Below, in pieces: positions 1 through 64,000 of a stretch of 64,000 nt of DNA. A program made the translations under genes and the position numbers. The notes beneath the pieces are model-generated. The model ran no database searches. It was not told the DNA's origin and was given only the letters and a program-made list of their open reading frames with translations. Within the stretch, counting starts at the first letter, position 1; every line of letters starts with the position of its first letter. Origin of the DNA: a virus; the IMG/VR virus record IMGVR_UViG_3300022744_000001, positions 383,762-447,761 of that record; one strand, written 5' to 3'.

Positions 1-780
1 CTTGGGCTTTTTCGCAGGCGCCGCGGGCTCCTGCTTGGTCAAGACCTTGGTTAGGTCCGAGATGATCTTCTGGACGTTCGGCGGCGGGAGGGTCTTTGCA
101 TCCCCCTTTGGCTCTGGCGCCGTAGGCCCCTCGGGGCCTGCCTTGGCCGCAGGCTCTTCTACAGGGGCCGCCACAGGGGCTTCCTTCTTGGGAGCCTTCT
201 TGGGCTTCTCCTTGGGCCTAGAAAAGACCTCCTGGGCCAACTCTTTCAAGTCCCCCAGAGTCTTCACGCTGGCGGGCAGGTCCTTCTCGAAAACAGAAGC
301 CGGGTAGGCCGGGTTGCCTTCCGCAATCCCGCCTGTGTCCGAGGTTGGGTCGAGCAGCTTCTTGAGGCGAGACTCGAGAGCCGGATCGTTCTTGATCCGC
401 CCCGCAAAATCCCCTGCCTCCTGCTCCCACTTGCTGTTGGGCTTGTAGACCTCGTACTCGCCCCCACGCTCCTTAAGCGTGTCCTTCGACACGTCAACGA
501 TCTTGCCGTCTTCCTTGCGGCGGACCTTGACCTTGTCGGCCTCCTGGTGATTACGAGCAATACGAGCCAGATTGACTGACCCGCCGACGTTCTTGCGGTT
601 CAAGGACAGGTCGGGATCCCGCTTGACGTCCTCGTCATGAAGGTCGGGATCCCGATCAGTGTCCATCCGCTCACGACGACGGTCATGCCGCGGCGGCTTC
701 TTTTTGGGGAGAGGGCGAACAAGGCGCTCGGCCTCCTCGTCCTCCCGCTCCCCAAGGCTCTTGGTACCCAGAACGTCCAT
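1..780 (-). CDS. Hypothetical charged/Pro-rich protein, runs off the left window edge; probably virion-associated
   Basis: Hand translation from ATG at 780 (MDVLGTKSLGEREDEEAERLVRPLPKKKPPRHDRRRE...) is open to the edge; it follows the portal gene; late-promoter-like AACCTATTGGT at 796-806. Confidence 0.7.
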   Translation of the reverse strand, partial: MDVLGTKSLGEREDEEAERLVRPLPKKKPPRHDRRRERMDTDRDPDLHDEDVKRDPDLSLNRKNVGGSVNLARIARNHQEADKVKVRRKEDGKIVDVSKDTLKERGGEYEVYKPNSKWEQEAGDFAGRIKNDPALESRLKKLLDPTSDTGGIAEGNPAYPASVFEKDLPASVKTLGDLKELAQEVFSRPKEKPKKAPKKEAPVAAPVEEPAAKAGPEGPTAPEPKGDAKTLPPPNVQKIISDLTKVLTKQEPAAPAKKPK

Positions 781-804
781 CTACCTGCCCTCGGTACCAA
801 TAGG

Positions 805-2616
805 TTAGAAGCGGCTGTCCTCTTCCTCCGCAGGAGCGTCCTTCTTGACATCCAACCGAAGGTATTTGGCCAACTTGTCCGTGACGTTGGTCTTTTCAGC
901 GAGCATTCGACCAACCTCGCCGTAAACCGCACGCACAACCTCGTTGAAGGTGGCGTCGTTCACCGTGAACATATCGCGCTCAATCTTCTCCTTGGTGTCC
1001 GCCGGATCGATGTTGAACATCTCGAGGATGAGGTCGATGGATACCGACCCCTTCTGGTACAAGTTGAAGAGGGCGTCGTAGGTGTCCTGGCTGTCACGCA
1101 ACGCCAAACGCGTGAAACTCAGCGTTGGGTAAAGGACAACTTCCTGGCCCCACTCGTCGATCTCCACGAAGCCCTTACGACGAGCGATAGGCTTGAAGAG
1201 AGACTCTTCGACGTATTCCTGGATAATCTCCCGGAACAAGAGGTACCTAGTGTTGATGACCTCGAGCTTCACGCGGTCGCCCGCGAAAGTGCTCTCTCCG
1301 TTGAGCAGAGACTCGGTAACCCCAAGACCTGCGTAGAGCTGCTTGTCCGTGATTTCGTACTCGGTGGACAGGTCCAAAAGGCGGTCTCGAGACCCAATCT
1401 CCTCCCAATGCACCTCGTAGTTGGTGACGATCGAGTAGTCGGGGTCTACCAACGCCAGGTCTACCTGCTCGCGCAAGTCATCTGTGTCAACGTCACTGAG
1501 GTTCTCGCCCCAAACCACTCGCTTTGGAGTCATCGCGCGGCTGGCGATGAGCGTCTGGGCCTGACGAAGTTTCTCGCGGTAGTAGAGCGTGCGGAGGCAC
1601 CGGTCGAGAAGGCTCGCCCCCAGCTCCTCTCCCGCATTTCGACGGGCCGCCAGGTGGTAACAGAAGGAGCCTTCATCCGGGTCGGTACCGAGCGGGATGA
1701 GCTTGCCCGACTCGATGTACTCCCGAACCTCTTCGGGCATCTCCTCAACCATCTCCTCAGCCACTTCGTCGCCCGACTTGGCCCGCTCCACCAGTGCACG
1801 ATCCCGGTCGCTCGGGATGAGTTCAATGCGAACTTTGTCAGTGAAGCTGAACGTAGTGAGCTTCACCTGGTCGATAGGCAGGATGACCAACCGCGACCAC
1901 CCCTGGTAGTGCTTCTGGTAGTAGGCCAGCTCCCGATCTTCTCGGTCTGGGCGCTCCTCGAACACTTCTTCTTCGACCTCTTCTCCAGTGCCGTCTTCCT
2001 TGAGCACGGACTTTTTGAGGCGTTGGACGTCATGACCCACGTCGTCAGGCACGTTGACGGTGGAGTCCTCGGCAAAGATGAACACGTTGCCATCAAGCCA
2101 GTAATGGCGGGTAGCCGTGATCAACCTCTGGAAAAGCTTGAGACGCCCGCACATCTGCTTGAAGAACGACAGGATGTAGTTGGCGTAATGGTCAGCGTCC
2201 TTGAACCCCTTGGGTACCTGGGTCGGTTTGGGTTTAGCCAACCGCACCTTCGACATCGGAAGCTCCGTGTGCAGGTCGATAGCCTGCGCCACGATAGGGT
2301 CCGTGTGGTAGAAGTGGCGATAAATCTCGCGCTTTTCACGGAGCGACTGTGGAAGCTCGAGGAAATCAGTAGAGAGCTGAGGTGAGAAGAACGGACTGGT
2401 GCCGGATTGAACCGTGTTGGCCCCGGAGATATTGTCCATCGGGAACCCGCCGGTGCCGATGTTGGCCTTGAAAACCCGGCGAGCCACCTTCTCCTTGTCA
2501 GTCAGGTTGGTGAGTTTGCCTTTGGAAGCGTAGGGCCTCTGCGGGTACCTGCCAGGTACCGTGTTCGCCAAAACGCTTCCAGCCATGCTTACGTTTGTAT
2601 AGCCCTTCGGCATCAC
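805..2616 (-). CDS. Phage portal protein
   Basis: 603 aa; N-terminal 'YRHFYHTDPIVAQAIDLHTELP' and 'TRHYWLDGNVFIF' are typical of large-phage portals; near the terminase. Confidence 0.8.
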   Translation of the reverse strand: MMPKGYTNVSMAGSVLANTVPGRYPQRPYASKGKLTNLTDKEKVARRVFKANIGTGGFPMDNISGANTVQSGTSPFFSPQLSTDFLELPQSLREKREIYRHFYHTDPIVAQAIDLHTELPMSKVRLAKPKPTQVPKGFKDADHYANYILSFFKQMCGRLKLFQRLITATRHYWLDGNVFIFAEDSTVNVPDDVGHDVQRLKKSVLKEDGTGEEVEEEVFEERPDREDRELAYYQKHYQGWSRLVILPIDQVKLTTFSFTDKVRIELIPSDRDRALVERAKSGDEVAEEMVEEMPEEVREYIESGKLIPLGTDPDEGSFCYHLAARRNAGEELGASLLDRCLRTLYYREKLRQAQTLIASRAMTPKRVVWGENLSDVDTDDLREQVDLALVDPDYSIVTNYEVHWEEIGSRDRLLDLSTEYEITDKQLYAGLGVTESLLNGESTFAGDRVKLEVINTRYLLFREIIQEYVEESLFKPIARRKGFVEIDEWGQEVVLYPTLSFTRLALRDSQDTYDALFNLYQKGSVSIDLILEMFNIDPADTKEKIERDMFTVNDATFNEVVRAVYGEVGRMLAEKTNVTDKLAKYLRLDVKKDAPAEEEDSRF

Positions 2617-3074
2617 TCATCCCCGTAAAGGTCATTCAGGTCGGAAACTGGGGCCCCTGACTCAAGCAGGTCCTCAATTACCAATTCCTGATTAGAAGAT
2701 CCGAAAATGCCATAGGAGTCTCGATTCGAACGGGCTGTCTCACGCTGGAGCCTGGCCAAAGCCCTCCGCTTCTCCCACTCCTCTTGCCGTTCTTTTCGCT
2801 CTTGTTCCTCTTGAGCTGCCCGCTTGCTAACAGCAAGAATGCGGTCAACGGCTGCTGTGCGCTTGGCCCCTTGGGTAACCGACCCAGCAAACCGTCGATT
2901 GGCATTGGAGATGGACACGAAGATGCTTGATTGGTCCGACGGGCTCCGGCGAACCTTGAGATAGAGAGCACCGCACACCTGGTTAAGCTTCTCCGCCGTG
3001 GTCACCATCTCCTTCCGGAGTCGGATCGCTTCGGTGAAAAGCTCCTCGGTATCCATGGAGTCAATAGGTTTCAT
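2613..3074 (-). CDS. Hypothetical protein
   Basis: 153 aa ORF overlapping both neighbours by 4 nt (translational coupling). Confidence 0.7.
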   Translation of the reverse strand: MKPIDSMDTEELFTEAIRLRKEMVTTAEKLNQVCGALYLKVRRSPSDQSSIFVSISNANRRFAGSVTQGAKRTAAVDRILAVSKRAAQEEQERKERQEEWEKRRALARLQRETARSNRDSYGIFGSSNQELVIEDLLESGAPVSDLNDLYGDE

Positions 3075-3598
3075 AGAAAGGTCTGCACTCCGAGGAAATG
3101 GTTGTTGCTCGTTTTGGGTACCTGAACAACCACACCGGGACTCAATGCTGGGGCCAAGGGATCGCCCGCCAAAGTCATTTCATCCTCGTTAGTCCAAAGC
3201 CCACGCCGAGAAAAGTACAGGGAGTCTTGGGCACGGTAGACCAAAGACACAAGCGGCCCGCCCCCAGTACGAGAAGCGTAGGTGTAACGCTCATAACTCG
3301 TGGTAGCGAGAATGTTGCTCCCTGTGAGCATCGTGGCGAAGCGGTAATAGGGCTGGTTGCGAGTCATGGCCGCATAGTCGTCGCCAGCCTCGTTCGACCC
3401 CCAAATCAGAACCCCCCCGAACAACCCATTGGAGAACGTCACAACCCGTTCGTCCACTGACGACCCCGACCACTGCACCCCTTGTCCTCCAGGCCACCCA
3501 AAGGAAACCATGTTCTGCGAGACGACCACCGTTTGGGAGTCCCCCTTATGAAACACGACGCAGTCTCTGGATCGCAGAATCTCAGGCATGGGACTCAC
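3071..3598 (-). CDS. Paralogue 1 of a tandem triplet; putative virion structural/decoration protein
   Basis: Shares RxRDC...KGD, GWxGGQGV, T(Y/F)ER(Y/H)TYASR and LxFSxRGxWTxEDE with the next two ORFs. Confidence 0.75.
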   Translation of the reverse strand: MSPMPEILRSRDCVVFHKGDSQTVVVSQNMVSFGWPGGQGVQWSGSSVDERVVTFSNGLFGGVLIWGSNEAGDDYAAMTRNQPYYRFATMLTGSNILATTSYERYTYASRTGGGPLVSLVYRAQDSLYFSRRGLWTNEDEMTLAGDPLAPALSPGVVVQVPKTSNNHFLGVQTFL

Positions 3599-4113
3599 AT
3601 AGTGGTTTGAAGCGTCAGGTAGTAGTTGTTATCTGCGGATGGCACTTGAACCGTGATTCCACAGAACGAGGTGTTTGACCCACGAGGGTCAGAGGAGAGG
3701 GTCCACTCATCCTCCTTGGTCCAATACCCTCGCAGCGAAAACCTCAACCGGTCGGTAGGGCTGTAAACGATCGGTACCAAGGGCCCCGCTTGCCGAGAGG
3801 CATAGGTATAGCGCTCAAACGTCCTGGTGGAGACCACCCAACCACCGAAGGCCGCCACAGCGTACCCATACGCTACCTGCTGGCCAGTGACAGCTGTAAG
3901 TTGGTCAGAGGGCTCGTTAGACCCGTAGAAGATGAAGGCACCAAACGGCCCATCCGAGTAGGACATGAGGAACTCGTCCTTCGTCGAGTCCACCCACTGG
4001 ACGCCCTGCCCTCCCTGCCAGCCGCCAACAACCATGGTCGCGGTAATGGCCACTGGGAAGGTGTCCCCCTTTTTCAGGATGTAACAGTCTCGCTCTCGAG
4101 GGAACTGGGTCAT
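3595..4113 (-). CDS. Paralogue 2 of the tandem triplet
   Basis: Start moved to ATG 4113 (MTQFPRERDC), a TGATG overlap with the upstream paralogue; same motifs. Confidence 0.75.
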   Translation of the reverse strand: MTQFPRERDCYILKKGDTFPVAITATMVVGGWQGGQGVQWVDSTKDEFLMSYSDGPFGAFIFYGSNEPSDQLTAVTGQQVAYGYAVAAFGGWVVSTRTFERYTYASRQAGPLVPIVYSPTDRLRFSLRGYWTKEDEWTLSSDPRGSNTSFCGITVQVPSADNNYYLTLQTTM

Positions 4114-4634
4114 CAGATGGCCACCTGCACACCGAGGTAATACCCCGTCAATGAACTTGGGATTTGGGAAACGTACCCAATGACCCAAGGATTCGGGGCT
4201 CGAGGGTCAGAGGAGAGGGTCCACTCGTCTTCCTTGGTCCAGTACCCCCGCAGCGAAAAATACAGCCGATCGCTCGGGTTGTAGGTGAGAGGTACCAAAG
4301 GCCCGCCGCCAACCCTAGAAGCATAGGTATGACGTTCGTATGTCGTGGTAGAAAGCTGCCAGCCGCCAAAGCACAAAGTAGCAAAGCGGTAGTAGGGCTG
4401 ACTGCGAGTCTGAGCGGTGAACTGATCCGATGTCTCATCGGAACCCCAGATCATGAACCCACAAGGGTTCCCATCCGTGGGCGCAATCCTAAACTCATCC
4501 TTGGTAGAGTTCTCCCAAGAAACCCCCTGCCCACCCTTCCACCCTGTCAAAGCCAACGTCTCGCCCACGACCACAGGTAACGTGTCGCCCTTCACGAGCA
4601 CAACGCAGTCACGAGTACGTGGCTGTTCCGGCAT
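4113..4634 (-). CDS. Paralogue 3 of the tandem triplet
   Basis: MPEQPRTRDC...; same motifs. Confidence 0.75.
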   Translation of the reverse strand: MPEQPRTRDCVVLVKGDTLPVVVGETLALTGWKGGQGVSWENSTKDEFRIAPTDGNPCGFMIWGSDETSDQFTAQTRSQPYYRFATLCFGGWQLSTTTYERHTYASRVGGGPLVPLTYNPSDRLYFSLRGYWTKEDEWTLSSDPRAPNPWVIGYVSQIPSSLTGYYLGVQVAI

Positions 4635-5668
4635 CAGACACTCTCGGTCTCAGGCTTCCGCCCGGGCAAAGAAGCCCACGCATTCACAAGCGTGGACAGA
4701 AGCATGAGCTGCACAGGGTCGCCCTGGTGGATACGCTCCCAGTCCCCCTTTGCCTGCGAGAAAGCTGTGCGAATCACCATGAAGTCGTTGTCGCTAACCA
4801 ACGTTTGCTCCCCGAGCCCATGGTCCACAAACATGCGGATCATGCGGTTAGCAAACGTAAGCGGGGGCGCGGGGCTATCCATATCCGCCGTTTTAGCGTT
4901 CAACTTCTCGAGAACCGAGCCATCTTTGAGGTAGTTCTCCTCGAGAGCCGGAACAAGGTACTGACTCCGAAGGGTTGACGCCTCGTGTCCGACCTCCTCA
5001 GCGGTCATCTCGAGCGCCTCCTTGAACTCGTCCTTGAGCTTCTTCTCGCGCTCCTTCTTGTCCTCGGGGAGCTTGCCGCCACCGCTCCGGATCTTCTGCA
5101 AGTGCTGCTTCATCTGGTCGTTGGCGTGAAACCCACGGAGGTCCTTCGCGGTGATATCGTACTCCTTGAGGTAGTGGTTCACCTCAGAAGCCGTCACGCA
5201 ACCCCCGTCGTACTCAAAGAGGCAGGTCTTCTCCCCCTTCGCGTTCTCGTGGGCATCCTTCAAGGCTTTCAAAATGGCCTTGTCGGTGACTTCCTTCTCG
5301 TGCTTGACGCCGGACTTGCCCACGTACTTGATCGTGGCCTTGCCCTTCCCAAAAGTCACATGGCGCTTCTGCCACCCAGTGACCCCGAAGTGGCCATCGT
5401 CCGCAGACTCGTCATTACCAACGCGCTCGTAGGTGTGATCCATGAGCGCGACGGCCAAAGCCTTGAGCTTCGTCTCAGGGTCGTCGGACTTGATATCCTT
5501 CATGACCTGGGTACGGAGCTTCTCAATCGAGCCTCGGAGCTTCTCAATGCGATCGGCCTTTTCTTTGTGCCTTTTCGCAATTTGCTTCTCCGAATACTCG
5601 TAGACCACCGTCCCGGTATCGAGCTTTTTCTTGCTCTTGTACTTGGCAACGACCTTGAGGAGGCTCAT
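4634..5668 (-). CDS. DNA topoisomerase IB catalytic-domain protein with a C-terminal extension
   Basis: Topo IB catalytic residues in order: RVGN, GKSGV, TAKDLRGFHAN, VGH...RSQYL. Confidence 0.85.
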   Translation of the reverse strand: MSLLKVVAKYKSKKKLDTGTVVYEYSEKQIAKRHKEKADRIEKLRGSIEKLRTQVMKDIKSDDPETKLKALAVALMDHTYERVGNDESADDGHFGVTGWQKRHVTFGKGKATIKYVGKSGVKHEKEVTDKAILKALKDAHENAKGEKTCLFEYDGGCVTASEVNHYLKEYDITAKDLRGFHANDQMKQHLQKIRSGGGKLPEDKKEREKKLKDEFKEALEMTAEEVGHEASTLRSQYLVPALEENYLKDGSVLEKLNAKTADMDSPAPPLTFANRMIRMFVDHGLGEQTLVSDNDFMVIRTAFSQAKGDWERIHQGDPVQLMLLSTLVNAWASLPGRKPETESV

Positions 5669-5674
5669 ACCCCA

Positions 5675-7648
5675 TTACCTCCGAAACGCACGAGGGGTGA
5701 TTCGATCTAGATGGACCCCGTGCGAACGCATGCGTGCACGTTGGTACCCGGCAGAAGTCAAATACCGAGAACTCCCACTCGGGACGAGCCCGCTAGGAGC
5801 TACCAGTTTCATGTTGCCCAGCCGCTCGAGCGAAAGCCACACCGCACGAACGTAAGCGTCTGACATATCGTCGTGGAACCCAGCCGCTTGAGGGGCCTCG
5901 ACTTTGACTTGGTTCCTGGACATCTGGGTCTGCTGCAAAGACAGCAGCTCCCCAATGAGCGGGGAGTGCTTCACCGTCTGGCTTGTGTAGGTGACCGGGT
6001 GATCGTAGAGCACCAACCGACGGTCGAACATCAGCATCTTGGTACTCTGAAACATCTTGCTCGTGGTATCCGTTGTAAAAAACTCACTACGGAACTGCTT
6101 CAGGCCCTTCTTGTGCAAAGCCTGCTCGAGCGGCAACCCGTTCCATCGGTCGAAAAGCCCGTCACTGATGTAGAACTTCTTGCTGAGCGCGTAAATCCAC
6201 TCGGCAATCGCGTCAAAATCGATGCGGTCCACACCGTCCAAGGTTTTTGCGTAATCGGTCGCCGGTGCCACCAGGTGGGGGTTCGACTCTCGCCAGGACT
6301 TACCCGCGTACCAAACCTCGTGATAGTCGAGGACGACTTTGTCCCCCTCAAGGTGGGTGATCGCTACGGTGCTCCCGTCATTCACGAGGCCAACGTCAAC
6401 ACCCATCTGGTGAGGCAAGCGGGGAGGTCCGAACGTCTTCGGTCGCAAATCGAGCTTGATGCAGTCGAGGAGGTCTTGTTCGCGCTCAATCCATCCACGA
6501 CGACGGTCGGTGAAGGCCGCCCCGAACTCGGTATCGAACACCGCCGGGTCCTCATGGTACTTCTCACGAAGGAACGTCGGTTCTACCGTAGGGTTCACCT
6601 CCCAGGTCGGCGCCTGGATGGCGAGCATGTTTTCGGAGCCCTCCGCATTGCTCATTGCGAAGTGGAAAAGCTCGTAGAACTTGCCTGCACGGTTGAGGGG
6701 CGAAGAGATGCAGATCACTCGAGCTTGCACCTCCCCGATCGGCTCCGTTGGGTCATTCGGATGCTTCGGGGAGAACGCCATCGTGGAAGGTACCACGGCG
6801 TCGTAGATGTCCTTCGCCGAGGACACGCCCGTGTCCTGGAAGTGCGCCATCTCGTCAAGGATGACCACGATGTTACCCGAGCCACGAAGGCCCTTCGACA
6901 CGCTCGCTTTGAACGTGACGCGGAGCGAGGACTTGCCGCTGAAGCTCGTGAACTTGCCGTTCTCATGGCGAATCGTCGGCCCGTACTTCTCAATGTCGTA
7001 CGGGGTCCGGAAGTTCACCAACGACTGGGTGTTGTTCGCGATGTACGGCTTGAAGAACTCGCACTTGGCCAAATGGCTCGAGACGTCATTGAACAGCAGG
7101 CCCGCCTGGTCCTTGTCCGTAGCGACCGAGATGATCTGGATACGGTTACCGTTGGGCAACCCGTAGTATTCCTGGGGGTTACCCAGGCAGATCAGTCGGT
7201 AAAGCTCGTAGCTCGCAAAAATCGCGGAGAGCGTGGTCTTACCGCTACGACGACCAATGGGCAGGATGAGCGTCCTGCGCATATGGTCCTGCTCACCGAT
7301 GTTGCACCGGCCCTCAGCATGCAGGTACTTGAGGTACTCCGTTTCGGTAAATTCGTAGAGGACTCGCTGCTTGAAGCGGTCCGTGATGGTGATGGTCTTG
7401 TCGCGGTCGTTGAGGGGTATGTTGTAGTAGAGCTTGACGATGAACCGCTGAACTGGGTAGAGCTTCATCTGCAAACCCCAGGACGCCTCGGCGTACTGGA
7501 GCACGTTGAAGATACGGGTGGTACGACCTTCAATGGTCGTGGCACTCTCGGAGCCTTGACCAGCCGTATTCTCGGCAATGGCTTTGGCTTGAGATCCAGC
7601 GTTTCTGATTAGGGACGCTATGTCCCCTCTTTCCTTGTACTTTGGCAC
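5675..7648 (-). CDS. terL: Terminase large subunit
   Basis: Walker A GRRSGKT, Walker B ILDEMAH, ISSP coupling motif, RNase H-like nuclease motifs GVDVG and HDDMSDA. Confidence 0.92.
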   Translation of the reverse strand: MPKYKERGDIASLIRNAGSQAKAIAENTAGQGSESATTIEGRTTRIFNVLQYAEASWGLQMKLYPVQRFIVKLYYNIPLNDRDKTITITDRFKQRVLYEFTETEYLKYLHAEGRCNIGEQDHMRRTLILPIGRRSGKTTLSAIFASYELYRLICLGNPQEYYGLPNGNRIQIISVATDKDQAGLLFNDVSSHLAKCEFFKPYIANNTQSLVNFRTPYDIEKYGPTIRHENGKFTSFSGKSSLRVTFKASVSKGLRGSGNIVVILDEMAHFQDTGVSSAKDIYDAVVPSTMAFSPKHPNDPTEPIGEVQARVICISSPLNRAGKFYELFHFAMSNAEGSENMLAIQAPTWEVNPTVEPTFLREKYHEDPAVFDTEFGAAFTDRRRGWIEREQDLLDCIKLDLRPKTFGPPRLPHQMGVDVGLVNDGSTVAITHLEGDKVVLDYHEVWYAGKSWRESNPHLVAPATDYAKTLDGVDRIDFDAIAEWIYALSKKFYISDGLFDRWNGLPLEQALHKKGLKQFRSEFFTTDTTSKMFQSTKMLMFDRRLVLYDHPVTYTSQTVKHSPLIGELLSLQQTQMSRNQVKVEAPQAAGFHDDMSDAYVRAVWLSLERLGNMKLVAPSGLVPSGSSRYLTSAGYQRARMRSHGVHLDRITPRAFRR

Positions 7649-7652
7649 AGGT

Positions 7653-8231
7653 CTACCTCAAGGCATCCTGGGCTCGCTCCTCCCACCCCTCCATAGCAGT
7701 CGCGAACCGATTGAAGAACAGTTCCATTACTTCAGGAGTCATGACCTCCTGGGCAACCTCTTTGATAACCTCGACCCACAAAGCGAAGACCCTCTGCATC
7801 TTCTCGCTGCTGAGGTTGATCGAATGCTGGTCAAGCTCTCGAATCTTGAGTTCGATATCCGCAATGCGGCGAAGCGCCTCGATGCGTCGAGCTGAAATCG
7901 TGGTTGGGTCCTTGGCCCGACCAGATTCCGCCTCCAAACGGTCGAAATGCAGGCTGGCAGCCTCTCGAGCGATCTCCCGCTTGATCTCCCGAAGGACCGC
8001 AAAAGCGTCCCCTCCATGGTTGACCACTTTGACGAGCGGGTCGTCGTCGATGAAGTTGTTTCGACGTTCAACCCGAAGCGCTTGGTACTGCGCTTCCGCA
8101 GTCGCGGACTTCGGAGTCAAAGGCCCAGACCGAGCTGGGACCACACTGCGCGGGGTAGGTTGAAACCGGTTCAACGCTCGAGCACCACCCACAACAATCG
8201 CTTCACTCTTTTCATCTTCATCTTGGGGCAT
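7653..8231 (-). CDS. Hypothetical helical protein (candidate terminase small subunit, by position only)
   Basis: 192 aa, directly upstream of terL. Confidence 0.55.
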   Translation of the reverse strand: MPQDEDEKSEAIVVGGARALNRFQPTPRSVVPARSGPLTPKSATAEAQYQALRVERRNNFIDDDPLVKVVNHGGDAFAVLREIKREIAREAASLHFDRLEAESGRAKDPTTISARRIEALRRIADIELKIRELDQHSINLSSEKMQRVFALWVEVIKEVAQEVMTPEVMELFFNRFATAMEGWEERAQDALR

Positions 8232-8234
8232 GAA

Positions 8235-8621
8235 TCACTCCACCGGGTCCGCGCCACCCCCACCCTTGGTCTCAATCAGGTACTGGGAGAGGTTCCGAAC
8301 CGCGTCATAGCCCTTGTCTCTCGGGATTTGCTTGCGGATCGCTTTGGACAAGTCCTTTCCTGTCTCGGCGAGGTTGAGGACCCCCGTCTGATTGGGCTTG
8401 GCCGCGAACAAGTCCTCGGGACGCAAATCCCGACGGTCAGGGTCAACCGTCTCGTCATGCCCATCTCCCATGGGCTTGCCGTGCTCACGAACGATGGCAC
8501 GGTCAATCCCCCGGGGTGGGTTCACCGGTTTGACGAGGTCCTTGTCCTTCTTGCGCTGCCCCGGGGGCTGGTCCGCCATGAAGCGGCGAGCCACCCGGAG
8601 CAACATGCCCGAATCACTCAC
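8235..8621 (-). CDS. Hypothetical protein
   Basis: 128 aa, packed in the operon; N-terminal LLRVARRF. Confidence 0.65.
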   Translation of the reverse strand: MSDSGMLLRVARRFMADQPPGQRKKDKDLVKPVNPPRGIDRAIVREHGKPMGDGHDETVDPDRRDLRPEDLFAAKPNQTGVLNLAETGKDLSKAIRKQIPRDKGYDAVRNLSQYLIETKGGGGADPVE

Positions 8622-10606
8622 AGCCTCACCTGTCCGGTACCCAGCTCAACAGAGACATCGACTGGGCTGCTCGTGTCCTTGACATCAACCGCCAACTCTC
8701 CTTGCATGTCGAACTGGGCAAGGATCGAACGGTTGTCCATGAGGTCAGGGAGGGAAATCTCTGTCGCCTTCCCTGATGCGAGCATCTCCCGCTGCTGGGC
8801 TTTCTTGTCCGAGTACGGAGGCTCGATGACAAGCTGCTTGGCGTACTTCGAACAATGCCCGGGGCTCGTCTGAAGCACGCACGAAGCGCACTTCTCGCCC
8901 TTCTTCACGTAGGGGACCAAACGGGCACGGTGAAGACGCATACCCTCATCGCACCCTCGACCGTAGTCGGAGTAGATGGTCGGGTCCACATAGTGGATAC
9001 CTTGGAGGCCCTGCTCAGCGAGTACAGAGCGAAGCTCACTCTGAGCGGCCTTGAGGTCTCGAGGGTCGAAGTTACGCTTCAACGCAGCGAGCAAATCGGT
9101 ACCATAAAGGCCCTCGTTGAGGTACCGAGACGCCGCCTTGATGATTTCACGCTTGGTCAAGTCGCCCGTCGTGTGCGACATAGAACCGCCGGTGAACGCC
9201 TTCATATGCGACTGCAAAGAGGCTGAGCTTGGGCGAGTCGAAGCCGTACGGTGCACCGACTTCAACGTATTGCGAACGTCACCCTCAACGGCAACCGCTG
9301 CTTGCCCGATACGGCCTGCCAGACGATGCTCACGCACCGTTTGGTTGAGCACCTCAGAGGTATAGAGGTCGTCCGCCTTGGCTACGAGTGGGCGCCCGTA
9401 GAGCAGGCACCTGGCCATCTTGTTGTAAACGCAGCCTTGGCACTTGCCGCCCGCAACAATACCCTTGACCGAAGAGGCGTTTTTGGCCAGGAAGTCTGCG
9501 CCCTCGTGGCAGCTGTCAAACGAGTCCTGGGTCGAGTAAACCGCCCCGTAAAGGCCCGCCTCCTTGAAGAGCGGCTCCCAATGCTCGCGGGTCATACGAA
9601 GGTCGTCCAAACTGAACGACAGCTTCATCGCCTGCATGAGTTCGTGCTCAGACCGACCACGGAGCATCTCCTTACGAAGGAGGCTCACGACTTCCACCGC
9701 CACCTTGTCTCGAGCGGCATTGGCCGAAGCCGTCTTGCCCTCAGCGGTAGGAGCCCAGGCCATCCCCGCCTGGATTGCCTGCTCCCGGAGCGAGCCCAGA
9801 ACCGGCAAATGTACCTTCTTGGTGGCTTCCACAGGGCGAAGGAAGCTGGCGGGATTGACCACCGGCTTGGGGGCCTCGGGGGCACTTGCCACCTTCACGT
9901 CCTCAGCCAGGAGGGCGAGCCGAATTCGCTCCTTCGGAGCCGCGGCGCTGGCCTGTACAGCCTTGCCCTTCCCAGCCTGCTTCTGCTCCACCTGGTTGGC
10001 AAGCTCAGCCGTATAGGGCACGTCCACAACGATCTGCTTCTGGAAGACCGCGCAGGTATTGCCTGCGTTGTGCACACACCCGCTGCAACGGTCACATGCC
10101 GTCACGAACCGAGCATCCGCGGCAAACCGACGAGCGAAAGCCACCTCAGCCTTTGCCGCTTGATGGCACCCAGGGAAATCGCTCGAGGCAAGGTAGTAAC
10201 GCCCCAGGAGGCCGCGCTCCTGGAAAAGCGCGGTCAGATCCTCCTTGACCGAACGAACGGCGTCCTTGCCGAACTTCGAAATCAAGGTACCCAGCACCTT
10301 CCTTGGGTTTGGGTCCTGCATCATGTGCACACGAGCGGTACGAAGAATCGTCGCACCCGCTTGCTTCATGTGCTCGTACGAACGCTCCCCGACCTCACGC
10401 ATGGTCCGAGGGCCGACGTTCTCGACATACACGGAGGGAGCCTCATCTTTATGGGCCCACGCCGCCTCGAGCTGAGGGGAGTAGTCGAGGTTCTGCTTGG
10501 GGAGCTTTTCGAGATCCCGGTAAGCCTGCTCATCCACATCCAACCAATCAAGATCGGATACGGACCCTTCTTTCAAGAAGCTCGAGAGATCACCGAGGTC
10601 AGCCAT
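8618..10606 (-). CDS. Protein with three internal Cys-rich repeats; putative head/structural protein
   Basis: Three copies of E.GL.G..Y......C...C..CV....C..(F/Y).(K/R).(I/L)V. Confidence 0.75.
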   Translation of the reverse strand: MADLGDLSSFLKEGSVSDLDWLDVDEQAYRDLEKLPKQNLDYSPQLEAAWAHKDEAPSVYVENVGPRTMREVGERSYEHMKQAGATILRTARVHMMQDPNPRKVLGTLISKFGKDAVRSVKEDLTALFQERGLLGRYYLASSDFPGCHQAAKAEVAFARRFAADARFVTACDRCSGCVHNAGNTCAVFQKQIVVDVPYTAELANQVEQKQAGKGKAVQASAAAPKERIRLALLAEDVKVASAPEAPKPVVNPASFLRPVEATKKVHLPVLGSLREQAIQAGMAWAPTAEGKTASANAARDKVAVEVVSLLRKEMLRGRSEHELMQAMKLSFSLDDLRMTREHWEPLFKEAGLYGAVYSTQDSFDSCHEGADFLAKNASSVKGIVAGGKCQGCVYNKMARCLLYGRPLVAKADDLYTSEVLNQTVREHRLAGRIGQAAVAVEGDVRNTLKSVHRTASTRPSSASLQSHMKAFTGGSMSHTTGDLTKREIIKAASRYLNEGLYGTDLLAALKRNFDPRDLKAAQSELRSVLAEQGLQGIHYVDPTIYSDYGRGCDEGMRLHRARLVPYVKKGEKCASCVLQTSPGHCSKYAKQLVIEPPYSDKKAQQREMLASGKATEISLPDLMDNRSILAQFDMQGELAVDVKDTSSPVDVSVELGTGQVRL

Positions 10607-12080
10607 TGGGGTTCACCTTGTTATCGTGCTGGTACAGATCTTCAGTGTCGTTCCGGTAGTCATGGACATTGCGGTCCCATTTGACATAAGGAACGTCTTG
10701 TTGCTCGTAGTCACTGCCAAAATCTGGCGTGTCTCGGTCGTAGTTGTAGTTCGACGGGTTTGACCCGGGCAGGCCCGATTCCCCCAGCAACAACTCCGAC
10801 GTGCCGTGCACGCTCACGTTGAACTGGTTGCCCTTGTCCCCATCGTAGTAGTCGGATCGAGCTGGCGGGCCGGACTGCGGAAGTCCCGAAGTCGCCCACA
10901 GGTTACGGTCAAGACCGTCGAGGTAGGGGTTTGACCCTTCCTCATCGTCTCGAGTTTTGCGTCCTGGGTCGTTCGGAAGTTCGCTCGACGGTCCAGCCAC
11001 CCCACGGCCATCAGGGGCCTTGGCGCCATAACCCTCGGAACCCTCTCCCTTGGCCCCGAAACCTACCCCGAAATCATTGGCGTTGGTCTCGGTCGGGTCA
11101 GAGTTGGCGTCCGGGACACCCGAGCGCGCCACCACGTAATCGTGGTAGTCCATTTTCCCGGAGATGTCGTGTTCGAGCTGCGCCGCCAACCCTTCAATCG
11201 AGTTGTCAGCCGCAAACACAGAGGTGTAGTCGCCCTCTCGGGGGCCGCTTTGCCACCCGTCGGGGATGTTCCCCACCGGCTCCTCGTCCTTATTGTAGGA
11301 GCCCCCAGGACCCGTCTGCTGGTCGGCACGGTCGAGGTGGTCTACCCGGGGCCCAGACAACGTGGTCACCGGAACCGACGAATTGGCTTTGGGGGACTTC
11401 CAAACAAGGGCCGGGTCAACGCTACTCGCCTGCTTGACGTTGTTGCTATTGTGGCCGCTCGTTCCATGCGGAGCTGCTGGGGTTGTTTCATTCCCCCCAG
11501 TCTCCGGGACTTTCGACCCAGGCTCATCCTCTTGCTTAGCTCCACCCTTGCCGTCGTTGCGAGACTCAATCTCCTCGATTTCCTTCTCGCCGTACGCCTC
11601 GGGGTCAGCAATGACCTGACCTGCTTCATCAACCAACTCGGTGATGTCCTCGGCTTCATTTTCCCCGAGATCAGCCATCTTGGGCTTCCAATGGGGGGCA
11701 TTGATCTCGTCGTAGAGGGTGTCCGTGATGGCAGACAGAAGCTCGCAGGCATCCTGGAGTCGGCCGCGCACGTCCTTGACGTTCATCACGTACCCACGAC
11801 CACCCAGCATACCGTCCGGGGACACGCTCGAGGACTTCACTCGAGCGAATTCCTTGTACGCAGTCACAGCGTGCCCGAGGGCAACGCTAGCCGAGAACAA
11901 AGCCCGAGAAAGTGGCTTCAAAGAGCGAGCATCGAACTCATGCCCCTTCGGGATGTTTCGCTGCCCCGCACCCGAAATAGTCCCCTTGGGCGTAGGGGAA
12001 GGCTCTGGGGGTAACGGGGTACCCTCCATTTGCGCCACGATTGTGCGAACCTTTTGTCTGGTGCTCACCGGAGACCTCAA
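10599..12080 (-). CDS. Hypothetical protein with a long acidic, Gly/Pro-rich C-terminal half
   Basis: 493 aa; recurring S-x-(L/V)-P units (SKVP, SSVP, SGVP, SELP, SGLP x2). Confidence 0.7.
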   Translation of the reverse strand: MRSPVSTRQKVRTIVAQMEGTPLPPEPSPTPKGTISGAGQRNIPKGHEFDARSLKPLSRALFSASVALGHAVTAYKEFARVKSSSVSPDGMLGGRGYVMNVKDVRGRLQDACELLSAITDTLYDEINAPHWKPKMADLGENEAEDITELVDEAGQVIADPEAYGEKEIEEIESRNDGKGGAKQEDEPGSKVPETGGNETTPAAPHGTSGHNSNNVKQASSVDPALVWKSPKANSSVPVTTLSGPRVDHLDRADQQTGPGGSYNKDEEPVGNIPDGWQSGPREGDYTSVFAADNSIEGLAAQLEHDISGKMDYHDYVVARSGVPDANSDPTETNANDFGVGFGAKGEGSEGYGAKAPDGRGVAGPSSELPNDPGRKTRDDEEGSNPYLDGLDRNLWATSGLPQSGPPARSDYYDGDKGNQFNVSVHGTSELLLGESGLPGSNPSNYNYDRDTPDFGSDYEQQDVPYVKWDRNVHDYRNDTEDLYQHDNKVNPNG

Positions 12081-12343
12081 ACCTTGAGAGGGGACCCGTC
12101 ATCCGAGAACATGCGCTCCACGAACATGGAGCCGTCGGTCTGGCGCTTGATCGCCCAGAGGTCCTTGTCCGCCTTGTGCACAAGGGTTTCATTGCTGAGG
12201 CGAGCGAACCCAGCCAAATCTTGGATTGAAGCGATCTTGCGACGCGCAGTATGGGGTGTCACGACCTGGGGCTCACGCTCCATGAAAGAGTCGAGCCCGT
12301 GAGAGCCCTGGACTTGAAGATCGGACAGGTCGAACTTGGCCAT
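12077..12343 (-). CDS. Hypothetical protein
   Basis: 88 aa, coupled to neighbours; contains RRKIAS. Confidence 0.65.
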   Translation of the reverse strand: MAKFDLSDLQVQGSHGLDSFMEREPQVVTPHTARRKIASIQDLAGFARLSNETLVHKADKDLWAIKRQTDGSMFVERMFSDDGSPLKV

Positions 12344-12350
12344 AGTACCC

Positions 12351-13253
12351 TCACGTGATTATTAGTTGAATCTCAACGTCCACGTAGTTGTTGGTACTAT
12401 ATCCGGCCACACGAAGGGTTTCCGTGTAAGTACCTTGAGTCATGTTGTTCGGAGGCTGCACGGTAACCGTGATTGGGTCGTGTCCTCCGGAGTTGAGTTG
12501 ACCAGAAGACGGGGAGATCCCTGTCAACCAATCAGACAGACCAGTCAATTTGTTGACCTGGTACTCGAGGACCGACCCGGATACCCCCAGGTTCTGGACG
12601 TTGAAAGTCTGGGTTGGGATCGAGGGGAAGCTCCCCACCAAGGGCCTCACCACAGTGAAAGTCAACTGGAGCACGCTGCACCCAATCGTGGCCTTGGGCA
12701 GCACCACGATGGTCACCGGTACCATCTGCGGGCTGTTGGTGGCCCCAGGGTCCTGGATGGTCAGCATCTCGTTGTAAGGGCTGTCCACGGCCAACAACGC
12801 CGCCGAGTTGACGTCCACGTCGAACTGCCCGGACTCGTTGAGCGCCAGGTTGCCAATGTTTGCGGGGGTCGCTCGCACGTACGACGCCGACGTCGTGATC
12901 GTCACACCCAAAATTGAGCCGTACACGCCATCGTTCGTGAGCAGAACGCCTTGGGACAAGGAATAACCCTGCCCTTCGGTAACCGTGAACGTGAGGCTGC
13001 TCGGAGGCCCAACGAGGATGTGCGGACTGAAATTGGCTTGCAACTCGGTGATGCTCTCAGCCATGGCCTGGACCACGCTGCCAGGCAAAGGGATCGAGTC
13101 CCTCAGCAAACCATACGGGGAAACGATGTCCCGAATCGAATACTCTGGATTCGACTTGGAAACGTCAAGCCGCGTCGTCCACCGCCACTTGCCAGCAGGG
13201 ACAGCGACTTCGAACTGGTAGTCGTGGACTTTCAGGTTGGAGACAAGCGGCAC
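12351..13253 (-). CDS. Ig-like/BACON-like beta-sandwich repeat protein
   Basis: Two repeats of 'P.SLTFTV...(L/V).N.G..G..L....' with WL..SP.SG.L and GTY.ET; late-promoter-like element upstream. Confidence 0.65.
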   Translation of the reverse strand: MPLVSNLKVHDYQFEVAVPAGKWRWTTRLDVSKSNPEYSIRDIVSPYGLLRDSIPLPGSVVQAMAESITELQANFSPHILVGPPSSLTFTVTEGQGYSLSQGVLLTNDGVYGSILGVTITTSASYVRATPANIGNLALNESGQFDVDVNSAALLAVDSPYNEMLTIQDPGATNSPQMVPVTIVVLPKATIGCSVLQLTFTVVRPLVGSFPSIPTQTFNVQNLGVSGSVLEYQVNKLTGLSDWLTGISPSSGQLNSGGHDPITVTVQPPNNMTQGTYTETLRVAGYSTNNYVDVEIQLIIT

Positions 13254-13277
13254 AGTTCCCTCTTCTGTGCCGACCCC

Positions 13278-13288
13278 ATAAGAAGAAC
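13278..13288 (-). promoter_or_regulatory. Representative copy of a putative late promoter (GTTCTTCTTAT; consensus about RATCYTYTKRT)
   Basis: Heads the structural operon; similar 11-mers precede leader-bearing genes. Confidence 0.5.
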
Positions 13289-13320
13289 CTCTGTCTCAGA
13301 GGAACTCGAGGCGGAGGTAC

Positions 13321-13956
13321 CTAGAACAGGCCGTCTCCCCCGCGGCTTGCCCACTGCGGCAACTTGACCTCTCGGAGGATGTTGAATTTCTTCGATGCAA
13401 TCGCGGAAAACACACGATGGTACCTCATAAGTGTGTCGTCCTCCCCGGCCTTCTTCTCCAAAAGCTTTACGGCACCGAAGAACCGGTGCCGTACGCGACC
13501 CTGGGTCAACCCCAAACGTGTGGCCACCTCAGACTGGCAAGTGGTCTGCCACATGCCCACAAGGATGTTCACGTCGATTTCCCTGAGAGGTACCTTGGGG
13601 AGGTCCCGACGCATCTCGTCCTCGGTCACCTGGGGGATGGACAGGAGGAATCGGATGCGCTGAATGCCGCGGTCAAGGCGATAGGAGATGGCAGCCTGGG
13701 TGACCCCGAAGATCTCCGCAATGTCCGCCTGTTTCTTCTTGAGCACGTAGTAGAGATGGACGATGTCCGCCTCTCGGTTCGGGATCTTGTCGAGTAGAGG
13801 TTTGACTTGGGACTCGTAGTGGAGATGGGAGAGTATCCCGCCCACCTCGTCCTCGGTTAGCTGCTCCGCATCTGCTTCGTCCAACAACGGCTCAGACGAG
13901 GCAAACCGGTTAGCCAACTCTGCCGGGTCTACGGAAATAACATATCCCCCACTCAT
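13321..13956 (-). CDS. Sigma-70 region-4-like tandem HTH protein (putative phage sigma/transcription factor)
   Basis: 'IPNREADIVHLYY...QADIAEIFGVTQAAISYRLDRG' and a second HTH 'QSEVATRLGLTQGRVRHR'. Confidence 0.7.
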   Translation of the reverse strand: MSGGYVISVDPAELANRFASSEPLLDEADAEQLTEDEVGGILSHLHYESQVKPLLDKIPNREADIVHLYYVLKKKQADIAEIFGVTQAAISYRLDRGIQRIRFLLSIPQVTEDEMRRDLPKVPLREIDVNILVGMWQTTCQSEVATRLGLTQGRVRHRFFGAVKLLEKKAGEDDTLMRYHRVFSAIASKKFNILREVKLPQWASRGGDGLF

Positions 13957-13972
13957 ACTTCCCACCCTCCCC

Positions 13973-14902
13973 TTAAGCTGTGACCTGGTGCTCGCCCGTC
14001 TTCACAAAGCCCCGGCTCGAGCCTTCCTCAGTCACGAAGGCGTCGATAATAGAATCTGGCTGGATTCCCCGGGAGGCGAGTAACAATTTGGCGCTGTCGG
14101 AGTTGACAGATGGGTCTGTCAGTGAGTACGGTACCTCTTGCAAGGGCATCAACTCGAGGTTGAGGCGAACCAGACCTTCCGACGCACGCAACTTCTCATA
14201 CTGGCTAGCCGTGAGGCCCGCCATGTTGGACGAGAAAATGCCGTCGATAGTCTGGTGCACGCGCAAGAGACTCGTAAGTAGTTTGGCTGGGACTGAAGGG
14301 ACCCCAGGCAGGTTGTCCGACGTATCGCCTAGTAGTGCCCGGAGGTAAACAATCCTCTCGGGCGGTACGCCATACTCTGCCACGACCCTATCTGGGTCGT
14401 AAAGCTGTTCTGGACGATTACCAACCTTCGGTACCAACAGTTGGTCTGTGTAGGTGACCAACTGTAAGAAATCGTGGTCGTTGGACATAATGATGTTGTG
14501 GTGTCCTCTCAACTCTCCCCTTACCAAGCTTGCGACCACATCATCAGCCTCTTCGTCCGCGTTGCGAGCTTGGTAAACCCCCAACATCGGAAGCACCTTC
14601 TGCACCGCCGCCATCTGACCATCAGAGAAAATGTCAGTCTTGGAGCGGGTACCCTTGTACTCTGGGTACCTTGAGGTTCTCCGCTGCCTTGAGCCTTCCC
14701 AGACAACATAGAAGTTGTGTTTGGGGAAGCGACTCTTCAACGTGGCAAGGCTCCTCAAAAAGCCGAACAGCAACCCTGTCGGATTGCCGTCTGCGTCCGT
14801 AAGAGGATTCGGTATGTGTTTCATTGCATGGTAAGTGCGATACGCGAGATTGGCCCCATCAACGACGACGTTTTGCTGCACGGCGTTTACGCTCCCTGGC
14901 AT
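13973..14902 (-). CDS. 5'-3' exonuclease / flap endonuclease (Pol I N-terminal family)
   Basis: VVDGANLAYR, YPEYKGTR, EADDVVA, SNDHDFLQL, GDTSDNLPGV. Confidence 0.92.
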   Translation of the reverse strand: MPGSVNAVQQNVVVDGANLAYRTYHAMKHIPNPLTDADGNPTGLLFGFLRSLATLKSRFPKHNFYVVWEGSRQRRTSRYPEYKGTRSKTDIFSDGQMAAVQKVLPMLGVYQARNADEEADDVVASLVRGELRGHHNIIMSNDHDFLQLVTYTDQLLVPKVGNRPEQLYDPDRVVAEYGVPPERIVYLRALLGDTSDNLPGVPSVPAKLLTSLLRVHQTIDGIFSSNMAGLTASQYEKLRASEGLVRLNLELMPLQEVPYSLTDPSVNSDSAKLLLASRGIQPDSIIDAFVTEEGSSRGFVKTGEHQVTA

Positions 14903-16001
14903 CTTCCTGCTCTGCCTTCTTGAGTTTCGACTCAACTTGCCCAACCTGATAACGCAGTCTCTTGATCGCTTCAGCAGTTGAGTCGTACACCTCCAGCTGA
15001 CGGCAGAGTGCTTCCATCGCATCCGTACTGCTTAGCTCGGGGAGAGCTTGCAGAACCTCACCAGCCCCAACCTGTCGGTCCAGAGAGGCGAAGGGCAATG
15101 TCAACCAAGCTAGGACGCCAACCTGCCCAACAAGCCCCTCCAGCGGGTCTATGGACGGCGGGACAACCAGCAAAGGAGCCAACTCAATCTCCCGCTGAAG
15201 CCGATGAGCCCGATGCAGAACCAAGACTGTCCCAGAACGCTTTTGCAGCTCATCGAAATCCTGGAATGCGACCTCCTCGACACGCTTGCGCGAGATGATA
15301 TCGGGCACCAGGGTGGACACTCCATCGGCCAAAGGGTGAAGCTTGGCGACGTTCGTGTACTGCTTGTCGAGCACCTCGAACGAGGCCAGCTGGGCCGAAA
15401 GCGGAACTGACGCCCGACGAAACCACTCCGTGATGCGTAGGTACTTCGTCCGGAATGGAGAGAACGCAGGCGTATCGCCCGCTTCCTCGTGGGTCACGAA
15501 CCGTAAAAAGCTCCGAGGCAGCGTGACAATCGCTTGCTTGGACCGCAAAGAGATGTAGACCTGGACTGAATCCTTCTCAGGAATCTCTTCGATTACCCGG
15601 CCCCGGATGCCCTTATAGGCCCCAGACATCACCTCAACTTCATCTCCGACTTCAATACCCTGGTCAGTCTCAACTTGGATCTGCTTGCGCATCTTCGTGA
15701 TGTCCGCATCACGAACAGTTGAGAGTTGTCGAACCCGACCATTAACCGCAGTTAGGACAGCCGAAATGTACTTGGTACCTTCGGTGCGGTAGTAATAGGG
15801 GTCGGGGTGATCGCGCCGAACGAACACGTAGTTGTCGATCAGCTTGTGAACAACACGGCTATCCCCCACCACCGAGATGGAAGCCGGGACGAAAATCTCT
15901 GAGTCTCGCAGGATGCGTCGAACCGCCGCCCGAAGAACTTCCGGATCTTCATCCTCACCTTGGGGCGTCAGTTCCAAAACTACCCATTCAGCCACGTCCA
16001 A
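14859..16001 (-). CDS. NusG/RfaH-like transcription factor (NGN + KOW) with a long C-terminal extension
   Basis: EWVVL...IFVP...LIDNYVFV (NGN); VGDEVEVMSGAYKGIRGRV (KOW). Confidence 0.8.
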   Translation of the reverse strand: MDVAEWVVLELTPQGEDEDPEVLRAAVRRILRDSEIFVPASISVVGDSRVVHKLIDNYVFVRRDHPDPYYYRTEGTKYISAVLTAVNGRVRQLSTVRDADITKMRKQIQVETDQGIEVGDEVEVMSGAYKGIRGRVIEEIPEKDSVQVYISLRSKQAIVTLPRSFLRFVTHEEAGDTPAFSPFRTKYLRITEWFRRASVPLSAQLASFEVLDKQYTNVAKLHPLADGVSTLVPDIISRKRVEEVAFQDFDELQKRSGTVLVLHRAHRLQREIELAPLLVVPPSIDPLEGLVGQVGVLAWLTLPFASLDRQVGAGEVLQALPELSSTDAMEALCRQLEVYDSTAEAIKRLRYQVGQVESKLKKAEQEDARERKRRAAKRRR

Positions 16002-17463
16002 TACCCCCCACCCCTACCCTCCCCAAGAAGGATTGCCTCCAAACCTCGGGTGCGATCGGAGTCAAACCATCTCGGCCAGAGCGGTCCGGATTGAAGTTTT
16101 CTGCCGTGTTCTTGGGTTTGGACCCGGTTCGATTCACGACAGCCGAATCGAGGTCGGTCAACGCGACAGCCTTGTCCCCCACAACGCTCGAGGGGATGAA
16201 CGGGACCTTGTAGGGGTCCACTTTGGGCTTGGACGGCTCCGCAGGGGCCACAGAAGGCGGCGGTGGGGCCGCCTGGGGTTGCGGGGCCGGAGCGGGGCTC
16301 GAGGGCGGCGGTGGGGCCACTGTGGCAGCGGGCGGCGGAGCCAAAGGCTGCGCCACCGGAGCGGGCGCCATGACCGGAGCCAAAATGGCTTGAACCGCCT
16401 GCACCGGTGCGGAGACCACTCCCCCTCGAAGCTCGGAGGACAAAGTCGCGATATCACAGGTCAAACCGATGTAAGTGATGTACCGTGATCGCAAAAATCG
16501 TTGCGCAACCAGAATCGTCTGAGCCCCGTAAACGGAGTTCACCTGGGAAGCCAAGTCCCGGTCCATGAAACTGAAATCTGCCGACATGCCATTGGCCTGC
16601 CGAAATGAGTTCATGGCGGCCTCAGCCAAACCAGAGGCTGCCTCCTCCGCCGTAACCCGCTCACGAATCTTGTCGAGCAGAGCCAAAGCACTAGAGAGGT
16701 CCGATGGGATTCTCAGCAGAATTTCGTAGTAAACCGAAACCAAAGACAGGTTGAGCCGATCCCGAACTCGCTCAAGGGTGATATCCCCGCCTTGGGAAAT
16801 CGTCTCGAGTTGCTTCAGGATGTCGCGGAGGTGGCCCTCTTCATGGTCAATGACTGTGAGAACCCCGTCGTCCTCGTAGCCAACCCCTTCCTTCTCCAAG
16901 ACCACGCGCTTCACCCACTCGAGGATTTCCTCTCGGGTAGCGCGACGAGCCATGTGCTCCTCGCAACGAGACTTGATGGGGCCACGTACCTTCTCTGGCT
17001 CAGTGGTGCAGAAGATGCCCACCATCGCCTTCTCTTCGATGGGTTTGAGCAGGACGTCCTGGGCGTCCTTGCTCATTCGGTGGCACTCATCGAAGAGGTA
17101 AATCCGCTTCGGGGCGTCAAGAACCGCAAACGGGAGTTCGTCTACAATCGCCCGAATGTGCTCAATCTTGCCCTGACTAGCCGCATCTCGTTCTTGGAAG
17201 GCTTGAGAAGAGTCCTCCAAAAACGCTTTGCAGTTGTCGCACTCGTTGCAGGGTTCCGGATCGTCCGGGTTGAGACGCAGGCAGAGCATGGCTCGAGCCA
17301 TGATGCGGCCGAGCGTCGTTTTACCCATGCCGTGGCCACCGGAGAACAGATAGCTCGTGTTCCACGCTGACCCATCCTTCAAGCGAGCCTTTAGGACCGC
17401 GATGGTCCCTTGCTGCCCAAGGACGTCTGCAAATCGCAAAGGACGATACTTTTTATCCCACAC
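15988..17463 (-). CDS. dnaX: DNA polymerase III clamp loader gamma/tau subunit
   Basis: KYRP..FADVLGQ, GGHGMGKTT, Zn motif C...PCNECDNC, DECH, SRC, GHLRD; Pro-rich linker. Confidence 0.9.
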   Translation of the reverse strand: MWDKKYRPLRFADVLGQQGTIAVLKARLKDGSAWNTSYLFSGGHGMGKTTLGRIMARAMLCLRLNPDDPEPCNECDNCKAFLEDSSQAFQERDAASQGKIEHIRAIVDELPFAVLDAPKRIYLFDECHRMSKDAQDVLLKPIEEKAMVGIFCTTEPEKVRGPIKSRCEEHMARRATREEILEWVKRVVLEKEGVGYEDDGVLTVIDHEEGHLRDILKQLETISQGGDITLERVRDRLNLSLVSVYYEILLRIPSDLSSALALLDKIRERVTAEEAASGLAEAAMNSFRQANGMSADFSFMDRDLASQVNSVYGAQTILVAQRFLRSRYITYIGLTCDIATLSSELRGGVVSAPVQAVQAILAPVMAPAPVAQPLAPPPAATVAPPPPSSPAPAPQPQAAPPPPSVAPAEPSKPKVDPYKVPFIPSSVVGDKAVALTDLDSAVVNRTGSKPKNTAENFNPDRSGRDGLTPIAPEVWRQSFLGRVGVGGIGRG

Positions 17464-17471
17464 AACGAACC

Positions 17472-17984
17472 TCAGTCAGCCGTAAGAAGTCCTTCGACGA
17501 TGTTCTCCGCATCCTCCTCTGAGTCCTCGGTCTCCTCCTCGTCGGTCATGAACCCAAGGTCAAGCTCTTTAGCGACCGTGGCAAACTGGGCCAAGTCATC
17601 GTGCCATGCGCCGTGGCGCCGGAAGATGCTGCTGAATTCGTGGACGTCGGGAAGGCGTACCGACCATTTCATGGCCGCAGTCTTCTCGTCTTCCTCTCCT
17701 GCGCAACGCTCCAAGAGGTGGTCAACGAGTGCTGTACGCTTGCTGTTGTCCAGCGTGTTCCAGATCTCCAGCGGTACCTCGACGAGAAAATGCACGTCGA
17801 TCAGGTACAGCATGAGGTCGCTCATTTTCTTGACGGTACCCATGACCGCCTTACCGCCCTTCTTGCTGGCTTTGTCGCGAAACAAGAAGCGAAACTTGGC
17901 GGTAGCCAAATGAGGGTGCTGGTTCGTGATCAGGTGGGTCGCAATCTGCCCAATTTCCTCTGCTTCTCCGTAGACGGTACCCAT
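17472..17984 (-). CDS. Phage metallopeptidase-like protein with a degenerate metal motif
   Basis: 'ALVDHLLERC' in place of DHELxH; 'PDVHEF..I.RRHG'. Confidence 0.6.
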   Translation of the reverse strand: MGTVYGEAEEIGQIATHLITNQHPHLATAKFRFLFRDKASKKGGKAVMGTVKKMSDLMLYLIDVHFLVEVPLEIWNTLDNSKRTALVDHLLERCAGEEDEKTAAMKWSVRLPDVHEFSSIFRRHGAWHDDLAQFATVAKELDLGFMTDEEETEDSEEDAENIVEGLLTAD

Positions 17985-17988
17985 AGTT

Positions 17989-18690
17989 CTACTCCAACTG
18001 TGCGCGTAAAAACGGGACCAATCGGTCGTCGCCCCACGCTTCCCAAAGGTCACCCGGGTCCTTCACCTTGACCCCGTTCGCCATAACAACACCGCGGGGG
18101 TACGTTACCTCGCGAGTATCGAACAGGTTTCCGTAGAACCGGTGAAAGTTCTTCCGACCACGGTCCCCTGCTTCGTCGTCGTCGAGAAGCAAGTAGACCT
18201 GCTGGACCATCCGGAGCATGGACCGAACAAGGTCATCCCGAACTTTGGCAGTCAAGATGGCCACTACGTTGGGGGCCGCCCGCTGCACGGGGAACAGGTC
18301 GAAAACACCCTCGACCAAACACACCTTCCCGGTCCGCCACACTTCTGGGGCCGCTTGCCCGAGCCCAAACAAGACCGCTTGTGTCTTGTCGAGGATGAAG
18401 TCCGTGTAGCCCTTCTTCTCACGAGACAAGGGGCGAAACTGCAACCCCTTCACCTCCCCCAACCAATCGGTCAAGGGAAGGACCAAAAAGTCTTCCAGCT
18501 TGGTCCCACTCAAAGACCAATCGAGGAAGGCTCCTGGGTACTCGATGTCCGAGGGAAGCTCCCGGTCGATGTACCCGATCTGGTACAGGCTCATCTGTTC
18601 GTCGGTGACTCCACGACCCCAAAGAGCCTCACGAGCGTGCTCGGGGAGAGCGGCGTGGCATTGAGCTGTGAAACTGTCGATCCAAGCCAT
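17989..18690 (-). CDS. DnaG-type primase catalytic core (TOPRIM), no zinc-binding domain
   Basis: L..RG, LVEGVFD, LLDDDEAG..G, KDPGD. Confidence 0.8.
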   Translation of the reverse strand: MAWIDSFTAQCHAALPEHAREALWGRGVTDEQMSLYQIGYIDRELPSDIEYPGAFLDWSLSGTKLEDFLVLPLTDWLGEVKGLQFRPLSREKKGYTDFILDKTQAVLFGLGQAAPEVWRTGKVCLVEGVFDLFPVQRAAPNVVAILTAKVRDDLVRSMLRMVQQVYLLLDDDEAGDRGRKNFHRFYGNLFDTREVTYPRGVVMANGVKVKDPGDLWEAWGDDRLVPFLRAQLE

Positions 18691-18711
18691 GAGGCCATGG
18701 AAGACACCGGT

Positions 18712-19248
18712 TCAATGCTCCGGGGGTAGAAGTTTCGACGGGTCGAAAGCTGGCAAAGCTGTTTCAAGACGTGGGCGCATCAACCACACAAACCAACGAC
18801 GCCACCAATGAAGCTTCGGGGTACGAGTCTCCCCGAGCACCCAGAGAAGGGCGTGCACCTCGGGGAGGTTGCGCCTCACCCACTCGGAGTCCTGGAGTTG
18901 GGAGTCCAGCTCCTTGGAGACCTCCTCGCGAGACTTGGCCGGGGTAAAGTACGGGCACCGTTTGGCGTCGATGGGCTCGTCACAAATGGAGCCTGCCCAC
19001 TGCACCGGGTCCTCCGCCCCGAGCATGCACAAGCCGATGGTCTGGGGCACGGGAGCCCCGTTCTCCCTGCTGATGCGGTTGTACTGCGGATTGGGGTCCC
19101 CGAGTGCGCGTTTACGGGCGTCCAGAGGTTGCCGGTGGTTGTGCACGCACCGATGCGGTAGGCGTTCTACAATCTCGGCAAACCGACGAGTGACCTCGGC
19201 CTGCACCAGCTCTTGGAGACGCGCCCGAACCTCACCCTCGGTCTTCAT
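18712..19248 (-). CDS. Hypothetical Cys/His-containing protein
   Basis: 178 aa coupled ORF; CVHNH, CM, CDE, CPYF. Confidence 0.65.
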   Translation of the reverse strand: MKTEGEVRARLQELVQAEVTRRFAEIVERLPHRCVHNHRQPLDARKRALGDPNPQYNRISRENGAPVPQTIGLCMLGAEDPVQWAGSICDEPIDAKRCPYFTPAKSREEVSKELDSQLQDSEWVRRNLPEVHALLWVLGETRTPKLHWWRRWFVWLMRPRLETALPAFDPSKLLPPEH

Positions 19249-19880
19249 GCAGAACCCCGAATCTTCCGAACCACGAAATACTCGCGACCATCTTCTGACC
19301 GCGAGTCCCCTTGGTAGCCAACCGTGGCGTGCTCCAAAAAGGCGTGGGTATGGGTGACCAACAAGATGGGGAGCCCGCTACTTTCAGAGAGCTTCCGCAA
19401 GAAGATTCCCGTCGCCTCGACATATTGCTCTGCAACGGCCGCTAGGGTTTCGTCGAGGAACAACATTCGGTACCGCTTCAACCTGAGCAGGATCAGAACC
19501 CGTAGAATCAAGCTGATGATACTGGCGGGACCTCCGCCGAACGAGTCCAACGGGTGGCCCTTAATGTCTCCTTGGCAGACATAGGGTTCAGCACAAACCT
19601 TGTTGTACTTGTGGGAAAGCTCGAGCTTGAAGGACAAGTCCTGGTCTGCGAAAATGGATTTCAACCCCTCGGACACAACTGACTCAAGGGCCTGAACCTG
19701 CCCGAAAACCATCTTGTCCATGAGAATTCGGTAGAGTTCGAGCACCTTGGTGAGCACGTCTTGCTGCTCCGCCAGACGCTCGACCTCCTGGCGTCGAGCC
19801 AGAAGGTCTACCACGACCTGATCCCGATTTGCTTGAAGTCGTTCAGCCTTGCTCTGAACCGCCCTCAAGCGCTCCCTCAT
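19245..19880 (-). CDS. SbcC/Rad50-like ATPase, C-terminal half
   Basis: Coiled coil, then signature SFGGG, Walker B LFLDE and H-loop VTH; no Walker A. Confidence 0.8.
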   Translation of the reverse strand: MRERLRAVQSKAERLQANRDQVVVDLLARRQEVERLAEQQDVLTKVLELYRILMDKMVFGQVQALESVVSEGLKSIFADQDLSFKLELSHKYNKVCAEPYVCQGDIKGHPLDSFGGGPASIISLILRVLILLRLKRYRMLFLDETLAAVAEQYVEATGIFLRKLSESSGLPILLVTHTHAFLEHATVGYQGDSRSEDGREYFVVRKIRGSA

Positions 19881-21088
19881 TTTGAGGACGCGAACCGTGT
19901 CACCTGGCACTCGAACGCCTCCGCGGCTTCGACCACGACCTTACCGGTCGCATCGATGTTGAACGTGTCGATGGTGCGGAACATACCCACGTCATTACGA
20001 CGGTCCCCAGAGGCCGGGACCACGCAAACACGAAGGTCGATTTCGTGCCCCTTGGCCGAGTTGAAAAGCTCGAGCATGTGCTGGATGTTCACCCCGAAGG
20101 ACCACGGCTTGGGCTCAGCCTGCTTCACGTTGACCTGGATCGGGATGCCCTCGACCTTGGCCGAACCTGCGGCCACCTCGAGACTCAAGGTCCGCCGCTC
20201 AGGGTCGAAGCTGATTCGGATCTTGTTGTCGTCCTTGTCCAGCTCGCTCTTGATGTGCTGCAACGAGTTGAGGATGCGCGCCTTGACCACCGAAAGGACG
20301 TACTGGTCCTTGTTGAGGCCGTAGTACCCATACTTCGGGTGCCCCTTCGTATGCTTGGGCCATCCGAAGACATTCCCCGCCTTGTCCACGGCGAACGTGA
20401 AGTGCTTGCCCTTGCGGATAGTAACCGCGTCATTGGTGCGGCTGAGGAACTTCTCGAGCTGGCTCAAATGCTGCCCGTGAATGTCCAACGACTTGCCCGC
20501 GAACGCAGAGGTTCGGTAGTAGAAGGTTCGAGTACCATCGGTGACGAACAGGGTGCCATCGCCCTTGGCGTACTCCGCCTTCTTGGCGTCGAGGACTTGT
20601 AGCCCCTTCAAATTCTCGTCGGCGTTGTCCTCTTTGCTGATGAACGGCTTCGCCTGAGAAATGGCTTCACGAAGGAGACCGGGCATGAAGCTGCTGGACT
20701 CTTCCGACTCCTCCAGGTCCTGGTCACAGGTCTCAAGAATCCTGGGGTCGAACGAGCCTCGCTCGGCCTTGGCCCCCGAAGAGGACTTGTACCGAACCGT
20801 GAATTTCTCCCCGTCTTGCAGGGCTTCGATCTCGCAGGTGTCCGAGGTCGAGGACAGAACCTTGAGCGCGTTGATGTACTCGGCCGGGTAGGCAAACGAA
20901 CCGTCCCCATCCGACTCCTTGAGCGCGAACTGGGCCCGGGCAACACACGCGGTGTCGCGAGAGTACACAAAGCACTTCTCGCCTTTCACCACGAAGAGGA
21001 ACCCTGCCGCACCCGTGATCTTTGGAGGGACGATAGAGGCCAGGTCGAGTGCCGCCACCAGGTTTTCCATGTCAAACGAAATCTTCAT
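19877..21088 (-). CDS. Putative DNA sliding clamp (DnaN-like)
   Basis: 403 aa; MKISF..ENL..AL, VTDG.R, three-domain spacing; clamp-loader genes nearby. Confidence 0.6.
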   Translation of the reverse strand: MKISFDMENLVAALDLASIVPPKITGAAGFLFVVKGEKCFVYSRDTACVARAQFALKESDGDGSFAYPAEYINALKVLSSTSDTCEIEALQDGEKFTVRYKSSSGAKAERGSFDPRILETCDQDLEESEESSSFMPGLLREAISQAKPFISKEDNADENLKGLQVLDAKKAEYAKGDGTLFVTDGTRTFYYRTSAFAGKSLDIHGQHLSQLEKFLSRTNDAVTIRKGKHFTFAVDKAGNVFGWPKHTKGHPKYGYYGLNKDQYVLSVVKARILNSLQHIKSELDKDDNKIRISFDPERRTLSLEVAAGSAKVEGIPIQVNVKQAEPKPWSFGVNIQHMLELFNSAKGHEIDLRVCVVPASGDRRNDVGMFRTIDTFNIDATGKVVVEAAEAFECQVTRFASSK

Positions 21089-21099
21089 CTGATCTTCTC

Positions 21100-21378
21100 C
21101 TACTTGCGGTAGAACTCTTCGATGCTGTTCTCGGCCTTGACGAGTTGAGCCTCGTAGACTTCCATCATGTCCTCGAGCTGCTTCTTCTGCTGCTCGTACT
21201 CATCCTTGATCGTCTTCGGGTTGTACCCAGCGCTCTGAATGTCCTTGACGAGGTTCGTCAGTTCCTCTTTCTTGGCATTCAATGACCCGAGAATCTCCGC
21301 CCGCTGCTGCTTCACCTTCTTGGCTCGAGCAGACAGCTCCTGGAGTTTCTTCTGCAACACGTCGATGTCAATACCCAT
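21100..21378 (-). CDS. Small coiled-coil protein
   Basis: 92 aa with heptad pattern. Confidence 0.7.
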   Translation of the reverse strand: MGIDIDVLQKKLQELSARAKKVKQQRAEILGSLNAKKEELTNLVKDIQSAGYNPKTIKDEYEQQKKQLEDMMEVYEAQLVKAENSIEEFYRK

Positions 21379-21389
21379 GTACGTCCCTC

Positions 21390-22400
21390 TCAGTCATCGT
21401 CGAGGCCCAACGAAAACTCTGTTACACCTACGGGCAGGGTAACTTTGGCTTTCCGTTTGCGACCCTCAATTTGAGCGACATATTTTCGACCTGCTTCACA
21501 GATCTCGGAGTAGTTGCACAGGGTACAATGGTGCCCAGCCTGGGTAGGGAATAGCTCCTCCCGCAACTCTTCTCGAGCTTGCTTGCTAGCGGTTTCCACA
21601 AGCTGTGCAGACGTACGGTCGATTCGCTTGATCGTTGAGAGGGCCTCCTCTTTCAAGAGGTCAAGATCGCTCTCTGTGAAAGGTACCCAATCAACAGCCT
21701 TGTCATCGGCGAAGCGCCAGAAAATGTAGGCCAAAGCGTCCGGGGGTCGCTTGAACTTCTCGCGGTAGAGGGTAGCGTACCACTTGAGCTGGGTACCTTC
21801 GACCGGATCACCTTTCTTCCGAGGTTTCCCTTCAAGGTACTTGTCCCGGTGCTTCGAGCCCTTGCCATCGATGATCACCAGGTCCCCGTGCGGGGCTACC
21901 CGCTGGACTACGAAGTCAGCTCGACCACCCATCACATGGGGGCCAAACCTGGCATCCAACTTCATCTCCGCTTCCATGAAGGGGCCCACGAACTTGTGTC
22001 GGCGAATGGTGTTGACACCATTGACGATAGCCTCATGCGCATGGGCAATCAGCTCCTTGCGCCCTCGAGCCATAGCTTCCGACTTGGTGAGACCATCCTT
22101 GTTCTCGGGGTAGTTGGACTTCTCGTCGGACCAATCCACCACTCGACCTTGCCGAACGGCATCCTGGATCGTTTTGTCGAGGGTGGGCTCAATCAAGTCC
22201 TTCAAAGCGGAGACATAGTCCGGGCGCTTGAAGATCTTCTGCGCGTAGAAGTTCTCGAACACCACGCCTACAGTCGAGCCGTACAGAGAGTTGACCCCGT
22301 TTTCCGGCTTCTCCATGCGGGTCTTGTTCACGTAGCTATGCCAATACTGCAACGGGCAGGTGGTATAGCATTTCCAGCCTGAATAGGAGAGATACGTCAT
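21390..22400 (-). CDS. PD-(D/E)XK nuclease, RecB/AddB-like, with Fe-S-type cysteines
   Basis: LSYS...CP, GRAD, IIDGK, QL..Y, C..C.....C. Confidence 0.8.
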   Translation of the reverse strand: MTYLSYSGWKCYTTCPLQYWHSYVNKTRMEKPENGVNSLYGSTVGVVFENFYAQKIFKRPDYVSALKDLIEPTLDKTIQDAVRQGRVVDWSDEKSNYPENKDGLTKSEAMARGRKELIAHAHEAIVNGVNTIRRHKFVGPFMEAEMKLDARFGPHVMGGRADFVVQRVAPHGDLVIIDGKGSKHRDKYLEGKPRKKGDPVEGTQLKWYATLYREKFKRPPDALAYIFWRFADDKAVDWVPFTESDLDLLKEEALSTIKRIDRTSAQLVETASKQAREELREELFPTQAGHHCTLCNYSEICEAGRKYVAQIEGRKRKAKVTLPVGVTEFSLGLDDD

Positions 22401-23374
22401 CCGACCTCGCCTCCCTTTTCGTAGTAGTACAAAGCAGCATCACGCACGTTCTGGGCGAACTCCATGCGTCTGATGTTCTCCCCGACGTCCTGAGACGGGT
22501 CGAACTCCACATCGGCAAGAAGGCGGTTCACGAACTGGTCGATGTCCTTGTGTTCGCGCTCTTGGATAGCCTTGCGCTCAAGGTCGAACACCTCGGCCGC
22601 AGGGGCAACAGAGAGCGGAATCTGTGTGACCTTGATCTCGCCACCGTCGATTTCGATGAGGGAGACTTTGGGGGCCCGCTCGAGGTTCTCGCGCACCAAA
22701 GCCCCACGGGAAACCGCCCCCTGGTTAATGAAGTGGCGCCCCTCAATTTCCTCAACCCCTTGATCCCGATGCCAATGCCCAAAGCACACAGCATCGGGGC
22801 CGTTCCGACGCACGAGCGCCTCGTAGCGGAACACGGGCTCGTTGAAGAAGTCCTCGACGTTGGGGGGAGGGTTCAACCCCGCCAAGGCGTGCACAACCAT
22901 AATGAGGTGGGTGTCCCCCGGTTGCTTCTGCACCCTGAGCAGGTCCTCGAGAGAGCGCTCCGGGCTGTAGGGTACCCCCACAACGCGCACTTGCAGGTTG
23001 CCGTCTTTGAACACCTGCTCTCGAAGGTGTCCAAAGACCCCCGTCGCATAGAGCACCCCCAAGGGCTGCCTGGAGATCGTCTCGAGGTTATTTGCGGAAA
23101 GGTCGTGGTTACCTTCGATGCAGAAAGTGGGGCAAGGGTACTCTCGATGAACACGGGCCGTCCGCTCCACAAGGGCGTGCGGGTTGCGAGACGCAGCCTT
23201 CACGTGGAAGTAGTCCCCGCCGTCGAGCACTGCGTTCACCTCGTGCGCCTTGGCGAGCTGGCCAATTTGCTCGAGGTTGGACCAGATCTCAGTTGGGTAA
23301 TCCCCCTTCCAAGACTCCGGGCTCCGGTCCGAAACGTGGACATCAGTCCGGAAGAGAAATGACAGCCGCGACAT
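22397..23374 (-). CDS. SbcD/Mre11-like metallophosphoesterase nuclease
   Basis: TDVH, GGDYF, GNHD, VVH, FGHWH. Confidence 0.88.
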   Translation of the reverse strand: MSRLSFLFRTDVHVSDRSPESWKGDYPTEIWSNLEQIGQLAKAHEVNAVLDGGDYFHVKAASRNPHALVERTARVHREYPCPTFCIEGNHDLSANNLETISRQPLGVLYATGVFGHLREQVFKDGNLQVRVVGVPYSPERSLEDLLRVQKQPGDTHLIMVVHALAGLNPPPNVEDFFNEPVFRYEALVRRNGPDAVCFGHWHRDQGVEEIEGRHFINQGAVSRGALVRENLERAPKVSLIEIDGGEIKVTQIPLSVAPAAEVFDLERKAIQEREHKDIDQFVNRLLADVEFDPSQDVGENIRRMEFAQNVRDAALYYYEKGGEVG

Positions 23375-24710
23375 GGGCGTGACCCTCCTTCATCGGTCTT
23401 GCGCACGTGGGGCAAACCCCCAGCGCATCAATCTCAGCCTCGATGGCGGCTTCCTCTGCCCCGAGCTTCTTGGCCTGGGCATCGAGGTCGCGGACGACCG
23501 GCGGAAGGGGCTCCAACCGGGCCAGGAACCTCTGGATGGCCCGAGCCTTGTCCGCCTGACCCTCGAGCAGGACCACATCCCCAGGCTCGTGGGCGAGCTT
23601 CTCGTGGGCGGCGAGGGTTTCTTTGTGCTTCCGAAGTTGACTCATCCACGCCCCAAGGCGCTGCACCTCTCCCGCAGGACCCACCACAGGGTCGTCCTCG
23701 GGGAAGGGCCGAAGGGTTTCTTCGACCGAAGCCAGGGTATGCACTTCTCGTGACCGACGATCGTAGTCCACCTCGAACCGGGCCAACTGCACCACTCGCC
23801 CGAGGTCTTCGACGAGCTGGTCTGGGTCGTCGAACTCGACCTTGCTTGCCTGCCCCAAGCGGCGAACGTCGTGGGCCAAACCGTCGAGGGTTTCGTGGTA
23901 GCGGCGGCACTCACGGGCTTTGACGAAAAGAGCCTCGATTTCTGCGGGCTCATCCACGTCAATTTTCGATGCCTCTTGCAGGCGCCGAATGTCCTTGGCC
24001 AAGCCCTCAAGGGACAGAACAAACCGCTCGAGCTGCTCGACCTTGCGTTGCGCCTCGAGAAGGTTGTCCAACGCCTTCTCGGCCTCACCCACGGTCTTCA
24101 CAGCCTCGTTGAGGCCCTCGTACTGGCTCAGCTTCCCCTCAAGCTCCTTGACGTCGCCTTCCCGCGTCTTGCGGGAAGCCACCACTTCACGGCGGTCTTT
24201 CTCAGCCAGTTTCGTTGCGGTGTTGATGCGGTCAAGGCGGGAAACATCCGAAATCGCCTCAGCAATGGCGGGGCCCGACTGGTTCAGCAGGAAAATCGGG
24301 AAAAACTGGTCCGCAATCTGTAGGCTCCCCAGGTCTCCAACCTTCACCGGGGCGAAGCCCGCCTCGCACAAGAACTCCGGTACGCCCGGGCCAGGTTTGT
24401 CGAACATCTGGCCGTTGTAGTGGTACCGGTTGATTGCATCGCCCTTCTCCCAGAGAAGGTCAAACCCCTCGGCTTTGATGTGGACCGAGGACTGGCACTT
24501 GCAAGTCTTTCCGTTCTTACGTGCGAGGCGGGCACAGTCTCGACCGTGCCGGACATACGAGGTTCCAAGAGGGTTGGTCAAAGCACACCGGATGGCGCGA
24601 ATGACTGCGCTCTTCCCGATGTTCGAGCGCCCCACCAGAGCCGAGAAACCCTCGAGTTTGATGTGGAGGTGCTCAATCGACTGGAACCCCTTGACCTCGA
24701 CGTCAATCAT
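23343..24710 (-). CDS. SbcC/Rad50-like ATPase, N-terminal half ending at a zinc hook
   Basis: GFQS, Walker A GRSNIGKS, Q-loop, coiled coil, C-terminal CPTC. Confidence 0.85.
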   Translation of the reverse strand: MIDVEVKGFQSIEHLHIKLEGFSALVGRSNIGKSAVIRAIRCALTNPLGTSYVRHGRDCARLARKNGKTCKCQSSVHIKAEGFDLLWEKGDAINRYHYNGQMFDKPGPGVPEFLCEAGFAPVKVGDLGSLQIADQFFPIFLLNQSGPAIAEAISDVSRLDRINTATKLAEKDRREVVASRKTREGDVKELEGKLSQYEGLNEAVKTVGEAEKALDNLLEAQRKVEQLERFVLSLEGLAKDIRRLQEASKIDVDEPAEIEALFVKARECRRYHETLDGLAHDVRRLGQASKVEFDDPDQLVEDLGRVVQLARFEVDYDRRSREVHTLASVEETLRPFPEDDPVVGPAGEVQRLGAWMSQLRKHKETLAAHEKLAHEPGDVVLLEGQADKARAIQRFLARLEPLPPVVRDLDAQAKKLGAEEAAIEAEIDALGVCPTCARPMKEGHAHVAAVISLPD

Positions 24711-25978
24711 GACCCTTCGACCTCACTCTCCTCCAAAGTCTGTTCGATGGCGTCGATGATATCGTCGTCGTCATCCTCACCATCCTCTCGAAGGTCGGAG
24801 ATGATGTCCTCGTCCTCGATTTCCTCCTCTTCCGCAATCCCCTTCAAGCTCTTCTCGTCGATGATCGCTTGCATGACCTTCAGCCGAAGGTCTTCGGTCA
24901 GCTTCGGGTTCCCAATGAGGTACTTGCGGAGGCGCTCCTTGCCCTTGAAGGTTTGACCCGCAAAGGTGTAGTTAGAGCCGGACTTCACCACGATTTTGCG
25001 AGGGGCCGCGCTTTCGATGAGCGACATATACTGGTCCACACCAGTACCGAACCGGATGAAAACCTCGGTGGTGTACCCTTGGGTACCTGACACCTTGTTC
25101 TTGACCACCTTGACCTGGGTCACGTTCCCGTAAGGGAACTTGCGCTTTTTCCCGGTGTCCGGATCGATCTTCTCCACCGTTTCGGACTTGATTCGAGTCG
25201 TCTTGAGGCGCAGGTAGCAGTAGAACTTGAGAGCCTTGCCGCCAGAGGTGTTGTCCTCAGCCGGGGCTCGTCCGCCTCCCGTCGAAATGGCCGCACGGGT
25301 CTGGTTGATGAACACGCAGGTGGTGCCGGACTGCTCGAGTCGCATGTTGAGGCGTGGCAGGTACTTCGACATAGTCGAAGCAAGGATGCCGATCTTCTGC
25401 GGGTCATCCACTTTCTTCTCGAGTTCAGACGCGGGGATCATGGCTGCCACCGAGTCCGTAACGATGAGGTCCACCTTCTCGTGGCAAGCGAGAAGCATGA
25501 TCTTGATTCCATCCTCGAAGGTTTCGGGCTGGAACACCTCGAACGTGCCCGACTCGAAATCGATTCCGATTGCCTCGGCGTACTCGATGTCCAAGGCGTG
25601 CTCGTAGTCGAGGAAGAGCACACGACCACCGGCCCGCTGCACGGCCAATGCAAGCTGCAAAGCGAGGGTCGTTTTACCGCTCGACTCTGCCCCGTAGATC
25701 TCGATGATGCGCCCCTTGGGGAACCCAGGGCACTTCATCTCCTTCTTGTCCCGGGTCAACTCTCCGCCAATGATCGTGTCAATCTGCACGATCGATGACG
25801 GGAGGTGTGCAAGCTGGCCACGCTTGATCTCGAGCGGCGCCAATTTACCCTTGGTCGCTTTGCTCACCAGCCCGACGAGGCCCGCCAAGGTCTTGTTCGG
25901 CTTCACAGGCGAAGCCGCCGTAGCCTTCCCAGCCGGGGCTTTCTTTTTCTTCTTGTCCTCTTCCGCGGTCGCAGTCAT
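24707..25978 (-). CDS. recA: RecA recombinase
   Basis: GRIIEIYGAESSGKTT, DSVAA, FINQ, GGKALKFY, VKNK; acidic tail. Confidence 0.95.
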   Translation of the reverse strand: MTATAEEDKKKKKAPAGKATAASPVKPNKTLAGLVGLVSKATKGKLAPLEIKRGQLAHLPSSIVQIDTIIGGELTRDKKEMKCPGFPKGRIIEIYGAESSGKTTLALQLALAVQRAGGRVLFLDYEHALDIEYAEAIGIDFESGTFEVFQPETFEDGIKIMLLACHEKVDLIVTDSVAAMIPASELEKKVDDPQKIGILASTMSKYLPRLNMRLEQSGTTCVFINQTRAAISTGGGRAPAEDNTSGGKALKFYCYLRLKTTRIKSETVEKIDPDTGKKRKFPYGNVTQVKVVKNKVSGTQGYTTEVFIRFGTGVDQYMSLIESAAPRKIVVKSGSNYTFAGQTFKGKERLRKYLIGNPKLTEDLRLKVMQAIIDEKSLKGIAEEEEIEDEDIISDLREDGEDDDDDIIDAIEQTLEESEVEGS

Positions 25979-26655
25979 GTATCCCCCAGTTTCGAGAATC
26001 GAAAAAACCGGTCATTTTCCCTGAAAACGGTGCCCAGACCTACGGTGCGCCCCTCTAGTGCAGTGGTTTTGGACTTGATGATGGCGGTTTTGCCTCCCCG
26101 CAGGAGTACCCTCTGACGAAGGAACACGTGGCGTTCGGAAGGCAGAAGCACGTCCTCATCGATGTGACCATCAAGCAGGAGTAGAAAGCGCGCAGCAAAT
26201 CGAGCGATGTGGTAGGCATCGGCCTCGTCGGCGTTCCAACGGGCAATACCAGTGTCGGCTTTCGCCATCGCAACCATATCGGCCTTGAACATTTTCCCTC
26301 GACGAACGAGCGGGTCTTCTTTGGCCAACAGCTTCACAGTGAGAGGGTCGAAGTGAACGACGTCACGACGACGCGTGTAAACGGCTTCGTTGACATAGAG
26401 GAAAAGGCCGTAAAGACCCTCTGACCAGGCTTCACCGAATGGTGGGGACTCAACGCCAACTATCTGGATCTCCGGGAACTCGTCCAAAGTGGTTTGGATG
26501 TTCTCCCGGAGAAACAGATAGCGACGCAGAAAGATGTCCTTCGCGGACGTCTTCCAACGACCCTTCTTGACCACCCGAGCGCGGCCGGTGGCGTCCGAAT
26601 CGTGGACGCACCAGCCGAACCCGGTCATGGATGGATCAAGACCAAGCGATAGCAC
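25975..26655 (-). CDS. RuvC-like Holliday junction resolvase
   Basis: LGLDPS..GFG, VGVE, DEADAY. Confidence 0.8.
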   Translation of the reverse strand: MLSLGLDPSMTGFGWCVHDSDATGRARVVKKGRWKTSAKDIFLRRYLFLRENIQTTLDEFPEIQIVGVESPPFGEAWSEGLYGLFLYVNEAVYTRRRDVVHFDPLTVKLLAKEDPLVRRGKMFKADMVAMAKADTGIARWNADEADAYHIARFAARFLLLLDGHIDEDVLLPSERHVFLRQRVLLRGGKTAIIKSKTTALEGRTVGLGTVFRENDRFFRFSKLGDT

Positions 26656-26688
26656 CCTGGACGAGAGGGTTGCCCCTCCCCCTCCTTG

Positions 26689-27564
26689 TCAGACGCCCGA
26701 CAGGAGGTTGGCGAAGTCTTCGCCGCCCACGTCTCCGGCCCCACCGCCACCAGTGCTGGCAGAGGTCAGACCGAGCTTCTCACGAAGCTCATCCGTGGTG
26801 AGCTGACGAAGAGACAGCTTCTCGTACAGGCCCACAGCCTTCTCGAGCACCATACGACGAAGCTTGTCGTTCTTCAGGTAGATGCACGGACCCGCCTGGG
26901 TGATCGTGATCTTCTGGTAGTTGGTGTCCGTGCAAGCGAAGTTGAGGTCGATCGACGCGATGGTCGAACCGCTCTCGGCCAAGCCCTTGTTGATCTTGCG
27001 AATCACCTCGAACTTGTCCGGGGCGAAACGCCAGGGGAGGACGCGCCAACCCTTGGCCAAACGCTCCCGGTCCAGGTCGCCTTCGCGGTCAGTGGGGTAC
27101 TGGAGGAGCACGGTGAAGACGTACTCGCGCTTCTCGCCGAGCTTCTTCCAAACCTTCTCCTCTTCCGCGGAGAGCTTCTTGGGCCACTCCACGTAGCCAA
27201 GACCCTCCTTGAAAGAGGCCGAAGCCGTCTTGAAGCGCGCCTCGGTGACATCCAGCATGTCCACCGGGTCGAGCTGGTCGATGGTCTTTCCGAGCTTCTC
27301 GGCCAGCTTCTGGAGCGTGTCGATCACGACCCGCTTCTGGCCCTCTTTGTCCTTGGCAAGGTCCGGCTTGGCCCGAAGTGCGCGACGAAGAGCCGAGGTC
27401 TTCACGTCGTTGAAGTACACGAGGGACACGCGGTCGGTACGACCCTTCTCACCCTTGTACCACTCGGCCTTGTTGCCGACTTTGCCCTTGTCCTCGTCGC
27501 CGAGGCCAATGTCGTTCTCCGTATCGATGCTCTCAAGGTCAACTTCGAAATCACTCATTTTCAC
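26689..27564 (-). CDS. Putative single-stranded DNA-binding protein (gp32-like)
   Basis: Position beside recA/ruvC; aromatic OB-like core; Gly-rich linker and acidic tail (GGEDFANLLSGV). Confidence 0.6.
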   Translation of the reverse strand: MKMSDFEVDLESIDTENDIGLGDEDKGKVGNKAEWYKGEKGRTDRVSLVYFNDVKTSALRRALRAKPDLAKDKEGQKRVVIDTLQKLAEKLGKTIDQLDPVDMLDVTEARFKTASASFKEGLGYVEWPKKLSAEEEKVWKKLGEKREYVFTVLLQYPTDREGDLDRERLAKGWRVLPWRFAPDKFEVIRKINKGLAESGSTIASIDLNFACTDTNYQKITITQAGPCIYLKNDKLRRMVLEKAVGLYEKLSLRQLTTDELREKLGLTSASTGGGGAGDVGGEDFANLLSGV

Positions 27565-27709
27565 TTCTCCATTGGACGTGGCCCCAGATTACAAAACGGG
27601 TAGAGCTGGGTACCTGGTCAGGTGCGGACCGCCACAGGACAGGGTCAGAGGACATTGCGTCCGGGACAGGTCAGGTGACGTGCCGCGATCTCCTCTACAC
27701 CGGGAAGGT

Positions 27710-28609
27710 TCAGATATTCGCGAGCAAACCTTCCAAATACTCCTCATCCGGATCTTTGGGTTTGGTACTCACCTTTTCCTGCTTGATTTCCTTGATTGGC
27801 TCAGGGGTAGGCTCAGGAGCATCGCTGAGGAACTTGGCGATACTGTCCCCGTCGTCCTCGGTACCCTGAGTTTCTGCCTTGGCCTCTGCATCCAAAACTT
27901 GAACTTGGATCTCAAGCACCGGAGCCTCGACCTGAACCTCGACGACCGGGTCAGATGTCGGAGCCTCCTCAACAGGCTCAGGGGCCGTTTCAAGCTCAGA
28001 TTCAGGCTGAGTCGCGGGGGCCTTCTGCTCCTCAATGCCCTCTGCGACGAGCGCATCCAGCTCCGCGATGTCGATTTCAACCTCCCTCGGAGGTAGCGCT
28101 CGACCCTTGGAGTCTCGAGGCAGGTTGGACTCGTCCCCGTACGCCGCTCCTGTGATGCGGTCAGCATGCAAGAGAGACCTTTGGGTCTTGATCTCGTTGC
28201 TGGTGCGCACGAGTTCTTCGTGAATGAGCTTCACGGCCTTCTCGACCGTATCCAAGTCCAACAGCTCACTCTTGAGCGTGTGGATACGGTTGAGACGTTC
28301 CCGGAGCTTGGTGTTGGCGATGGCTTCACGGTCACGGATGTTTGCGGCTCGCCGCACATCGTCGTCCTCGGCCAGCAACCGGTCCTTCTCGGCACTGAGG
28401 AGGGTTTCCTCCCCGGCCAACTTGAACTTCACTTCCCGTCGCTCGCGGCTCATACGGAGCAGAATCTGCGAGACTCGGTTGAGGTGATTTCGGCACTTCG
28501 AAATCGTCTCATTGATGTAAAGCGGCCCGAGTACCGTAGGGTCAGGGGCCAGCTCAATTGGGAGCTTGGATATCTCCCCGTAGATTTCGTTGATCTCTGC
28601 TTGTTCCAT
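27710..28609 (-). CDS. Coiled-coil protein with an acidic disordered tail (possible recombination mediator)
   Basis: Helical N-terminus; tail DEEYLEGLLANI resembles the SSB tail. Confidence 0.55.
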   Translation of the reverse strand: MEQAEINEIYGEISKLPIELAPDPTVLGPLYINETISKCRNHLNRVSQILLRMSRERREVKFKLAGEETLLSAEKDRLLAEDDDVRRAANIRDREAIANTKLRERLNRIHTLKSELLDLDTVEKAVKLIHEELVRTSNEIKTQRSLLHADRITGAAYGDESNLPRDSKGRALPPREVEIDIAELDALVAEGIEEQKAPATQPESELETAPEPVEEAPTSDPVVEVQVEAPVLEIQVQVLDAEAKAETQGTEDDGDSIAKFLSDAPEPTPEPIKEIKQEKVSTKPKDPDEEYLEGLLANI

Positions 28610-30794
28610 CAGGCGCCTCTTGGATGCCTCCCTCTACACCAGCCAGAATGGCGGCTGAGATGGAACGAGCAAAAGCAGTACCTCTTTGCACCACTTGGTC
28701 GTTAGCGATAGCCCGACTCACCGCACCACGATCTCCAAGTACCCAGACTTTTTTGCGGGCACGCGTGATGGCGGTATAGAAGAGGTTACGTTGCAGCATC
28801 CGCCCGTGGTTTCGAACCATAGGCAAAACAATGGTCTCGAACTCAGACCCCTGGCACTTGTGAACAGTGATTGTGTACGCGAGCTTGAGTTTCACCGGGA
28901 CTTCGGCCCTCGGAATCTCAACTACGAGGTCAATGCCCCCATCGCCAGCGCCATGGATACGCACCACGAAGTGTTCGCGTTCGATGCTCATGAGCTTGCC
29001 CATGTCACCGTTGTAGACGCCCAGGTCATAGTCGTTTTTTATGACCATCAACCGGTCGCCATCTCGGAACTTGCAACCATCGACGGTGGCCTCCCGCTTA
29101 CCCTCTGCGGGCGGGTTGAGCACTTCCCGAAGCAAGTTGTTCAGGTTGTTGACCCCCAGAACCCCGTCGTACTTCGGGGACAGTACCTGGAAGTTGGCGT
29201 CTCGAGCCTTCAGCTTCAACGCCATTTGCGTAATCAACTCAGCAGCCCTCTCCTCGTTAGGGATGGGGATGAACCTGAAATCGGAGGTCTCGCCTCCCGG
29301 CTCAATGTCCTTCCCCCTATTGATCAAGTGCGAGTTCTTGATGATGTCGCTCTGTTGAGCTTGGCGGAAAATCTTCTCCAACCGGACCGTCGGAACATCT
29401 GAGCACCGAATCAGCTCACGGAGGACGTTACCTGGCCCCACCGAGGGGAGCTGCGCATCGTCCCCCACGAAGACCAGGATCGTCTCGGGGTTGAGAGCAT
29501 CGAGGATGCGGAAGAACAGCTCCTGGTCCACCATGGAGACCTCGTCTACAACGATCGCCCCAATCGGGTACTTGTCACTACGGTCGTAACGCCAGCTGGT
29601 GCCGTCATACCCAAACGCACGATGAATCGTGGAAGCCATGCGGCTGGTAACCGCAGCCAGCCGCTTCGCAGCGATACCCGTAGGCGCCATAAGGGAGTAG
29701 CTGGTCCCGGTTCGCTCAAAGAGATTCACGATGGCTTTGACCACCGTGGTTTTGCCAGTGCCAGGCAACCCTGTCAGGACGAGTACCTTGTGCTGCACCA
29801 GCTTGAAGATGGCCTCCCGCTGCTCAGTGGAGAGGTCGATCTGAAACATCGTTTCGTAGGATTTGATGAAGTCCTCGGGCTCAATGTCGAACTTCGACGC
29901 CCCCATGAACCCAGCCAAAAGGCGAGCAGACTCTCGCTCGTAGTAGTGGCTCTGGGGCAAGTAAACCCCGACGTTCGGGTCCACTATGATTCGCTTGGCG
30001 TCCTCGAGGCGCACAACCGCCTTGGCGATTTCATCCGTGAGGATGGCGTCGTCAAAAGCGTCAATCTCATGGTTTTTAGCGATATCACGCAAGGTCGTTG
30101 TGATATCCCCTCGACGAATACACAGATGCCCGGAATTGGTAGCCTCCCGAAGTACCCAAAGAACGGCGCCTTCATAGCGTCGCGGGTCGTTCTCGGACAC
30201 CCCCAAACTCCGAGCGATACTATCCGCCTTCACGAAGGGGAACTCCTGAATCTCAACGAGGCGGTAGGGGTTCTCCTTGATGATGGACGTCGCCTCGATC
30301 CCAAACTGAACCAGAACCGCACGAACCTGAGTCGATGTAACGTCATGGTCGGACAAGAAGGACGCGAGTTCGGCGCTGGCCCGCACGAACCCCCAGGAGT
30401 TCAGCAAGGTCTCCTTAGCCAAGGCATCCATGTCCGGGATCTGGTCCAGAAGCTCTGGGGTTTCCTCGAAGACCTTGAAGGTATCGACTCCAAAAGCATC
30501 GACAATGTCCCCCGCCCGCAAAGCGGGCACCCCCAAACACGAACGCAGAAAGATCTCCACGTCCCCATCCGAAGCCGCCCACGGCGCCCAGCCAGCCACC
30601 TCAAACTGTCGGCCGTACTTGTTGTGGTGAACCCACCGCCCGGTCAACTCCACGGCCAAGCCCGCGGTCACCGTTTGAACCCCAAACAACGACCCCTTAC
30701 AGGTATAGCGACGATTCGCCGACTCCAACTGGAAGATGTGAAAATCCCCGCTGCTGAACGTGACCGACCAGACCCGACCGTTGAGCTTATCCAT
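28554..30794 (-). CDS. recD2: RecD2-like SF1B helicase
   Basis: H.KYGRQF, NPYRL, GLPGTGKTT, APTG.AA, VDEVSM, GD.AQL, FRQ, TVHKCQGSE, YTAITRA. Confidence 0.92.
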   Translation of the reverse strand: MDKLNGRVWSVTFSSGDFHIFQLESANRRYTCKGSLFGVQTVTAGLAVELTGRWVHHNKYGRQFEVAGWAPWAASDGDVEIFLRSCLGVPALRAGDIVDAFGVDTFKVFEETPELLDQIPDMDALAKETLLNSWGFVRASAELASFLSDHDVTSTQVRAVLVQFGIEATSIIKENPYRLVEIQEFPFVKADSIARSLGVSENDPRRYEGAVLWVLREATNSGHLCIRRGDITTTLRDIAKNHEIDAFDDAILTDEIAKAVVRLEDAKRIIVDPNVGVYLPQSHYYERESARLLAGFMGASKFDIEPEDFIKSYETMFQIDLSTEQREAIFKLVQHKVLVLTGLPGTGKTTVVKAIVNLFERTGTSYSLMAPTGIAAKRLAAVTSRMASTIHRAFGYDGTSWRYDRSDKYPIGAIVVDEVSMVDQELFFRILDALNPETILVFVGDDAQLPSVGPGNVLRELIRCSDVPTVRLEKIFRQAQQSDIIKNSHLINRGKDIEPGGETSDFRFIPIPNEERAAELITQMALKLKARDANFQVLSPKYDGVLGVNNLNNLLREVLNPPAEGKREATVDGCKFRDGDRLMVIKNDYDLGVYNGDMGKLMSIEREHFVVRIHGAGDGGIDLVVEIPRAEVPVKLKLAYTITVHKCQGSEFETIVLPMVRNHGRMLQRNLFYTAITRARKKVWVLGDRGAVSRAIANDQVVQRGTAFARSISAAILAGVEGGIQEAPDGTSRDQRNLRGDIQAPN

Positions 30795-30797
30795 GCT

Positions 30798-32693
30798 TTA
30801 CCCGTTGACCATCGTCAGGAATTCATCTTCGGAAAGGCAGCGCACCCCATACTTCTTGGCTTGCGCTGCCTTCGTTGTGGTTGTGTCTGCTAGCACGAGG
30901 TAGGAAAGTTTCTTGGTAACCGAGGACTTCACCTCCCCCCCAAGACCCTTGACCATGTTCTCGAGGTCACCTCGCTTGTTCGCCATTTCCCCGGTAAAGC
31001 AGAAGCTGAGCCCTGTGAACTTGCCGCGGATGCGTTCCTCGGGGGCAACCCCCACGCCCAAGAGGTCGTCAAGCACGGCCTCGTTTCGAGAAAGCCATGT
31101 CTGGAGAGACCTGGCCTTCACCGGCCCCAAGCCCGGAACCTTGGACAGGTTCCCCAGGGTGGCGGCTCGAATCTTGGGGAGGTCATCGTACCCCGCATCG
31201 ATCACGGCCTTGATGGTCGAAGTCGCCACCCCCGGAATGGACAATGAGCCCAGCAACAACTCAAGCGGGAGCGTCTTCTTGGCGTGCAAGAGTGTGACGA
31301 GTTTGGCCGCCAGTTTGGGGCCCATACGGTCGAGGTCAGCCAGCTGGGCCTCGGTCAACCGATACAGGTCCGGCACCGATTTCACGAGCCCCGTCGAAAC
31401 GAGTTTCTCGAGCAGAACGTCGCCCCACTCAAGCACCTCGATGGACTTGATCCATTGGTTGAGGCGACCTACCACCTGAGCCGAACACCCATTATGGTTG
31501 GGGCAAACGAGGTACTCCCCATCCTGCACCGTTGCGGCTTTGCAGACAGGGCACTCCTTCGGGGGCTGGTGCGCCGTCCCGGCCCCCTTTACCAAGGCAA
31601 CCACTCGAGGGATCACGTCGTTGGCCCGAGCTACCAAAACTCGAGCCCCGATATCGAGCTGAAGGTCAGCGATGTACTTGGCGTTGTAGAGAGAGGCGTT
31701 GGTCACCGTCGCCCCGAGCAGGTTTACCGGGTCGAACTGCGCCACGGGCGTAATACGCCCGGTACCGCCCGTTTGCCAAGCGATGCCCCGAATGATCGTC
31801 TCACGGGTGATCGGGGCGAATTTGAACGCCACCGCGCCCACAGGCCGCAGGTCCTTTTCCCCCAAGGCAAACTGTTGAGCCAGGTCGTTCACGGAGACCA
31901 CGAGGCCGTCAATCTCGTAATCGAGCTGGTCCCGCTTGGTTTGCTGGTAATCGACCCAGATATCGTGAGGGGTTTTGATGCCAAGCCATAGCCCAGAAAG
32001 CGCCCACCAAGGAGTGATGAGACCCAAGCTCGCCAGGAACTTGAACTGCTCGTCCTGGGTCGAGAACTCAGGCCCCTTCACAACCTTGTAAACGAACACC
32101 GTGAGGTGCTCGCACCCACGACCATCGTACCTCTTCGCAATCCCAGAGGCAGCGTTGCGAGTGTTGGCGTAGTCGTTGTTGAACTGCTTCTCGAGGTCGC
32201 TCTTGAGCAGAACGATCTCCCCTCGAATCGTGCAGGCTACCTTCTTGGGGAGAGTCTCCTTGACCCCCTTCATCCTGCGAACGTTCGCCGTGATGTCCTC
32301 GCCAATGAGGCCGTCACCTCGGGTCGAAGCTCGAGCCAACTTGCCGTCCGTGTACTCCAACTGCACGGAGATGCCGTCGAGCTTTTCCGTAATGAAAAGG
32401 GTCGCACCGGGGGCGTAGGAGTTAACCCAATCGGTCATCTCCTCCATGGTGTTGACCTTGTTCAAGGACCCCATGGGGTAGGCATGCTTGACCTTGGTCC
32501 ATTCGGACACCACGGGAGCGCCCACAGAAACCACCAGCCGGTTGATGGTGTCGAGGTCGGAAAGCTCATCGACCCAGGCGTCATAGACTTCGTCGCTGAC
32601 AGTGGGCTGTTTGTTGTAGTAGGCGTCGCGCGCTTCAGCGACCTGCTTCTCAAGCTCAGCAATCCGGTCCCGCCGCTGTTCGTCGGTCAGCAT
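30798..32693 (-). CDS. ligA: NAD-dependent DNA ligase
   Basis: YY...SD..YD, EKLDG, RGE, DGLV, Zn finger, HhH, BRCT (FCFTG). Confidence 0.95.
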   Translation of the reverse strand: MLTDEQRRDRIAELEKQVAEARDAYYNKQPTVSDEVYDAWVDELSDLDTINRLVVSVGAPVVSEWTKVKHAYPMGSLNKVNTMEEMTDWVNSYAPGATLFITEKLDGISVQLEYTDGKLARASTRGDGLIGEDITANVRRMKGVKETLPKKVACTIRGEIVLLKSDLEKQFNNDYANTRNAASGIAKRYDGRGCEHLTVFVYKVVKGPEFSTQDEQFKFLASLGLITPWWALSGLWLGIKTPHDIWVDYQQTKRDQLDYEIDGLVVSVNDLAQQFALGEKDLRPVGAVAFKFAPITRETIIRGIAWQTGGTGRITPVAQFDPVNLLGATVTNASLYNAKYIADLQLDIGARVLVARANDVIPRVVALVKGAGTAHQPPKECPVCKAATVQDGEYLVCPNHNGCSAQVVGRLNQWIKSIEVLEWGDVLLEKLVSTGLVKSVPDLYRLTEAQLADLDRMGPKLAAKLVTLLHAKKTLPLELLLGSLSIPGVATSTIKAVIDAGYDDLPKIRAATLGNLSKVPGLGPVKARSLQTWLSRNEAVLDDLLGVGVAPEERIRGKFTGLSFCFTGEMANKRGDLENMVKGLGGEVKSSVTKKLSYLVLADTTTTKAAQAKKYGVRCLSEDEFLTMVNG

Positions 32694-32947
32694 TTCTTGC
32701 CTCCAGGGGCATCAACAACCTGAACCGACTCCCCTTGGGCCTCAGCCTCGCGGGCGAGCTGTTCGATCTGAGCAAGAGTGGCCAGAGGCACAACCACCAA
32801 TCGAACCTCTCTGCCCGCAAGACTTTTGAGCGCGGTTTGAGGGTCGTGGGACTGTGCTGCATCGCGGATGGTGCAATAGCCGGTAAAAGGGTCGGATTCG
32901 ACAACCCCCTCAACGATGTGCACTTCCGAGGTATTGATCTCGGACAA
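32687..32947 (-). CDS. Hypothetical protein
   Basis: GGAGG Shine-Dalgarno before TTG at 32947; coupled to ligA. Confidence 0.55.
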   Translation of the reverse strand: MSEINTSEVHIVEGVVESDPFTGYCTIRDAAQSHDPQTALKSLAGREVRLVVVPLATLAQIEQLAREAEAQGESVQVVDAPGGKKC

Positions 32948-33026
32948 ATGAACCTCCAGGGGGTTAAGCGAAAAACCCCTCCCGGTAAACACCGAGAGGG
33001 GTCGCGCGCCAGGTAAAAAGGCTAGC

Positions 33027-34967
33027 TCAACGAGTCGGGCACACTCCGCCAGCGCACTCCTCAACCTCCATGTTGCCGCCACGGGTGAGCGGGTGCTTGT
33101 GGTTGATCTTGGAGTACATGGCGTCGTGTTGCTCTTCGCTGATGACCTCGTACGGCGGTTGAGCGTACCCGTGCACCTTGTTGAGCACCGAGGTGCTCTT
33201 CAGGAACGGCACGTACTCGCGAAGGCACTCGGTCAGCTCTTCCTTCTCCGCACGGTCGAAGGACAAGGTCGCGGAAACAGCGTTGTCGGCCCACGCTTCT
33301 TGGACAGCCTTCTGGCGCTCGAACTGGTCGCGGATAGTCTCGGTCTGAACCGTGACCTTCGTGTGAGCGGCCTTGGTCGGGAACGCGAACACCCAAGTGT
33401 GGCCGCTCTTGTCGTAGATGTCCTCTTCGTGGGGCACGCCCGCCTCAATCATGGCCCCGGCAAGCGGGTCATTCTTGGCGATACGGGTACGACGCACATA
33501 GTAGGGTGCGTAGGGGGCGTGGATGCCCGGGCTCGAGCCGTTGAGCAGCGAGATGGTGCCGCTGGGCTTCACCGTCGTAACGGTCAAAGGAGCGGCAACC
33601 CCAAGCTCTTCGGCATAGCGGTTGGCTTCGTCTCGGCAGGTACCATAGAAGTGGCGAAGCTGGGCCTTGTTCCACTCGAAATCGCAGAGGCCGCCGAGCC
33701 CAACACCCACGCGCATGTTCGCGTTGCCGACTTCCTGGCTCTTGGGGTCCGAGAGGGGCGTGAGGCGCTGACGAAGGCAGTAGCGAGTCACGAGGCGCAA
33801 AACCTCCGTGGGGTTGGTACCTTCCTCAAAGAAAGCCGGGAAGACCTCAGCCAGGTTGCATGCTTCACGGTCGTGAAGGGCCTGCTCGCCGCAGGGGTTC
33901 ACGCCCTTGGCTCCACGGTCCGAAGCCCACACGAGAGGCAGATTGAGAAGGCCGGGCTCGCCGTACTCGATGTTGTCCTCGACCAGGCCAGCCCAATCGA
34001 AATTCGCGATCTGCTCCCATGAGCGAAACACGATGGAGTTGTTCGAGGTATGACGGTGGCTGACCACCTTCTCGAAATCCTTCTTGGCGTCACGGAAAGC
34101 CTGATCCTGGGCGTCCCCGAGCACGATAAGGGCCGAGCGGCGAACGTTGCCCGCCTTGATGCAGAGGCCGATGTAGTTCGTAATGTCCAGAGCTTCGACG
34201 CTCGAGAGCTTGCGCCCAGCCGCGGCCCGGATGATGTCCCAGGCGTTCCGGAGAAGGTTGACGAGCGGGCCGGGACCACAAGCGATGCCCCCGAAGGTGC
34301 GGATGGGAAGGCCACGGGCCCGGATATCCGAAACATCGACGATGATGTCCTTGCCCTCAAAAGCAGAGGTCAGGACAGTTCGAAGGGCGTCTACCCAACC
34401 CTCGCGAGAGTCAGGTACCCGGAGCACGGGCGTCTGGCCATTGAGGTAGGTACGGGCGTCGGGCTTGACCTCATCGATGTTCACGTGGCCTTCAGTGCAC
34501 CACACAGCCATCCGAGCCGGGTTCTTGTTGACCACGGGCAGGCTGCCAATCTCCGCAAGGCCCACACCTACGCCGCCGCCGAGCATGAGCTGGTTCGCGG
34601 TCCAGCACCAGTCGTCCACACCGTAGAGCGTCGTGTACCAGCAGTTATACCGAGCATCACTGGGAATGCCTTCAACGCCGCCGGTCCAAAGACCACGACC
34701 CGGGGGCAACGCCTGACCGGTCCAGAAGTAGTGGAACAGCTTTTCAGCTTCCGACTCACTGACACTCGACGCCAGCGACACATTGCCTTCGACCACCCGC
34801 CGAATCGTGTCAGTCCAAGCTTCCCCGTTGCGCGAATACTTGGTCAAGTACGTCGATCGCGCGAGCAAGGATTTGAAAGGATCGCCCATGTAGTAGTAAG
34901 GGGCGAGGAACTCCTCAGTGAGACGTACTTGCTTTGGCGGATTCGCGGTCAGAATCAGCATACCCAA
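33027..34967 (-). CDS. nrdJ: Class II (B12-dependent) ribonucleotide reductase, monomeric type
   Basis: PPGRGLW, YNC, GGGVG, DSREGW, GNVRRSA, NPCGE, CNLAE, TVKPSGT, C-terminal CAGGVCP. Confidence 0.93.
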   Translation of the reverse strand: MGMLILTANPPKQVRLTEEFLAPYYYMGDPFKSLLARSTYLTKYSRNGEAWTDTIRRVVEGNVSLASSVSESEAEKLFHYFWTGQALPPGRGLWTGGVEGIPSDARYNCWYTTLYGVDDWCWTANQLMLGGGVGVGLAEIGSLPVVNKNPARMAVWCTEGHVNIDEVKPDARTYLNGQTPVLRVPDSREGWVDALRTVLTSAFEGKDIIVDVSDIRARGLPIRTFGGIACGPGPLVNLLRNAWDIIRAAAGRKLSSVEALDITNYIGLCIKAGNVRRSALIVLGDAQDQAFRDAKKDFEKVVSHRHTSNNSIVFRSWEQIANFDWAGLVEDNIEYGEPGLLNLPLVWASDRGAKGVNPCGEQALHDREACNLAEVFPAFFEEGTNPTEVLRLVTRYCLRQRLTPLSDPKSQEVGNANMRVGVGLGGLCDFEWNKAQLRHFYGTCRDEANRYAEELGVAAPLTVTTVKPSGTISLLNGSSPGIHAPYAPYYVRRTRIAKNDPLAGAMIEAGVPHEEDIYDKSGHTWVFAFPTKAAHTKVTVQTETIRDQFERQKAVQEAWADNAVSATLSFDRAEKEELTECLREYVPFLKSTSVLNKVHGYAQPPYEVISEEQHDAMYSKINHKHPLTRGGNMEVEECAGGVCPTR

Positions 34968-34973
34968 CTCCTG

Positions 34974-35957
34974 TCAAGTAGAGAGATCGAGGACGGCCAG
35001 TTCAATCAGCGTCCTTCGATGACTCGTGCTTTTAATTTCCACATCTAGTTCCGATAGTTTCTGCATAATCCCAGCGAGCGACTTGACAGAATGCTTGCTG
35101 GCTTGGACATGCACCGTTTGTTTGTATCGAAACGGGTGCATCGCCAACCGCGCAGCCACATCCTCTACCTGACACCCCCTGTCGAGTAGAGAACGAGCCA
35201 CGAAGGCTTTTTCAACCCCTTTAGCCAAGGTACCCGCGAGCAAAATCGACGGGTCGTCATTGGCAAAGCGGTAGAGCGAGTTCAGGGCGTTCATGGCCCC
35301 TTTGCGATTCTTCATGAGAGCCGCGTCCACAACGTCCCACGGGTCAGAGCCCGAGGTCTGAACCCCAACCATCTTCACATGGTTGAGGTCCGCGGTACCT
35401 TCAGGACCCACGAACAGCTTGAGCTTGTTCAACTCATTGCTGATGCGATAGAGGTCGCCGCCCGTAAGATGGAACAAAGCGATCGCCACCTTGGGGTCGA
35501 TCTTCAACTGGATGCGCTTGGCCTCCTCCGCAGCCCACTTGATGACTTCGTTGTTGTTGTCGAAGGTTTTCAGCTTCTCGTGTTTACGAAGCTGCACAAT
35601 CGACTCACTCAACTTGGACCAGGTGGCCGGAAGCTTTTCGGTACGGAAGAGGCAGGCGAGCACCGTGGTCATGTCCGCCTTCTGTTTCCCGTCGAAATAC
35701 GCCTTGAGGCGCTTCTCAACCTTCAACTTCTGGGCGTTGTCTACAATGACGAGACGGGACTGGATGCTCGTAGGGTCGTCGAAGTCAATCGAAACCGACT
35801 CACAAGCCGAGACAAGCTGACCCTCTGTGATGGACTCGCCATCGAGGATCGTGACCTCGCGCTTTGGGTACTTTCTCAACCATTGGAGGTCGCGGTCGAG
35901 AAAGAACTCCTCCTCCCCAAAAGACAATACGACCGGGGATGTGAGACGAAACGACAT
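34974..35957 (-). CDS. holA: DNA polymerase III delta subunit-like
   Basis: FGEEEF, RLVIVDN, GGDL..I.NELNKL, D.EIKS. Confidence 0.8.
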   Translation of the reverse strand: MSFRLTSPVVLSFGEEEFFLDRDLQWLRKYPKREVTILDGESITEGQLVSACESVSIDFDDPTSIQSRLVIVDNAQKLKVEKRLKAYFDGKQKADMTTVLACLFRTEKLPATWSKLSESIVQLRKHEKLKTFDNNNEVIKWAAEEAKRIQLKIDPKVAIALFHLTGGDLYRISNELNKLKLFVGPEGTADLNHVKMVGVQTSGSDPWDVVDAALMKNRKGAMNALNSLYRFANDDPSILLAGTLAKGVEKAFVARSLLDRGCQVEDVAARLAMHPFRYKQTVHVQASKHSVKSLAGIMQKLSELDVEIKSTSHRRTLIELAVLDLST

Positions 35958-35962
35958 CTCCC

Positions 35963-36913
35963 TCACCCGATGAAGGCCGCCATCAAAGCGGCTTTGACTT
36001 GAAGTGGGAGATTCACATGCACTGACTCGTAACGGACCCAGGCCGTGCGCAGTGCGCGCCACAAGTTAGCCAAGGTATCCTTTCCGAATCGAGCGTACAT
36101 ATCAGAGAGGTCTTCCTGGATATCTACATTGACAATACGATTTGGCGCCGACGGGAGTACCAACAGGTCGTGAGTAACAAACACCAGCATGCGAAGCACT
36201 ATGGGGAGGTCTTTACTGAATTCATCCAGAATCGAAAACGCAGCGGGCAAATCCCCGGCCAAACCTTGGCGGAGAATTTCGACGCACTTATCCCGGACCA
36301 CGATGCGGTTGGAACCCCAGAACCGCGTGGCTCTCCCTATCGAACCTTCACCTAAGCGCGCGTACACAAGTGCCTTATCACGGTTTCGCTCGAACTGAGA
36401 CACCCGCTCAAAGACAAAGGATTCCGGAAGGATGCGGTAATCCACTCGCCCGCACCGTGATCGAATCGTCGGGATCACCCGCTCAAATGACTCGGCAAGG
36501 AGGAAAAACCTGGAGAACTCCGGGGGCTCCTCAAGCGTTTTGAGCACGGCGTTGGCCGCCGCCGACGTCATCCGGTCTGCCCCGTCCAAGATGAAGAAAC
36601 GACACGGGGATGCCACCGGGTGCTGTTGAGCGCTCGCGACCACCTCACGAACGGAATCCACGTCCATTTCCTTGTCGGGCGGCGGAGCGACGACGATGAC
36701 ATCCGGGTGTACCCCACGCTCAACCTGCACAACCGCAGGGCTGTCGGGGCCCCCTCGAGCCGCGCTGACAATCTCCCGGATCGCGGCCAGGGCCGAAGCC
36801 TTACGGCCAACCCCCTCATCCCCAACCAGAAGGAGGGGCTTGCGGAGACTGCCGTCCACGACTCGACGCAAGCAGTTGACTGCTTCGTCCTGTCCTACGA
36901 TCTCACTCAGCAC
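35963..36913 (-). CDS. holB: DNA polymerase III delta' subunit-like
   Basis: IVGQ, G.EGVGR, HPD, AANAVLKTLEEPP, PTIRSRC. Confidence 0.88.
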   Translation of the reverse strand: MLSEIVGQDEAVNCLRRVVDGSLRKPLLLVGDEGVGRKASALAAIREIVSAARGGPDSPAVVQVERGVHPDVIVVAPPPDKEMDVDSVREVVASAQQHPVASPCRFFILDGADRMTSAAANAVLKTLEEPPEFSRFFLLAESFERVIPTIRSRCGRVDYRILPESFVFERVSQFERNRDKALVYARLGEGSIGRATRFWGSNRIVVRDKCVEILRQGLAGDLPAAFSILDEFSKDLPIVLRMLVFVTHDLLVLPSAPNRIVNVDIQEDLSDMYARFGKDTLANLWRALRTAWVRYESVHVNLPLQVKAALMAAFIG

Positions 36914-37109
36914 ATTCCCCCGGCAGTGCTTTTGGCAGCTCTCTTGGTTCGACAGGTATGAACATGATTTGGAGGAGGTAGTTTTGTCCGCATTTCCCGC
37001 AGACGTACCGAACCACCTCTTGTCCACTCGCCCCTAGAAACCCACCGCAGTCAGGACGAATACACCGTACAACCCCAATTTTCGGTATGCCTACTTCAGA
37101 TGCTGACAT
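36903..37109 (-). CDS. Small zinc-ribbon protein
   Basis: C....C and C..C pairs. Confidence 0.5.
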   Translation of the reverse strand: MSASEVGIPKIGVVRCIRPDCGGFLGASGQEVVRYVCGKCGQNYLLQIMFIPVEPRELPKALPGECAE

Positions 37110-37326
37110 ACCCGCCAACACTAGCGTTCCAGGTCGTCCCGCATTTCACACAACGGTAAATGCGGTTGTGAGGCACCCCGGCATGCTCCAGGGTAGGGGA
37201 GATGGCAACTTCCGTGACTTGGGTACCAGGGCACTGCTCGCGTCGGCACTTCATGGAGATCAGCTTTGTTGGAGCCTCCGTGTTAGATGCCAAGCCGGGT
37301 TCAGTACCTTTCGGGTCGAAGGTCAT
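37096..37326 (-). CDS. Small zinc-ribbon protein
   Basis: KCRREQC ... YRCVKCGTTW. Confidence 0.65.
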   Translation of the reverse strand: MTFDPKGTEPGLASNTEAPTKLISMKCRREQCPGTQVTEVAISPTLEHAGVPHNRIYRCVKCGTTWNASVGGYVSI

Positions 37327-37328
37327 AA

Positions 37329-37703
37329 CTACTCCTCTGGGAACAATGGGTCGAGAATCCGAATGATTCGCTCGTACAGCTCCGGGTCGTTACGATCCAC
37401 GACCGAAATATCGTAGTAGTCGTTCCGATGAAGCACCGTACGTTGTGACACCGGAACGATGAGGGGGTCGAAGGTACCATCCGTGAGGTAGGGTAAAACC
37501 AACCTCCAGTCCTCCGACCTTACCAAAATGTCTACGCCGGGACCGTAGAACCGGATCGCGTAGACATCGTTGATGACGAATTTATCGACGTTGGCTTGTT
37601 TGCGAATGACGGCAACCATGGCTCTCGCCAAGGTCGGCACATCTCGCTTGAGCAGGCGTTGGGGGCGGTGGCCCGCGATGCGGAAAAGGCGCTGGTCCAT
37701 CAC
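37329..37703 (-). CDS. Hypothetical protein
   Basis: 124 aa, fills the gap between genes. Confidence 0.6.
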   Translation of the reverse strand: MMDQRLFRIAGHRPQRLLKRDVPTLARAMVAVIRKQANVDKFVINDVYAIRFYGPGVDILVRSEDWRLVLPYLTDGTFDPLIVPVSQRTVLHRNDYYDISVVDRNDPELYERIIRILDPLFPEE

Positions 37704-37748
37704 CAGAGCCCTTCAACACATAGAATCGCGCCCTCGCCCTGCGGCTCT

Positions 37749-39344
37749 CTAGCCCTTCTTCTCGACCTTGTGGATGCCAGCTTCGGTCGTGAGCAACGTG
37801 CTCGCTACCGAGATGGCGTTGGTCACTGCCGACCGCACAACCTTGGCCGGGTCCACCACCCCCATACCCTTGAGATTCACCAACTCCATCGTGTTGGCAT
37901 CGATCCCGAAGAGGGGGTCTGTGACCTCGAGCACTCGGTCAAGGTAGCCGTCCGGGTTCCGGATGCCTCCGTTCCGAAGGATGGCCCTGAACGGCTCGAA
38001 ACAGGCGTTGCAGGCCAGCTTGAAACCAGGCAGCTCCTCCGCCGGGATATCCTCGTCGATGGAGTCCAAAGCCGCCTTGGCGGCCCGGGCAAGGGTGGTC
38101 CCGCCGCCAGCTACGAGTCCTTCCTCAATGGCCGCCCTGGTGGCGTGCAAAGCGTCCTCGAGCCGACCCTTCAACTCACGAAGGGCCAGCTCGGAGGATG
38201 CCCCAACCTTGATGGAGCACACGCCCCCGTTGAGCTTGCCGATGCGCTCCTGGAGCTTCTCTTGGTCGAACTCGCTCCCAGACGAGTGAATCTGGGCTCG
38301 AAGCTCGTTGATGCGGGTATCCACCGCCTCTTGGGTTCCCGCCCCATCCACGATGGTGGTGTGCTTGTCCGTGATGGTCACGGTACGAGCCGAACCCAGC
38401 ATGTCGAAGGTGACGTCCCGGAAGGACATCCCCTGCTCCTTAGTGACCAAGGTGGCGCCGGTGAGCACGGCCAGGTCGCGAAGGATTTCCTGCTGCTGAT
38501 GGCCGAACGAAGGGGCCTTGATCGGCTGAGAGATGAACGTCTTTCGCTGGTTGTTCTGATGGAACAAAGCGATGGCGTTTGGGTCGAAGTCCGGGGCGAC
38601 CCAGAGAACCGGCCGCTTCACCTCGACCACCTGCTCGAGCACGCCGAGCAAAGGACGAAGGTCGGACAAGGTCATGTCCGTGATGAACACCAGAGCGTCC
38701 TCCAGCTCCACCTTGCGGCCCGCCTCGTCGAGAATGAAGTTGGCGTTGAAGAACCCTCGATCAAACCGCATTCCATCGGTCGCCTCGACGACGATGCTTG
38801 TGCTCTTGCCTTCCTCGATATTGACCACGCCATCCTTGCCGACTTTGGCGATGGCCTCAGCCACAATCTTCCCGACCTCGGCATCGTGGTTCGCGGACAA
38901 GGTCGCAATGTCCTCGACCTCTTGCTGGGTGCGCACCGGAATCGACAGCTCCCCAATCGCCTCCTCGAGATACATGAGGGCACGGTCCATGCCCCGCTTG
39001 ATCTCGATAGGGGCGTGCCCTGCCACGACCAACCGATTGCCCTCGACGACCATCGCTCGAGCGAGCACCGTCGAAGTTGTGGTGCCGTCTCCCGCATCAT
39101 CACTGGTCTTGGAGGCTGCCTCGCGCACCAACCGAGCCCCGATGTTCTCCCAGGGGTCAGGCAGCTCGACCTCCTTGGCCACGCTGACCCCGTCCTTGGT
39201 GATCAAAGGCGCCCCGAAGCTCTTCTCCAAACATACGTTGCGGCCCTTGGGCCCAAGGGTCCCCACCACTGCATCGGCAAGCTTGTTGACGCCCGCCAAC
39301 ATCTTGCTGCGAATTTCCTCGCCACGGAGCACACTCATCTTCAT
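37749..39344 (-). CDS. groEL: Chaperonin GroEL (phage-encoded)
   Basis: TLGPKGRNV, ITKDGVSVAKE, AGDGTTT, GMRFDRG, KAPSFG, GGG; lacks the GGM tail. Confidence 0.95.
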   Translation of the reverse strand: MKMSVLRGEEIRSKMLAGVNKLADAVVGTLGPKGRNVCLEKSFGAPLITKDGVSVAKEVELPDPWENIGARLVREAASKTSDDAGDGTTTSTVLARAMVVEGNRLVVAGHAPIEIKRGMDRALMYLEEAIGELSIPVRTQQEVEDIATLSANHDAEVGKIVAEAIAKVGKDGVVNIEEGKSTSIVVEATDGMRFDRGFFNANFILDEAGRKVELEDALVFITDMTLSDLRPLLGVLEQVVEVKRPVLWVAPDFDPNAIALFHQNNQRKTFISQPIKAPSFGHQQQEILRDLAVLTGATLVTKEQGMSFRDVTFDMLGSARTVTITDKHTTIVDGAGTQEAVDTRINELRAQIHSSGSEFDQEKLQERIGKLNGGVCSIKVGASSELALRELKGRLEDALHATRAAIEEGLVAGGGTTLARAAKAALDSIDEDIPAEELPGFKLACNACFEPFRAILRNGGIRNPDGYLDRVLEVTDPLFGIDANTMELVNLKGMGVVDPAKVVRSAVTNAISVASTLLTTEAGIHKVEKKG

Positions 39345-39724
39345 CTGCCTCCCTTTGGACGCTGGGAGTACACCGCCGCGACCTTCGGGTCCAGATCCTC
39401 GGGTTCCGGATCAGGAGATGATACCCGGTAGGCTGCCTCGTGAAGGCGGGCAGGGTTGATTTCCGTAGTTCGAGGGACCCAGGGGCTCGCAGTCTTGCGT
39501 CGAGCCCCTTGCAGAGTGAGCCAACCGAGGGCGCTCAGAAGGGCGAGGTTGGGGGCCGCGTTGTCCCCCTTCCAATGCTCTGTTTCGCCAGAGAAAATCC
39601 GAACGACCCACATCTTTGACGGGGCCTGGATGATCGTGAAAGCCCACCCCTTGGGGAGGCGGGCTGCCAGCTCTTCTTGGATGCGGTCTTCCGACCAGGT
39701 ACCGATGTCGAGGGGCAGAGTCAT
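39341..39724 (-). CDS. Hypothetical protein
   Basis: 127 aa, coupled to groEL. Confidence 0.6.
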   Translation of the reverse strand: MTLPLDIGTWSEDRIQEELAARLPKGWAFTIIQAPSKMWVVRIFSGETEHWKGDNAAPNLALLSALGWLTLQGARRKTASPWVPRTTEINPARLHEAAYRVSSPDPEPEDLDPKVAAVYSQRPKGGR

Positions 39725-39743
39725 ACCCCTCTGACACCTGGGG

Positions 39744-41150
39744 TCAGTCGGTGCCCTTGATGTTCGCAACCGGGTACATGCGGTGGGCGACTCGAGCGAT
39801 CCTCTCCTCCTCGAGCACGTTCAGGACCACATCGAGGTCCTTGTACACGTGCTTGCATTCGTCGAGCGGGGTCTTGGGGGTGTTCCCCACGATGCCCACC
39901 ACCTCGACGCCCGCAAAGGTTCGCCTCACGTCCCGCATCTCGGAGTCGATGTCGTCCTGACGAGCCTCGAGCTGCCTCTTGGCCATCCCACGGCCGAGAA
40001 CTCGACCCGAGCCATGGTTCACCGAACACCCAGACGCATAGGCGTTCTCCAACGGGTACAGGATCGCCGCCCCGTCGTACATTGAGCCCGGAATACAGCA
40101 CGGGTGGCCCGTCGTCTCCCACTTGGTCCCCACCAGGTCGGGATGGCCCGCGGGGAACGCTCGAGTCGCCCCCTTCCTGTGGACGAACCCCTTCTTGTGC
40201 GTCCCGTCGGGGAGCACCAGAGTTTCCTCTTGGACGAGGTTGTGGCTGATCTCGTAGAAGACCTCGCCCTCGACCTTGAAAACCTCTTCTAGGGCCGCCT
40301 GGACGCCGCGAACAATGATGTGCCGGTTGGCCACTGCGAAGTTCGCCGCCGAGTTGTGGTACTTCCAGTAGTCCTTGCCCACCTGCTCATCCAAACGGAG
40401 CCAGGAGTCCTCACGGCGGTTCTCCGGGATACCTCGGACCTCCGCCCCCTTGTAGAAGAAATGGTTCGCGACCTGCCATCCGTAACCTCGAGACCCGCAG
40501 TGGATCATGACCCACACGGACCCGTCGGAGGCGTCCACCTGCATCTCGATGAAGTGGTTGCCGCCCCCGACCGAGCCGAGCTGAGGGATGACCTTCTCGT
40601 ACGCCCGCTTGACGTGACCAAGGTCCGTGTCGTCGGGGATTTGGATGAACTGACGTTCGCAAAGCTCCGCCCGCACCCCCAGGGCCCGAGCCCCGTAACG
40701 AAGGATCTCGTCGGCCTTGTTCACGCTGAAGTGTGGCATGTGCTTCGGCCGATCAGAACCGACACCCGTTGCGACCCGCTTCTCGACCTCGGTCACCCAC
40801 TTCGCACGAAGCTCCCGGTCCCGAACGCCCTCAGCCGTGAGGCCAGGGACCTTCATGTACAGGACACCACAGGAAATATCGTAGCCAGAGCCCGCCTGAA
40901 TCACCGTGCCGTCGGTAACAATGACCGACCCCACCGGGACTCCGTAGCCCATGTGGCAGTCGGGCATCAAATAGGCTCCGGTCACGCCCTCATAGGAAGC
41001 CCCGTTCACGATCTGAGACCACATGGACTCCTCGCTTGCCTCGTAAAGGGCATCGGAGAGGAACGCATGGGCCTCGACCTTCATCCCTGCAACACGTGGG
41101 AGAACGTAGTGGTTTGGGCCGACCTTCTGGGCGATATACTTGAAAGACAT
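39744..41150 (-). CDS. rtcB: RtcB RNA ligase
   Basis: MPDCH.GYG.PVG, DISCG, GGGNHF, HCGSRG, HN, HRKGAT, PGSM, HGSGR, DE...YK. Confidence 0.95.
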   Translation of the reverse strand: MSFKYIAQKVGPNHYVLPRVAGMKVEAHAFLSDALYEASEESMWSQIVNGASYEGVTGAYLMPDCHMGYGVPVGSVIVTDGTVIQAGSGYDISCGVLYMKVPGLTAEGVRDRELRAKWVTEVEKRVATGVGSDRPKHMPHFSVNKADEILRYGARALGVRAELCERQFIQIPDDTDLGHVKRAYEKVIPQLGSVGGGNHFIEMQVDASDGSVWVMIHCGSRGYGWQVANHFFYKGAEVRGIPENRREDSWLRLDEQVGKDYWKYHNSAANFAVANRHIIVRGVQAALEEVFKVEGEVFYEISHNLVQEETLVLPDGTHKKGFVHRKGATRAFPAGHPDLVGTKWETTGHPCCIPGSMYDGAAILYPLENAYASGCSVNHGSGRVLGRGMAKRQLEARQDDIDSEMRDVRRTFAGVEVVGIVGNTPKTPLDECKHVYKDLDVVLNVLEEERIARVAHRMYPVANIKGTD

Positions 41151-41196
41151 GCCGGGAGTGTACACCTGACAGGGATGAGGCAAGAGAAAAACTTAG

Positions 41197-41270
41197 CTGG
41201 TCAAGCAGGATTTGAACCTGCAACCTGCGGATTTGGAATCCGCTGCTCTACCAAGTTGAGCTACTGACCA
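41197..41270 (-). tRNA. tRNA-Trp(CCA), CCA end not encoded
   Basis: Cloverleaf; GCGGA-TTCCAAA-TCCGC. Confidence 0.9.
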
Positions 41271-41274
41271 AAAA

Positions 41275-41649
41275 TCAAAGGGGCGGGCGATACTCCCGCG
41301 ATCCCCCAGGCATCTTTGCGGGATCCCAACCGTGCTTCTTGCACAGGGCCTGCTGCTCTTCGGTGCCCTTCGAGCATGGCCAATGGGCCCAGTGGTGGCC
41401 GTCAAACTCGCTGTAGTCCCACCCCCACTCAACACAGCGGGCCCTTCGAACCCACTCCCAACATGCAGCAGGGCTTGATGCCTGGCCACACTGAAGCTTC
41501 TCGTCGAAGGTAGCGGAGGTTTTAACACAGACTTTTGATGTCTGACGATGCCTGTTACTTTGCGCTTCTTCAGTCACCACATAAAACGCAGCGAAAGCGG
41601 CGACAATCACAGCAAGAACATAGAAACTCGGCTTGGGCGTTACCCTCAT
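41275..41649 (-). CDS. Small membrane-anchored/exported Cys-containing protein
   Basis: N-terminal hydrophobic helix; six Cys. Confidence 0.55.
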   Translation of the reverse strand: MRVTPKPSFYVLAVIVAAFAAFYVVTEEAQSNRHRQTSKVCVKTSATFDEKLQCGQASSPAACWEWVRRARCVEWGWDYSEFDGHHWAHWPCSKGTEEQQALCKKHGWDPAKMPGGSREYRPPL

Positions 41650-41671
41650 CGAGGGGGATGATAGCAGAAAT

Positions 41672-41762
41672 TGGCGGAGGGAGGGGGAGTCGAACCCCCA
41701 AGGCCCTTTCGGGCTCACGCTGCTTTCAAGGCAGGCCCCGTCGCCAATCGGGTGGCCCCTCC
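41672..41762 (-). tRNA. tRNA-Ser(TGA)
   Basis: Long V-arm, G73, CCA, 7/5 fold, C8. Confidence 0.9.
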
Positions 41763-41769
41763 AAAATTG

Positions 41770-41854
41770 CGGAAGATGTAGGATTCGAACCCCGCCTCTT
41801 GCGAGACCTCAGCCGCCTTCCAAGCGGTGCTCACCCCTGGTGAGTTCATCTTCC
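41770..41854 (-). tRNA. tRNA-Ser(GGA), non-canonical 8-bp acceptor stem
   Basis: GGAAGATG/CATCTTCC; anticodon loop TTGGAAG; ends CAA rather than CCA. Confidence 0.8.
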
Positions 41855-41917
41855 AAAAGCCGTGTCCCCGGCCCCCGTGCCAGCAACAGCACGGCTACAG
41901 GGGCCGGGGTTCCGCCA

Positions 41918-43600
41918 TCACCACCGCTGACTACGGCTCTTCTTCACTCGGCCCGGAGCCTTGTCCGAGTTGGAAGATGCCGGAGCGGGGCCTGTGGAAA
42001 TCCTGCGCACCACCGGCGAGGGCACCGAAGCCGGGGGCTGAATGACGGGGGCCACGGGCGGCGGACCACCCCAACCCCCGGCAGAAGTGCCAGACCCGGT
42101 CCAAATGATGGACCCAGACGAGGCGCCTGTTGTGCCGAGGCTGACTGCCCCTCCAACCGTAACGGTCGAGGTGGGTGCCGGAGTCCCCGAAGAGGCCCCG
42201 ATTGAAACCGAACCCTGGTCCACCGAAACGTTCGATTCCGGAGACGGGTTGGCCCCAGAGGAGAACTCCGTGGCGTAGCTAACCTGCGAAGCGTTCGACA
42301 CGACGTACCCAGCATCTTGCAACATGACCTGGTCTTCAGCGGTAAGCGACGAAGTGCCCATACCTCGAGTGCTCGCCCGCTTGAGGCTCATGCGGCGACC
42401 AGAGCTGGACCCGTAGCTCAAAGAGCTAGTGTACATACCGCCGACCGCGGCTCCCACCTGAGCCAGATGGTCGTGACCACGAGCCGCTGCACTGACCTGG
42501 TACCCATGAAGAGCAGCACTTGCCCCCTGGAAGTCATTGCGCTTGGCAGCCTCTTCCGCGGCAATCTGGGCCTTCACAAGCTGGGCTCGAGCCACGATCT
42601 CATCGACCGCTTTGGTCGGCTGAGCTTGCTCTTCCCCGTCCTTGACGAACTGAATCTTGGCCTTCGACTCCACCGTGTGGTCCACCATCTTGCCGTTCTC
42701 GTCGAGGGCGCGATAGGCGATCTTCACATCGAAAGCGTTGACAGCTCGAGGGCCAGCGCTCTTCTGCTTCGACAACTTGGTCGAGACGACCACGCTGATG
42801 GTCTCTTCGGAGAGGATTTGCGGGAGCTTGATTCGCACAAGCCCGTCAACCTCCTCGTCCACTTCCGCGTCGGTCAAGACCTCCGAGATCACGTGCCCGC
42901 CATGAGGGGTCACCCCAATCACGATGTCTTGCCCGTACGAGCTGAGCAGACCGCCAAGCTCCTTGCCGAAAGCTGCGAGGGCCGAATCAGGGTCCTTCAC
43001 GTAGGCGAAGTTGCCCTTCCCCTTGGCAGCCATCGAATCCAGCAGCTCCTGCGCCGCATCGTCCCCGTACCCGAACATCGAAACCGTAGCTCGACCCATC
43101 TGCTTCTCGAGCAGGGTGCAAAGCTCAGGCAACGTGGTCACGCCGCGGTTGGGGTGCCCATCGGTGAAGAGGACGACTCGAGTCAACGTGGACTCTGGGA
43201 GGTCCGCGTTGTTGGCCATCTCCAGGGCGAGGCCAAGCCCGCCGGAGAGGTTGGTGCAACCTCGGACCACGTAGTCCCCGATCCGCTTCTTGAGCTGCTC
43301 CTTGCGCTCAGGCGTCATGCGCTGAGGCGGGGCATCCGGGGTTGCATCGTTCGCAAAACTCACGAGCCCCATGTAGTCGTCGCTGGTGAGATGCTCGACC
43401 AGCTTCAACAAGCTCTGCTTGGCATAATGCAGCTTGGTACCATCCATCGAACTCGAGCAGTCGAGTACCGGGATGATGCACAGAGGGGGACGCTTGTTCT
43501 GGAACTCCGCCTTGGGCGCGACCAGGTCGAGCACCAGGTGGATTTCATTGTCACGATCGAAACGAATCTTGTCGAAAGTAAAACGCGAATTGACCTTCAT
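41918..43600 (-). CDS. vWA-domain protein with a Ser/Gly/Pro-rich tail
   Basis: MIDAS LDCSSSM, T, FTDG; start set by AGGAG spacing. Confidence 0.85.
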   Translation of the reverse strand: MKVNSRFTFDKIRFDRDNEIHLVLDLVAPKAEFQNKRPPLCIIPVLDCSSSMDGTKLHYAKQSLLKLVEHLTSDDYMGLVSFANDATPDAPPQRMTPERKEQLKKRIGDYVVRGCTNLSGGLGLALEMANNADLPESTLTRVVLFTDGHPNRGVTTLPELCTLLEKQMGRATVSMFGYGDDAAQELLDSMAAKGKGNFAYVKDPDSALAAFGKELGGLLSSYGQDIVIGVTPHGGHVISEVLTDAEVDEEVDGLVRIKLPQILSEETISVVVSTKLSKQKSAGPRAVNAFDVKIAYRALDENGKMVDHTVESKAKIQFVKDGEEQAQPTKAVDEIVARAQLVKAQIAAEEAAKRNDFQGASAALHGYQVSAAARGHDHLAQVGAAVGGMYTSSLSYGSSSGRRMSLKRASTRGMGTSSLTAEDQVMLQDAGYVVSNASQVSYATEFSSGANPSPESNVSVDQGSVSIGASSGTPAPTSTVTVGGAVSLGTTGASSGSIIWTGSGTSAGGWGGPPPVAPVIQPPASVPSPVVRRISTGPAPASSNSDKAPGRVKKSRSQRW

Positions 43601-43796
43601 GGCCATTCTCCTACGCCGAACGTTGCTACGTCGGGGCGCGGAGGTCGGACTAGACCCTCCCAAAACCCAACAACTCCTGTCCGCCAACTTCACCCAAACC
43701 CGCAGGTGCGGCTCCGTTGGTAGCTGAGACCCAAACCCATGGGTGCGGTCTCGGGAGGATCTACACCGAATCGGTACCGGGATACCCGGCCGCCCG

Positions 43797-44378
43797 TCAC
43801 AGACGAGCGGCCGAGCCCATCATGTAGTAGCCAGACCCGTTCTGCTGGATTTTGTCCAAGTTGATGTACGGGAGCCACACGTCCGGCACGTTCTTGTGCT
43901 CCATGAACACCGCATGAAGGGGGAGGGCCTTCGGCCGAGCCGGGTGCCGAAGCAACCTCATCCCAGCCTGGTCGGGGGTCCGCCCACCCTTCTTCTCGTT
44001 GCAGTCATAGCAAGCCGTGGTGATGTTCTCCCACGTAGTCTTGCCGCCCTGCTTTCGAGGCAGAACGTGATCGTAGGTCAGCTCGTCCATCTGGAACAAG
44101 CTACCGCAGTATTGACACGTGAACCTGTCCCTCGTGAAGACGTTGATCCGTGAGAACTTCACACCCTTCTTGACGGGGGCCACTGTTCGCGTGAGTTGCA
44201 TGACGGCGGGTACAAAGAGAGTGGTCGATGGGGACGAAACCGTCTCATCGTACTCCTCCAGTACACGCACTTTCTTCTCGCTGTAAAGCAGCGAGATTGC
44301 TTCGCGCCAATTCAGAATGGCGTGTGGCAAGCTCCACGAGTTAAGCAGCAGCGTTCGAAGTTCCACGACAAACCTCAC
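43797..44378 (-). CDS. HNH endonuclease
   Basis: RD.FTCQYCG, LTYDHVLPR..GG...WEN...AC..CN..K. Confidence 0.9.
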   Translation of the reverse strand: MRFVVELRTLLLNSWSLPHAILNWREAISLLYSEKKVRVLEEYDETVSSPSTTLFVPAVMQLTRTVAPVKKGVKFSRINVFTRDRFTCQYCGSLFQMDELTYDHVLPRKQGGKTTWENITTACYDCNEKKGGRTPDQAGMRLLRHPARPKALPLHAVFMEHKNVPDVWLPYINLDKIQQNGSGYYMMGSAARL

Positions 44379-44454
44379 CTTCGTATGAGAAACATGATCT
44401 CGGGTCTCCTAGTTAAACGGGTTCAAGAAAAGGAACCTTACGGCCCCAGGAAGT

Positions 44455-44531
44455 TGGTGCTCACCGCGGGATTTGAACCCGCACTTTCCGGTACTTGAAG
44501 CCGGTGCCTCTGCCAGTTGGGCTACGTGAGC
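44455..44531 (-). tRNA. tRNA-Leu(CAA), short variable loop
   Basis: Loop TTCAAGT; A73; Leu-type D-loop. Confidence 0.8.
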
Positions 44532-44558
44532 AAAATTCATTTATGTGTGCGGGTTACC

Positions 44559-44801
44559 ATGTACAACTACGACTTCACCAAAGAGGCTTCCGAACTGAAG
44601 GTGCTGGAGTCAGCTCCGGTCAAACTCCAGTACCAACACGCCTCTGGCCCCGTCGTGATCAGTTACACTGACGGCCGGTGGGTCGCGGTCACTTCACGCC
44701 ACAAGATCCACCCGCTCACTCTCAGCGTCAGCCCGAGCTTCATTATGAAGCCTCAGATCCAGAAGATGCTGATCGCGCAGATTGAAGCGGCGGTGGGTTG
44801 A
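44559..44801 (+). CDS. Small protein with MYNYDF leader
   Basis: MYNYDFTKEAS...; late-promoter-like AATTCATTTAT at 44534. Confidence 0.65.
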   Translation: MYNYDFTKEASELKVLESAPVKLQYQHASGPVVISYTDGRWVAVTSRHKIHPLTLSVSPSFIMKPQIQKMLIAQIEAAVG

Positions 44802-45019
44802 AAAGGCTACGGGGCCGTCACCGAAGTAACAGCCCCGTAGGGGAAGAGCGTACAGGAGCAAGTACGACTCATGTGCAGGCGCTACCGTCATCACATCCGG
44901 GCATTTAGAATGACCTTCAACCCGGTTGAGTTTCAAGGTGGTGCACTTTCGAGCACGGAATAGTCGTTGGCCACAGACCTTTCGGTCTATCCGTTTATGA
45001 CACTCTTCCCGAAGACTCG

Positions 45020-45535
45020 TCACCCAAAGAGCGACGAGTCCAAATCTTCGATTTCGACCTCTCGGCCATTGGCTGTCGCGATCGCAGCTCGGAGGGCGTT
45101 GGCCTTCTTCCCCGCGATACGCGCCAGATTCATCGCCTCGTCTGAGGTGACGGTTCTCGAGGCCCGGACTTGGTTCGGGTCACGGACGTCGTCATTGTCC
45201 AAATAGGAGTTGCGAGTCTTCTCCTGGATGGCGCTCTTCCACATCTTCTCGATGCGTCCCGCACCCCCAACCCGCTTGATGGCCTCGGCCAGAGTCATCC
45301 TCTCGCCAAGGACCTCGACGGTAACCATGAGGTTGTATCTCATCTGGGCAACCTGGAGCTTCACAACCGCCTTCTCGGCCGCCTCGAGCTGCTCAGCCAC
45401 CTTCTGAGGTTGCTTCGGAGCATCACCAGGGAACACGCGAAGAGCTGGGTTGAAAGCCCCGGACGCAGTGTCGAGCTTCAACTCGTTTTCCTTGATGGCT
45501 TCTCGCAGCGTGTACCCTGTGACCTTCATGTTCAT
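45020..45535 (-). CDS. Helical hypothetical protein (possibly DIP1984-like)
   Basis: Repeated TL.EAIK motif; GGTGTA element upstream. Confidence 0.7.
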   Translation of the reverse strand: MNMKVTGYTLREAIKENELKLDTASGAFNPALRVFPGDAPKQPQKVAEQLEAAEKAVVKLQVAQMRYNLMVTVEVLGERMTLAEAIKRVGGAGRIEKMWKSAIQEKTRNSYLDNDDVRDPNQVRASRTVTSDEAMNLARIAGKKANALRAAIATANGREVEIEDLDSSLFG

Positions 45536-45570
45536 TTCCTTGGTTACCGGTGCTTGTACACCGGAAAGAT

Positions 45571-45646
45571 TGGTGCGGAGCGCGAGGATCGAACTCGCCT
45601 GATCCTGCTTGTCGAGCAGGTGCCCTCTCCAGAGGACTAGCTCCGC
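45571..45646 (-). tRNA. tRNA-Val(GAC), C33, extended D-stem
   Basis: CCTGC-TCGACAA-GCAGG. Confidence 0.85.
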
Positions 45647-45653
45647 GTGAAAT

Positions 45654-45736
45654 TGGTGGGCCGGTGAGGTATTGAACCCCGCAGCACAGACTCATAAGGC
45701 CCGCTCCCCCACCTGGAAGAATTAAGCCACCGGCCC
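45654..45736 (-). tRNA. Atypical tRNA-Ile(TAT), 8/4 fold, enlarged D-arm
   Basis: GGGCCGGT/ACCGGCCC; CGGGC-CTTATGA-GTCTG; A73-CCA. Confidence 0.65.
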
Positions 45737-45741
45737 GAAAT

Positions 45742-45818
45742 TGGTACTCGCGGAGGGCGTCGAACCCCCAACCTTCCCGCCCTAAACGGGACGCCTCTGC
45801 CAGTTGGGCTACGCGAGC
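45742..45818 (-). tRNA. tRNA-Leu(TAG), short variable loop
   Basis: TCCCG-TTTAGGG-CGGGA. Confidence 0.88.
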
Positions 45819-45823
45819 AAAAT

Positions 45824-45900
45824 TGGTGCTCTCGGGTGGATTCGAACCGCCAACACACCGATTCTGAGTCGGCGTCCTCTGCCAGTTGGGATACGAGAGC
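45824..45900 (-). tRNA. tRNA-Leu(CAG), short variable loop
   Basis: GCCGA-CTCAGAA-TCGGT. Confidence 0.88.
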
Positions 45901-45905
45901 GAAAT

Positions 45906-45982
45906 TGGTACCCGCGGTTGGATTCGAACCAACACTGCCACCCACCTCAAGGGCGTGCCTCCTGCCGTTGGGCTACGCGGGC
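45906..45982 (-). tRNA. tRNA-Leu(GAG), short variable loop
   Basis: CGCCC-TTGAGGT-GGGTG. Confidence 0.88.
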
Positions 45983-45987
45983 GAAAA

Positions 45988-46063
45988 TGGTGTCCACCGA
46001 GGGATTCGAACCCCCAACTCGCCGGGTTTAAAGCGGCTGCCTCTGCCGTTGGGCTACGTGGAC
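45988..46063 (-). tRNA. tRNA-Leu(TAA), short variable loop
   Basis: Loop TTTAAAC, 31-39 mismatch. Confidence 0.82.
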
Positions 46064-46064
46064 G

Positions 46065-46137
46065 TACAGGGCCTGGGGCTCGAACCCAGCTACTCCGGCA
46101 TGTGAAGCCGGTGCCGACACCTGTCAGCCCGCCCTGC
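46065..46137 (-). tRNA. Atypical tRNA-Val(CAC), G8, 6-bp D-stem, no CCA
   Basis: CCGGC-TTCACAT-GCCGG; abuts tRNA-Leu(TAA). Confidence 0.75.
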
Positions 46138-46141
46138 AAAA

Positions 46142-46217
46142 TGGCGTCCCTGGTAGGAGTTGAACCTACGTAAACACGCTTCGGAAACGTGTGCCTGATC
46201 CGCTAGGCTACAAGGAC
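46142..46217 (-). tRNA. tRNA-Arg(CCG)
   Basis: CACGT-TTCCGAA-GCGTG. Confidence 0.9.
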
Positions 46218-46322
46218 ATACAGCTTTTTTGTGTTGACCTGGCCAACACAAAGCAAAAATCATTGAGAATCGGTATAGAACCGAGCCCCTTCGTGCGTTG
46301 AATCGGGTTAGAGGAGAGAAAA

Positions 46323-49121
46323 ATGCGTAGTGTCATCGCCCTAACCCTGCTTTTGGTTGGCTGTGGGGGAGATTTGGCGAGCAACCCCAACCAACAGGTA
46401 GACTCGGGAGCGCCCGACACCCAGGAACCAATCAACCACCCGAGCGAGGGGCCTTCGAAGACCGGACTGAAAGAGACCGGTTCGAAGGAGCGTGACGGGG
46501 GCACTGAGGTCCCTGACAGCGGCTCCAGCCAAGACAGCGGGAGCTTGATCCAGGACAGCGGTCTCGAGCCCCAGGACAGCGGGCACCCCGCCACCCAGGA
46601 CAGTGGGAGCCCCGACAGCGGTTCAACCGACCCGGACAGTGGCAGCACCCCCGCCCAGGACAGTGGAAGCCCCACCCCCCAGGACAGCGGCACGGTCACG
46701 AACCCGTCCTGCTCCGCTGGGGATGCGACCTGCTACAACGACCAGATCCTGACCTGCACCAACGGACAATGGCAGGCAGGACTGACGTGCCAGTACGGGT
46801 GCACCGCGGGCAAGTGCAACCCCTGTGAGCCCGAAGCTCTTCGCTGCAACGGCCTCGACGTCGAGGTGTGTGACGGCCAGAACTGGCTCACGGCTCAGCA
46901 GTGCAACTACCTCTGCCAGAACAGTGCTTGCGTTGAGAAAGTCTGCGAGCCCGGCACGGTCGTCTGCAAGGCAGGGCAAACCGGACAGCAGTGCAACCAG
47001 CTGGGCACGGCCTGGGAGCCCGCCACAAGCTGCCAGGGGGCCTGCAAGAGCGGCACAGGGGACTGCAACAACTCCCCGGCAGACGGCTGCGAGACGGGCA
47101 CGAACACCACGAACAACTGCGGTGGATGTGGCATCTCCTGCAACGCCCCCGGTGCGGCATCCTACTGCTCCAACGGAAGCTGTGGGTTCTCTTGTCTCAC
47201 CGGGAAGGCTGACTGCGACAAGCAAGCGGCCAACGGGTGCGAGGCTACGCCAGCCACGGATGTGAACAACTGCGGCGGATGCGGGAACGTGTGTAGCTCG
47301 AGCGGTGGAGCCCCCTCTTGCAACAACGGAACCTGCTCAATCCAGTGTGACAGCACCCACGCAAACTGTGATGGGAACCTGGCCAACGGATGCGAGACCT
47401 CCCTGACCGCAATGAACAACTGCGGCGGATGCGGAATCACCTGCAACGCAGGCACGGAAATCTGTCAAGCCGGGGCCTGCACCAAGAACACGACCTCGTG
47501 CGCCTCCGGGACCGGCGACTGCGACGGGAACTCGACCTGCGAGACCACCCTCACCACGGTGACCAACTGCGGGGCCTGCGGCGTCCAGTGCGCGACCTAC
47601 CCCAACATGGCCACGAGCTGCAACGGCTCGTGCCAGTACACCTGCAACGCGGGCTATGCCAACGTTGACGGGAGCCTCTCCAACGGTTGCGAAGTCAACC
47701 TCAAGACCGATGCCAACAACTGTGGCACGGTGGGCAACATCTGTAGCTCGAGCGGCGGCTCAGCTTCCTGCTCGAACGGAACCTGTAACCTCACCTGCTT
47801 CCCCGGCCGCGCCAACTGCGACGGCAAAGCCTCGAACGGCTGTGAGGTGAACACAACCAGCGACGTGGGGAACTGCGGGGCGTGTGGCAGTACCTGCGGG
47901 ATAGAGTCCAACGCCACGTCCATGTGTTCGGCCTCAATCTGCTCCACGACGTGCCAACCTGGCTGGGCGGACTGCGACGGGAAGACAGGCAACGGGTGCG
48001 AGCAGAACACCACGAACGATGTGAACCACTGCGGCGGGTGCGGCACGGTTTGTCTCGGGGACACGAACCAGTGCAACAGCGGGCAGTGCCAGTACAACGT
48101 CACGGAGATGTACGCGGGCAGCAAGGCCACCAACACTGCTTCGATGGAGTACATTGATGCGATCGCCTCGGACGCGGTGAACGTGTACCTCTCGAGCCGA
48201 GTGAAGACCAACGGGACCTGGACTACCCGCATCCGACAGGTAGCGAAGGTCGGCGGGCAGTCCACGACCCTCTCCACAGTCACCCTCGGCGTCACCAAAA
48301 TCGTCCTGCGCAACAACTATCTGTTCTGGGGAGGCTTGGACAACTCGAGCGGGAGCCTTGTCGAGCGCATCTTCAAGACTGACCTGAGCAACAACACGTC
48401 CACGGAAATCGTGACCGATGTCCGCGGCAACTACAACCCCGTGAGCAACTTCGTCGTGGACGACAACTACGTCTACTGGCTCTCGAACGAGAGCACGGTC
48501 AGCCCCACGGACGCGAGCAACAACGAAATCACCTCGACCACCATCTACCGTGTCTCGGTGAATGGGGGCGCGAAAACGACCTACACAACCATCAGTGAGG
48601 CGGCCATCGGCTGGGCTGACCAGACGTTCGCTTCCTTGTCTGGAAGCCCGCTCTTCGTGGCCACCTGGGGCACCAAGGATGCAAACCAGAGCCCGCCCTA
48701 CAACTACTCGAACCAGGGCGTGTGGATGGTCCCCACGGCAGTCTCCCCGTCCAACAAGAGCCGCATCGTCGGAGGTCAGGTTTCCATATCCCGCATCAGC
48801 GCCGTGACCACGGACCTTGGCCGGTCGATCGTGTGGATCGGCCAGAACGGGGCCCATAGCAACGGGGGCGTGTGGAGCTACCAGCAAGACGGGAGCTACT
48901 TGAACGTAGTGGCTGTCCTGCAAAACGCCCTCTTCACCGACGGGACTATGGTAGTCACTACCGGTGCCACCCCCTACACGGTGGCCGTGGATGGCGGCGC
49001 GGTAACCCAAGCCGCCCCCACGAGCAACAGCCGAGGGGTCACCACGGCGGACAGTGACAACCTGGTTTGGGTCGAACTAGCTACGGATCACTACGTGGTC
49101 CGGTTTGCCCCGAGGACCTGA
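46323..49121 (+). CDS. Myxobacterial-type Cys-rich repeat lipoprotein with a C-terminal beta-propeller-like domain
   Basis: Lipobox LLVG-C; QDSG repeats; many CGxCGxxC / DCDGxxxNGCE repeats; 'VDDNYVYW'-type blades. Confidence 0.88.
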   Translation: MRSVIALTLLLVGCGGDLASNPNQQVDSGAPDTQEPINHPSEGPSKTGLKETGSKERDGGTEVPDSGSSQDSGSLIQDSGLEPQDSGHPATQDSGSPDSGSTDPDSGSTPAQDSGSPTPQDSGTVTNPSCSAGDATCYNDQILTCTNGQWQAGLTCQYGCTAGKCNPCEPEALRCNGLDVEVCDGQNWLTAQQCNYLCQNSACVEKVCEPGTVVCKAGQTGQQCNQLGTAWEPATSCQGACKSGTGDCNNSPADGCETGTNTTNNCGGCGISCNAPGAASYCSNGSCGFSCLTGKADCDKQAANGCEATPATDVNNCGGCGNVCSSSGGAPSCNNGTCSIQCDSTHANCDGNLANGCETSLTAMNNCGGCGITCNAGTEICQAGACTKNTTSCASGTGDCDGNSTCETTLTTVTNCGACGVQCATYPNMATSCNGSCQYTCNAGYANVDGSLSNGCEVNLKTDANNCGTVGNICSSSGGSASCSNGTCNLTCFPGRANCDGKASNGCEVNTTSDVGNCGACGSTCGIESNATSMCSASICSTTCQPGWADCDGKTGNGCEQNTTNDVNHCGGCGTVCLGDTNQCNSGQCQYNVTEMYAGSKATNTASMEYIDAIASDAVNVYLSSRVKTNGTWTTRIRQVAKVGGQSTTLSTVTLGVTKIVLRNNYLFWGGLDNSSGSLVERIFKTDLSNNTSTEIVTDVRGNYNPVSNFVVDDNYVYWLSNESTVSPTDASNNEITSTTIYRVSVNGGAKTTYTTISEAAIGWADQTFASLSGSPLFVATWGTKDANQSPPYNYSNQGVWMVPTAVSPSNKSRIVGGQVSISRISAVTTDLGRSIVWIGQNGAHSNGGVWSYQQDGSYLNVVAVLQNALFTDGTMVVTTGATPYTVAVDGGAVTQAAPTSNSRGVTTADSDNLVWVELATDHYVVRFAPRT
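46510..46695 (+). repeat. Tandem (Q/P)DSG coding repeats (caggacagcgg-like)
   Basis: About nine imperfect units visible directly. Confidence 0.8.
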
Positions 49122-49338
49122 ACACTACGGTCTCCCAGTTAGGGCGAACCCAAGAACCTGCGTTCTTGTAGCTGCCACTGCGGTAAACCTTCCCGACGAC
49201 CTCCATGTCGTCGTCCCAGAGAAGGACCGACTCGTTGACCTGAAGGCCATCATAGTCCCCCTGCAACACCGAATCGGAGTTGAGGGGGACTAGGTCTTTG
49301 TCGTTCCTTTTGCTGAAATCTACCTTGAGGGCTCGCAT
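49081..49338 (-). CDS. Hypothetical protein
   Basis: 85 aa, convergent with the lipoprotein gene. Confidence 0.5.
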   Translation of the reverse strand: MRALKVDFSKRNDKDLVPLNSDSVLQGDYDGLQVNESVLLWDDDMEVVGKVYRSGSYKNAGSWVRPNWETVVFRSSGQTGPRSDP

Positions 49339-49357
49339 CGGACCTATCGGGGGAAAT

Positions 49358-49432
49358 TGGTAGGGGCGCTGGGAATCGAACCCAGACGGGTAGCTTAGAA
49401 GGCTACTGCTCTATCCGTTGAGCTACACCCCC
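49358..49432 (-). tRNA. tRNA-Arg(TCT)
   Basis: GTAGC-CTTCTAA-GCTAC. Confidence 0.9.
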
Positions 49433-49435
49433 GTA

Positions 49436-49954
49436 TTATGCAATGAAAGCGCCGTAGTTGCCCGCAATAATCTGGCTGTAGTCCAGATCATCACCCAAGC
49501 ACTCTTTGACGTCCACGAGGTCGGGCCCAAACCCAACGAACTTACCGTTGTAGGTACGAATCGTTCTCGGGACCTTAATCTCTGCACGTGCGAACTGGTG
49601 CCCCTTCTCGGGCATCGTGTACTCCCCTGGGTGTTTCGGACGCTCCTCCAAAATCCCCCAGTGGGTCAGCCGTGTCCAATCAGACCCGCGGACCCCGGCC
49701 CCGAGCTTGTTTGTCTCGGCCAGGTGCTTGGCCACGGGAAGCCACCCAGGAGCCGTCAGGAAGTGCCGATGCAGGATGATGGCGACCTTGGCCATCATCG
49801 GGTTCAGAGGGCGTTCCGTGAGCGCCACGAGCTGCTTGCAGGCAGGGCAGCAGGCTGGGACGTTCTCTCGGAGCGCTTCCTTGAGCTTCTCTTGAGCCTG
49901 AGCCACCGTGGTTGAAGTCGGGTCGATGATGAATACGCGAGGCTTTTTGGCCAT
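49436..49954 (-). CDS. CxxC + winged-helix-like protein, paralogue of 51564-52142
   Basis: Aligned motifs C..C, LN..MA, L..W..LEERP, G..FA, VPR....Y. Confidence 0.75.
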   Translation of the reverse strand: MAKKPRVFIIDPTSTTVAQAQEKLKEALRENVPACCPACKQLVALTERPLNPMMAKVAIILHRHFLTAPGWLPVAKHLAETNKLGAGVRGSDWTRLTHWGILEERPKHPGEYTMPEKGHQFARAEIKVPRTIRTYNGKFVGFGPDLVDVKECLGDDLDYSQIIAGNYGAFIA

Positions 49955-49962
49955 GGCCTCCG

Positions 49963-50436
49963 CTACACCGGGGGCAACCCGTGCTCGGCCAACCAGGCAT
50001 TCGAGTACCTGTGGTCCCCCGTGACCTCACGCCCGAGCCAGGGCTGGCTAACCACCGGGTCATCCGGACCCTCGAGTTCGATCTCAGCAAGCCAGAGGCC
50101 CTTGTGGCGGCCGAGGAACTCGTCCACGACCCAATGCTTGTTCACGTTCGAGATCTCGTAGCAAGGAACAATGCCCCGAACCTTCTCGAGGCCGAACTTC
50201 ACCATGGACCACATCTCGAGCGCGTGAGCCATGGGGATCTCATACTCGAACTCCGGCCGGGACACGGTGCCGCTCCCTTTGAGGGTGAGCCACGCCTTGG
50301 GGTAGGGGTCCCCTTGGGTGCGCACCCGGAGAGCTGGGTCCGTATGGATGTACCCTTGTCGAAGGTGGGTCGGGGAGAGAAGCTTTGGGAGCTTCGACGG
50401 GTCAACGAGATACCTACGCTCGATCTCAACTGGCAT
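49963..50436 (-). CDS. CYTH (triphosphate tunnel) domain protein
   Basis: EIERRY, QGY, RVR, LTLKG, R.EFEY, K.R, VDEF, AEIE, Y.N. Confidence 0.9.
   Translation of the reverse strand: MPVEIERRYLVDPSKLPKLLSPTHLRQGYIHTDPALRVRTQGDPYPKAWLTLKGSGTVSRPEFEYEIPMAHALEMWSMVKFGLEKVRGIVPCYEISNVNKHWVVDEFLGRHKGLWLAEIELEGPDDPVVSQPWLGREVTGDHRYSNAWLAEHGLPPV
49964..49970 (-). promoter_or_regulatory. Representative copy of the recurrent (C/T)GGTGTA putative phage promoter element (about 20 copies)
   Basis: Repeatedly 10-30 nt upstream of genes/ncRNAs in the sense orientation. Confidence 0.65.
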
Positions 50437-50458
50437 ACCTCGCGGGTACACCGGACAT

Positions 50459-50533
50459 TGGAGACCTGGGTTGGAGTCGAACCAACGCGCCGCGGGTTTG
50501 CAATCCGCGCCCCTCGCCAGAGAGATCCAGGTC
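50459..50533 (-). tRNA. tRNA-Cys(GCA), A8
   Basis: Loop TTGCAAA; U73. Confidence 0.85.
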
Positions 50534-50537
50534 AAAA

Positions 50538-50894
50538 CTATTCGGGCTTCGGGCCCACGCCGGAGTATGGCTTCGCAAAACCCTCGTTGAGCAACACCTG
50601 GTTGACGTTCAACGTGTTGCCATCGGGGAGGTCTACGAACACGGTCGCAAGCCAGCGCCCGTATTTGTCCGACTTGGTGGTGACCACCCGAAGAGAGCCG
50701 AGAGACAAGAGTCGCTCCAGCTCACTCTTGGCAGCGAGCCCAGCGGTTCGAGTCGCACCGACAACCTCGGGAGCATTCAACCCCTCAAGGCGAAAATCCA
50801 GCTCCATGGTGACCCTGAACCCAAGGTCCACGACCATGTAGAGCGTGTCGCCGTCAACTACCCGGGAGAGCTTTGCCTTGTACTCGTAGATCAT
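50538..50894 (-). CDS. Thermonuclease (SNase-like)
   Basis: RVVDGDT, RL.G.NAPE, DKYGR.LA, N..L..EG.A. Confidence 0.9.
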   Translation of the reverse strand: MIYEYKAKLSRVVDGDTLYMVVDLGFRVTMELDFRLEGLNAPEVVGATRTAGLAAKSELERLLSLGSLRVVTTKSDKYGRWLATVFVDLPDGNTLNVNQVLLNEGFAKPYSGVGPKPE

Positions 50895-50918
50895 GCTCAA
50901 GGCGGAGCATGAATAGAT

Positions 50919-50993
50919 TGGAGCAAGCGATGGGGATTGAACCCACGACATCCAGCTTGGGAAGTTGGCGCTCTACCACTGAGCTACGCTTGC
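50919..50993 (-). tRNA. tRNA-Gly(CCC)
   Basis: Loop TTCCCAA; U73. Confidence 0.9.
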
Positions 50994-51000
50994 AAACGGT

Positions 51001-51357
51001 CTAGGGCTCTACACCGATGAACGCGAGTTCGTCCGGAGTGAGCTTCGACAAAATCTTGGCACGAAGGGCACGCCGTGACTCCTCAACCCCTTCGTCAAGG
51101 TGGAGCGGCCTATCGTGGGCGAGGAGGTAGACCTGATCTCCAATCCTCACGCACGAAACCTTCTCCACAGCCCCATCGCCTGGGCCTCGGTTCTTGTCCT
51201 TGGCCACCACTCGAGCCGTGGCCTCGTCGGAGTAGTAGCCGATCAGCGGGCCTGTACCGCCCCCGCAATCGTTCCCACGAGCCGCCCAGGCCGTGAACGG
51301 CCCAGGCTTCTTTGCCAGCTCTACCTCTGCGAAAGTGACGGGGGCCAAATCAGGCAT
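51001..51357 (-). CDS. Hypothetical protein
   Basis: 118 aa; ends LSKLTPDELAFIG; GGTGTA element upstream. Confidence 0.65.
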   Translation of the reverse strand: MPDLAPVTFAEVELAKKPGPFTAWAARGNDCGGGTGPLIGYYSDEATARVVAKDKNRGPGDGAVEKVSCVRIGDQVYLLAHDRPLHLDEGVEESRRALRAKILSKLTPDELAFIGVEP

Positions 51358-51377
51358 GGCATGACGTACACCGAAAT

Positions 51378-51452
51378 TGGAGCAGGTAGCGGGGATTGAA
51401 CCCGCAGCCTCATCGTTGGCAACGATGCGCTCTACCATTGAGCTATACCTGC
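51378..51452 (-). tRNA. tRNA-Gly(GCC)
   Basis: CATCG-TTGCCAA-CGATG; U73. Confidence 0.92.
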
Positions 51453-51457
51453 GAAAT

Positions 51458-51531
51458 TGGTGCGGGTAGCGAGACTTGAACTCGCGCCTTCGCCTTGGCA
51501 AGGCGACATCCTACCTCTGGACGATACCCGC
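51458..51531 (-). tRNA. tRNA-Gly(GCC) with A73
   Basis: TCGCC-TTGCCAA-GGCGA; ends CGC-A-CCA. Confidence 0.85.
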
Positions 51532-51563
51532 GAAAATTGAAGCGTTCGGTGTACCCAAACGCA

Positions 51564-52142
51564 ATGCCCGACAGCCCATCCGCAATGGACTTGATTGAAC
51601 TTATCGAGTCGATGGAAGAACGAGACAGCACTCCGATTGCTCAACCCTCGGAACCGGCACCACAGCTCGCGGCCTCGCTCGATGAAGCTCGCAAACTGTT
51701 TTTCTCGGAACTAGACCGTGGAACTTGTTGCGTGTTGTGCGGACGACACGCGAAACGCTATAAACGGAAACTGAACAGCGGGATGGCTCGAATGCTGATC
51801 CATCTCTACCGCATGTCCACGGACCTACCGGCAGAACAAGACGGCTGGATGCACGTCAGTCACGTCTTTCTGGGGCTCGGTCGAAACGCCGTCGCACAAG
51901 AATACTCCAAGCTTCGGTTTTGGAGTCTCCTTGAAGAACGCCCAAATGATAACCCTGAAATACCCGGTTCGGGGTACTGGAGAGTGACCTCTCTGGGGGC
52001 TTCTTTTGCCCAAGGGCATGTCTCGGTCCCCCGTCACGTTTACGTCTACGACAACGTTTGCACAGGAGTATCCGAAGAACGAACGACTATCCAAGATGCG
52101 CTAGGGGACAAGTTCAACTACGAAGAGTTGATGGCCAGTTAA
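51564..52142 (+). CDS. CxxC + winged-helix-like protein, paralogue of 49436-49954
   Basis: Shared motifs; CGGTGTA on the + strand at 51547. Confidence 0.75.
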   Translation: MPDSPSAMDLIELIESMEERDSTPIAQPSEPAPQLAASLDEARKLFFSELDRGTCCVLCGRHAKRYKRKLNSGMARMLIHLYRMSTDLPAEQDGWMHVSHVFLGLGRNAVAQEYSKLRFWSLLEERPNDNPEIPGSGYWRVTSLGASFAQGHVSVPRHVYVYDNVCTGVSEERTTIQDALGDKFNYEELMAS

Positions 52143-52144
52143 AT

Positions 52145-52219
52145 TGGAGCCCACGGCGGGAATTGAACCCGCGACCTCTTCCTTACCAAGGAAGCGCACT
52201 ACCACTGTGCTACATGGGC
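52145..52219 (-). tRNA. tRNA-Thr(GGT)
   Basis: CTTCC-TTGGTAA-GGAAG. Confidence 0.92.
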
Positions 52220-52275
52220 GAAACTTGAGGGCCTATCCAGGCAGTGCTTGACACCGCGACAGGCCCCTTTCGTAG

Positions 52276-52668
52276 TCAGAAACGGAACTTGGGGAACTTG
52301 CGGTTCCACCCGTCCACGCCAGCGTTACCAAGCGTCTCCACGAGCGCGTGGAAACGGTCCTCGGTCATCGGGTAACGGGCAGTGACCCAGAAGAAAACCA
52401 CGAGCGTGCCATCGGTGCTGGCTCGAACATCAGCAGCTCGAGGGCTCAGCTCCATGTCCCGGTCGCTTTGTAGCGCCGCATTGGTTTTGACCCAGACCGA
52501 CTTGATCACACCCCCGACTTGGATAATCTGCCTTGCCAGGTCGTCCGGCAAAGTCCCAATCCCCGGGTCATACTCAGCCCACACCGGGCCGCCCTTGGGG
52601 CCCAGGTCAGCCCAGACCTTGGTCGAGGCAGCTACTTTCCAGCGGGCTTGGTCATTGTAGTCGTACAT
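52276..52668 (-). CDS. Protein with MYDYND leader
   Basis: MYDYNDQARWKVAAS; AATCTTTTTGT upstream. Confidence 0.65.
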   Translation of the reverse strand: MYDYNDQARWKVAASTKVWADLGPKGGPVWAEYDPGIGTLPDDLARQIIQVGGVIKSVWVKTNAALQSDRDMELSPRAADVRASTDGTLVVFFWVTARYPMTEDRFHALVETLGNAGVDGWNRKFPKFRF

Positions 52669-52698
52669 GGTACTCAAGACCACGGACAAAAAGATTCG

Positions 52699-52772
52699 TG
52701 CGTGTGGCGGGACTCGAACCCGCAAATCTCCTGAGTGGAAGTCAGGCGTCCTAACCATTGAACGACACACGC
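52699..52772 (-). tRNA. tRNA-Gly(TCC), A73, no CCA
   Basis: CCTGA-CTTCCAC-TCAGG. Confidence 0.82.
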
Positions 52773-52778
52773 AAAAAT

Positions 52779-52852
52779 TGGTGGAGCCACCGGGATTTGA
52801 ACCCGGGTTTCTGCGATGCGAACGCAGCGTCCTCCCGCTGGACGATGACCCC
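52779..52852 (-). tRNA. tRNA-Ala(CGC)
   Basis: G3:U70; CTGCG-TTCGCAT-CGCAG. Confidence 0.9.
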
Positions 52853-52857
52853 GAAAT

Positions 52858-52935
52858 TGGTGGAGGCAGCGGAGATTCGAACCCGCACTGACGTCCTGCC
52901 AGAACGCCCGCACTTCCCAGTTATGCTATGCCCCC
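52858..52935 (-). tRNA. tRNA-Ala(GGC)
   Basis: G3:U70; loop CTGGCAG. Confidence 0.85.
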
Positions 52936-52940
52936 GAAAT

Positions 52941-53015
52941 TGGTGGAGATGAGGGGACTCGAACCCCTAACCGCTTCGCTGCCAGCGAAGTGCTCACCCA
53001 TTGAGCTACACCCCC
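52941..53015 (-). tRNA. tRNA-Ala(GGC)
   Basis: G3:U70; CTTCG-CTGGCAG-CGAAG. Confidence 0.9.
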
Positions 53016-53020
53016 GAACT

Positions 53021-53095
53021 TGGTAGGACCAGAGGGACTCGAACCCCCAACTTCAGGCTTGTAATGCCCGCACTCTGCCATTGAGCTATGGTCCC
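53021..53095 (-). tRNA. tRNA-Val(TAC)
   Basis: CGGGC-ATTACAA-GCCTG. Confidence 0.88.
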
Positions 53096-53100
53096 GAAAA

Positions 53101-53175
53101 TGGAGCTGACAGTGGGGCTCGAACCCACAACCTCCTGGTTACAAATCAGGTGCACTACCATTGTGCTATGCCAGC
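53101..53175 (-). tRNA. tRNA-Thr(TGT)
   Basis: Loop TTTGTAA. Confidence 0.9.
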
Positions 53176-53775
53176 TAAAACGTCTTGCCTTTCGGTATAG
53201 CGAAGGCGCCTGGAAACTTGCCGCACCCCTTTCGCACCTCGATTCCGAGATTTGTAGGTGGGAGTTTGAGCGTGACAATTCGGGCAAATCAATCTGAGAT
53301 TACCCCGAGTATTGTTGTCAGAATCGCCATCTATGTGGTCAAGCTCTAAAGGAATTGGTTGCCCATTCCAAACAGTGTTGCTGCACGCCTCACATCGATG
53401 CGGGCGTTCTCGCATCAAAATTCGTTTTCTCGTTGAGTCTGTTTTTGCGCCCTCAAGAGTGACCCTTCTAAGCGCACCCCCAGAACACTGGAAACAGAAC
53501 TTTCTACGACGAACCTTGCGCCCGCATTCAGCGCAAGTCTTACGCAACAACTTACCAGCTCGACCAGAGTTACTGTGCTTGGCGGCACACGAGTGGCCGC
53601 AGAATTTCTTCTGTCGCTCCTCGTAGGAAAGCGGTTTGAAACAGAACTTGCATGACCTGGGAGCCCCCAGATAGCGGGTTACCGCCTCAGCTTTCTGTCT
53701 CTCACGGCAAGCTGCCATCGCAGCTTCCGTCTTCAAATACCCCAGGCGCCCTGCTTCGCTACGAGTGAAAACCAC
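53155..53775 (-). CDS. HNH homing-type endonuclease whose stop lies inside tRNA-Thr(TGT)
   Basis: Several CxxC; LELDHIDG...NN...NLRLICPNCHAQT; lower GC than flanks. Confidence 0.85.
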   Translation of the reverse strand: MVFTRSEAGRLGYLKTEAAMAACRERQKAEAVTRYLGAPRSCKFCFKPLSYEERQKKFCGHSCAAKHSNSGRAGKLLRKTCAECGRKVRRRKFCFQCSGGALRRVTLEGAKTDSTRKRILMRERPHRCEACSNTVWNGQPIPLELDHIDGDSDNNTRGNLRLICPNCHAQTPTYKSRNRGAKGVRQVSRRLRYTERQDVLAGIAQW

Positions 53776-53939
53776 GACCTATTAGGTACACCGACATCGA
53801 ACCAGAACACCTACTTAGGTACCGCTCCCTGTAGAGGAACGGTCATGATTCACCCAAGGACCCTGTTCTGGACTTGCGTTGTCGGAGCCCTCATGTGGTG
53901 GGGCATCATCGCAGGCATCATGCACGCCTGCGGGTGAGT

Positions 53940-54013
53940 TGGTTCGGGTGCAGGGAATTGAACCCCGATTCGTGGGTCCAAAGCCCACTGTCTTGCCGTT
54001 AGACGACACCCGA
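53940..54013 (-). tRNA. tRNA-Gln(TTG)
   Basis: GTGGG-CTTTGGA-CCCAC; U1:A72. Confidence 0.9.
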
Positions 54014-54643
54014 ATGCGAATAGCCAGGTCCTCCCTCGTGAGGGTTTCCATGCCCGCAGTAGAGCGCTCCAGGCGTTCCCGGAGCGCTCGAGCCTCTTCC
54101 GTAGCCTGAGCCATCTCCTCTCGAGAGAGGGGCCGTGGCGGCGGGAGGTTCGTGGCGAGCTTGGGTTTTGGGAAATCCACCATACGTTCTTATCCGATGG
54201 CAGTTAGCACACACCAAATCGCACTTGGCTATCTCTTCCAAAAGGGTGCGATTTGAAGGGTGCAGCTCACGAGCTAGACCTATTGAAAATCGTTTAGTTT
54301 CTGGGTCTCGATGGTCGAAATCCATCACGTAGTGTGGGTAGAGATTCCCGCAATCCATACAAGGTTTACCCTCTTTGGCTTGGGCAATCAGCTCGATAAT
54401 TTCGTCTCTCCGTTTGAGAGAGCGGTCGATATAGTGCGACCTGTTTGAAGCGTAGTGTGTCTTGCCCTGCTGCTTAGTGCAGACACGACAGGAAACCTGC
54501 AAACCATCCCTTCGGCTTTTACAAAGGTTGAACTCCGTTACAGGCTTCTCTGTGGCACACCTACGACAGAATTTGGTCCGGGCGGATGGAGTCGAACCCT
54601 CATTCTCAGATCCAGAATCTGATGTCCTACCGTTGGACGACAC
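53999..54643 (-). CDS. HNH endonuclease-like protein whose reading frame overlaps tRNA-Gln genes at both ends
   Basis: C..C...K...EF, SC..C, C.DCG, DFDH, EIAKC.LVCANCH; start uncertain (in-frame GTG at 54643 is inside a tRNA). Confidence 0.7.
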   Translation of the reverse strand: MSSNGRTSDSGSENEGSTPSARTKFCRRCATEKPVTEFNLCKSRRDGLQVSCRVCTKQQGKTHYASNRSHYIDRSLKRRDEIIELIAQAKEGKPCMDCGNLYPHYVMDFDHRDPETKRFSIGLARELHPSNRTLLEEIAKCDLVCANCHRIRTYGGFPKTQARHEPPAATAPLSRGDGSGYGRGSSAPGTPGALYCGHGNPHEGGPGYSHSGVV

Positions 54644-54647
54644 CCGA
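54574..54647 (-). tRNA. tRNA-Gln(CTG)
   Basis: TCAGA-TTCTGGA-TCTGA. Confidence 0.88.
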
Positions 54648-54689
54648 GTAACTACACCAGCTCGGCCTTCGCCAAAGCCAGAATGAAAT

Positions 54690-54763
54690 TGGTTCGGGTG
54701 CAGGGATTCGAACCCCAATAGCAAGATCCAGAATCTTGCGTCCTACCATTAGACGACACCCGA
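54690..54763 (-). tRNA. tRNA-Gln(CTG)
   Basis: CAAGA-TTCTGGA-TCTTG. Confidence 0.9.
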
Positions 54764-54799
54764 ATACGTATACGAAGCGGCACTAATGAAATACCGCGG

Positions 54800-54866
54800 T
54801 GCAAGGAGATGGACATGAACCATCATCTGGGACGATCGCCCCCGCTCTACCTTGAGCTACCCCTGC
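54800..54866 (-). ncRNA. tRNA-like RNA with a 4-nt anticodon loop (no usable anticodon)
   Basis: Intact acceptor, D and T arms; anticodon arm GGGGC-GATC-GTCCC. Confidence 0.7.
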
Positions 54867-54871
54867 AAACT

Positions 54872-54943
54872 TGGCGCGGCGGTGAGGAATCGAACCCCAT
54901 CCTGCGAATTTGGAATTCGCTTGGCTACCTTAGCCCCCTCCGC
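54872..54943 (-). tRNA. Atypical tRNA-Trp(CCA) with a shortened D-arm
   Basis: GCGAA-TTCCAAA-TTCGC; G73-CCA; G8. Confidence 0.75.
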
Positions 54944-54949
54944 AAAAAT

Positions 54950-55025
54950 TGGCGTCCCGGGCAGGAGTCGAACCTGCGACCAACGACTTAGGAAGTCGCT
55001 GCTCTGTCCACTGAGCTACCAGGAC
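54950..55025 (-). tRNA. tRNA-Arg(CCT)
   Basis: GCGAC-TTCCTAA-GTCGT. Confidence 0.92.
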
Positions 55026-55099
55026 ATGGTGGGCACTACACCACTAATCCACCTTTGGTGAGCGATAGGTGGATCTCGCATTTTCAGAAGGGCCATCCC

Positions 55100-55804
55100 A
55101 TGGACAAGATCGCCTCTCCTCTTGAACTCATCGCAGCACTCGAGGACCTACTCGATTACGCTCAAACCGAACGCCCCTCGCGAGAGCTGATCGCCTCTGA
55201 GCTGACTGAACTCTCCGAGCGCGTAGCAGCTCGCTTCGTCATGCCACGAAGCAGCTACCTCCCCGAAGAGGTTCGCGGCAAAGACCCGATCGTCCCCGAG
55301 GGTACTGACCTCGCCATTTGGACTTGGGAGGGCCAGGGCAACTTCTACGGCATCTGCTTCGTCGCCAAGCAGAGCAAACCGCTTTGGCACTACCGGTTCC
55401 GGAGCGAAGCTGCGCGTGAGGCCGAGATCAAAAAGACGATCGAGAGCCGCAAGAAGTCGCTTGAGTACAAGAATCAGAAGGTACTGGAGCGCAAGAACTT
55501 CAAGCACACGATGAAAGAGGGCGACATCCTCTACTCCTCGTGGGGTTATGACCAGACCAACGTGGAGTTCTACCAGGTCGTCGCTGTGGGCGATGCCACG
55601 GTCAAAATCCGCGAAATTGGGAGCAAGGTCGTCAAATCCGACAGCAGCGCCGACTATGTGTCCGCGGTTCCGAACAACTTCCAGGGCCCTGCGATGACGA
55701 AGCGAGTCTCTCCGAGCAACTCCATCCGGTTGAATTCGTTCTCGAGCGCTCGCCCGTGGGACGGGAAGCCCAAATACCAGACCGGAGCTTACGCCGGTCA
55801 CTGA
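55100..55804 (+). CDS. Hypothetical protein with an N-terminal 'MDKIAS...ERVAA' helical leader
   Basis: 234 aa; C-terminal GDILYSSWGYDQTNVEFYQV domain. Confidence 0.75.
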   Translation: MDKIASPLELIAALEDLLDYAQTERPSRELIASELTELSERVAARFVMPRSSYLPEEVRGKDPIVPEGTDLAIWTWEGQGNFYGICFVAKQSKPLWHYRFRSEAAREAEIKKTIESRKKSLEYKNQKVLERKNFKHTMKEGDILYSSWGYDQTNVEFYQVVAVGDATVKIREIGSKVVKSDSSADYVSAVPNNFQGPAMTKRVSPSNSIRLNSFSSARPWDGKPKYQTGAYAGH

Positions 55805-56004
55805 TCTTCACGGACCAGCCGAATCGCTTCAAGCTGCTTGGCGTCCGTGATGAGCCCTGTGCTGTAGGTGAGCCGGAATCTCCCATCCGGCATCTCCTCA
55901 ATGTAGAGGTTCTTCTTCGGCATGTTGACCTCGGTCACCTTGCCGATTTCGATCCTCTGCCCTCCCTCGAACTCGAGGAAGCGTCTCGGTTTGCTTTCAG
56001 TCAT
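55798..56004 (-). CDS. Hypothetical protein
   Basis: AGGAG Shine-Dalgarno + ATG at 56004; 68 aa. Confidence 0.6.
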   Translation of the reverse strand: MTESKPRRFLEFEGGQRIEIGKVTEVNMPKKNLYIEEMPDGRFRLTYSTGLITDAKQLEAIRLVREDQ

Positions 56005-56020
56005 GACTACTCCTTGAGAT

Positions 56021-56096
56021 TGGCGCCCTGAACGGGAGTCGAACCCGCCAGATCTCGCGTGACAAGCGAGTGCTCCCACCAGAGAGCCTCCAGGGC
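56021..56096 (-). tRNA. tRNA-Asp(GTC), A8
   Basis: CTCGC-TTGTCAC-GCGAG; G73. Confidence 0.85.
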
Positions 56097-56101
56097 AAAA
56101 T

Positions 56102-56178
56102 TGGGGTGAGTAGCCGGAGTCGAACCGAGCTTGACCAGGGCCACAACCTGGCGCCCTTACCGAAGGGCGATACCCACC
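56102..56178 (-). tRNA. tRNA-His(GTG) with encoded G-1
   Basis: CCAGG-TTGTGGC-CCTGG; C73. Confidence 0.88.
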
Positions 56179-56184
56179 ATAAAT

Positions 56185-56260
56185 TGGGGTGACCGATGGG
56201 ATTTGAACCCACAACAACCGGAGCCACAATCCAGTGCTCTACCAATTGAGCTACGGCCAC
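56185..56260 (-). tRNA. tRNA-His(GTG) without encoded G-1
   Basis: CTGGA-TTGTGGC-TCCGG; C73; the -1 base is T. Confidence 0.9.
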
Positions 56261-56301
56261 ATCTTGCCAGCTCAACCCTTGCAGGGAACTGGACTTAAAA
56301 T

Positions 56302-56378
56302 TGGCGCCTCAGACGGGGATCGAACCCGCCCACTCTTGCTTGACAAGCAAGCGTTCACAACCAGTGAACCTCTGAGGC
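56302..56378 (-). tRNA. tRNA-Asp(GTC), A8, 6-bp D-stem
   Basis: CTTGC-TTGTCAA-GCAAG. Confidence 0.85.
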
Positions 56379-56413
56379 AAAATCTTCTGGTCAACCTCCC
56401 CACAAGGAGGCCC

Positions 56414-56812
56414 ATGGTTTACGACTACGATTTCCAAGACCGTACCGCCCACGATGTCAAAATGACCCCCAAAGGCAGTATCTACACGTTCCGAGTTGGC
56501 GGGGCCGAACTTCACGCGAGACTCACGGGCTCGGACTTCAAAGTCATCTCGGTTGACTCCCCCGAAGCCGTGCGTGGTCAAGGGGTAGGCAAAGCCATGT
56601 ACCGAGCGCTTTTCGAGGAAGCGGAACGCCAAGGCAAAGGCGTCATCTCCGACCTCACGGTTGAGGAGCCCGCCGCCCGCGTCTGGGAATCCCTGAAGCG
56701 CGAAGGCTTCCCGATCCAGAAGCACCCCCAAGCCGAGATGATCGAGCTTGACGACGGCGGTCGCGCTTGGTTCGTCCCGAGCGACAAACCCGTATACCGC
56801 ATGAAGCGGTGA
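56414..56812 (+). CDS. GNAT-like acetyltransferase with MVYDYDF leader
   Basis: RGQGVGKAMY acetyl-CoA motif; A.RVWESL; GGAGG Shine-Dalgarno. Confidence 0.8.
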   Translation: MVYDYDFQDRTAHDVKMTPKGSIYTFRVGGAELHARLTGSDFKVISVDSPEAVRGQGVGKAMYRALFEEAERQGKGVISDLTVEEPAARVWESLKREGFPIQKHPQAEMIELDDGGRAWFVPSDKPVYRMKR

Positions 56813-56815
56813 AGT

Positions 56816-56905
56816 TGGCGGAGAGAGTAGGATTCGAACCCTGGCCCCTTTCGAGGCCCTCCACTGTTTAGCAAACAGGTCCAGCGCCTTGCTAGTTCCC
56901 TCTCC
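56816..56905 (-). tRNA. tRNA-Ser(GCT), non-canonical 8-bp acceptor stem
   Basis: GGAGAGGG/CTCTCTCC; loop TTGCTAA; long V-arm. Confidence 0.85.
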
Positions 56906-56915
56906 AAAAAGGTTT

Positions 56916-57017
56916 GCCTGGCTGCCCCCTTGAGCACGTCGAAGTCTCCGTGAGGGCAACCTTGGGCCGGGCAAGCGGCCTTTCCAACACACGGAGGTTA
57001 ACTCCCTGCCACCAGGC
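56916..57017 (-). ncRNA. Candidate rod-shaped ncRNA
   Basis: Nested helices GCCTGG/CCAGGC, CTCCGTG/CACGGAG, GGCCG/CGGCC between two tRNA-Ser genes. Confidence 0.4.
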
Positions 57018-57053
57018 TAAACGGAATCAAACCGAGGGCACCGTGGTCGAAGT

Positions 57054-57143
57054 TGGCGGAAGATGTAGGATTCGAACCCTGGCCCCTTTCGAGGCCCTCC
57101 ACCGCTTTCGAAGCGGGTCCGGCGCCTTACCGGTTCATCTTCC
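57054..57143 (-). tRNA. tRNA-Ser(CGA), non-canonical 8-bp acceptor stem
   Basis: GGAAGATG/CATCTTCC; loop TTCGAAA. Confidence 0.85.
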
Positions 57144-57145
57144 AA

Positions 57146-57691
57146 TCAGGCTTGCACCGTAGGCGTCACATACAAACCCCAAGGGGTATACGTGCCGTTG
57201 TCGGTGTCCAGAAACCCCCAGTCATAGCCGTCGGACTCGGCCACTCGCTCATTCGAAAAGAAGAGCGTCCAGACCCGTCCGTTGTTCAGCTCGACTCGGT
57301 GAAAATCGTTGCGGCCGATCCGGTTCAGCGACCAAGGCTTGACCCAGATCTTGTCCATGGTCTTCTTGGCGGCGTTCCACCGGTGCTCGAGGTAGCCTCT
57401 CGTGAGAACCAGGCTGACAGCCTTGGTCCAAGGGTGGTTGTGAACCTCGCGGTCCCCATCGCTCCGGAAGAACCGGTGCAGGTAAACGCCCCTCGCCTCG
57501 CTTCGATAAAGGTACACCCGAAGGAGGTAAGGGTCGGTCTGGTCCTTGTTCCAGATGATGCGGACCTTGCCAGGGTTGTTGAGAGCAACCCACCACAGGA
57601 GCCGTTCAAACCTTGTGAGATTCCCCTGGTGTTGTTCCTTCTGGAACTCCGCGGTCATTGCGATTCTGTCGTATTCCTCTTGCTGTAGCAT
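57146..57691 (-). CDS. Cupin-like (double-stranded beta-helix) protein
   Basis: YLH.F..SD....HNHPW, GY.E, FHRV. Confidence 0.7.
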   Translation of the reverse strand: MLQQEEYDRIAMTAEFQKEQHQGNLTRFERLLWWVALNNPGKVRIIWNKDQTDPYLLRVYLYRSEARGVYLHRFFRSDGDREVHNHPWTKAVSLVLTRGYLEHRWNAAKKTMDKIWVKPWSLNRIGRNDFHRVELNNGRVWTLFFSNERVAESDGYDWGFLDTDNGTYTPWGLYVTPTVQA

Positions 57692-57715
57692 GAGGTGAAA
57701 TACACCAGAGCCCGG

Positions 57716-57753
57716 AAAAAACTGACCTCCCGTAGCTGTTGCTAAGGGAGGTC
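57716..57753 (-). terminator. Intrinsic terminator after the ncRNA at 57761-57888
   Basis: GACCTCCC...GGGAGGTC hairpin followed by AGTTTTTT. Confidence 0.65.
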
Positions 57754-57760
57754 GAAAAGA

Positions 57761-57888
57761 AACGCCCGAGTTTGCAGTGCTGGTTTTGGCGCATGAGGCT
57801 GGAGTTGAACCAGCTACCATCTAGTTATCAGCTAGAAGCTCTACCAATTGAGCTACTTATGCATGTAGGCACTGCACGTTTGGGCGTT
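57761..57888 (-). ncRNA. Y-RNA-like element 1 (topology B): whole tRNA-Ile(GAT)-like body (57787-57862, with CCA) nested in the module stem
   Basis: AACGCCC-A...TGCAGTGC-C-TACATGCA[tRNA]...GCACTGCA-AA-CTC-GGGCGTT; own CGGTGTA element upstream. Confidence 0.75.
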
Positions 57889-57896
57889 GAAACTTG

Positions 57897-58382
57897 TTAC
57901 ACCGCGATCCCCTTACGGAGCCCATCGAGTTGCTTGTGCGCCCCGTAGAGCTGGATGCTGGTATCGAGCATCTGGTCAAGGGAGTTGACCAGATAGATGT
58001 TGGGGGCGTCCACCTTCTGGAGGTGCCCCAGGACGATCTTGCGGGCGTTGCGAGAGTCTTTGCAACGGGCCGGATCGTCGAGGCGCGCATGCAGCTCGGT
58101 CTCGATGTAGACCACGAAGCTACGGTTCCGGTTCTGACGCATGGCGCGAAGAGGGCCAAACCCCAGCTCCGAGAGCGAAGCCACGCCGTACGACCAGCCG
58201 AGGATGGGGAACAAGACGATGTCGTCCTCGGCCAGGTGTTGAGCTTCCTGCTCGACCAGGCCAGGGTGCCAGTCGTCCACCATGGGGTTGAAGTAGGGGA
58301 TGCCGAGCATGTCGTAACGCGACATGAAAGCATCTCGCCAACGATTGTTGTCACAGGTGCCGAAGAGTCCAACGCAGAGCAT
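57897..58382 (-). CDS. Nucleoside 2-deoxyribosyltransferase-like protein
   Basis: GLFGTC...WR, FNP.VDDW, E..HL...DIVLF, S..E.G. Confidence 0.7.
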   Translation of the reverse strand: MLCVGLFGTCDNNRWRDAFMSRYDMLGIPYFNPMVDDWHPGLVEQEAQHLAEDDIVLFPILGWSYGVASLSELGFGPLRAMRQNRNRSFVVYIETELHARLDDPARCKDSRNARKIVLGHLQKVDAPNIYLVNSLDQMLDTSIQLYGAHKQLDGLRKGIAV

Positions 58383-58412
58383 ATTACCTCCGCGCCTGAC
58401 TACACCGGTGAC

Positions 58413-58721
58413 TCAAGCCTTGGTGAAATCCTTGTCGAGCGCCTTCTCGAGCAACTCGTGACCATGAGCTTTGTCGATGAAGCGAGTGGCAAACCGCTGA
58501 GCCTGCTCAAGCTCATCGAAGGTCTTCTTGGCTTTGAAGGTGCCGTGAGGGGTCTTCACCTTCGCAGTGAACTTGTCGCCCGACTTGGCGATCTCCCACT
58601 CGTGCTTCTCGCCTTTGGCGTATTGAACATGGGAGAGCCACTTGCCACCCTTTTCTGTGAAGTCTACCTTCGCAGCAACAAGGTTCAGGGCTACTCGACC
58701 ACGGAAATCATAATCGTACAT
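58413..58721 (-). CDS. Protein with MYDYDF leader
   Basis: MYDYDFRGRVA; AGGAG Shine-Dalgarno; GATCCTCTTGT upstream. Confidence 0.7.
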   Translation of the reverse strand: MYDYDFRGRVALNLVAAKVDFTEKGGKWLSHVQYAKGEKHEWEIAKSGDKFTAKVKTPHGTFKAKKTFDELEQAQRFATRFIDKAHGHELLEKALDKDFTKA

Positions 58722-58727
58722 GCCGAA

Positions 58728-58771
58728 CTCCTGGTCTGACTGTCCTACAAGAGGATCAATCAGACCAGGAG
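58728..58771 (-). promoter_or_regulatory. Shine-Dalgarno-sequestering hairpin with a late-promoter-like motif in its loop
   Basis: Perfect 11-bp inverted repeat CTCCTGGTCTG / CAGACCAGGAG. Confidence 0.6.
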
Positions 58772-58778
58772 CGACGTT

Positions 58779-58920
58779 TGGAGGGGGATTTGGGAGTCGA
58801 ACCCAAACTTGCTTGTATGAGCCTCAGAGTGACCCCTCACGAGGTCGAGATGAGACGCAGGATTAGAGCTTTCGCTCCACCGTGGAAAGGTGGTGAGGCA
58901 CCGAGCCTCTGTAATCCCCC
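58779..58920 (-). ncRNA. Y-RNA-like element 2 (topology A): tRNA-Gly(TCC)-like with the module inserted in the variable region
   Basis: GGGGGAT/ATCCCCC-T-CCA; CTC-GACC..GGTC-A; TACAAGCA before the T-arm. Confidence 0.75.
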
Positions 58921-58928
58921 GAAAATAT

Positions 58929-59045
58929 GGTGCCCGAGTGACAGGGTTGGTTATTGACGCAGCAGGATTTGAACCCACATAGTCCGCTTAAGAGGCGGAT
59001 GACCTACCATTGGTCGATGCTTGTAAACCCCATCTGATGGGCACC
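58929..59045 (-). ncRNA. Y-RNA-like element 3 (topology B): tRNA-Lys(CTT)-like arms within the module stem
   Basis: GGTGCCC-A...GGGTT-TACAAGCA-[D, anticodon, T arms]...AACCC...CTC-GGGCACC. Confidence 0.75.
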
Positions 59046-59085
59046 GTAAACTTTGAGCTGTGAGGTCGCTCGAGCCGAAAAGGGC

Positions 59086-59214
59086 GAGTGCCCGAGTTGC
59101 AGTGTCGTGACTCCCCTCTCGGGGCGCAATGGGAGTTGAACCCACTACCTTCAGATCCAAATCTGACGCTCTACCAAGTGAGCTATGCATGTAGACACTG
59201 CGGGATGGACACTC
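59086..59214 (-). ncRNA. Y-RNA-like element 4 (topology B), 6-nt anticodon loop TTTGGA
   Basis: GAGTGTCC-A...GCAGTGTC-TACATGCA-[arms]...GACACTGC-AA-CTC-GGGCACTC. Confidence 0.75.
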
Positions 59215-59215
59215 T

Positions 59216-59346
59216 TGGGGCGGATAATTGGAGTCGAACCAATCATTTGCGTGTAGACGCGCTTAGGTGGCCCCTCGCAGGGCCGAGTACGAGCGTCGGA
59301 TTTGCTTCTTGTTCAGAGAAGTGTCCCCCACGGGACTTTATCCGCC
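59216..59346 (-). ncRNA. Y-RNA-like element 5 (topology A): His-like acceptor (G-1/C73), GAA anticodon
   Basis: GACGC...CTC-GGCCC..GGGCC-A...GCGTC-TACACGCA; T-arm; CCA. Confidence 0.75.
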
Positions 59347-59380
59347 ATACATCCCCTGATAACCCCCAGGGGCAGGGGAG

Positions 59381-59512
59381 TGGCGCCGGACCCTGGAGTC
59401 GAACCAGGCTATGCTTGTAGACGCTCCGAGATGGCCCCTCGCGGGGCCGAGGATAGAACGTCGGGAATTGCTTCGGTGATATCGAAGTGACCTCCCCGAG
59501 GTCTAATCCGGC
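59381..59512 (-). ncRNA. Y-RNA-like element 6 (topology A): Asp-like (ATC anticodon, G73)
   Basis: GACGTTC...CTC-GGCCCC..GGGGCC-A...GAGCGTC-TACAAGCA; T-arm; CCA. Confidence 0.75.
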
Positions 59513-59518
59513 ATGATT

Positions 59519-59626
59519 GTCAGGTGCGGAAACCCGCTTCGCCCCGGAGGGATTGTCGCCTGACGCGACCTTGCTTGAGGGCGGTATTCCCACCTTCCCC
59601 TTTCGGGTCCGGCTCTCAAGCCGCCG
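59519..59626 (-). ncRNA. Candidate structured RNA (pseudoknot + three-way junction)
   Basis: GGCGG/CCGCC crossed with CTTGAG/CTCAAG; then a GTCAGG/CCTGAC junction; CGGTGTA element just upstream. Confidence 0.45.
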
Positions 59627-59673
59627 GTTACTCTTGCTACACCGGGTCGAGGTCATCGACCCGGGAAAAAACA

Positions 59674-59815
59674 GACTCACACTCGAGAACTGGAGCTGGT
59701 TGCGTTTGTTCGTTCCGTAGACGAATGCCTGATCCAATTCGGCCACAAGGACTAATGCCCTCGGCGGGATTCGAACCCGCATTTGCTTGTAAGATCCAGA
59801 GAATGAGTGTGAGTC
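59674..59815 (-). ncRNA. Y-RNA-like element 7 (topology C, YrlA-like): circularly permuted tRNA-Arg(ACG)
   Basis: Order is T-arm, acceptor stem closed by an ATTA loop, D-arm, anticodon arm, all within the GACTCACACTC/GAGTGTGAGTC stem; TACAAGCA; U-tract after. Confidence 0.8.
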
Positions 59816-59820
59816 GGAAA

Positions 59821-59955
59821 CGGTGAAGGGCGATGGATTCGAACCACCTATTGCGTGTAAGAACCGCCTAGTTTGCCCCTTATTTAGGGCGAGATGCGGT
59901 GCTGGGTTTGCGTCTGATTTACCGTCAGATGGGCTGCCATTGCCCAATGCCCCTC
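59821..59955 (-). ncRNA. Y-RNA-like element 8 (topology A): Tyr-like (GTA, A73)
   Basis: ACCGC..CTC-GCCC..GGGC-A...GCGGT-TCT-TACACGCA; T-arm. Confidence 0.75.
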
Positions 59956-59994
59956 AGAACTTGTTATGGGTATATACACCGGTACCGAGACGGA

Positions 59995-60576
59995 TCAAGT
60001 GGAAATCGCACCCGTGGGCATCACTTGAAAGCCGATTTTTCTCCCGTGTACCAGGTATTCCTTGGCCGAATGAGCCAGGTAAGAAGACGTGATGGAGATG
60101 AAAGGCAGGTGTGCCCCATCTTCGCAGGTGGCCGCACCCGTACCAGACTCGTCATCGATCACGAAGTTCTCATCCCAAACGACTCGACCAAACCCGCCAT
60201 TCGCCGCGAGGGCGCCATGAAGGCAGGGTATTGAGTTTGCTCGAGCGAAGCCCTGCACTACTCGGCGAGCTGCCCCGTTGTCGAGACAGTCGATGAGAAG
60301 GTCAGACTTGCCGAGAACCTCTTTGGAATTGGACTCAACCAACTTGTGCGGGACCGTCTCGACTTTCAGGCCCCAGAAAAACTGGACCGCTTGCTGGAGC
60401 GCGAGCACCTTGGTTTTGCCAACCGAGGATTTCGCATGGAACTGGCTCTGGGTGTTCTTCTGCTCGACGCGGTCGAAGTCTACGACCCGGAGCTGTGCAC
60501 CCACGTTCCTCAACAACGGGACAAGGTGAGAACCCAAAGCCCCTACGCCAACAATGGTTACGATCTTCATCTTCAT
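59995..60576 (-). CDS. ThiF/E1-like adenylating enzyme
   Basis: IVGVGALGS, DFDRVE.KN...Q, K.K, IDCLDN..AR, candidate catalytic Cys in ATCED. Confidence 0.9.
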   Translation of the reverse strand: MKMKIVTIVGVGALGSHLVPLLRNVGAQLRVVDFDRVEQKNTQSQFHAKSSVGKTKVLALQQAVQFFWGLKVETVPHKLVESNSKEVLGKSDLLIDCLDNGAARRVVQGFARANSIPCLHGALAANGGFGRVVWDENFVIDDESGTGAATCEDGAHLPFISITSSYLAHSAKEYLVHGRKIGFQVMPTGAIST

Positions 60577-60812
60577 CTCTCCTTGACCAGCCGCTGGATG
60601 ATAGCCAGAAGCCGACCCACATCTTGGGAAGCCTTCAAGATGGCTTCACGATCCTCGGAAGTGGCATAGACGAGGCGATAGGCGAGCTTGCCTTCACCGT
60701 CTAAAGCCGCTCCATTGGGGAGGATGTCGAGCGGTTTGGTAGCTCGGGCCCAGCGACCCTCTATCTCAGCGAGAAGCAGGTGCTCCTCAAGCTCAAGAGC
60801 GCCAAACACCAA
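60573..60812 (-). CDS. Small hypothetical protein in the Ubl operon
   Basis: 79 aa, overlapping both neighbours. Confidence 0.55.
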   Translation of the reverse strand: MVFGALELEEHLLLAEIEGRWARATKPLDILPNGAALDGEGKLAYRLVYATSEDREAILKASQDVGRLLAIIQRLVKER

Positions 60813-61080
60813 AGGGTGTCTTGGGTCGAAGCTGAATCAGGTTGTACGGACGGGTCGCGGTCGCCGAGAAGCGCTCAACCACGAAGTCGGCAAAGTTCGC
60901 AGCCGGGTCCGCGGCAATGCCCGGGATTCCTCCCTGCACGGCCTCGGTCGCGATCTGGCGAACGTCACCTTCGGTGGACTGGAAGTACATGGGGTCCGGA
61001 AGCTCCCCATACTGCCCGTTCCAGGTGATCCCCAAACGGGCCTGGTCCTGGTCGAGCACTACTACGATTTCATCTGCCAT
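60793..61080 (-). CDS. Putative ubiquitin-like (beta-grasp) modifier with a short C-terminal propeptide
   Basis: 95 aa between JAB and E1; beta-beta-alpha-beta-beta pattern; ends LRPKTPFG-VWRS. Confidence 0.6.
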   Translation of the reverse strand: MADEIVVVLDQDQARLGITWNGQYGELPDPMYFQSTEGDVRQIATEAVQGGIPGIAADPAANFADFVVERFSATATRPYNLIQLRPKTPFGVWRS

Positions 61081-61097
61081 TTGGATCTCCTTTGAAT

Positions 61098-61571
61098 CTA
61101 GTCGAGAAGGTTGCAGAACGCTTCGTCGGTCCCCAGCGAGGTGATGCGACCCGGAGGGAGCGCGTAGCAGGACAGCTTCCGAAGCTCCCTCACCCAGGCG
61201 GGCTCAGCCGTGTTCTGGATGATGAACCCCTTGTAGTCATGCCTGTCCGGACCAACCCAGTGAAACGCCACGAGGGTGTCCTCGCTCGTGATCCACCAGC
61301 ACAACCTACGCCCCAACGCAGCCTCGACAGCCGCGAAGGTCGTCACGTCCTCCTGGGAAGGCCCTGGCAGCCCAGAGCCCGGGTGAGAATGGGCAACACC
61401 ACGAAGGGTCGCCCTGTTCTTCCAGAGAACGTCCCACAGCTCCCGAGAGTCCGGAAGCGAACCCCCAGTGCGACCCGCAGGAAGATGCCAGTGCAAAACC
61501 TGGCGCTCTTCCCCGATAACCGCTCCTGCTTCAATCGTCATAATCATCTCCTTCGTAGTCTTCACCCACAT
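61098..61571 (-). CDS. JAB/MPN+ metalloprotease (deubiquitinase-like)
   Basis: E...HSHP......PS.ED JAMM motif. Confidence 0.85.
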   Translation of the reverse strand: MWVKTTKEMIMTIEAGAVIGEERQVLHWHLPAGRTGGSLPDSRELWDVLWKNRATLRGVAHSHPGSGLPGPSQEDVTTFAAVEAALGRRLCWWITSEDTLVAFHWVGPDRHDYKGFIIQNTAEPAWVRELRKLSCYALPPGRITSLGTDEAFCNLLD

Positions 61572-62496
61572 GGCGAAACACCACGAGCTTTCCCAGGTTC
61601 ATCGCTTCTCGAATGACACCGGGAAAGGACTCCAACGTGAAATACGTGTCGCCCTTTTCGCCGGTGCGGTGATCGACCAAGCAAATTCCAGAGTCGATGA
61701 TTCGCAGGGTAGTCTTGTCGCACACACACTCGAACTGGCGGCGCTGGAAGAGGAACTGCACCACCATCTCGTTACGCCCGTACGCCGGGCGACTGTCGAG
61801 GTATTCGGCACCCCCAACGGCCAGAGCCGCTCGAGCTGCCTCCCCGAAGTCCACCTGGGCCATCTGGCGACGACCCTCTGCGTTCCCGAGACGTTCTGCG
61901 AGCTGACGACGCTGCTCCTCTCGGGCACGCCGTTCCGCCTCCTCCCGACGCCTCTGCTCGGCCTCAGCCCGTTGCCGGGCCGTCTCTGCCCTCCGCCACG
62001 TCTCGAGCCGAAAAGCCATGTCCAGGGCCGGGGAAACCCCCTTGATCCCTGCCACAGACTCTGCTCGAGCTTGGAAGGCTTGTCGGACCTCGTCCTCGGG
62101 CCCCTGGGGCATGTCCAGGGACTCATAGAAGAACCGACCCCCGAGCTTGCCCGCCACGATCCGAACGAACCGGTCAATGCCCGGTTCAACCAGGTTGACG
62201 GGGACCGAGCACAAGATGAACTTGTCAGGGTCAGGGTCAACTCGAACCCCATCCAAGATCAAGTGGTCTCCAACCAAATAGCCCTTGGCTTTCTCCCCCA
62301 GTCGCTCCGGGGCAGGGTCAGCCAGGGAAACCCACGAGGCATTCCGCCCCGAGAGCTTGAATGTGTGCCACCCGTGTTCGCGGGGCAGGGGGCCTTTGAG
62401 GCCCCACACGCGGTCTTTGGAATGGAGGATCTTCCCGCCAGCCCAGGGAAGAACAATCGTCTCGTCCTCAGCCTGTAGAAGATCCTGCCATCCCAT
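61531..62496 (-). CDS. Putative E2-like conjugating enzyme (C-terminal domain) with a charged helical linker
   Basis: 'IIDSGICL....FTLESFPGVIREA' resembles the UBC G.ICL catalytic-Cys region and following helix; operon context. Confidence 0.55.
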   Translation of the reverse strand: MGWQDLLQAEDETIVLPWAGGKILHSKDRVWGLKGPLPREHGWHTFKLSGRNASWVSLADPAPERLGEKAKGYLVGDHLILDGVRVDPDPDKFILCSVPVNLVEPGIDRFVRIVAGKLGGRFFYESLDMPQGPEDEVRQAFQARAESVAGIKGVSPALDMAFRLETWRRAETARQRAEAEQRRREEAERRAREEQRRQLAERLGNAEGRRQMAQVDFGEAARAALAVGGAEYLDSRPAYGRNEMVVQFLFQRRQFECVCDKTTLRIIDSGICLVDHRTGEKGDTYFTLESFPGVIREAMNLGKLVVFRHVGEDYEGDDYDD

Positions 62497-62504
62497 GACT
62501 CACC

Positions 62505-64000
62505 TCACGCCGCGATCGCCCAGGTGGGCTTCTTGAGCAACTCAGTCTTCAGGATCGTGTCCACCAGCGTGACGCGGGGAGCGACCGGGGCCACAGCTGC
62601 CTTACCCACGGGCGTTGCCGCCACGAGAGCACGGATGGTGCGGGGAATCGCGTACACGTCATTGAAGGTGTTGTTGTCGATCCGGAAGCACGGGACACCG
62701 AGCTTGGCCGCGGTCGTGGTCACAGTGCTACCGTGACCACCGCTGCTCCGACCCAGCACCCGAAGGAAGCCGAACGCCATCGGGTTGAGACCCGAGTCAC
62801 GTACGACGTTCTCGAATGACTGCTCACCCTCCTCGTCACCGACGAAGATGAACAGCGAGTCCTCGTCCGCCTGGGGCTTGAAGTTCTGGAGGGACTTCAC
62901 ACCCGCCGCGTACGAGGTTCCGCCACCGGCAGTCACGCCTCGGAAAGCGTTAGCCACACCGGGGGCCGATGCGTGCTTGATCGCGATCTCACGACCCACC
63001 GTGTTGAACACGGAGACGTGGAGCCGATCCAACGAGAAAGCCTGGAGGAACTTGGAGATGTACTCCTTGGCCTGCTCGATTGCACCTTCCATCGAGCCAG
63101 AGATGTCCACCATGAAGTAGATGCGAAGGTTCCGGGTGACCTCTTCGACCGCCTTCTTGAGGGCGTTGTCCGAAGCCTCCTGGAGCTTCTCCACGTTCTC
63201 GGTCTTCTTCAACCGAAGGGCGATGTTGCTTGCGCGCATGTCCTCGGCTGCCTTGACTGCCCCCTCCCACCGCTTGCGGATGTCTGGTACCTCGAGCAGG
63301 CCCAGGTCCTCAAGCGTCGGGCTGTAGATGAGCAGGTCCTTGTTGGAGAACCCGCCCGCCTCGATGGAGGCCGCGACCACGGCACGGGTGAGGCCCACTT
63401 CCTTGGGAAGGAGACCCACGACGCGCTTGAAGTTCGGCTTCTCGAGCACGATGCGTTCGCACACCTGCTTCTCAGTCAAACCGTCCCACGTGACCGCGGC
63501 GGTGACCTTCTGACCGATGAGGATAGACCGACGACCGTCCTTCGACTGGTCCTGCTTCCAACGCAGGACTTCGAAGAACTTGGGCGTCTCGGGCTTGTAG
63601 CCGACCCGACGGGCCAACTCCATCACCGTGGTGCGCCAACCGCTCTTGACGAGGCCCTCGAGAACCTTGGGGTTCTCCTCTCGGTACCTCAGCCACTTCT
63701 CCACGGCCTTCTCCCAGCGCCCCAGGAAGGGGCGACGGGCGCTCTTGCCGAAGCCAAGCTCACGGTTGATGGCCGCGATACCGGGCAGCTTCAAGACGTC
63801 ATGGATGCGGAGCAGGAGGTTGGGCTTGAAGTCCACGTCCTTCATGTGCTGAAGGATCATGGCCTCACCCACGTCGCGGAAATCCTCGTCGTGGAAGGCG
63901 ACCTTGCCGCCATCGAGGACCGGGTCGCCCTTGCGGTTCTGAACCAGCATGAACGCCGCCAAAACGGCCTTCATGTCACGGTGCGGCTGCTTGTACACGT
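62505..64000 (-). CDS. Divergent Ro60/TROVE-like helical protein with a C-terminal vWA domain (N-terminus beyond the window)
   Basis: vWA MIDAS VDISGSM, GGT, VGDE; TROVE-like 'GRWEKAVEKWL' and 'GWRTTVMELARRVGYKP'. Confidence 0.65.
   Translation of the reverse strand, partial: VYKQPHRDMKAVLAAFMLVQNRKGDPVLDGGKVAFHDEDFRDVGEAMILQHMKDVDFKPNLLLRIHDVLKLPGIAAINRELGFGKSARRPFLGRWEKAVEKWLRYREENPKVLEGLVKSGWRTTVMELARRVGYKPETPKFFEVLRWKQDQSKDGRRSILIGQKVTAAVTWDGLTEKQVCERIVLEKPNFKRVVGLLPKEVGLTRAVVAASIEAGGFSNKDLLIYSPTLEDLGLLEVPDIRKRWEGAVKAAEDMRASNIALRLKKTENVEKLQEASDNALKKAVEEVTRNLRIYFMVDISGSMEGAIEQAKEYISKFLQAFSLDRLHVSVFNTVGREIAIKHASAPGVANAFRGVTAGGGTSYAAGVKSLQNFKPQADEDSLFIFVGDEEGEQSFENVVRDSGLNPMAFGFLRVLGRSSGGHGSTVTTTAAKLGVPCFRIDNNTFNDVYAIPRTIRALVAATPVGKAAVAPVAPRVTLVDTILKTELLKKPTWAIAA

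What the first reader, a model, noticed from the sequence alone, without database searches (positions are those of the whole stretch)
59995..64000. Phage operon coupling a Ro60/TROVE-like protein to a full ubiquitin-like conjugation pathway
Seen: contiguous or overlapping minus-strand genes in the order TROVE-like/vWA, E2-like (GICL), JAB (HSHP..PS.ED), Ubl candidate, small ORF, E1/ThiF (ATCED), followed immediately by the Y-like RNA array. No thiamine, molybdopterin or tRNA-thiolation genes are nearby. Known: bacterial E1-E2-Ubl-JAB operons conjugate proteins and some are anti-phage (Bil, CBASS Cap2/Cap3); Ro60-Y RNA complexes tether effector proteins; human Ro60 is also associated with the E3 ligase TRIM21 as part of the Ro/SSA antigen. 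Inference: an RNA-adapted ubiquitination system in which the Ro60-like RNP acts as the E3/substrate receptor and the tRNA-mimic arms lure tRNA-binding host proteins (anticodon nucleases, toxins, synthetases) for Ubl tagging. I know of no description of this combination in a phage.
Basis: partly seen in the sequence, partly recalled or inferred. Interest (0 to 1): 0.9.

Follow-up and report, generated by a model that had tools for sequence, protein, structure and literature searches.

The report
Ubiquitin-like module joined to Ro60-like RNP
A huge phage, about 70 related phage contigs and some myxobacterial genome bins share a fixed set of five genes plus tRNA-shaped RNAs that joins a Ro60-like RNA-binding protein to a small ubiquitin-like protein with its activating and trimming enzymes, a link I found in no paper.

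Summary
On the minus strand lie a vWA protein, a 321-aa protein, a JAB peptidase, a 95-aa protein, a 79-aa ORF and a ThiF/E1, then tRNA-like RNAs. The vWA gene runs over the contig end; the whole protein has 625 aa.

Shown here:
- E1 is a minimal MoeB-like enzyme. Its conserved Cys aligns with MoeB Cys187.
- JAB has the full JAMM motif.
- The 95-aa family ends in an invariant RPKTPFG plus 0-61 variable residues. All 12 loci without JAB end exactly at that Gly.
- A model of a 69%-identical homologue of the vWA protein hits Ro60 structures first. Its MIDAS site is intact, but the Pfam TROVE model does not match.
- The order of the five genes is kept in 95 distinct loci, and no sixth conserved gene exists.
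- An RNA motif occurs 54 times on the operon strand and never on the other.

Not shown:
- The 321-aa protein is not a demonstrable UBC E2. It has two OB-like barrels, a charged helix and a small domain with one invariant Cys (G-I-C-L).

My searches found no paper describing this link. This scan has met the module before on other DNA, in at least 34 genomes.

The parts
62505..64000 (-). C-terminal 497 aa of a 625-aa Ro60-like (helical repeat + vWA) protein. The N-terminal 128 aa lie beyond the window, in contig bases 128-512 (L004:3-512:- overlaps by the 127-bp terminal repeat).
   Evidence: Pfam VWA_2 5.7e-7. Gene wraps the contig end. AF2 model of the 69%-identical homologue L008:2838-4721 has pLDDT 84. 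Foldseek top hits are Ro60/TROVE structures: 9kop 2e-8, 9l5y, 2nvo, 1yvp. vWA domain Z about 14. MIDAS residues D-x-S-x-S, T, D are invariant in 48 sequences. The Pfam TROVE model does not match.
61531..62496 (-). 321-aa core partner: two OB-like beta-barrels (about residues 10-130), a long Arg/Glu-rich helix (156-203), and an alpha/beta domain (206-310) carrying the only invariant Cys (C272, motif G-I-C-L). Candidate Ubl acceptor, the 'E2-like' role.
   Evidence: AF2 pLDDT 83.5. No UBC match by Foldseek. VIA: Mpa inter-domain Z 5.5, RWD (5mu3) Z 4.1. Conservation. No Pfam or PDB profile hit. 483 representatives at 50% identity; the 150 best-scoring listed are near full-length matches or fragments. 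Present in 94 of 95 loci.
61098..61571 (-). JAB/JAMM metallopeptidase, the predicted trimmer of the Ubl tail.
   Evidence: Pfam Prok-JAB 3.7e-5. E14, H61-x-H63, S72 and D75 conserved in 48 sequences. Ubl tails occur only where JAB is present.
60793..61080 (-). 95-aa ubiquitin-like modifier precursor. It has the invariant RPKTPFG, with Gly91 at 60808-60810, followed by a 4-residue tail VWRS.
   Evidence: Alignment A2. Tail survey. Ubl-E1 and Ubl-other-domain fusions in relatives. ESM Atlas model neighbours are PB1 and DUF348, TM about 0.5. No Pfam hit.
60573..60812 (-). 79-aa ORF between Ubl and E1. It is specific to this phage and not part of the conserved module.
   Evidence: No tblastn match in any related locus. 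No Pfam, PHROG or PADLOC hit. Absent from the recurrent families.
59995..60576 (-). 193-aa single-domain ThiF/MoeB-type E1 (adenylating enzyme).
   Evidence: Pfam ThiF 5.2e-26. PADLOC E1 part of E1-E2 models 4e-14. Closest solved relative is E. coli MoeB, 1.1e-9. Conserved Cys151 (T-C-E) aligns with MoeB Cys187, and the MoeB CxxC zinc motif is absent. Conserved GxGxxG, D33, K56 and DCxDN. It is the only ThiF in the genome.
58790..59900 (-). Array of about 7-8 tRNA-shaped RNA units on the operon strand. Several have an acceptor stem with encoded CCA, a large extra arm with a G-C hairpin, and the motif UACANGCA before a T-arm.
   Evidence: Rfam tRNA partial matches (model positions 5-66) at 58959-59020 and 59126-59188. 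Weak tRNA-Sec match (24.8 bits) and weak YrlA match (22.1 bits against 69). Sequence and folds. The motif occurs 5 times in the window against 0 expected. Across 85 loci it occurs 54 times on the operon strand and 0 times on the other, with 48 within 1.5 kb of the module.

Best explanation
This is one conserved module of five proteins plus small RNAs. It couples a Ro60-like RNA-protein particle to a minimal ubiquitin-like (Ubl) system.

Proposed steps:
1. The roughly 90-aa Ubl is made with a short or long C-terminal tail. The JAB peptidase cuts the tail after the invariant ...RPKTPFG.
2. The MoeB-like E1 adenylates that glycine. It probably then holds the Ubl on Cys151.
3. The Ubl passes to the invariant Cys272 of the 321-aa protein. 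That protein's OB-like barrels and rigid charged helix position it on the particle.
4. The Ubl ends up on a component or client of the particle formed by the Ro60-like/vWA protein and the adjacent tRNA-shaped RNAs.

What is shown: gene identities, motifs, the conserved C-terminal Gly, the link between JAB and Ubl tails, strict co-occurrence of the five genes, and the RNA linkage. What is inferred: thioester transfer, the acceptor role of Cys272, and the target.

The module probably serves handling of tRNA or other structured RNA. In phages it sits inside the tRNA gene array, in a genome that also encodes RtcB.
For: - E1: Pfam ThiF 5e-26. It aligns with MoeB, with the conserved Cys on MoeB Cys187. 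Active-site motifs are conserved in 44 sequences.
- JAB: complete JAMM motif.
- Ubl: invariant RPKTPFG, then 0-61 variable residues.
- JAB and tails: 12 of 12 JAB-less loci end at Gly, against 13 of 73 JAB-bearing loci.
- Ubl fused N-terminally to E1 and to unrelated domains in relatives.
- 321-aa protein: found in every locus, including the 10 new contigs reached through the Ubl alone. It has a single invariant Cys.
- Five families occur in 82-94 of 95 loci, with no sixth.
- Ro60-like fold and intact MIDAS site.
- RNA motif strictly on the operon strand beside the module.
- RtcB in the same genome, no PP-loop enzyme.
Against: - No UBC fold or E2 family match for the 321-aa protein.
- The Ubl ends in Phe-Gly, not Gly-Gly. 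Its beta-grasp fold rests only on ESM Atlas neighbours with TM about 0.5.
- The TROVE assignment fails at sequence level, and the Foldseek TM-scores are low (0.24-0.32).
- The JAB-tail link rests on only about 4-6 independent losses, and the sign test is not significant.
- Nothing computed here shows a conjugate or a target.
- MoeB-like single-domain E1s also make thiocarboxylates.
Confidence: 0.5

Rival explanations
1. Sulfur-carrier system. E1 adenylates the Ubl glycine, which is converted to a thiocarboxylate. Cys272 of the 321-aa protein may serve as persulfide relay and its OB barrels may hold the RNA. The sulfur would be used to thiolate phage tRNAs or the tRNA-like RNAs, as in TtuB/TtuC or Urm1/Uba4.
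For: - The E1 is closest to MoeB, ThiF and Uba4 among solved structures.
- It is a single-domain E1 with the MoeB Cys187 equivalent.
- The module lies within tRNA arrays.
- There is no recognisable E2.
- JAB trimming of sulfur carriers is known (CysO/Mec, QbsE/QbsD; my own knowledge).
Against: - No PP-loop ATPase (PF01171) in the genome, and none among the recurrent neighbours.
- No rhodanese or desulfurase among the recurrent neighbours either.
- The Ubl ends in Phe-Gly, whereas known sulfur carriers end in Gly-Gly (my own knowledge).
- This reading gives no role to the obligatory Ro60-like/vWA partner.
- Ubl fusions to varied cargo domains look like ubiquitin-type precursors.
Confidence: 0.15
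2. The Ro60-like particle is the E3 or substrate receptor, and its tRNA-mimic RNAs lure tRNA-binding host proteins (anticodon nucleases, toxins) for Ubl tagging. The module would then be a phage counter-defence.
For: - The module is embedded in the phage tRNA array with tRNA-shaped RNAs carrying acceptor stems and CCA.
- RtcB in the genome suggests pressure from tRNA-cutting enzymes.
- The strict linkage of RNAs, Ro60-like protein and Ubl genes fits a receptor role.
Against: - There is no evidence for any target.
- The module is also found on GC-rich (70-74%) contigs of 0.25-1 Mb in 8-12 Mb myxobacterial-type genome bins, without tRNA arrays. A phage-only counter-defence role does not explain these copies.
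- E2 status is unproven.
Confidence: 0.1
3. The activated Ubl is joined to a non-protein acceptor. One candidate is ester linkage to the CCA end or a ribose of the tRNA-shaped RNAs, with the E1 acting like an aminoacyl-tRNA synthetase. Alternatively, the Ubl only docks non-covalently on the vWA MIDAS site as a regulator.
For: - The tRNA-like RNAs keep acceptor stems with encoded CCA.
- The MIDAS site is invariant and its ligand is unknown even in Ro60 (PMC12135203).
- No E2 fold is recognised.
Against: - Encoded CCA is simply the style of this phage's tRNAs: 28 of 34 carry it.
- An invariant Cys partner protein suggests thioester chemistry.
- There is no precedent in prokaryotes (my own knowledge).
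Confidence: 0.07

Closest known systems
E2-independent prokaryotic Ubl systems: haloarchaeal SAMP/UbaA/HvJAMM1 and Thermus TtuB/TtuC with a JAMM peptidase
   Same: A single-domain MoeB-like E1 with the crossover-loop Cys. A small modifier with an essential C-terminal Gly. A JAMM peptidase. No canonical E2.
   Different: The Ubl ends in Phe-Gly and has no sequence match to ThiS, MoaD or SAMP families. An obligatory Cys-bearing OB-domain protein, a Ro60-like/vWA protein and tRNA-like RNAs are part of the module. No thiolation enzyme is attached.
Bacterial Bil (BilABCD) and related Ubl-E2-JAB-E1 operons (type 6d/6c of Iyer, Burroughs and Aravind 2006, PMC1779556; bioRxiv 10.1101/2023.09.26.559546)
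   Same: Four roles in one operon: a Ubl made with a removable tail, a JAB that exposes the Gly, an E1, and a Cys-bearing partner.
   Different: The Bil E1 has inactive and active adenylation domains plus a mobile Cys domain, whereas this E1 is a 193-aa single domain. The Bil E2 has a recognisable UBC fold, and this partner does not. Bil has no Ro60-like protein or RNAs. No PADLOC hit here except the E1.
Ro60 (Rsr) with Y RNAs: Salmonella rsr-yrlBA-rtcBA, Deinococcus Rsr-Y RNA-PNPase, Thermus phage phiLo Ro60 with Yrl1/2 (PMC4201824, PMC12135203)
   Same: A helical-repeat plus vWA/MIDAS architecture by fold search. Genes for tRNA-mimicking RNAs lie directly beside the protein gene. RtcB is in the same genome.
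   Different: The Pfam TROVE and vWA_Ro60 models do not match. There is an extra N-terminal beta domain. The RNAs do not reach the Rfam YrlA threshold and carry a different conserved extra arm. Canonical Ro60 loci have no Ubl, E1 or JAB genes. Two of five genome bins that carry the module also hold a separate canonical TROVE protein.
CBASS Cap2/Cap3
   Same: The E1 domain scores best against PADLOC E1-E2 (Cap2) models (4e-14). A JAB partner is present.
   Different: There is no E1-E2 fusion and no CD-NTase. A dedicated small Ubl is the substrate.

Membership tests
E1 / ThiF-MoeB adenylating enzymes (PF00899) | Match to the family model above its cut-off | tested here: met
   91.7 bits against a cut-off of 28.1. 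MoeB 1jw9 at 1.1e-9.
E1 / ThiF-MoeB adenylating enzymes (PF00899) | Nucleotide-binding GxGxxG, catalytic Asp (DCxDN) and crossover-loop Cys | tested here: met
   Conserved at 90% or more in 44 sequences. Cys151 aligns with MoeB Cys187. The MoeB Arg of NLQRQ is not conserved.
JAB/JAMM metallopeptidases | E ... HxH ... S ... D metal and catalytic motif | tested here: met
   E14, H61, H63, S72 and D75 conserved in 48 sequences. Pfam Prok-JAB scores 24.0 bits, just under its cut-off of 25.
Ubiquitin-like / ThiS-MoaD beta-grasp modifiers | Conserved C-terminal Gly exposed directly or after trimming | tested here: met
   Gly is invariant in 38 aligned members. The protein ends at Gly in 25 of 85 surveyed loci, and tails of 1-61 residues follow it in the others.
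Ubiquitin-like / ThiS-MoaD beta-grasp modifiers | Beta-grasp fold | tested here: inconclusive
   Only the ESM Atlas model was available (pTM 0.68). Its non-family neighbours are PB1 and DUF348, TM 0.43-0.54.
Ubiquitin-like / ThiS-MoaD beta-grasp modifiers | Sequence match to ThiS, MoaD or ubiquitin families | tested here: not met
   No Pfam family even at E 10 for 38 members. No PDB profile hit.
UBC / E2 conjugating enzymes | UBC fold | tested here: inconclusive
   No UBC chain appears in Foldseek or in the top 50 of VIA wide. The best match for residues 211-299 is an RWD domain, 5mu3, Z 4.1, rmsd 3.8, 76 aligned. The C-terminal domain could not be folded alone.
UBC / E2 conjugating enzymes | Match to UQ_con or Prok-E2 family models | tested here: not met
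   No such family at E 10 for 38 members. Nothing in PADLOC. The PDB profile of the domain alone finds no E2.
UBC / E2 conjugating enzymes | Invariant catalytic Cys after the fourth strand; HPN motif upstream | tested here: inconclusive
   Cys272 is invariant in G-I-C-L just after strand 265-268. No HPN motif is present. His276 and Cys259 are not conserved in the diverse set.
Ro60 / TROVE (PF05731, PF25045) | Match to the TROVE model | tested here: not met
   No hit for either part of the window protein or for the Rctr197k full-length homologue. None in the whole genome at E 10. hhalign against a canonical TROVE protein aligns only the start of the vWA domain, probability 0.5%.
Ro60 / TROVE (PF05731, PF25045) | Helical-repeat domain followed by a vWA domain with a MIDAS site | tested here: met
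   The top Foldseek hits are Ro60 from five sources over 470-550 columns, E 2e-8 to 4e-5, but TM is only 0.24-0.32. MIDAS residues are invariant. ESM features are nearest TROVE/DUF2828 at 0.86, a lead only.
Ro60 / TROVE (PF05731, PF25045) | Partner Y RNA or tRNA-like RNA genes beside the protein gene | tested here: met
   tRNA-like units lie directly downstream. The motif is linked to the module in 40 of 85 loci and only on the operon strand.
Rfam YrlA (RF02553) | Score at or above the gathering threshold | tested here: not met
   22.1 bits against 69 at 59727-59781. No YrlA match in ten related loci.
Bil (BilABCD) system | E1 with inactive and active adenylation domains plus an inserted Cys domain | tested here: not met
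   The E1 is 193 aa with a single adenylation domain. Relatives are 189-198 aa.

The most novel reading that the evidence does not exclude
The module is an RNA-guided or RNA-directed Ubl system. Either the Ro60-like particle with its tRNA-shaped RNAs selects what gets tagged, or the activated Ubl is attached to the RNA itself. That would be a direct mechanistic link between Ro60-type RNA surveillance and ubiquitin-like modification. It might also reveal what the long-unexplained MIDAS site of Ro60-type proteins binds.
Probability: 0.15. Interest if true: 0.95.

Novelty: new variant of a known kind. Interest (0 to 1): 0.8.

Why it matters
Ubl systems of bacteria and phages have recently been shown to act in phage-host conflict. 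Ro60-Y RNA particles are an old puzzle, and the role of the MIDAS site in Ro60 is still described as unclear (PMC12135203).

A widespread, strictly conserved module that joins the two suggests a function neither field has considered. The 321-aa family alone has 483 clusters at 50% identity.

It also offers a compact system of five proteins plus RNAs that can be tested in E. coli. Its place inside the tRNA arrays of huge phages may explain part of how these phages manage their own translation apparatus.

Tried and rejected
- Nucleotide search against the phage collection found nothing. Protein search found only Virus Rctr197k.
- A first locus scan with a single sequence found nothing. An alignment was needed.
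- UBC/E2 was not recovered in any test: Foldseek and VIA on the whole model, Pfam at E 10 on 38 members, and PDB profiles of the whole protein and of the C-terminal domain. A search for long fusions of that domain found none.
- A Cys3-His zinc site in the 321-aa protein was considered and dropped. Cys259 and His276 are not conserved in the diverse set.
- The exhaustive representative search listed only the best 150 hits, near full-length matches or fragments of the family, so it gave no distant relatives.
- Sequence-level TROVE homology failed.
The longer forms found here were Ubl-E1, Ubl-RyR-domain and others.
- The link between JAB presence and Ubl tails has Fisher p about 1e-6. It is not significant once relatedness is allowed for: 4 independent pairs, none contrary.
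- No covariance model of the RNA units was built. The units are heterogeneous and the RNA array was not the finding in hand.

Full report
**Where the window lies.** The window is the last 64 kb of a 447,761-bp IMG/VR phage contig. The contig's first and last 127 bases are identical, so the assembly is circular or circularly permuted. GC content is about 59%. The window holds 34 tRNA genes, all on the minus strand. The array continues with 19 more tRNA genes in the first 6.3 kb of the contig. The finding sits inside this array.

**Observation.**
- Pfam identifies ThiF in 59995-60576 (5.2e-26).
- Pfam identifies Prok-JAB in 61098-61571 (3.7e-5, 24.0 bits against a cut-off of 25).
- Pfam identifies vWA in 62505-63998 (5.7e-7).
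- The 321-aa, 95-aa and 79-aa products match nothing in Pfam, PHROGs or PADLOC.
- The vWA ORF is cut by the contig end. Joined across the terminal overlap it gives a 625-aa protein.

**Conservation.**
- The 321-aa protein has more than 1,200 relatives in the word-indexed search. It has 483 representatives at 50% identity in the exhaustive search. The 150 best-scoring listed are near full-length matches or fragments of the same family.
- With an alignment of this family I fetched 58 IMG/VR loci, many from contigs of 200-620 kb, and 32 contigs of genome bins.
- tblastn with the window's proteins shows the order vWA, 321-aa protein, JAB, Ubl, E1 in essentially all of them. Variable insertions lie between the genes in phages, and the arrangement is compact in the bins. 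Virus Rctr197k has the same order.
- Ascertainment through the Ubl alone gave 63 loci. Ten came from new contigs, and all ten carry the 321-aa gene in the same place.
- Clustering all same-strand ORFs of 95 distinct loci gives exactly five recurrent families, found in 94, 94, 87, 85 and 82 loci. The next two clusters are alternative-frame ORFs inside the vWA gene. The 79-aa ORF of the window is not conserved.
- The genome-bin contigs are mostly Myxococcota. They include contigs of 1.03 Mb and 544 kb with 70-74% GC, in bins of 8-12 Mb, so some copies are chromosomal. Other 'bin' contigs carry phage-like tRNA arrays and may be phage DNA.

**E1.** The closest solved relative is E. coli MoeB (1.1e-9), followed by ThiF, Uba4 and the SUMO E1. 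The glycine-rich loop, D33, K56 and DCxDN are conserved in 44 sequences, as is Cys151 in T-C-E. Cys151 aligns with MoeB Cys187. The MoeB zinc motif is missing. This is the only ThiF-family gene in the genome.

**JAB.** The motif E14 ... H61-x-H63 ... S72-x-x-D75 is conserved in 48 sequences.

**Ubl.**
- The 95-aa family ends in an invariant R-P-K-T-P-F-G, followed by nothing or by a variable tail. The window has VWRS.
- In a survey of 85 loci, tails range from 0 to 61 residues.
- All 12 loci that lack JAB have a Ubl that stops exactly at the Gly. Sixty of 73 JAB-bearing loci have a tail (Fisher p about 1e-6).
- On a tree of the 321-aa protein, JAB presence changes about six times. Four independent pairs sit on supported branches and none goes the wrong way, but this is too few for significance.
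- Longer relatives carry the Ubl at the N-terminus with the motif internal. It is followed by the E1 itself (P0125), a RyR domain or other domains. This is the pattern of precursor fusions released by a peptidase.
The ESM Atlas model (pTM 0.68) has PB1 and DUF348 domains as its nearest non-family neighbours at TM about 0.5. Both are ubiquitin-like folds by my own knowledge, so this is a lead and not a proof.

**The '321-aa E2-like' protein.**
- AlphaFold (38 sequences, pLDDT 83.5) gives beta-barrels at about residues 10-130, a helix at 156-203 rich in Arg and Glu, and an alpha/beta domain at 206-310.
- Foldseek finds no match at E of 0.001 or better, and no UBC chain appears among the listed rows.
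- VIA against 48,161 chains gives the tandem OB inter-domain of the Mpa ATPase as best match (Z 5.5, rmsd 4.3, 107 aligned), and other OB folds. For the C-terminal domain it gives only weak matches, among them an RWD domain (5mu3, Z 4.1).
- Pfam at E 10 and PDB profile searches of the whole protein and of the C-terminal domain give nothing relevant.
- In a diverse alignment (33-52% identity) the only invariant Cys is Cys272 in G-I-C-L, just after the fourth strand. Cys259 and His276 vary, which argues against a zinc site.
- G-x-I-C-L-D is also the active-site motif of canonical E2s (my recollection, not a test). An acceptor-Cys role is therefore plausible, but membership of the E2 family is not shown.

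**The vWA protein.**
- AlphaFold of a 69%-identical full-length homologue (48 sequences, pLDDT 84.1) gives an N-terminal beta domain, about 300 residues of helical repeats and a vWA domain.
- The best Foldseek hits are a TROVE-domain entry (9kop), Ro60 of Thermus phage phiLo, Deinococcus Rsr, and human and Xenopus Ro60. E-values are 2e-8 to 4e-5 over 470-550 columns, ahead of most plain vWA domains. TM-scores are only 0.24-0.32.
- The vWA domain alone reaches Z about 14. The MIDAS residues are invariant.
- The Pfam TROVE model does not match.
- A profile comparison with a canonical TROVE protein aligns only the start of the vWA domain.
- Five related huge phages have no canonical TROVE gene. 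Two of five module-bearing genome bins have one elsewhere.
- The protein is therefore Ro60-like in architecture but belongs to a separate family.

**RNAs.**
- Directly downstream of the E1 lie tRNA-shaped units on the same strand. Rfam matches the tRNA model without the acceptor ends (positions 5-66) twice. It matches tRNA-Sec weakly and YrlA at 22 bits against 69.
- Two units fold as tRNAs with 7-9-bp acceptor stems, encoded CCA and a large extra arm ending in a G-C hairpin, followed by UACANGCA and a T-arm.
- Encoded CCA is also the style of this phage's ordinary tRNAs: 28 of 34 carry it.
- The motif plus T-arm occurs five times in the window against none expected.
- Across 85 loci a slightly relaxed form occurs 54 times on the operon strand and never on the other. 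Forty-eight occurrences lie within 1.5 kb of the module.

**Context.** The genome encodes RtcB at window 39744-41183, at one edge of the tRNA array. It has no PP-loop ATPase of the TtuA/TilS type.

**Interpretation.** The safest statement is that this is one module, in which a Ubl is trimmed and activated beside a Ro60-like particle.
- I favour protein conjugation through Cys151 and Cys272 onto a component or client of the particle (0.5).
- A sulfur-carrier role is the main rival (0.15).
It does not explain the chromosomal copies.

**Literature.**
- Searches for TROVE or Ro60 together with E1, JAB or ubiquitin-like terms found no description of the link.
- A survey of jumbo phages notes TROVE proteins only as RNA-repair partners (PMC7824862).
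- A preprint on Asgard viruses lists a Ro60 gene and ThiF genes in one virus without connecting them.
- The classic survey of prokaryotic Ubl operons has no vWA or TROVE neighbourhood (PMC1779556).

**Earlier notes of this scan.** The same module has been reported on other DNA in at least 34 genomes. I re-tested the main claims here.

Noticed in passing
window 63874-64000 and contig bases 1-127: Exact 127-bp terminal overlap of the 447,761-bp contig. The vWA gene is split by the assembly break, so gene callers on the linear record would truncate it.
   Followed up: yes
window 39744-41183 (-), 37749-39344 (-), 41918-43693 (-): RtcB RNA ligase (PF01139, 5e-90), a GroEL-type chaperonin and a second, unrelated vWA protein lie at the edge of the tRNA array.
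   Followed up: partly
window 41196-59513 and contig 592-6260: A very large same-strand tRNA array of 53 ARAGORN calls. It includes odd members, such as a tRNA with a two-base anticodon call at 54798-54866. 28 of the 34 tRNAs in the window carry an encoded CCA.
   Followed up: partly
P0125, P0127, P0130, P0137 (relatives of window 60793-61080): The Ubl occurs as an N-terminal fusion to the E1, to a RyR domain (PF02026) and to other small domains, always with RPKTPFG at the junction. In L001, L031, L037, L040 and L055 the tail is 45-61 residues long.
   Followed up: partly
L066:3555-4940 (+) and L066:8912-9488: In a Polyangiaceae bin (544-kb contig, 70% GC) the module is flanked by an EF-Tu gene upstream and three tRNA-Ser genes downstream.
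   Followed up: no
L159:829-2430 (-), L160:886-2451 (-): Two module-bearing myxobacterial-type bins also encode a canonical TROVE/vWA_Ro60 protein elsewhere. The module's vWA protein is therefore a second, distinct Ro60-like family in the same genome.
   Followed up: partly
window 43797-44378 (-), 57897-58382 (-): An HNH endonuclease and a nucleoside 2-deoxyribosyltransferase-like protein are interspersed in the tRNA array.
   Followed up: no
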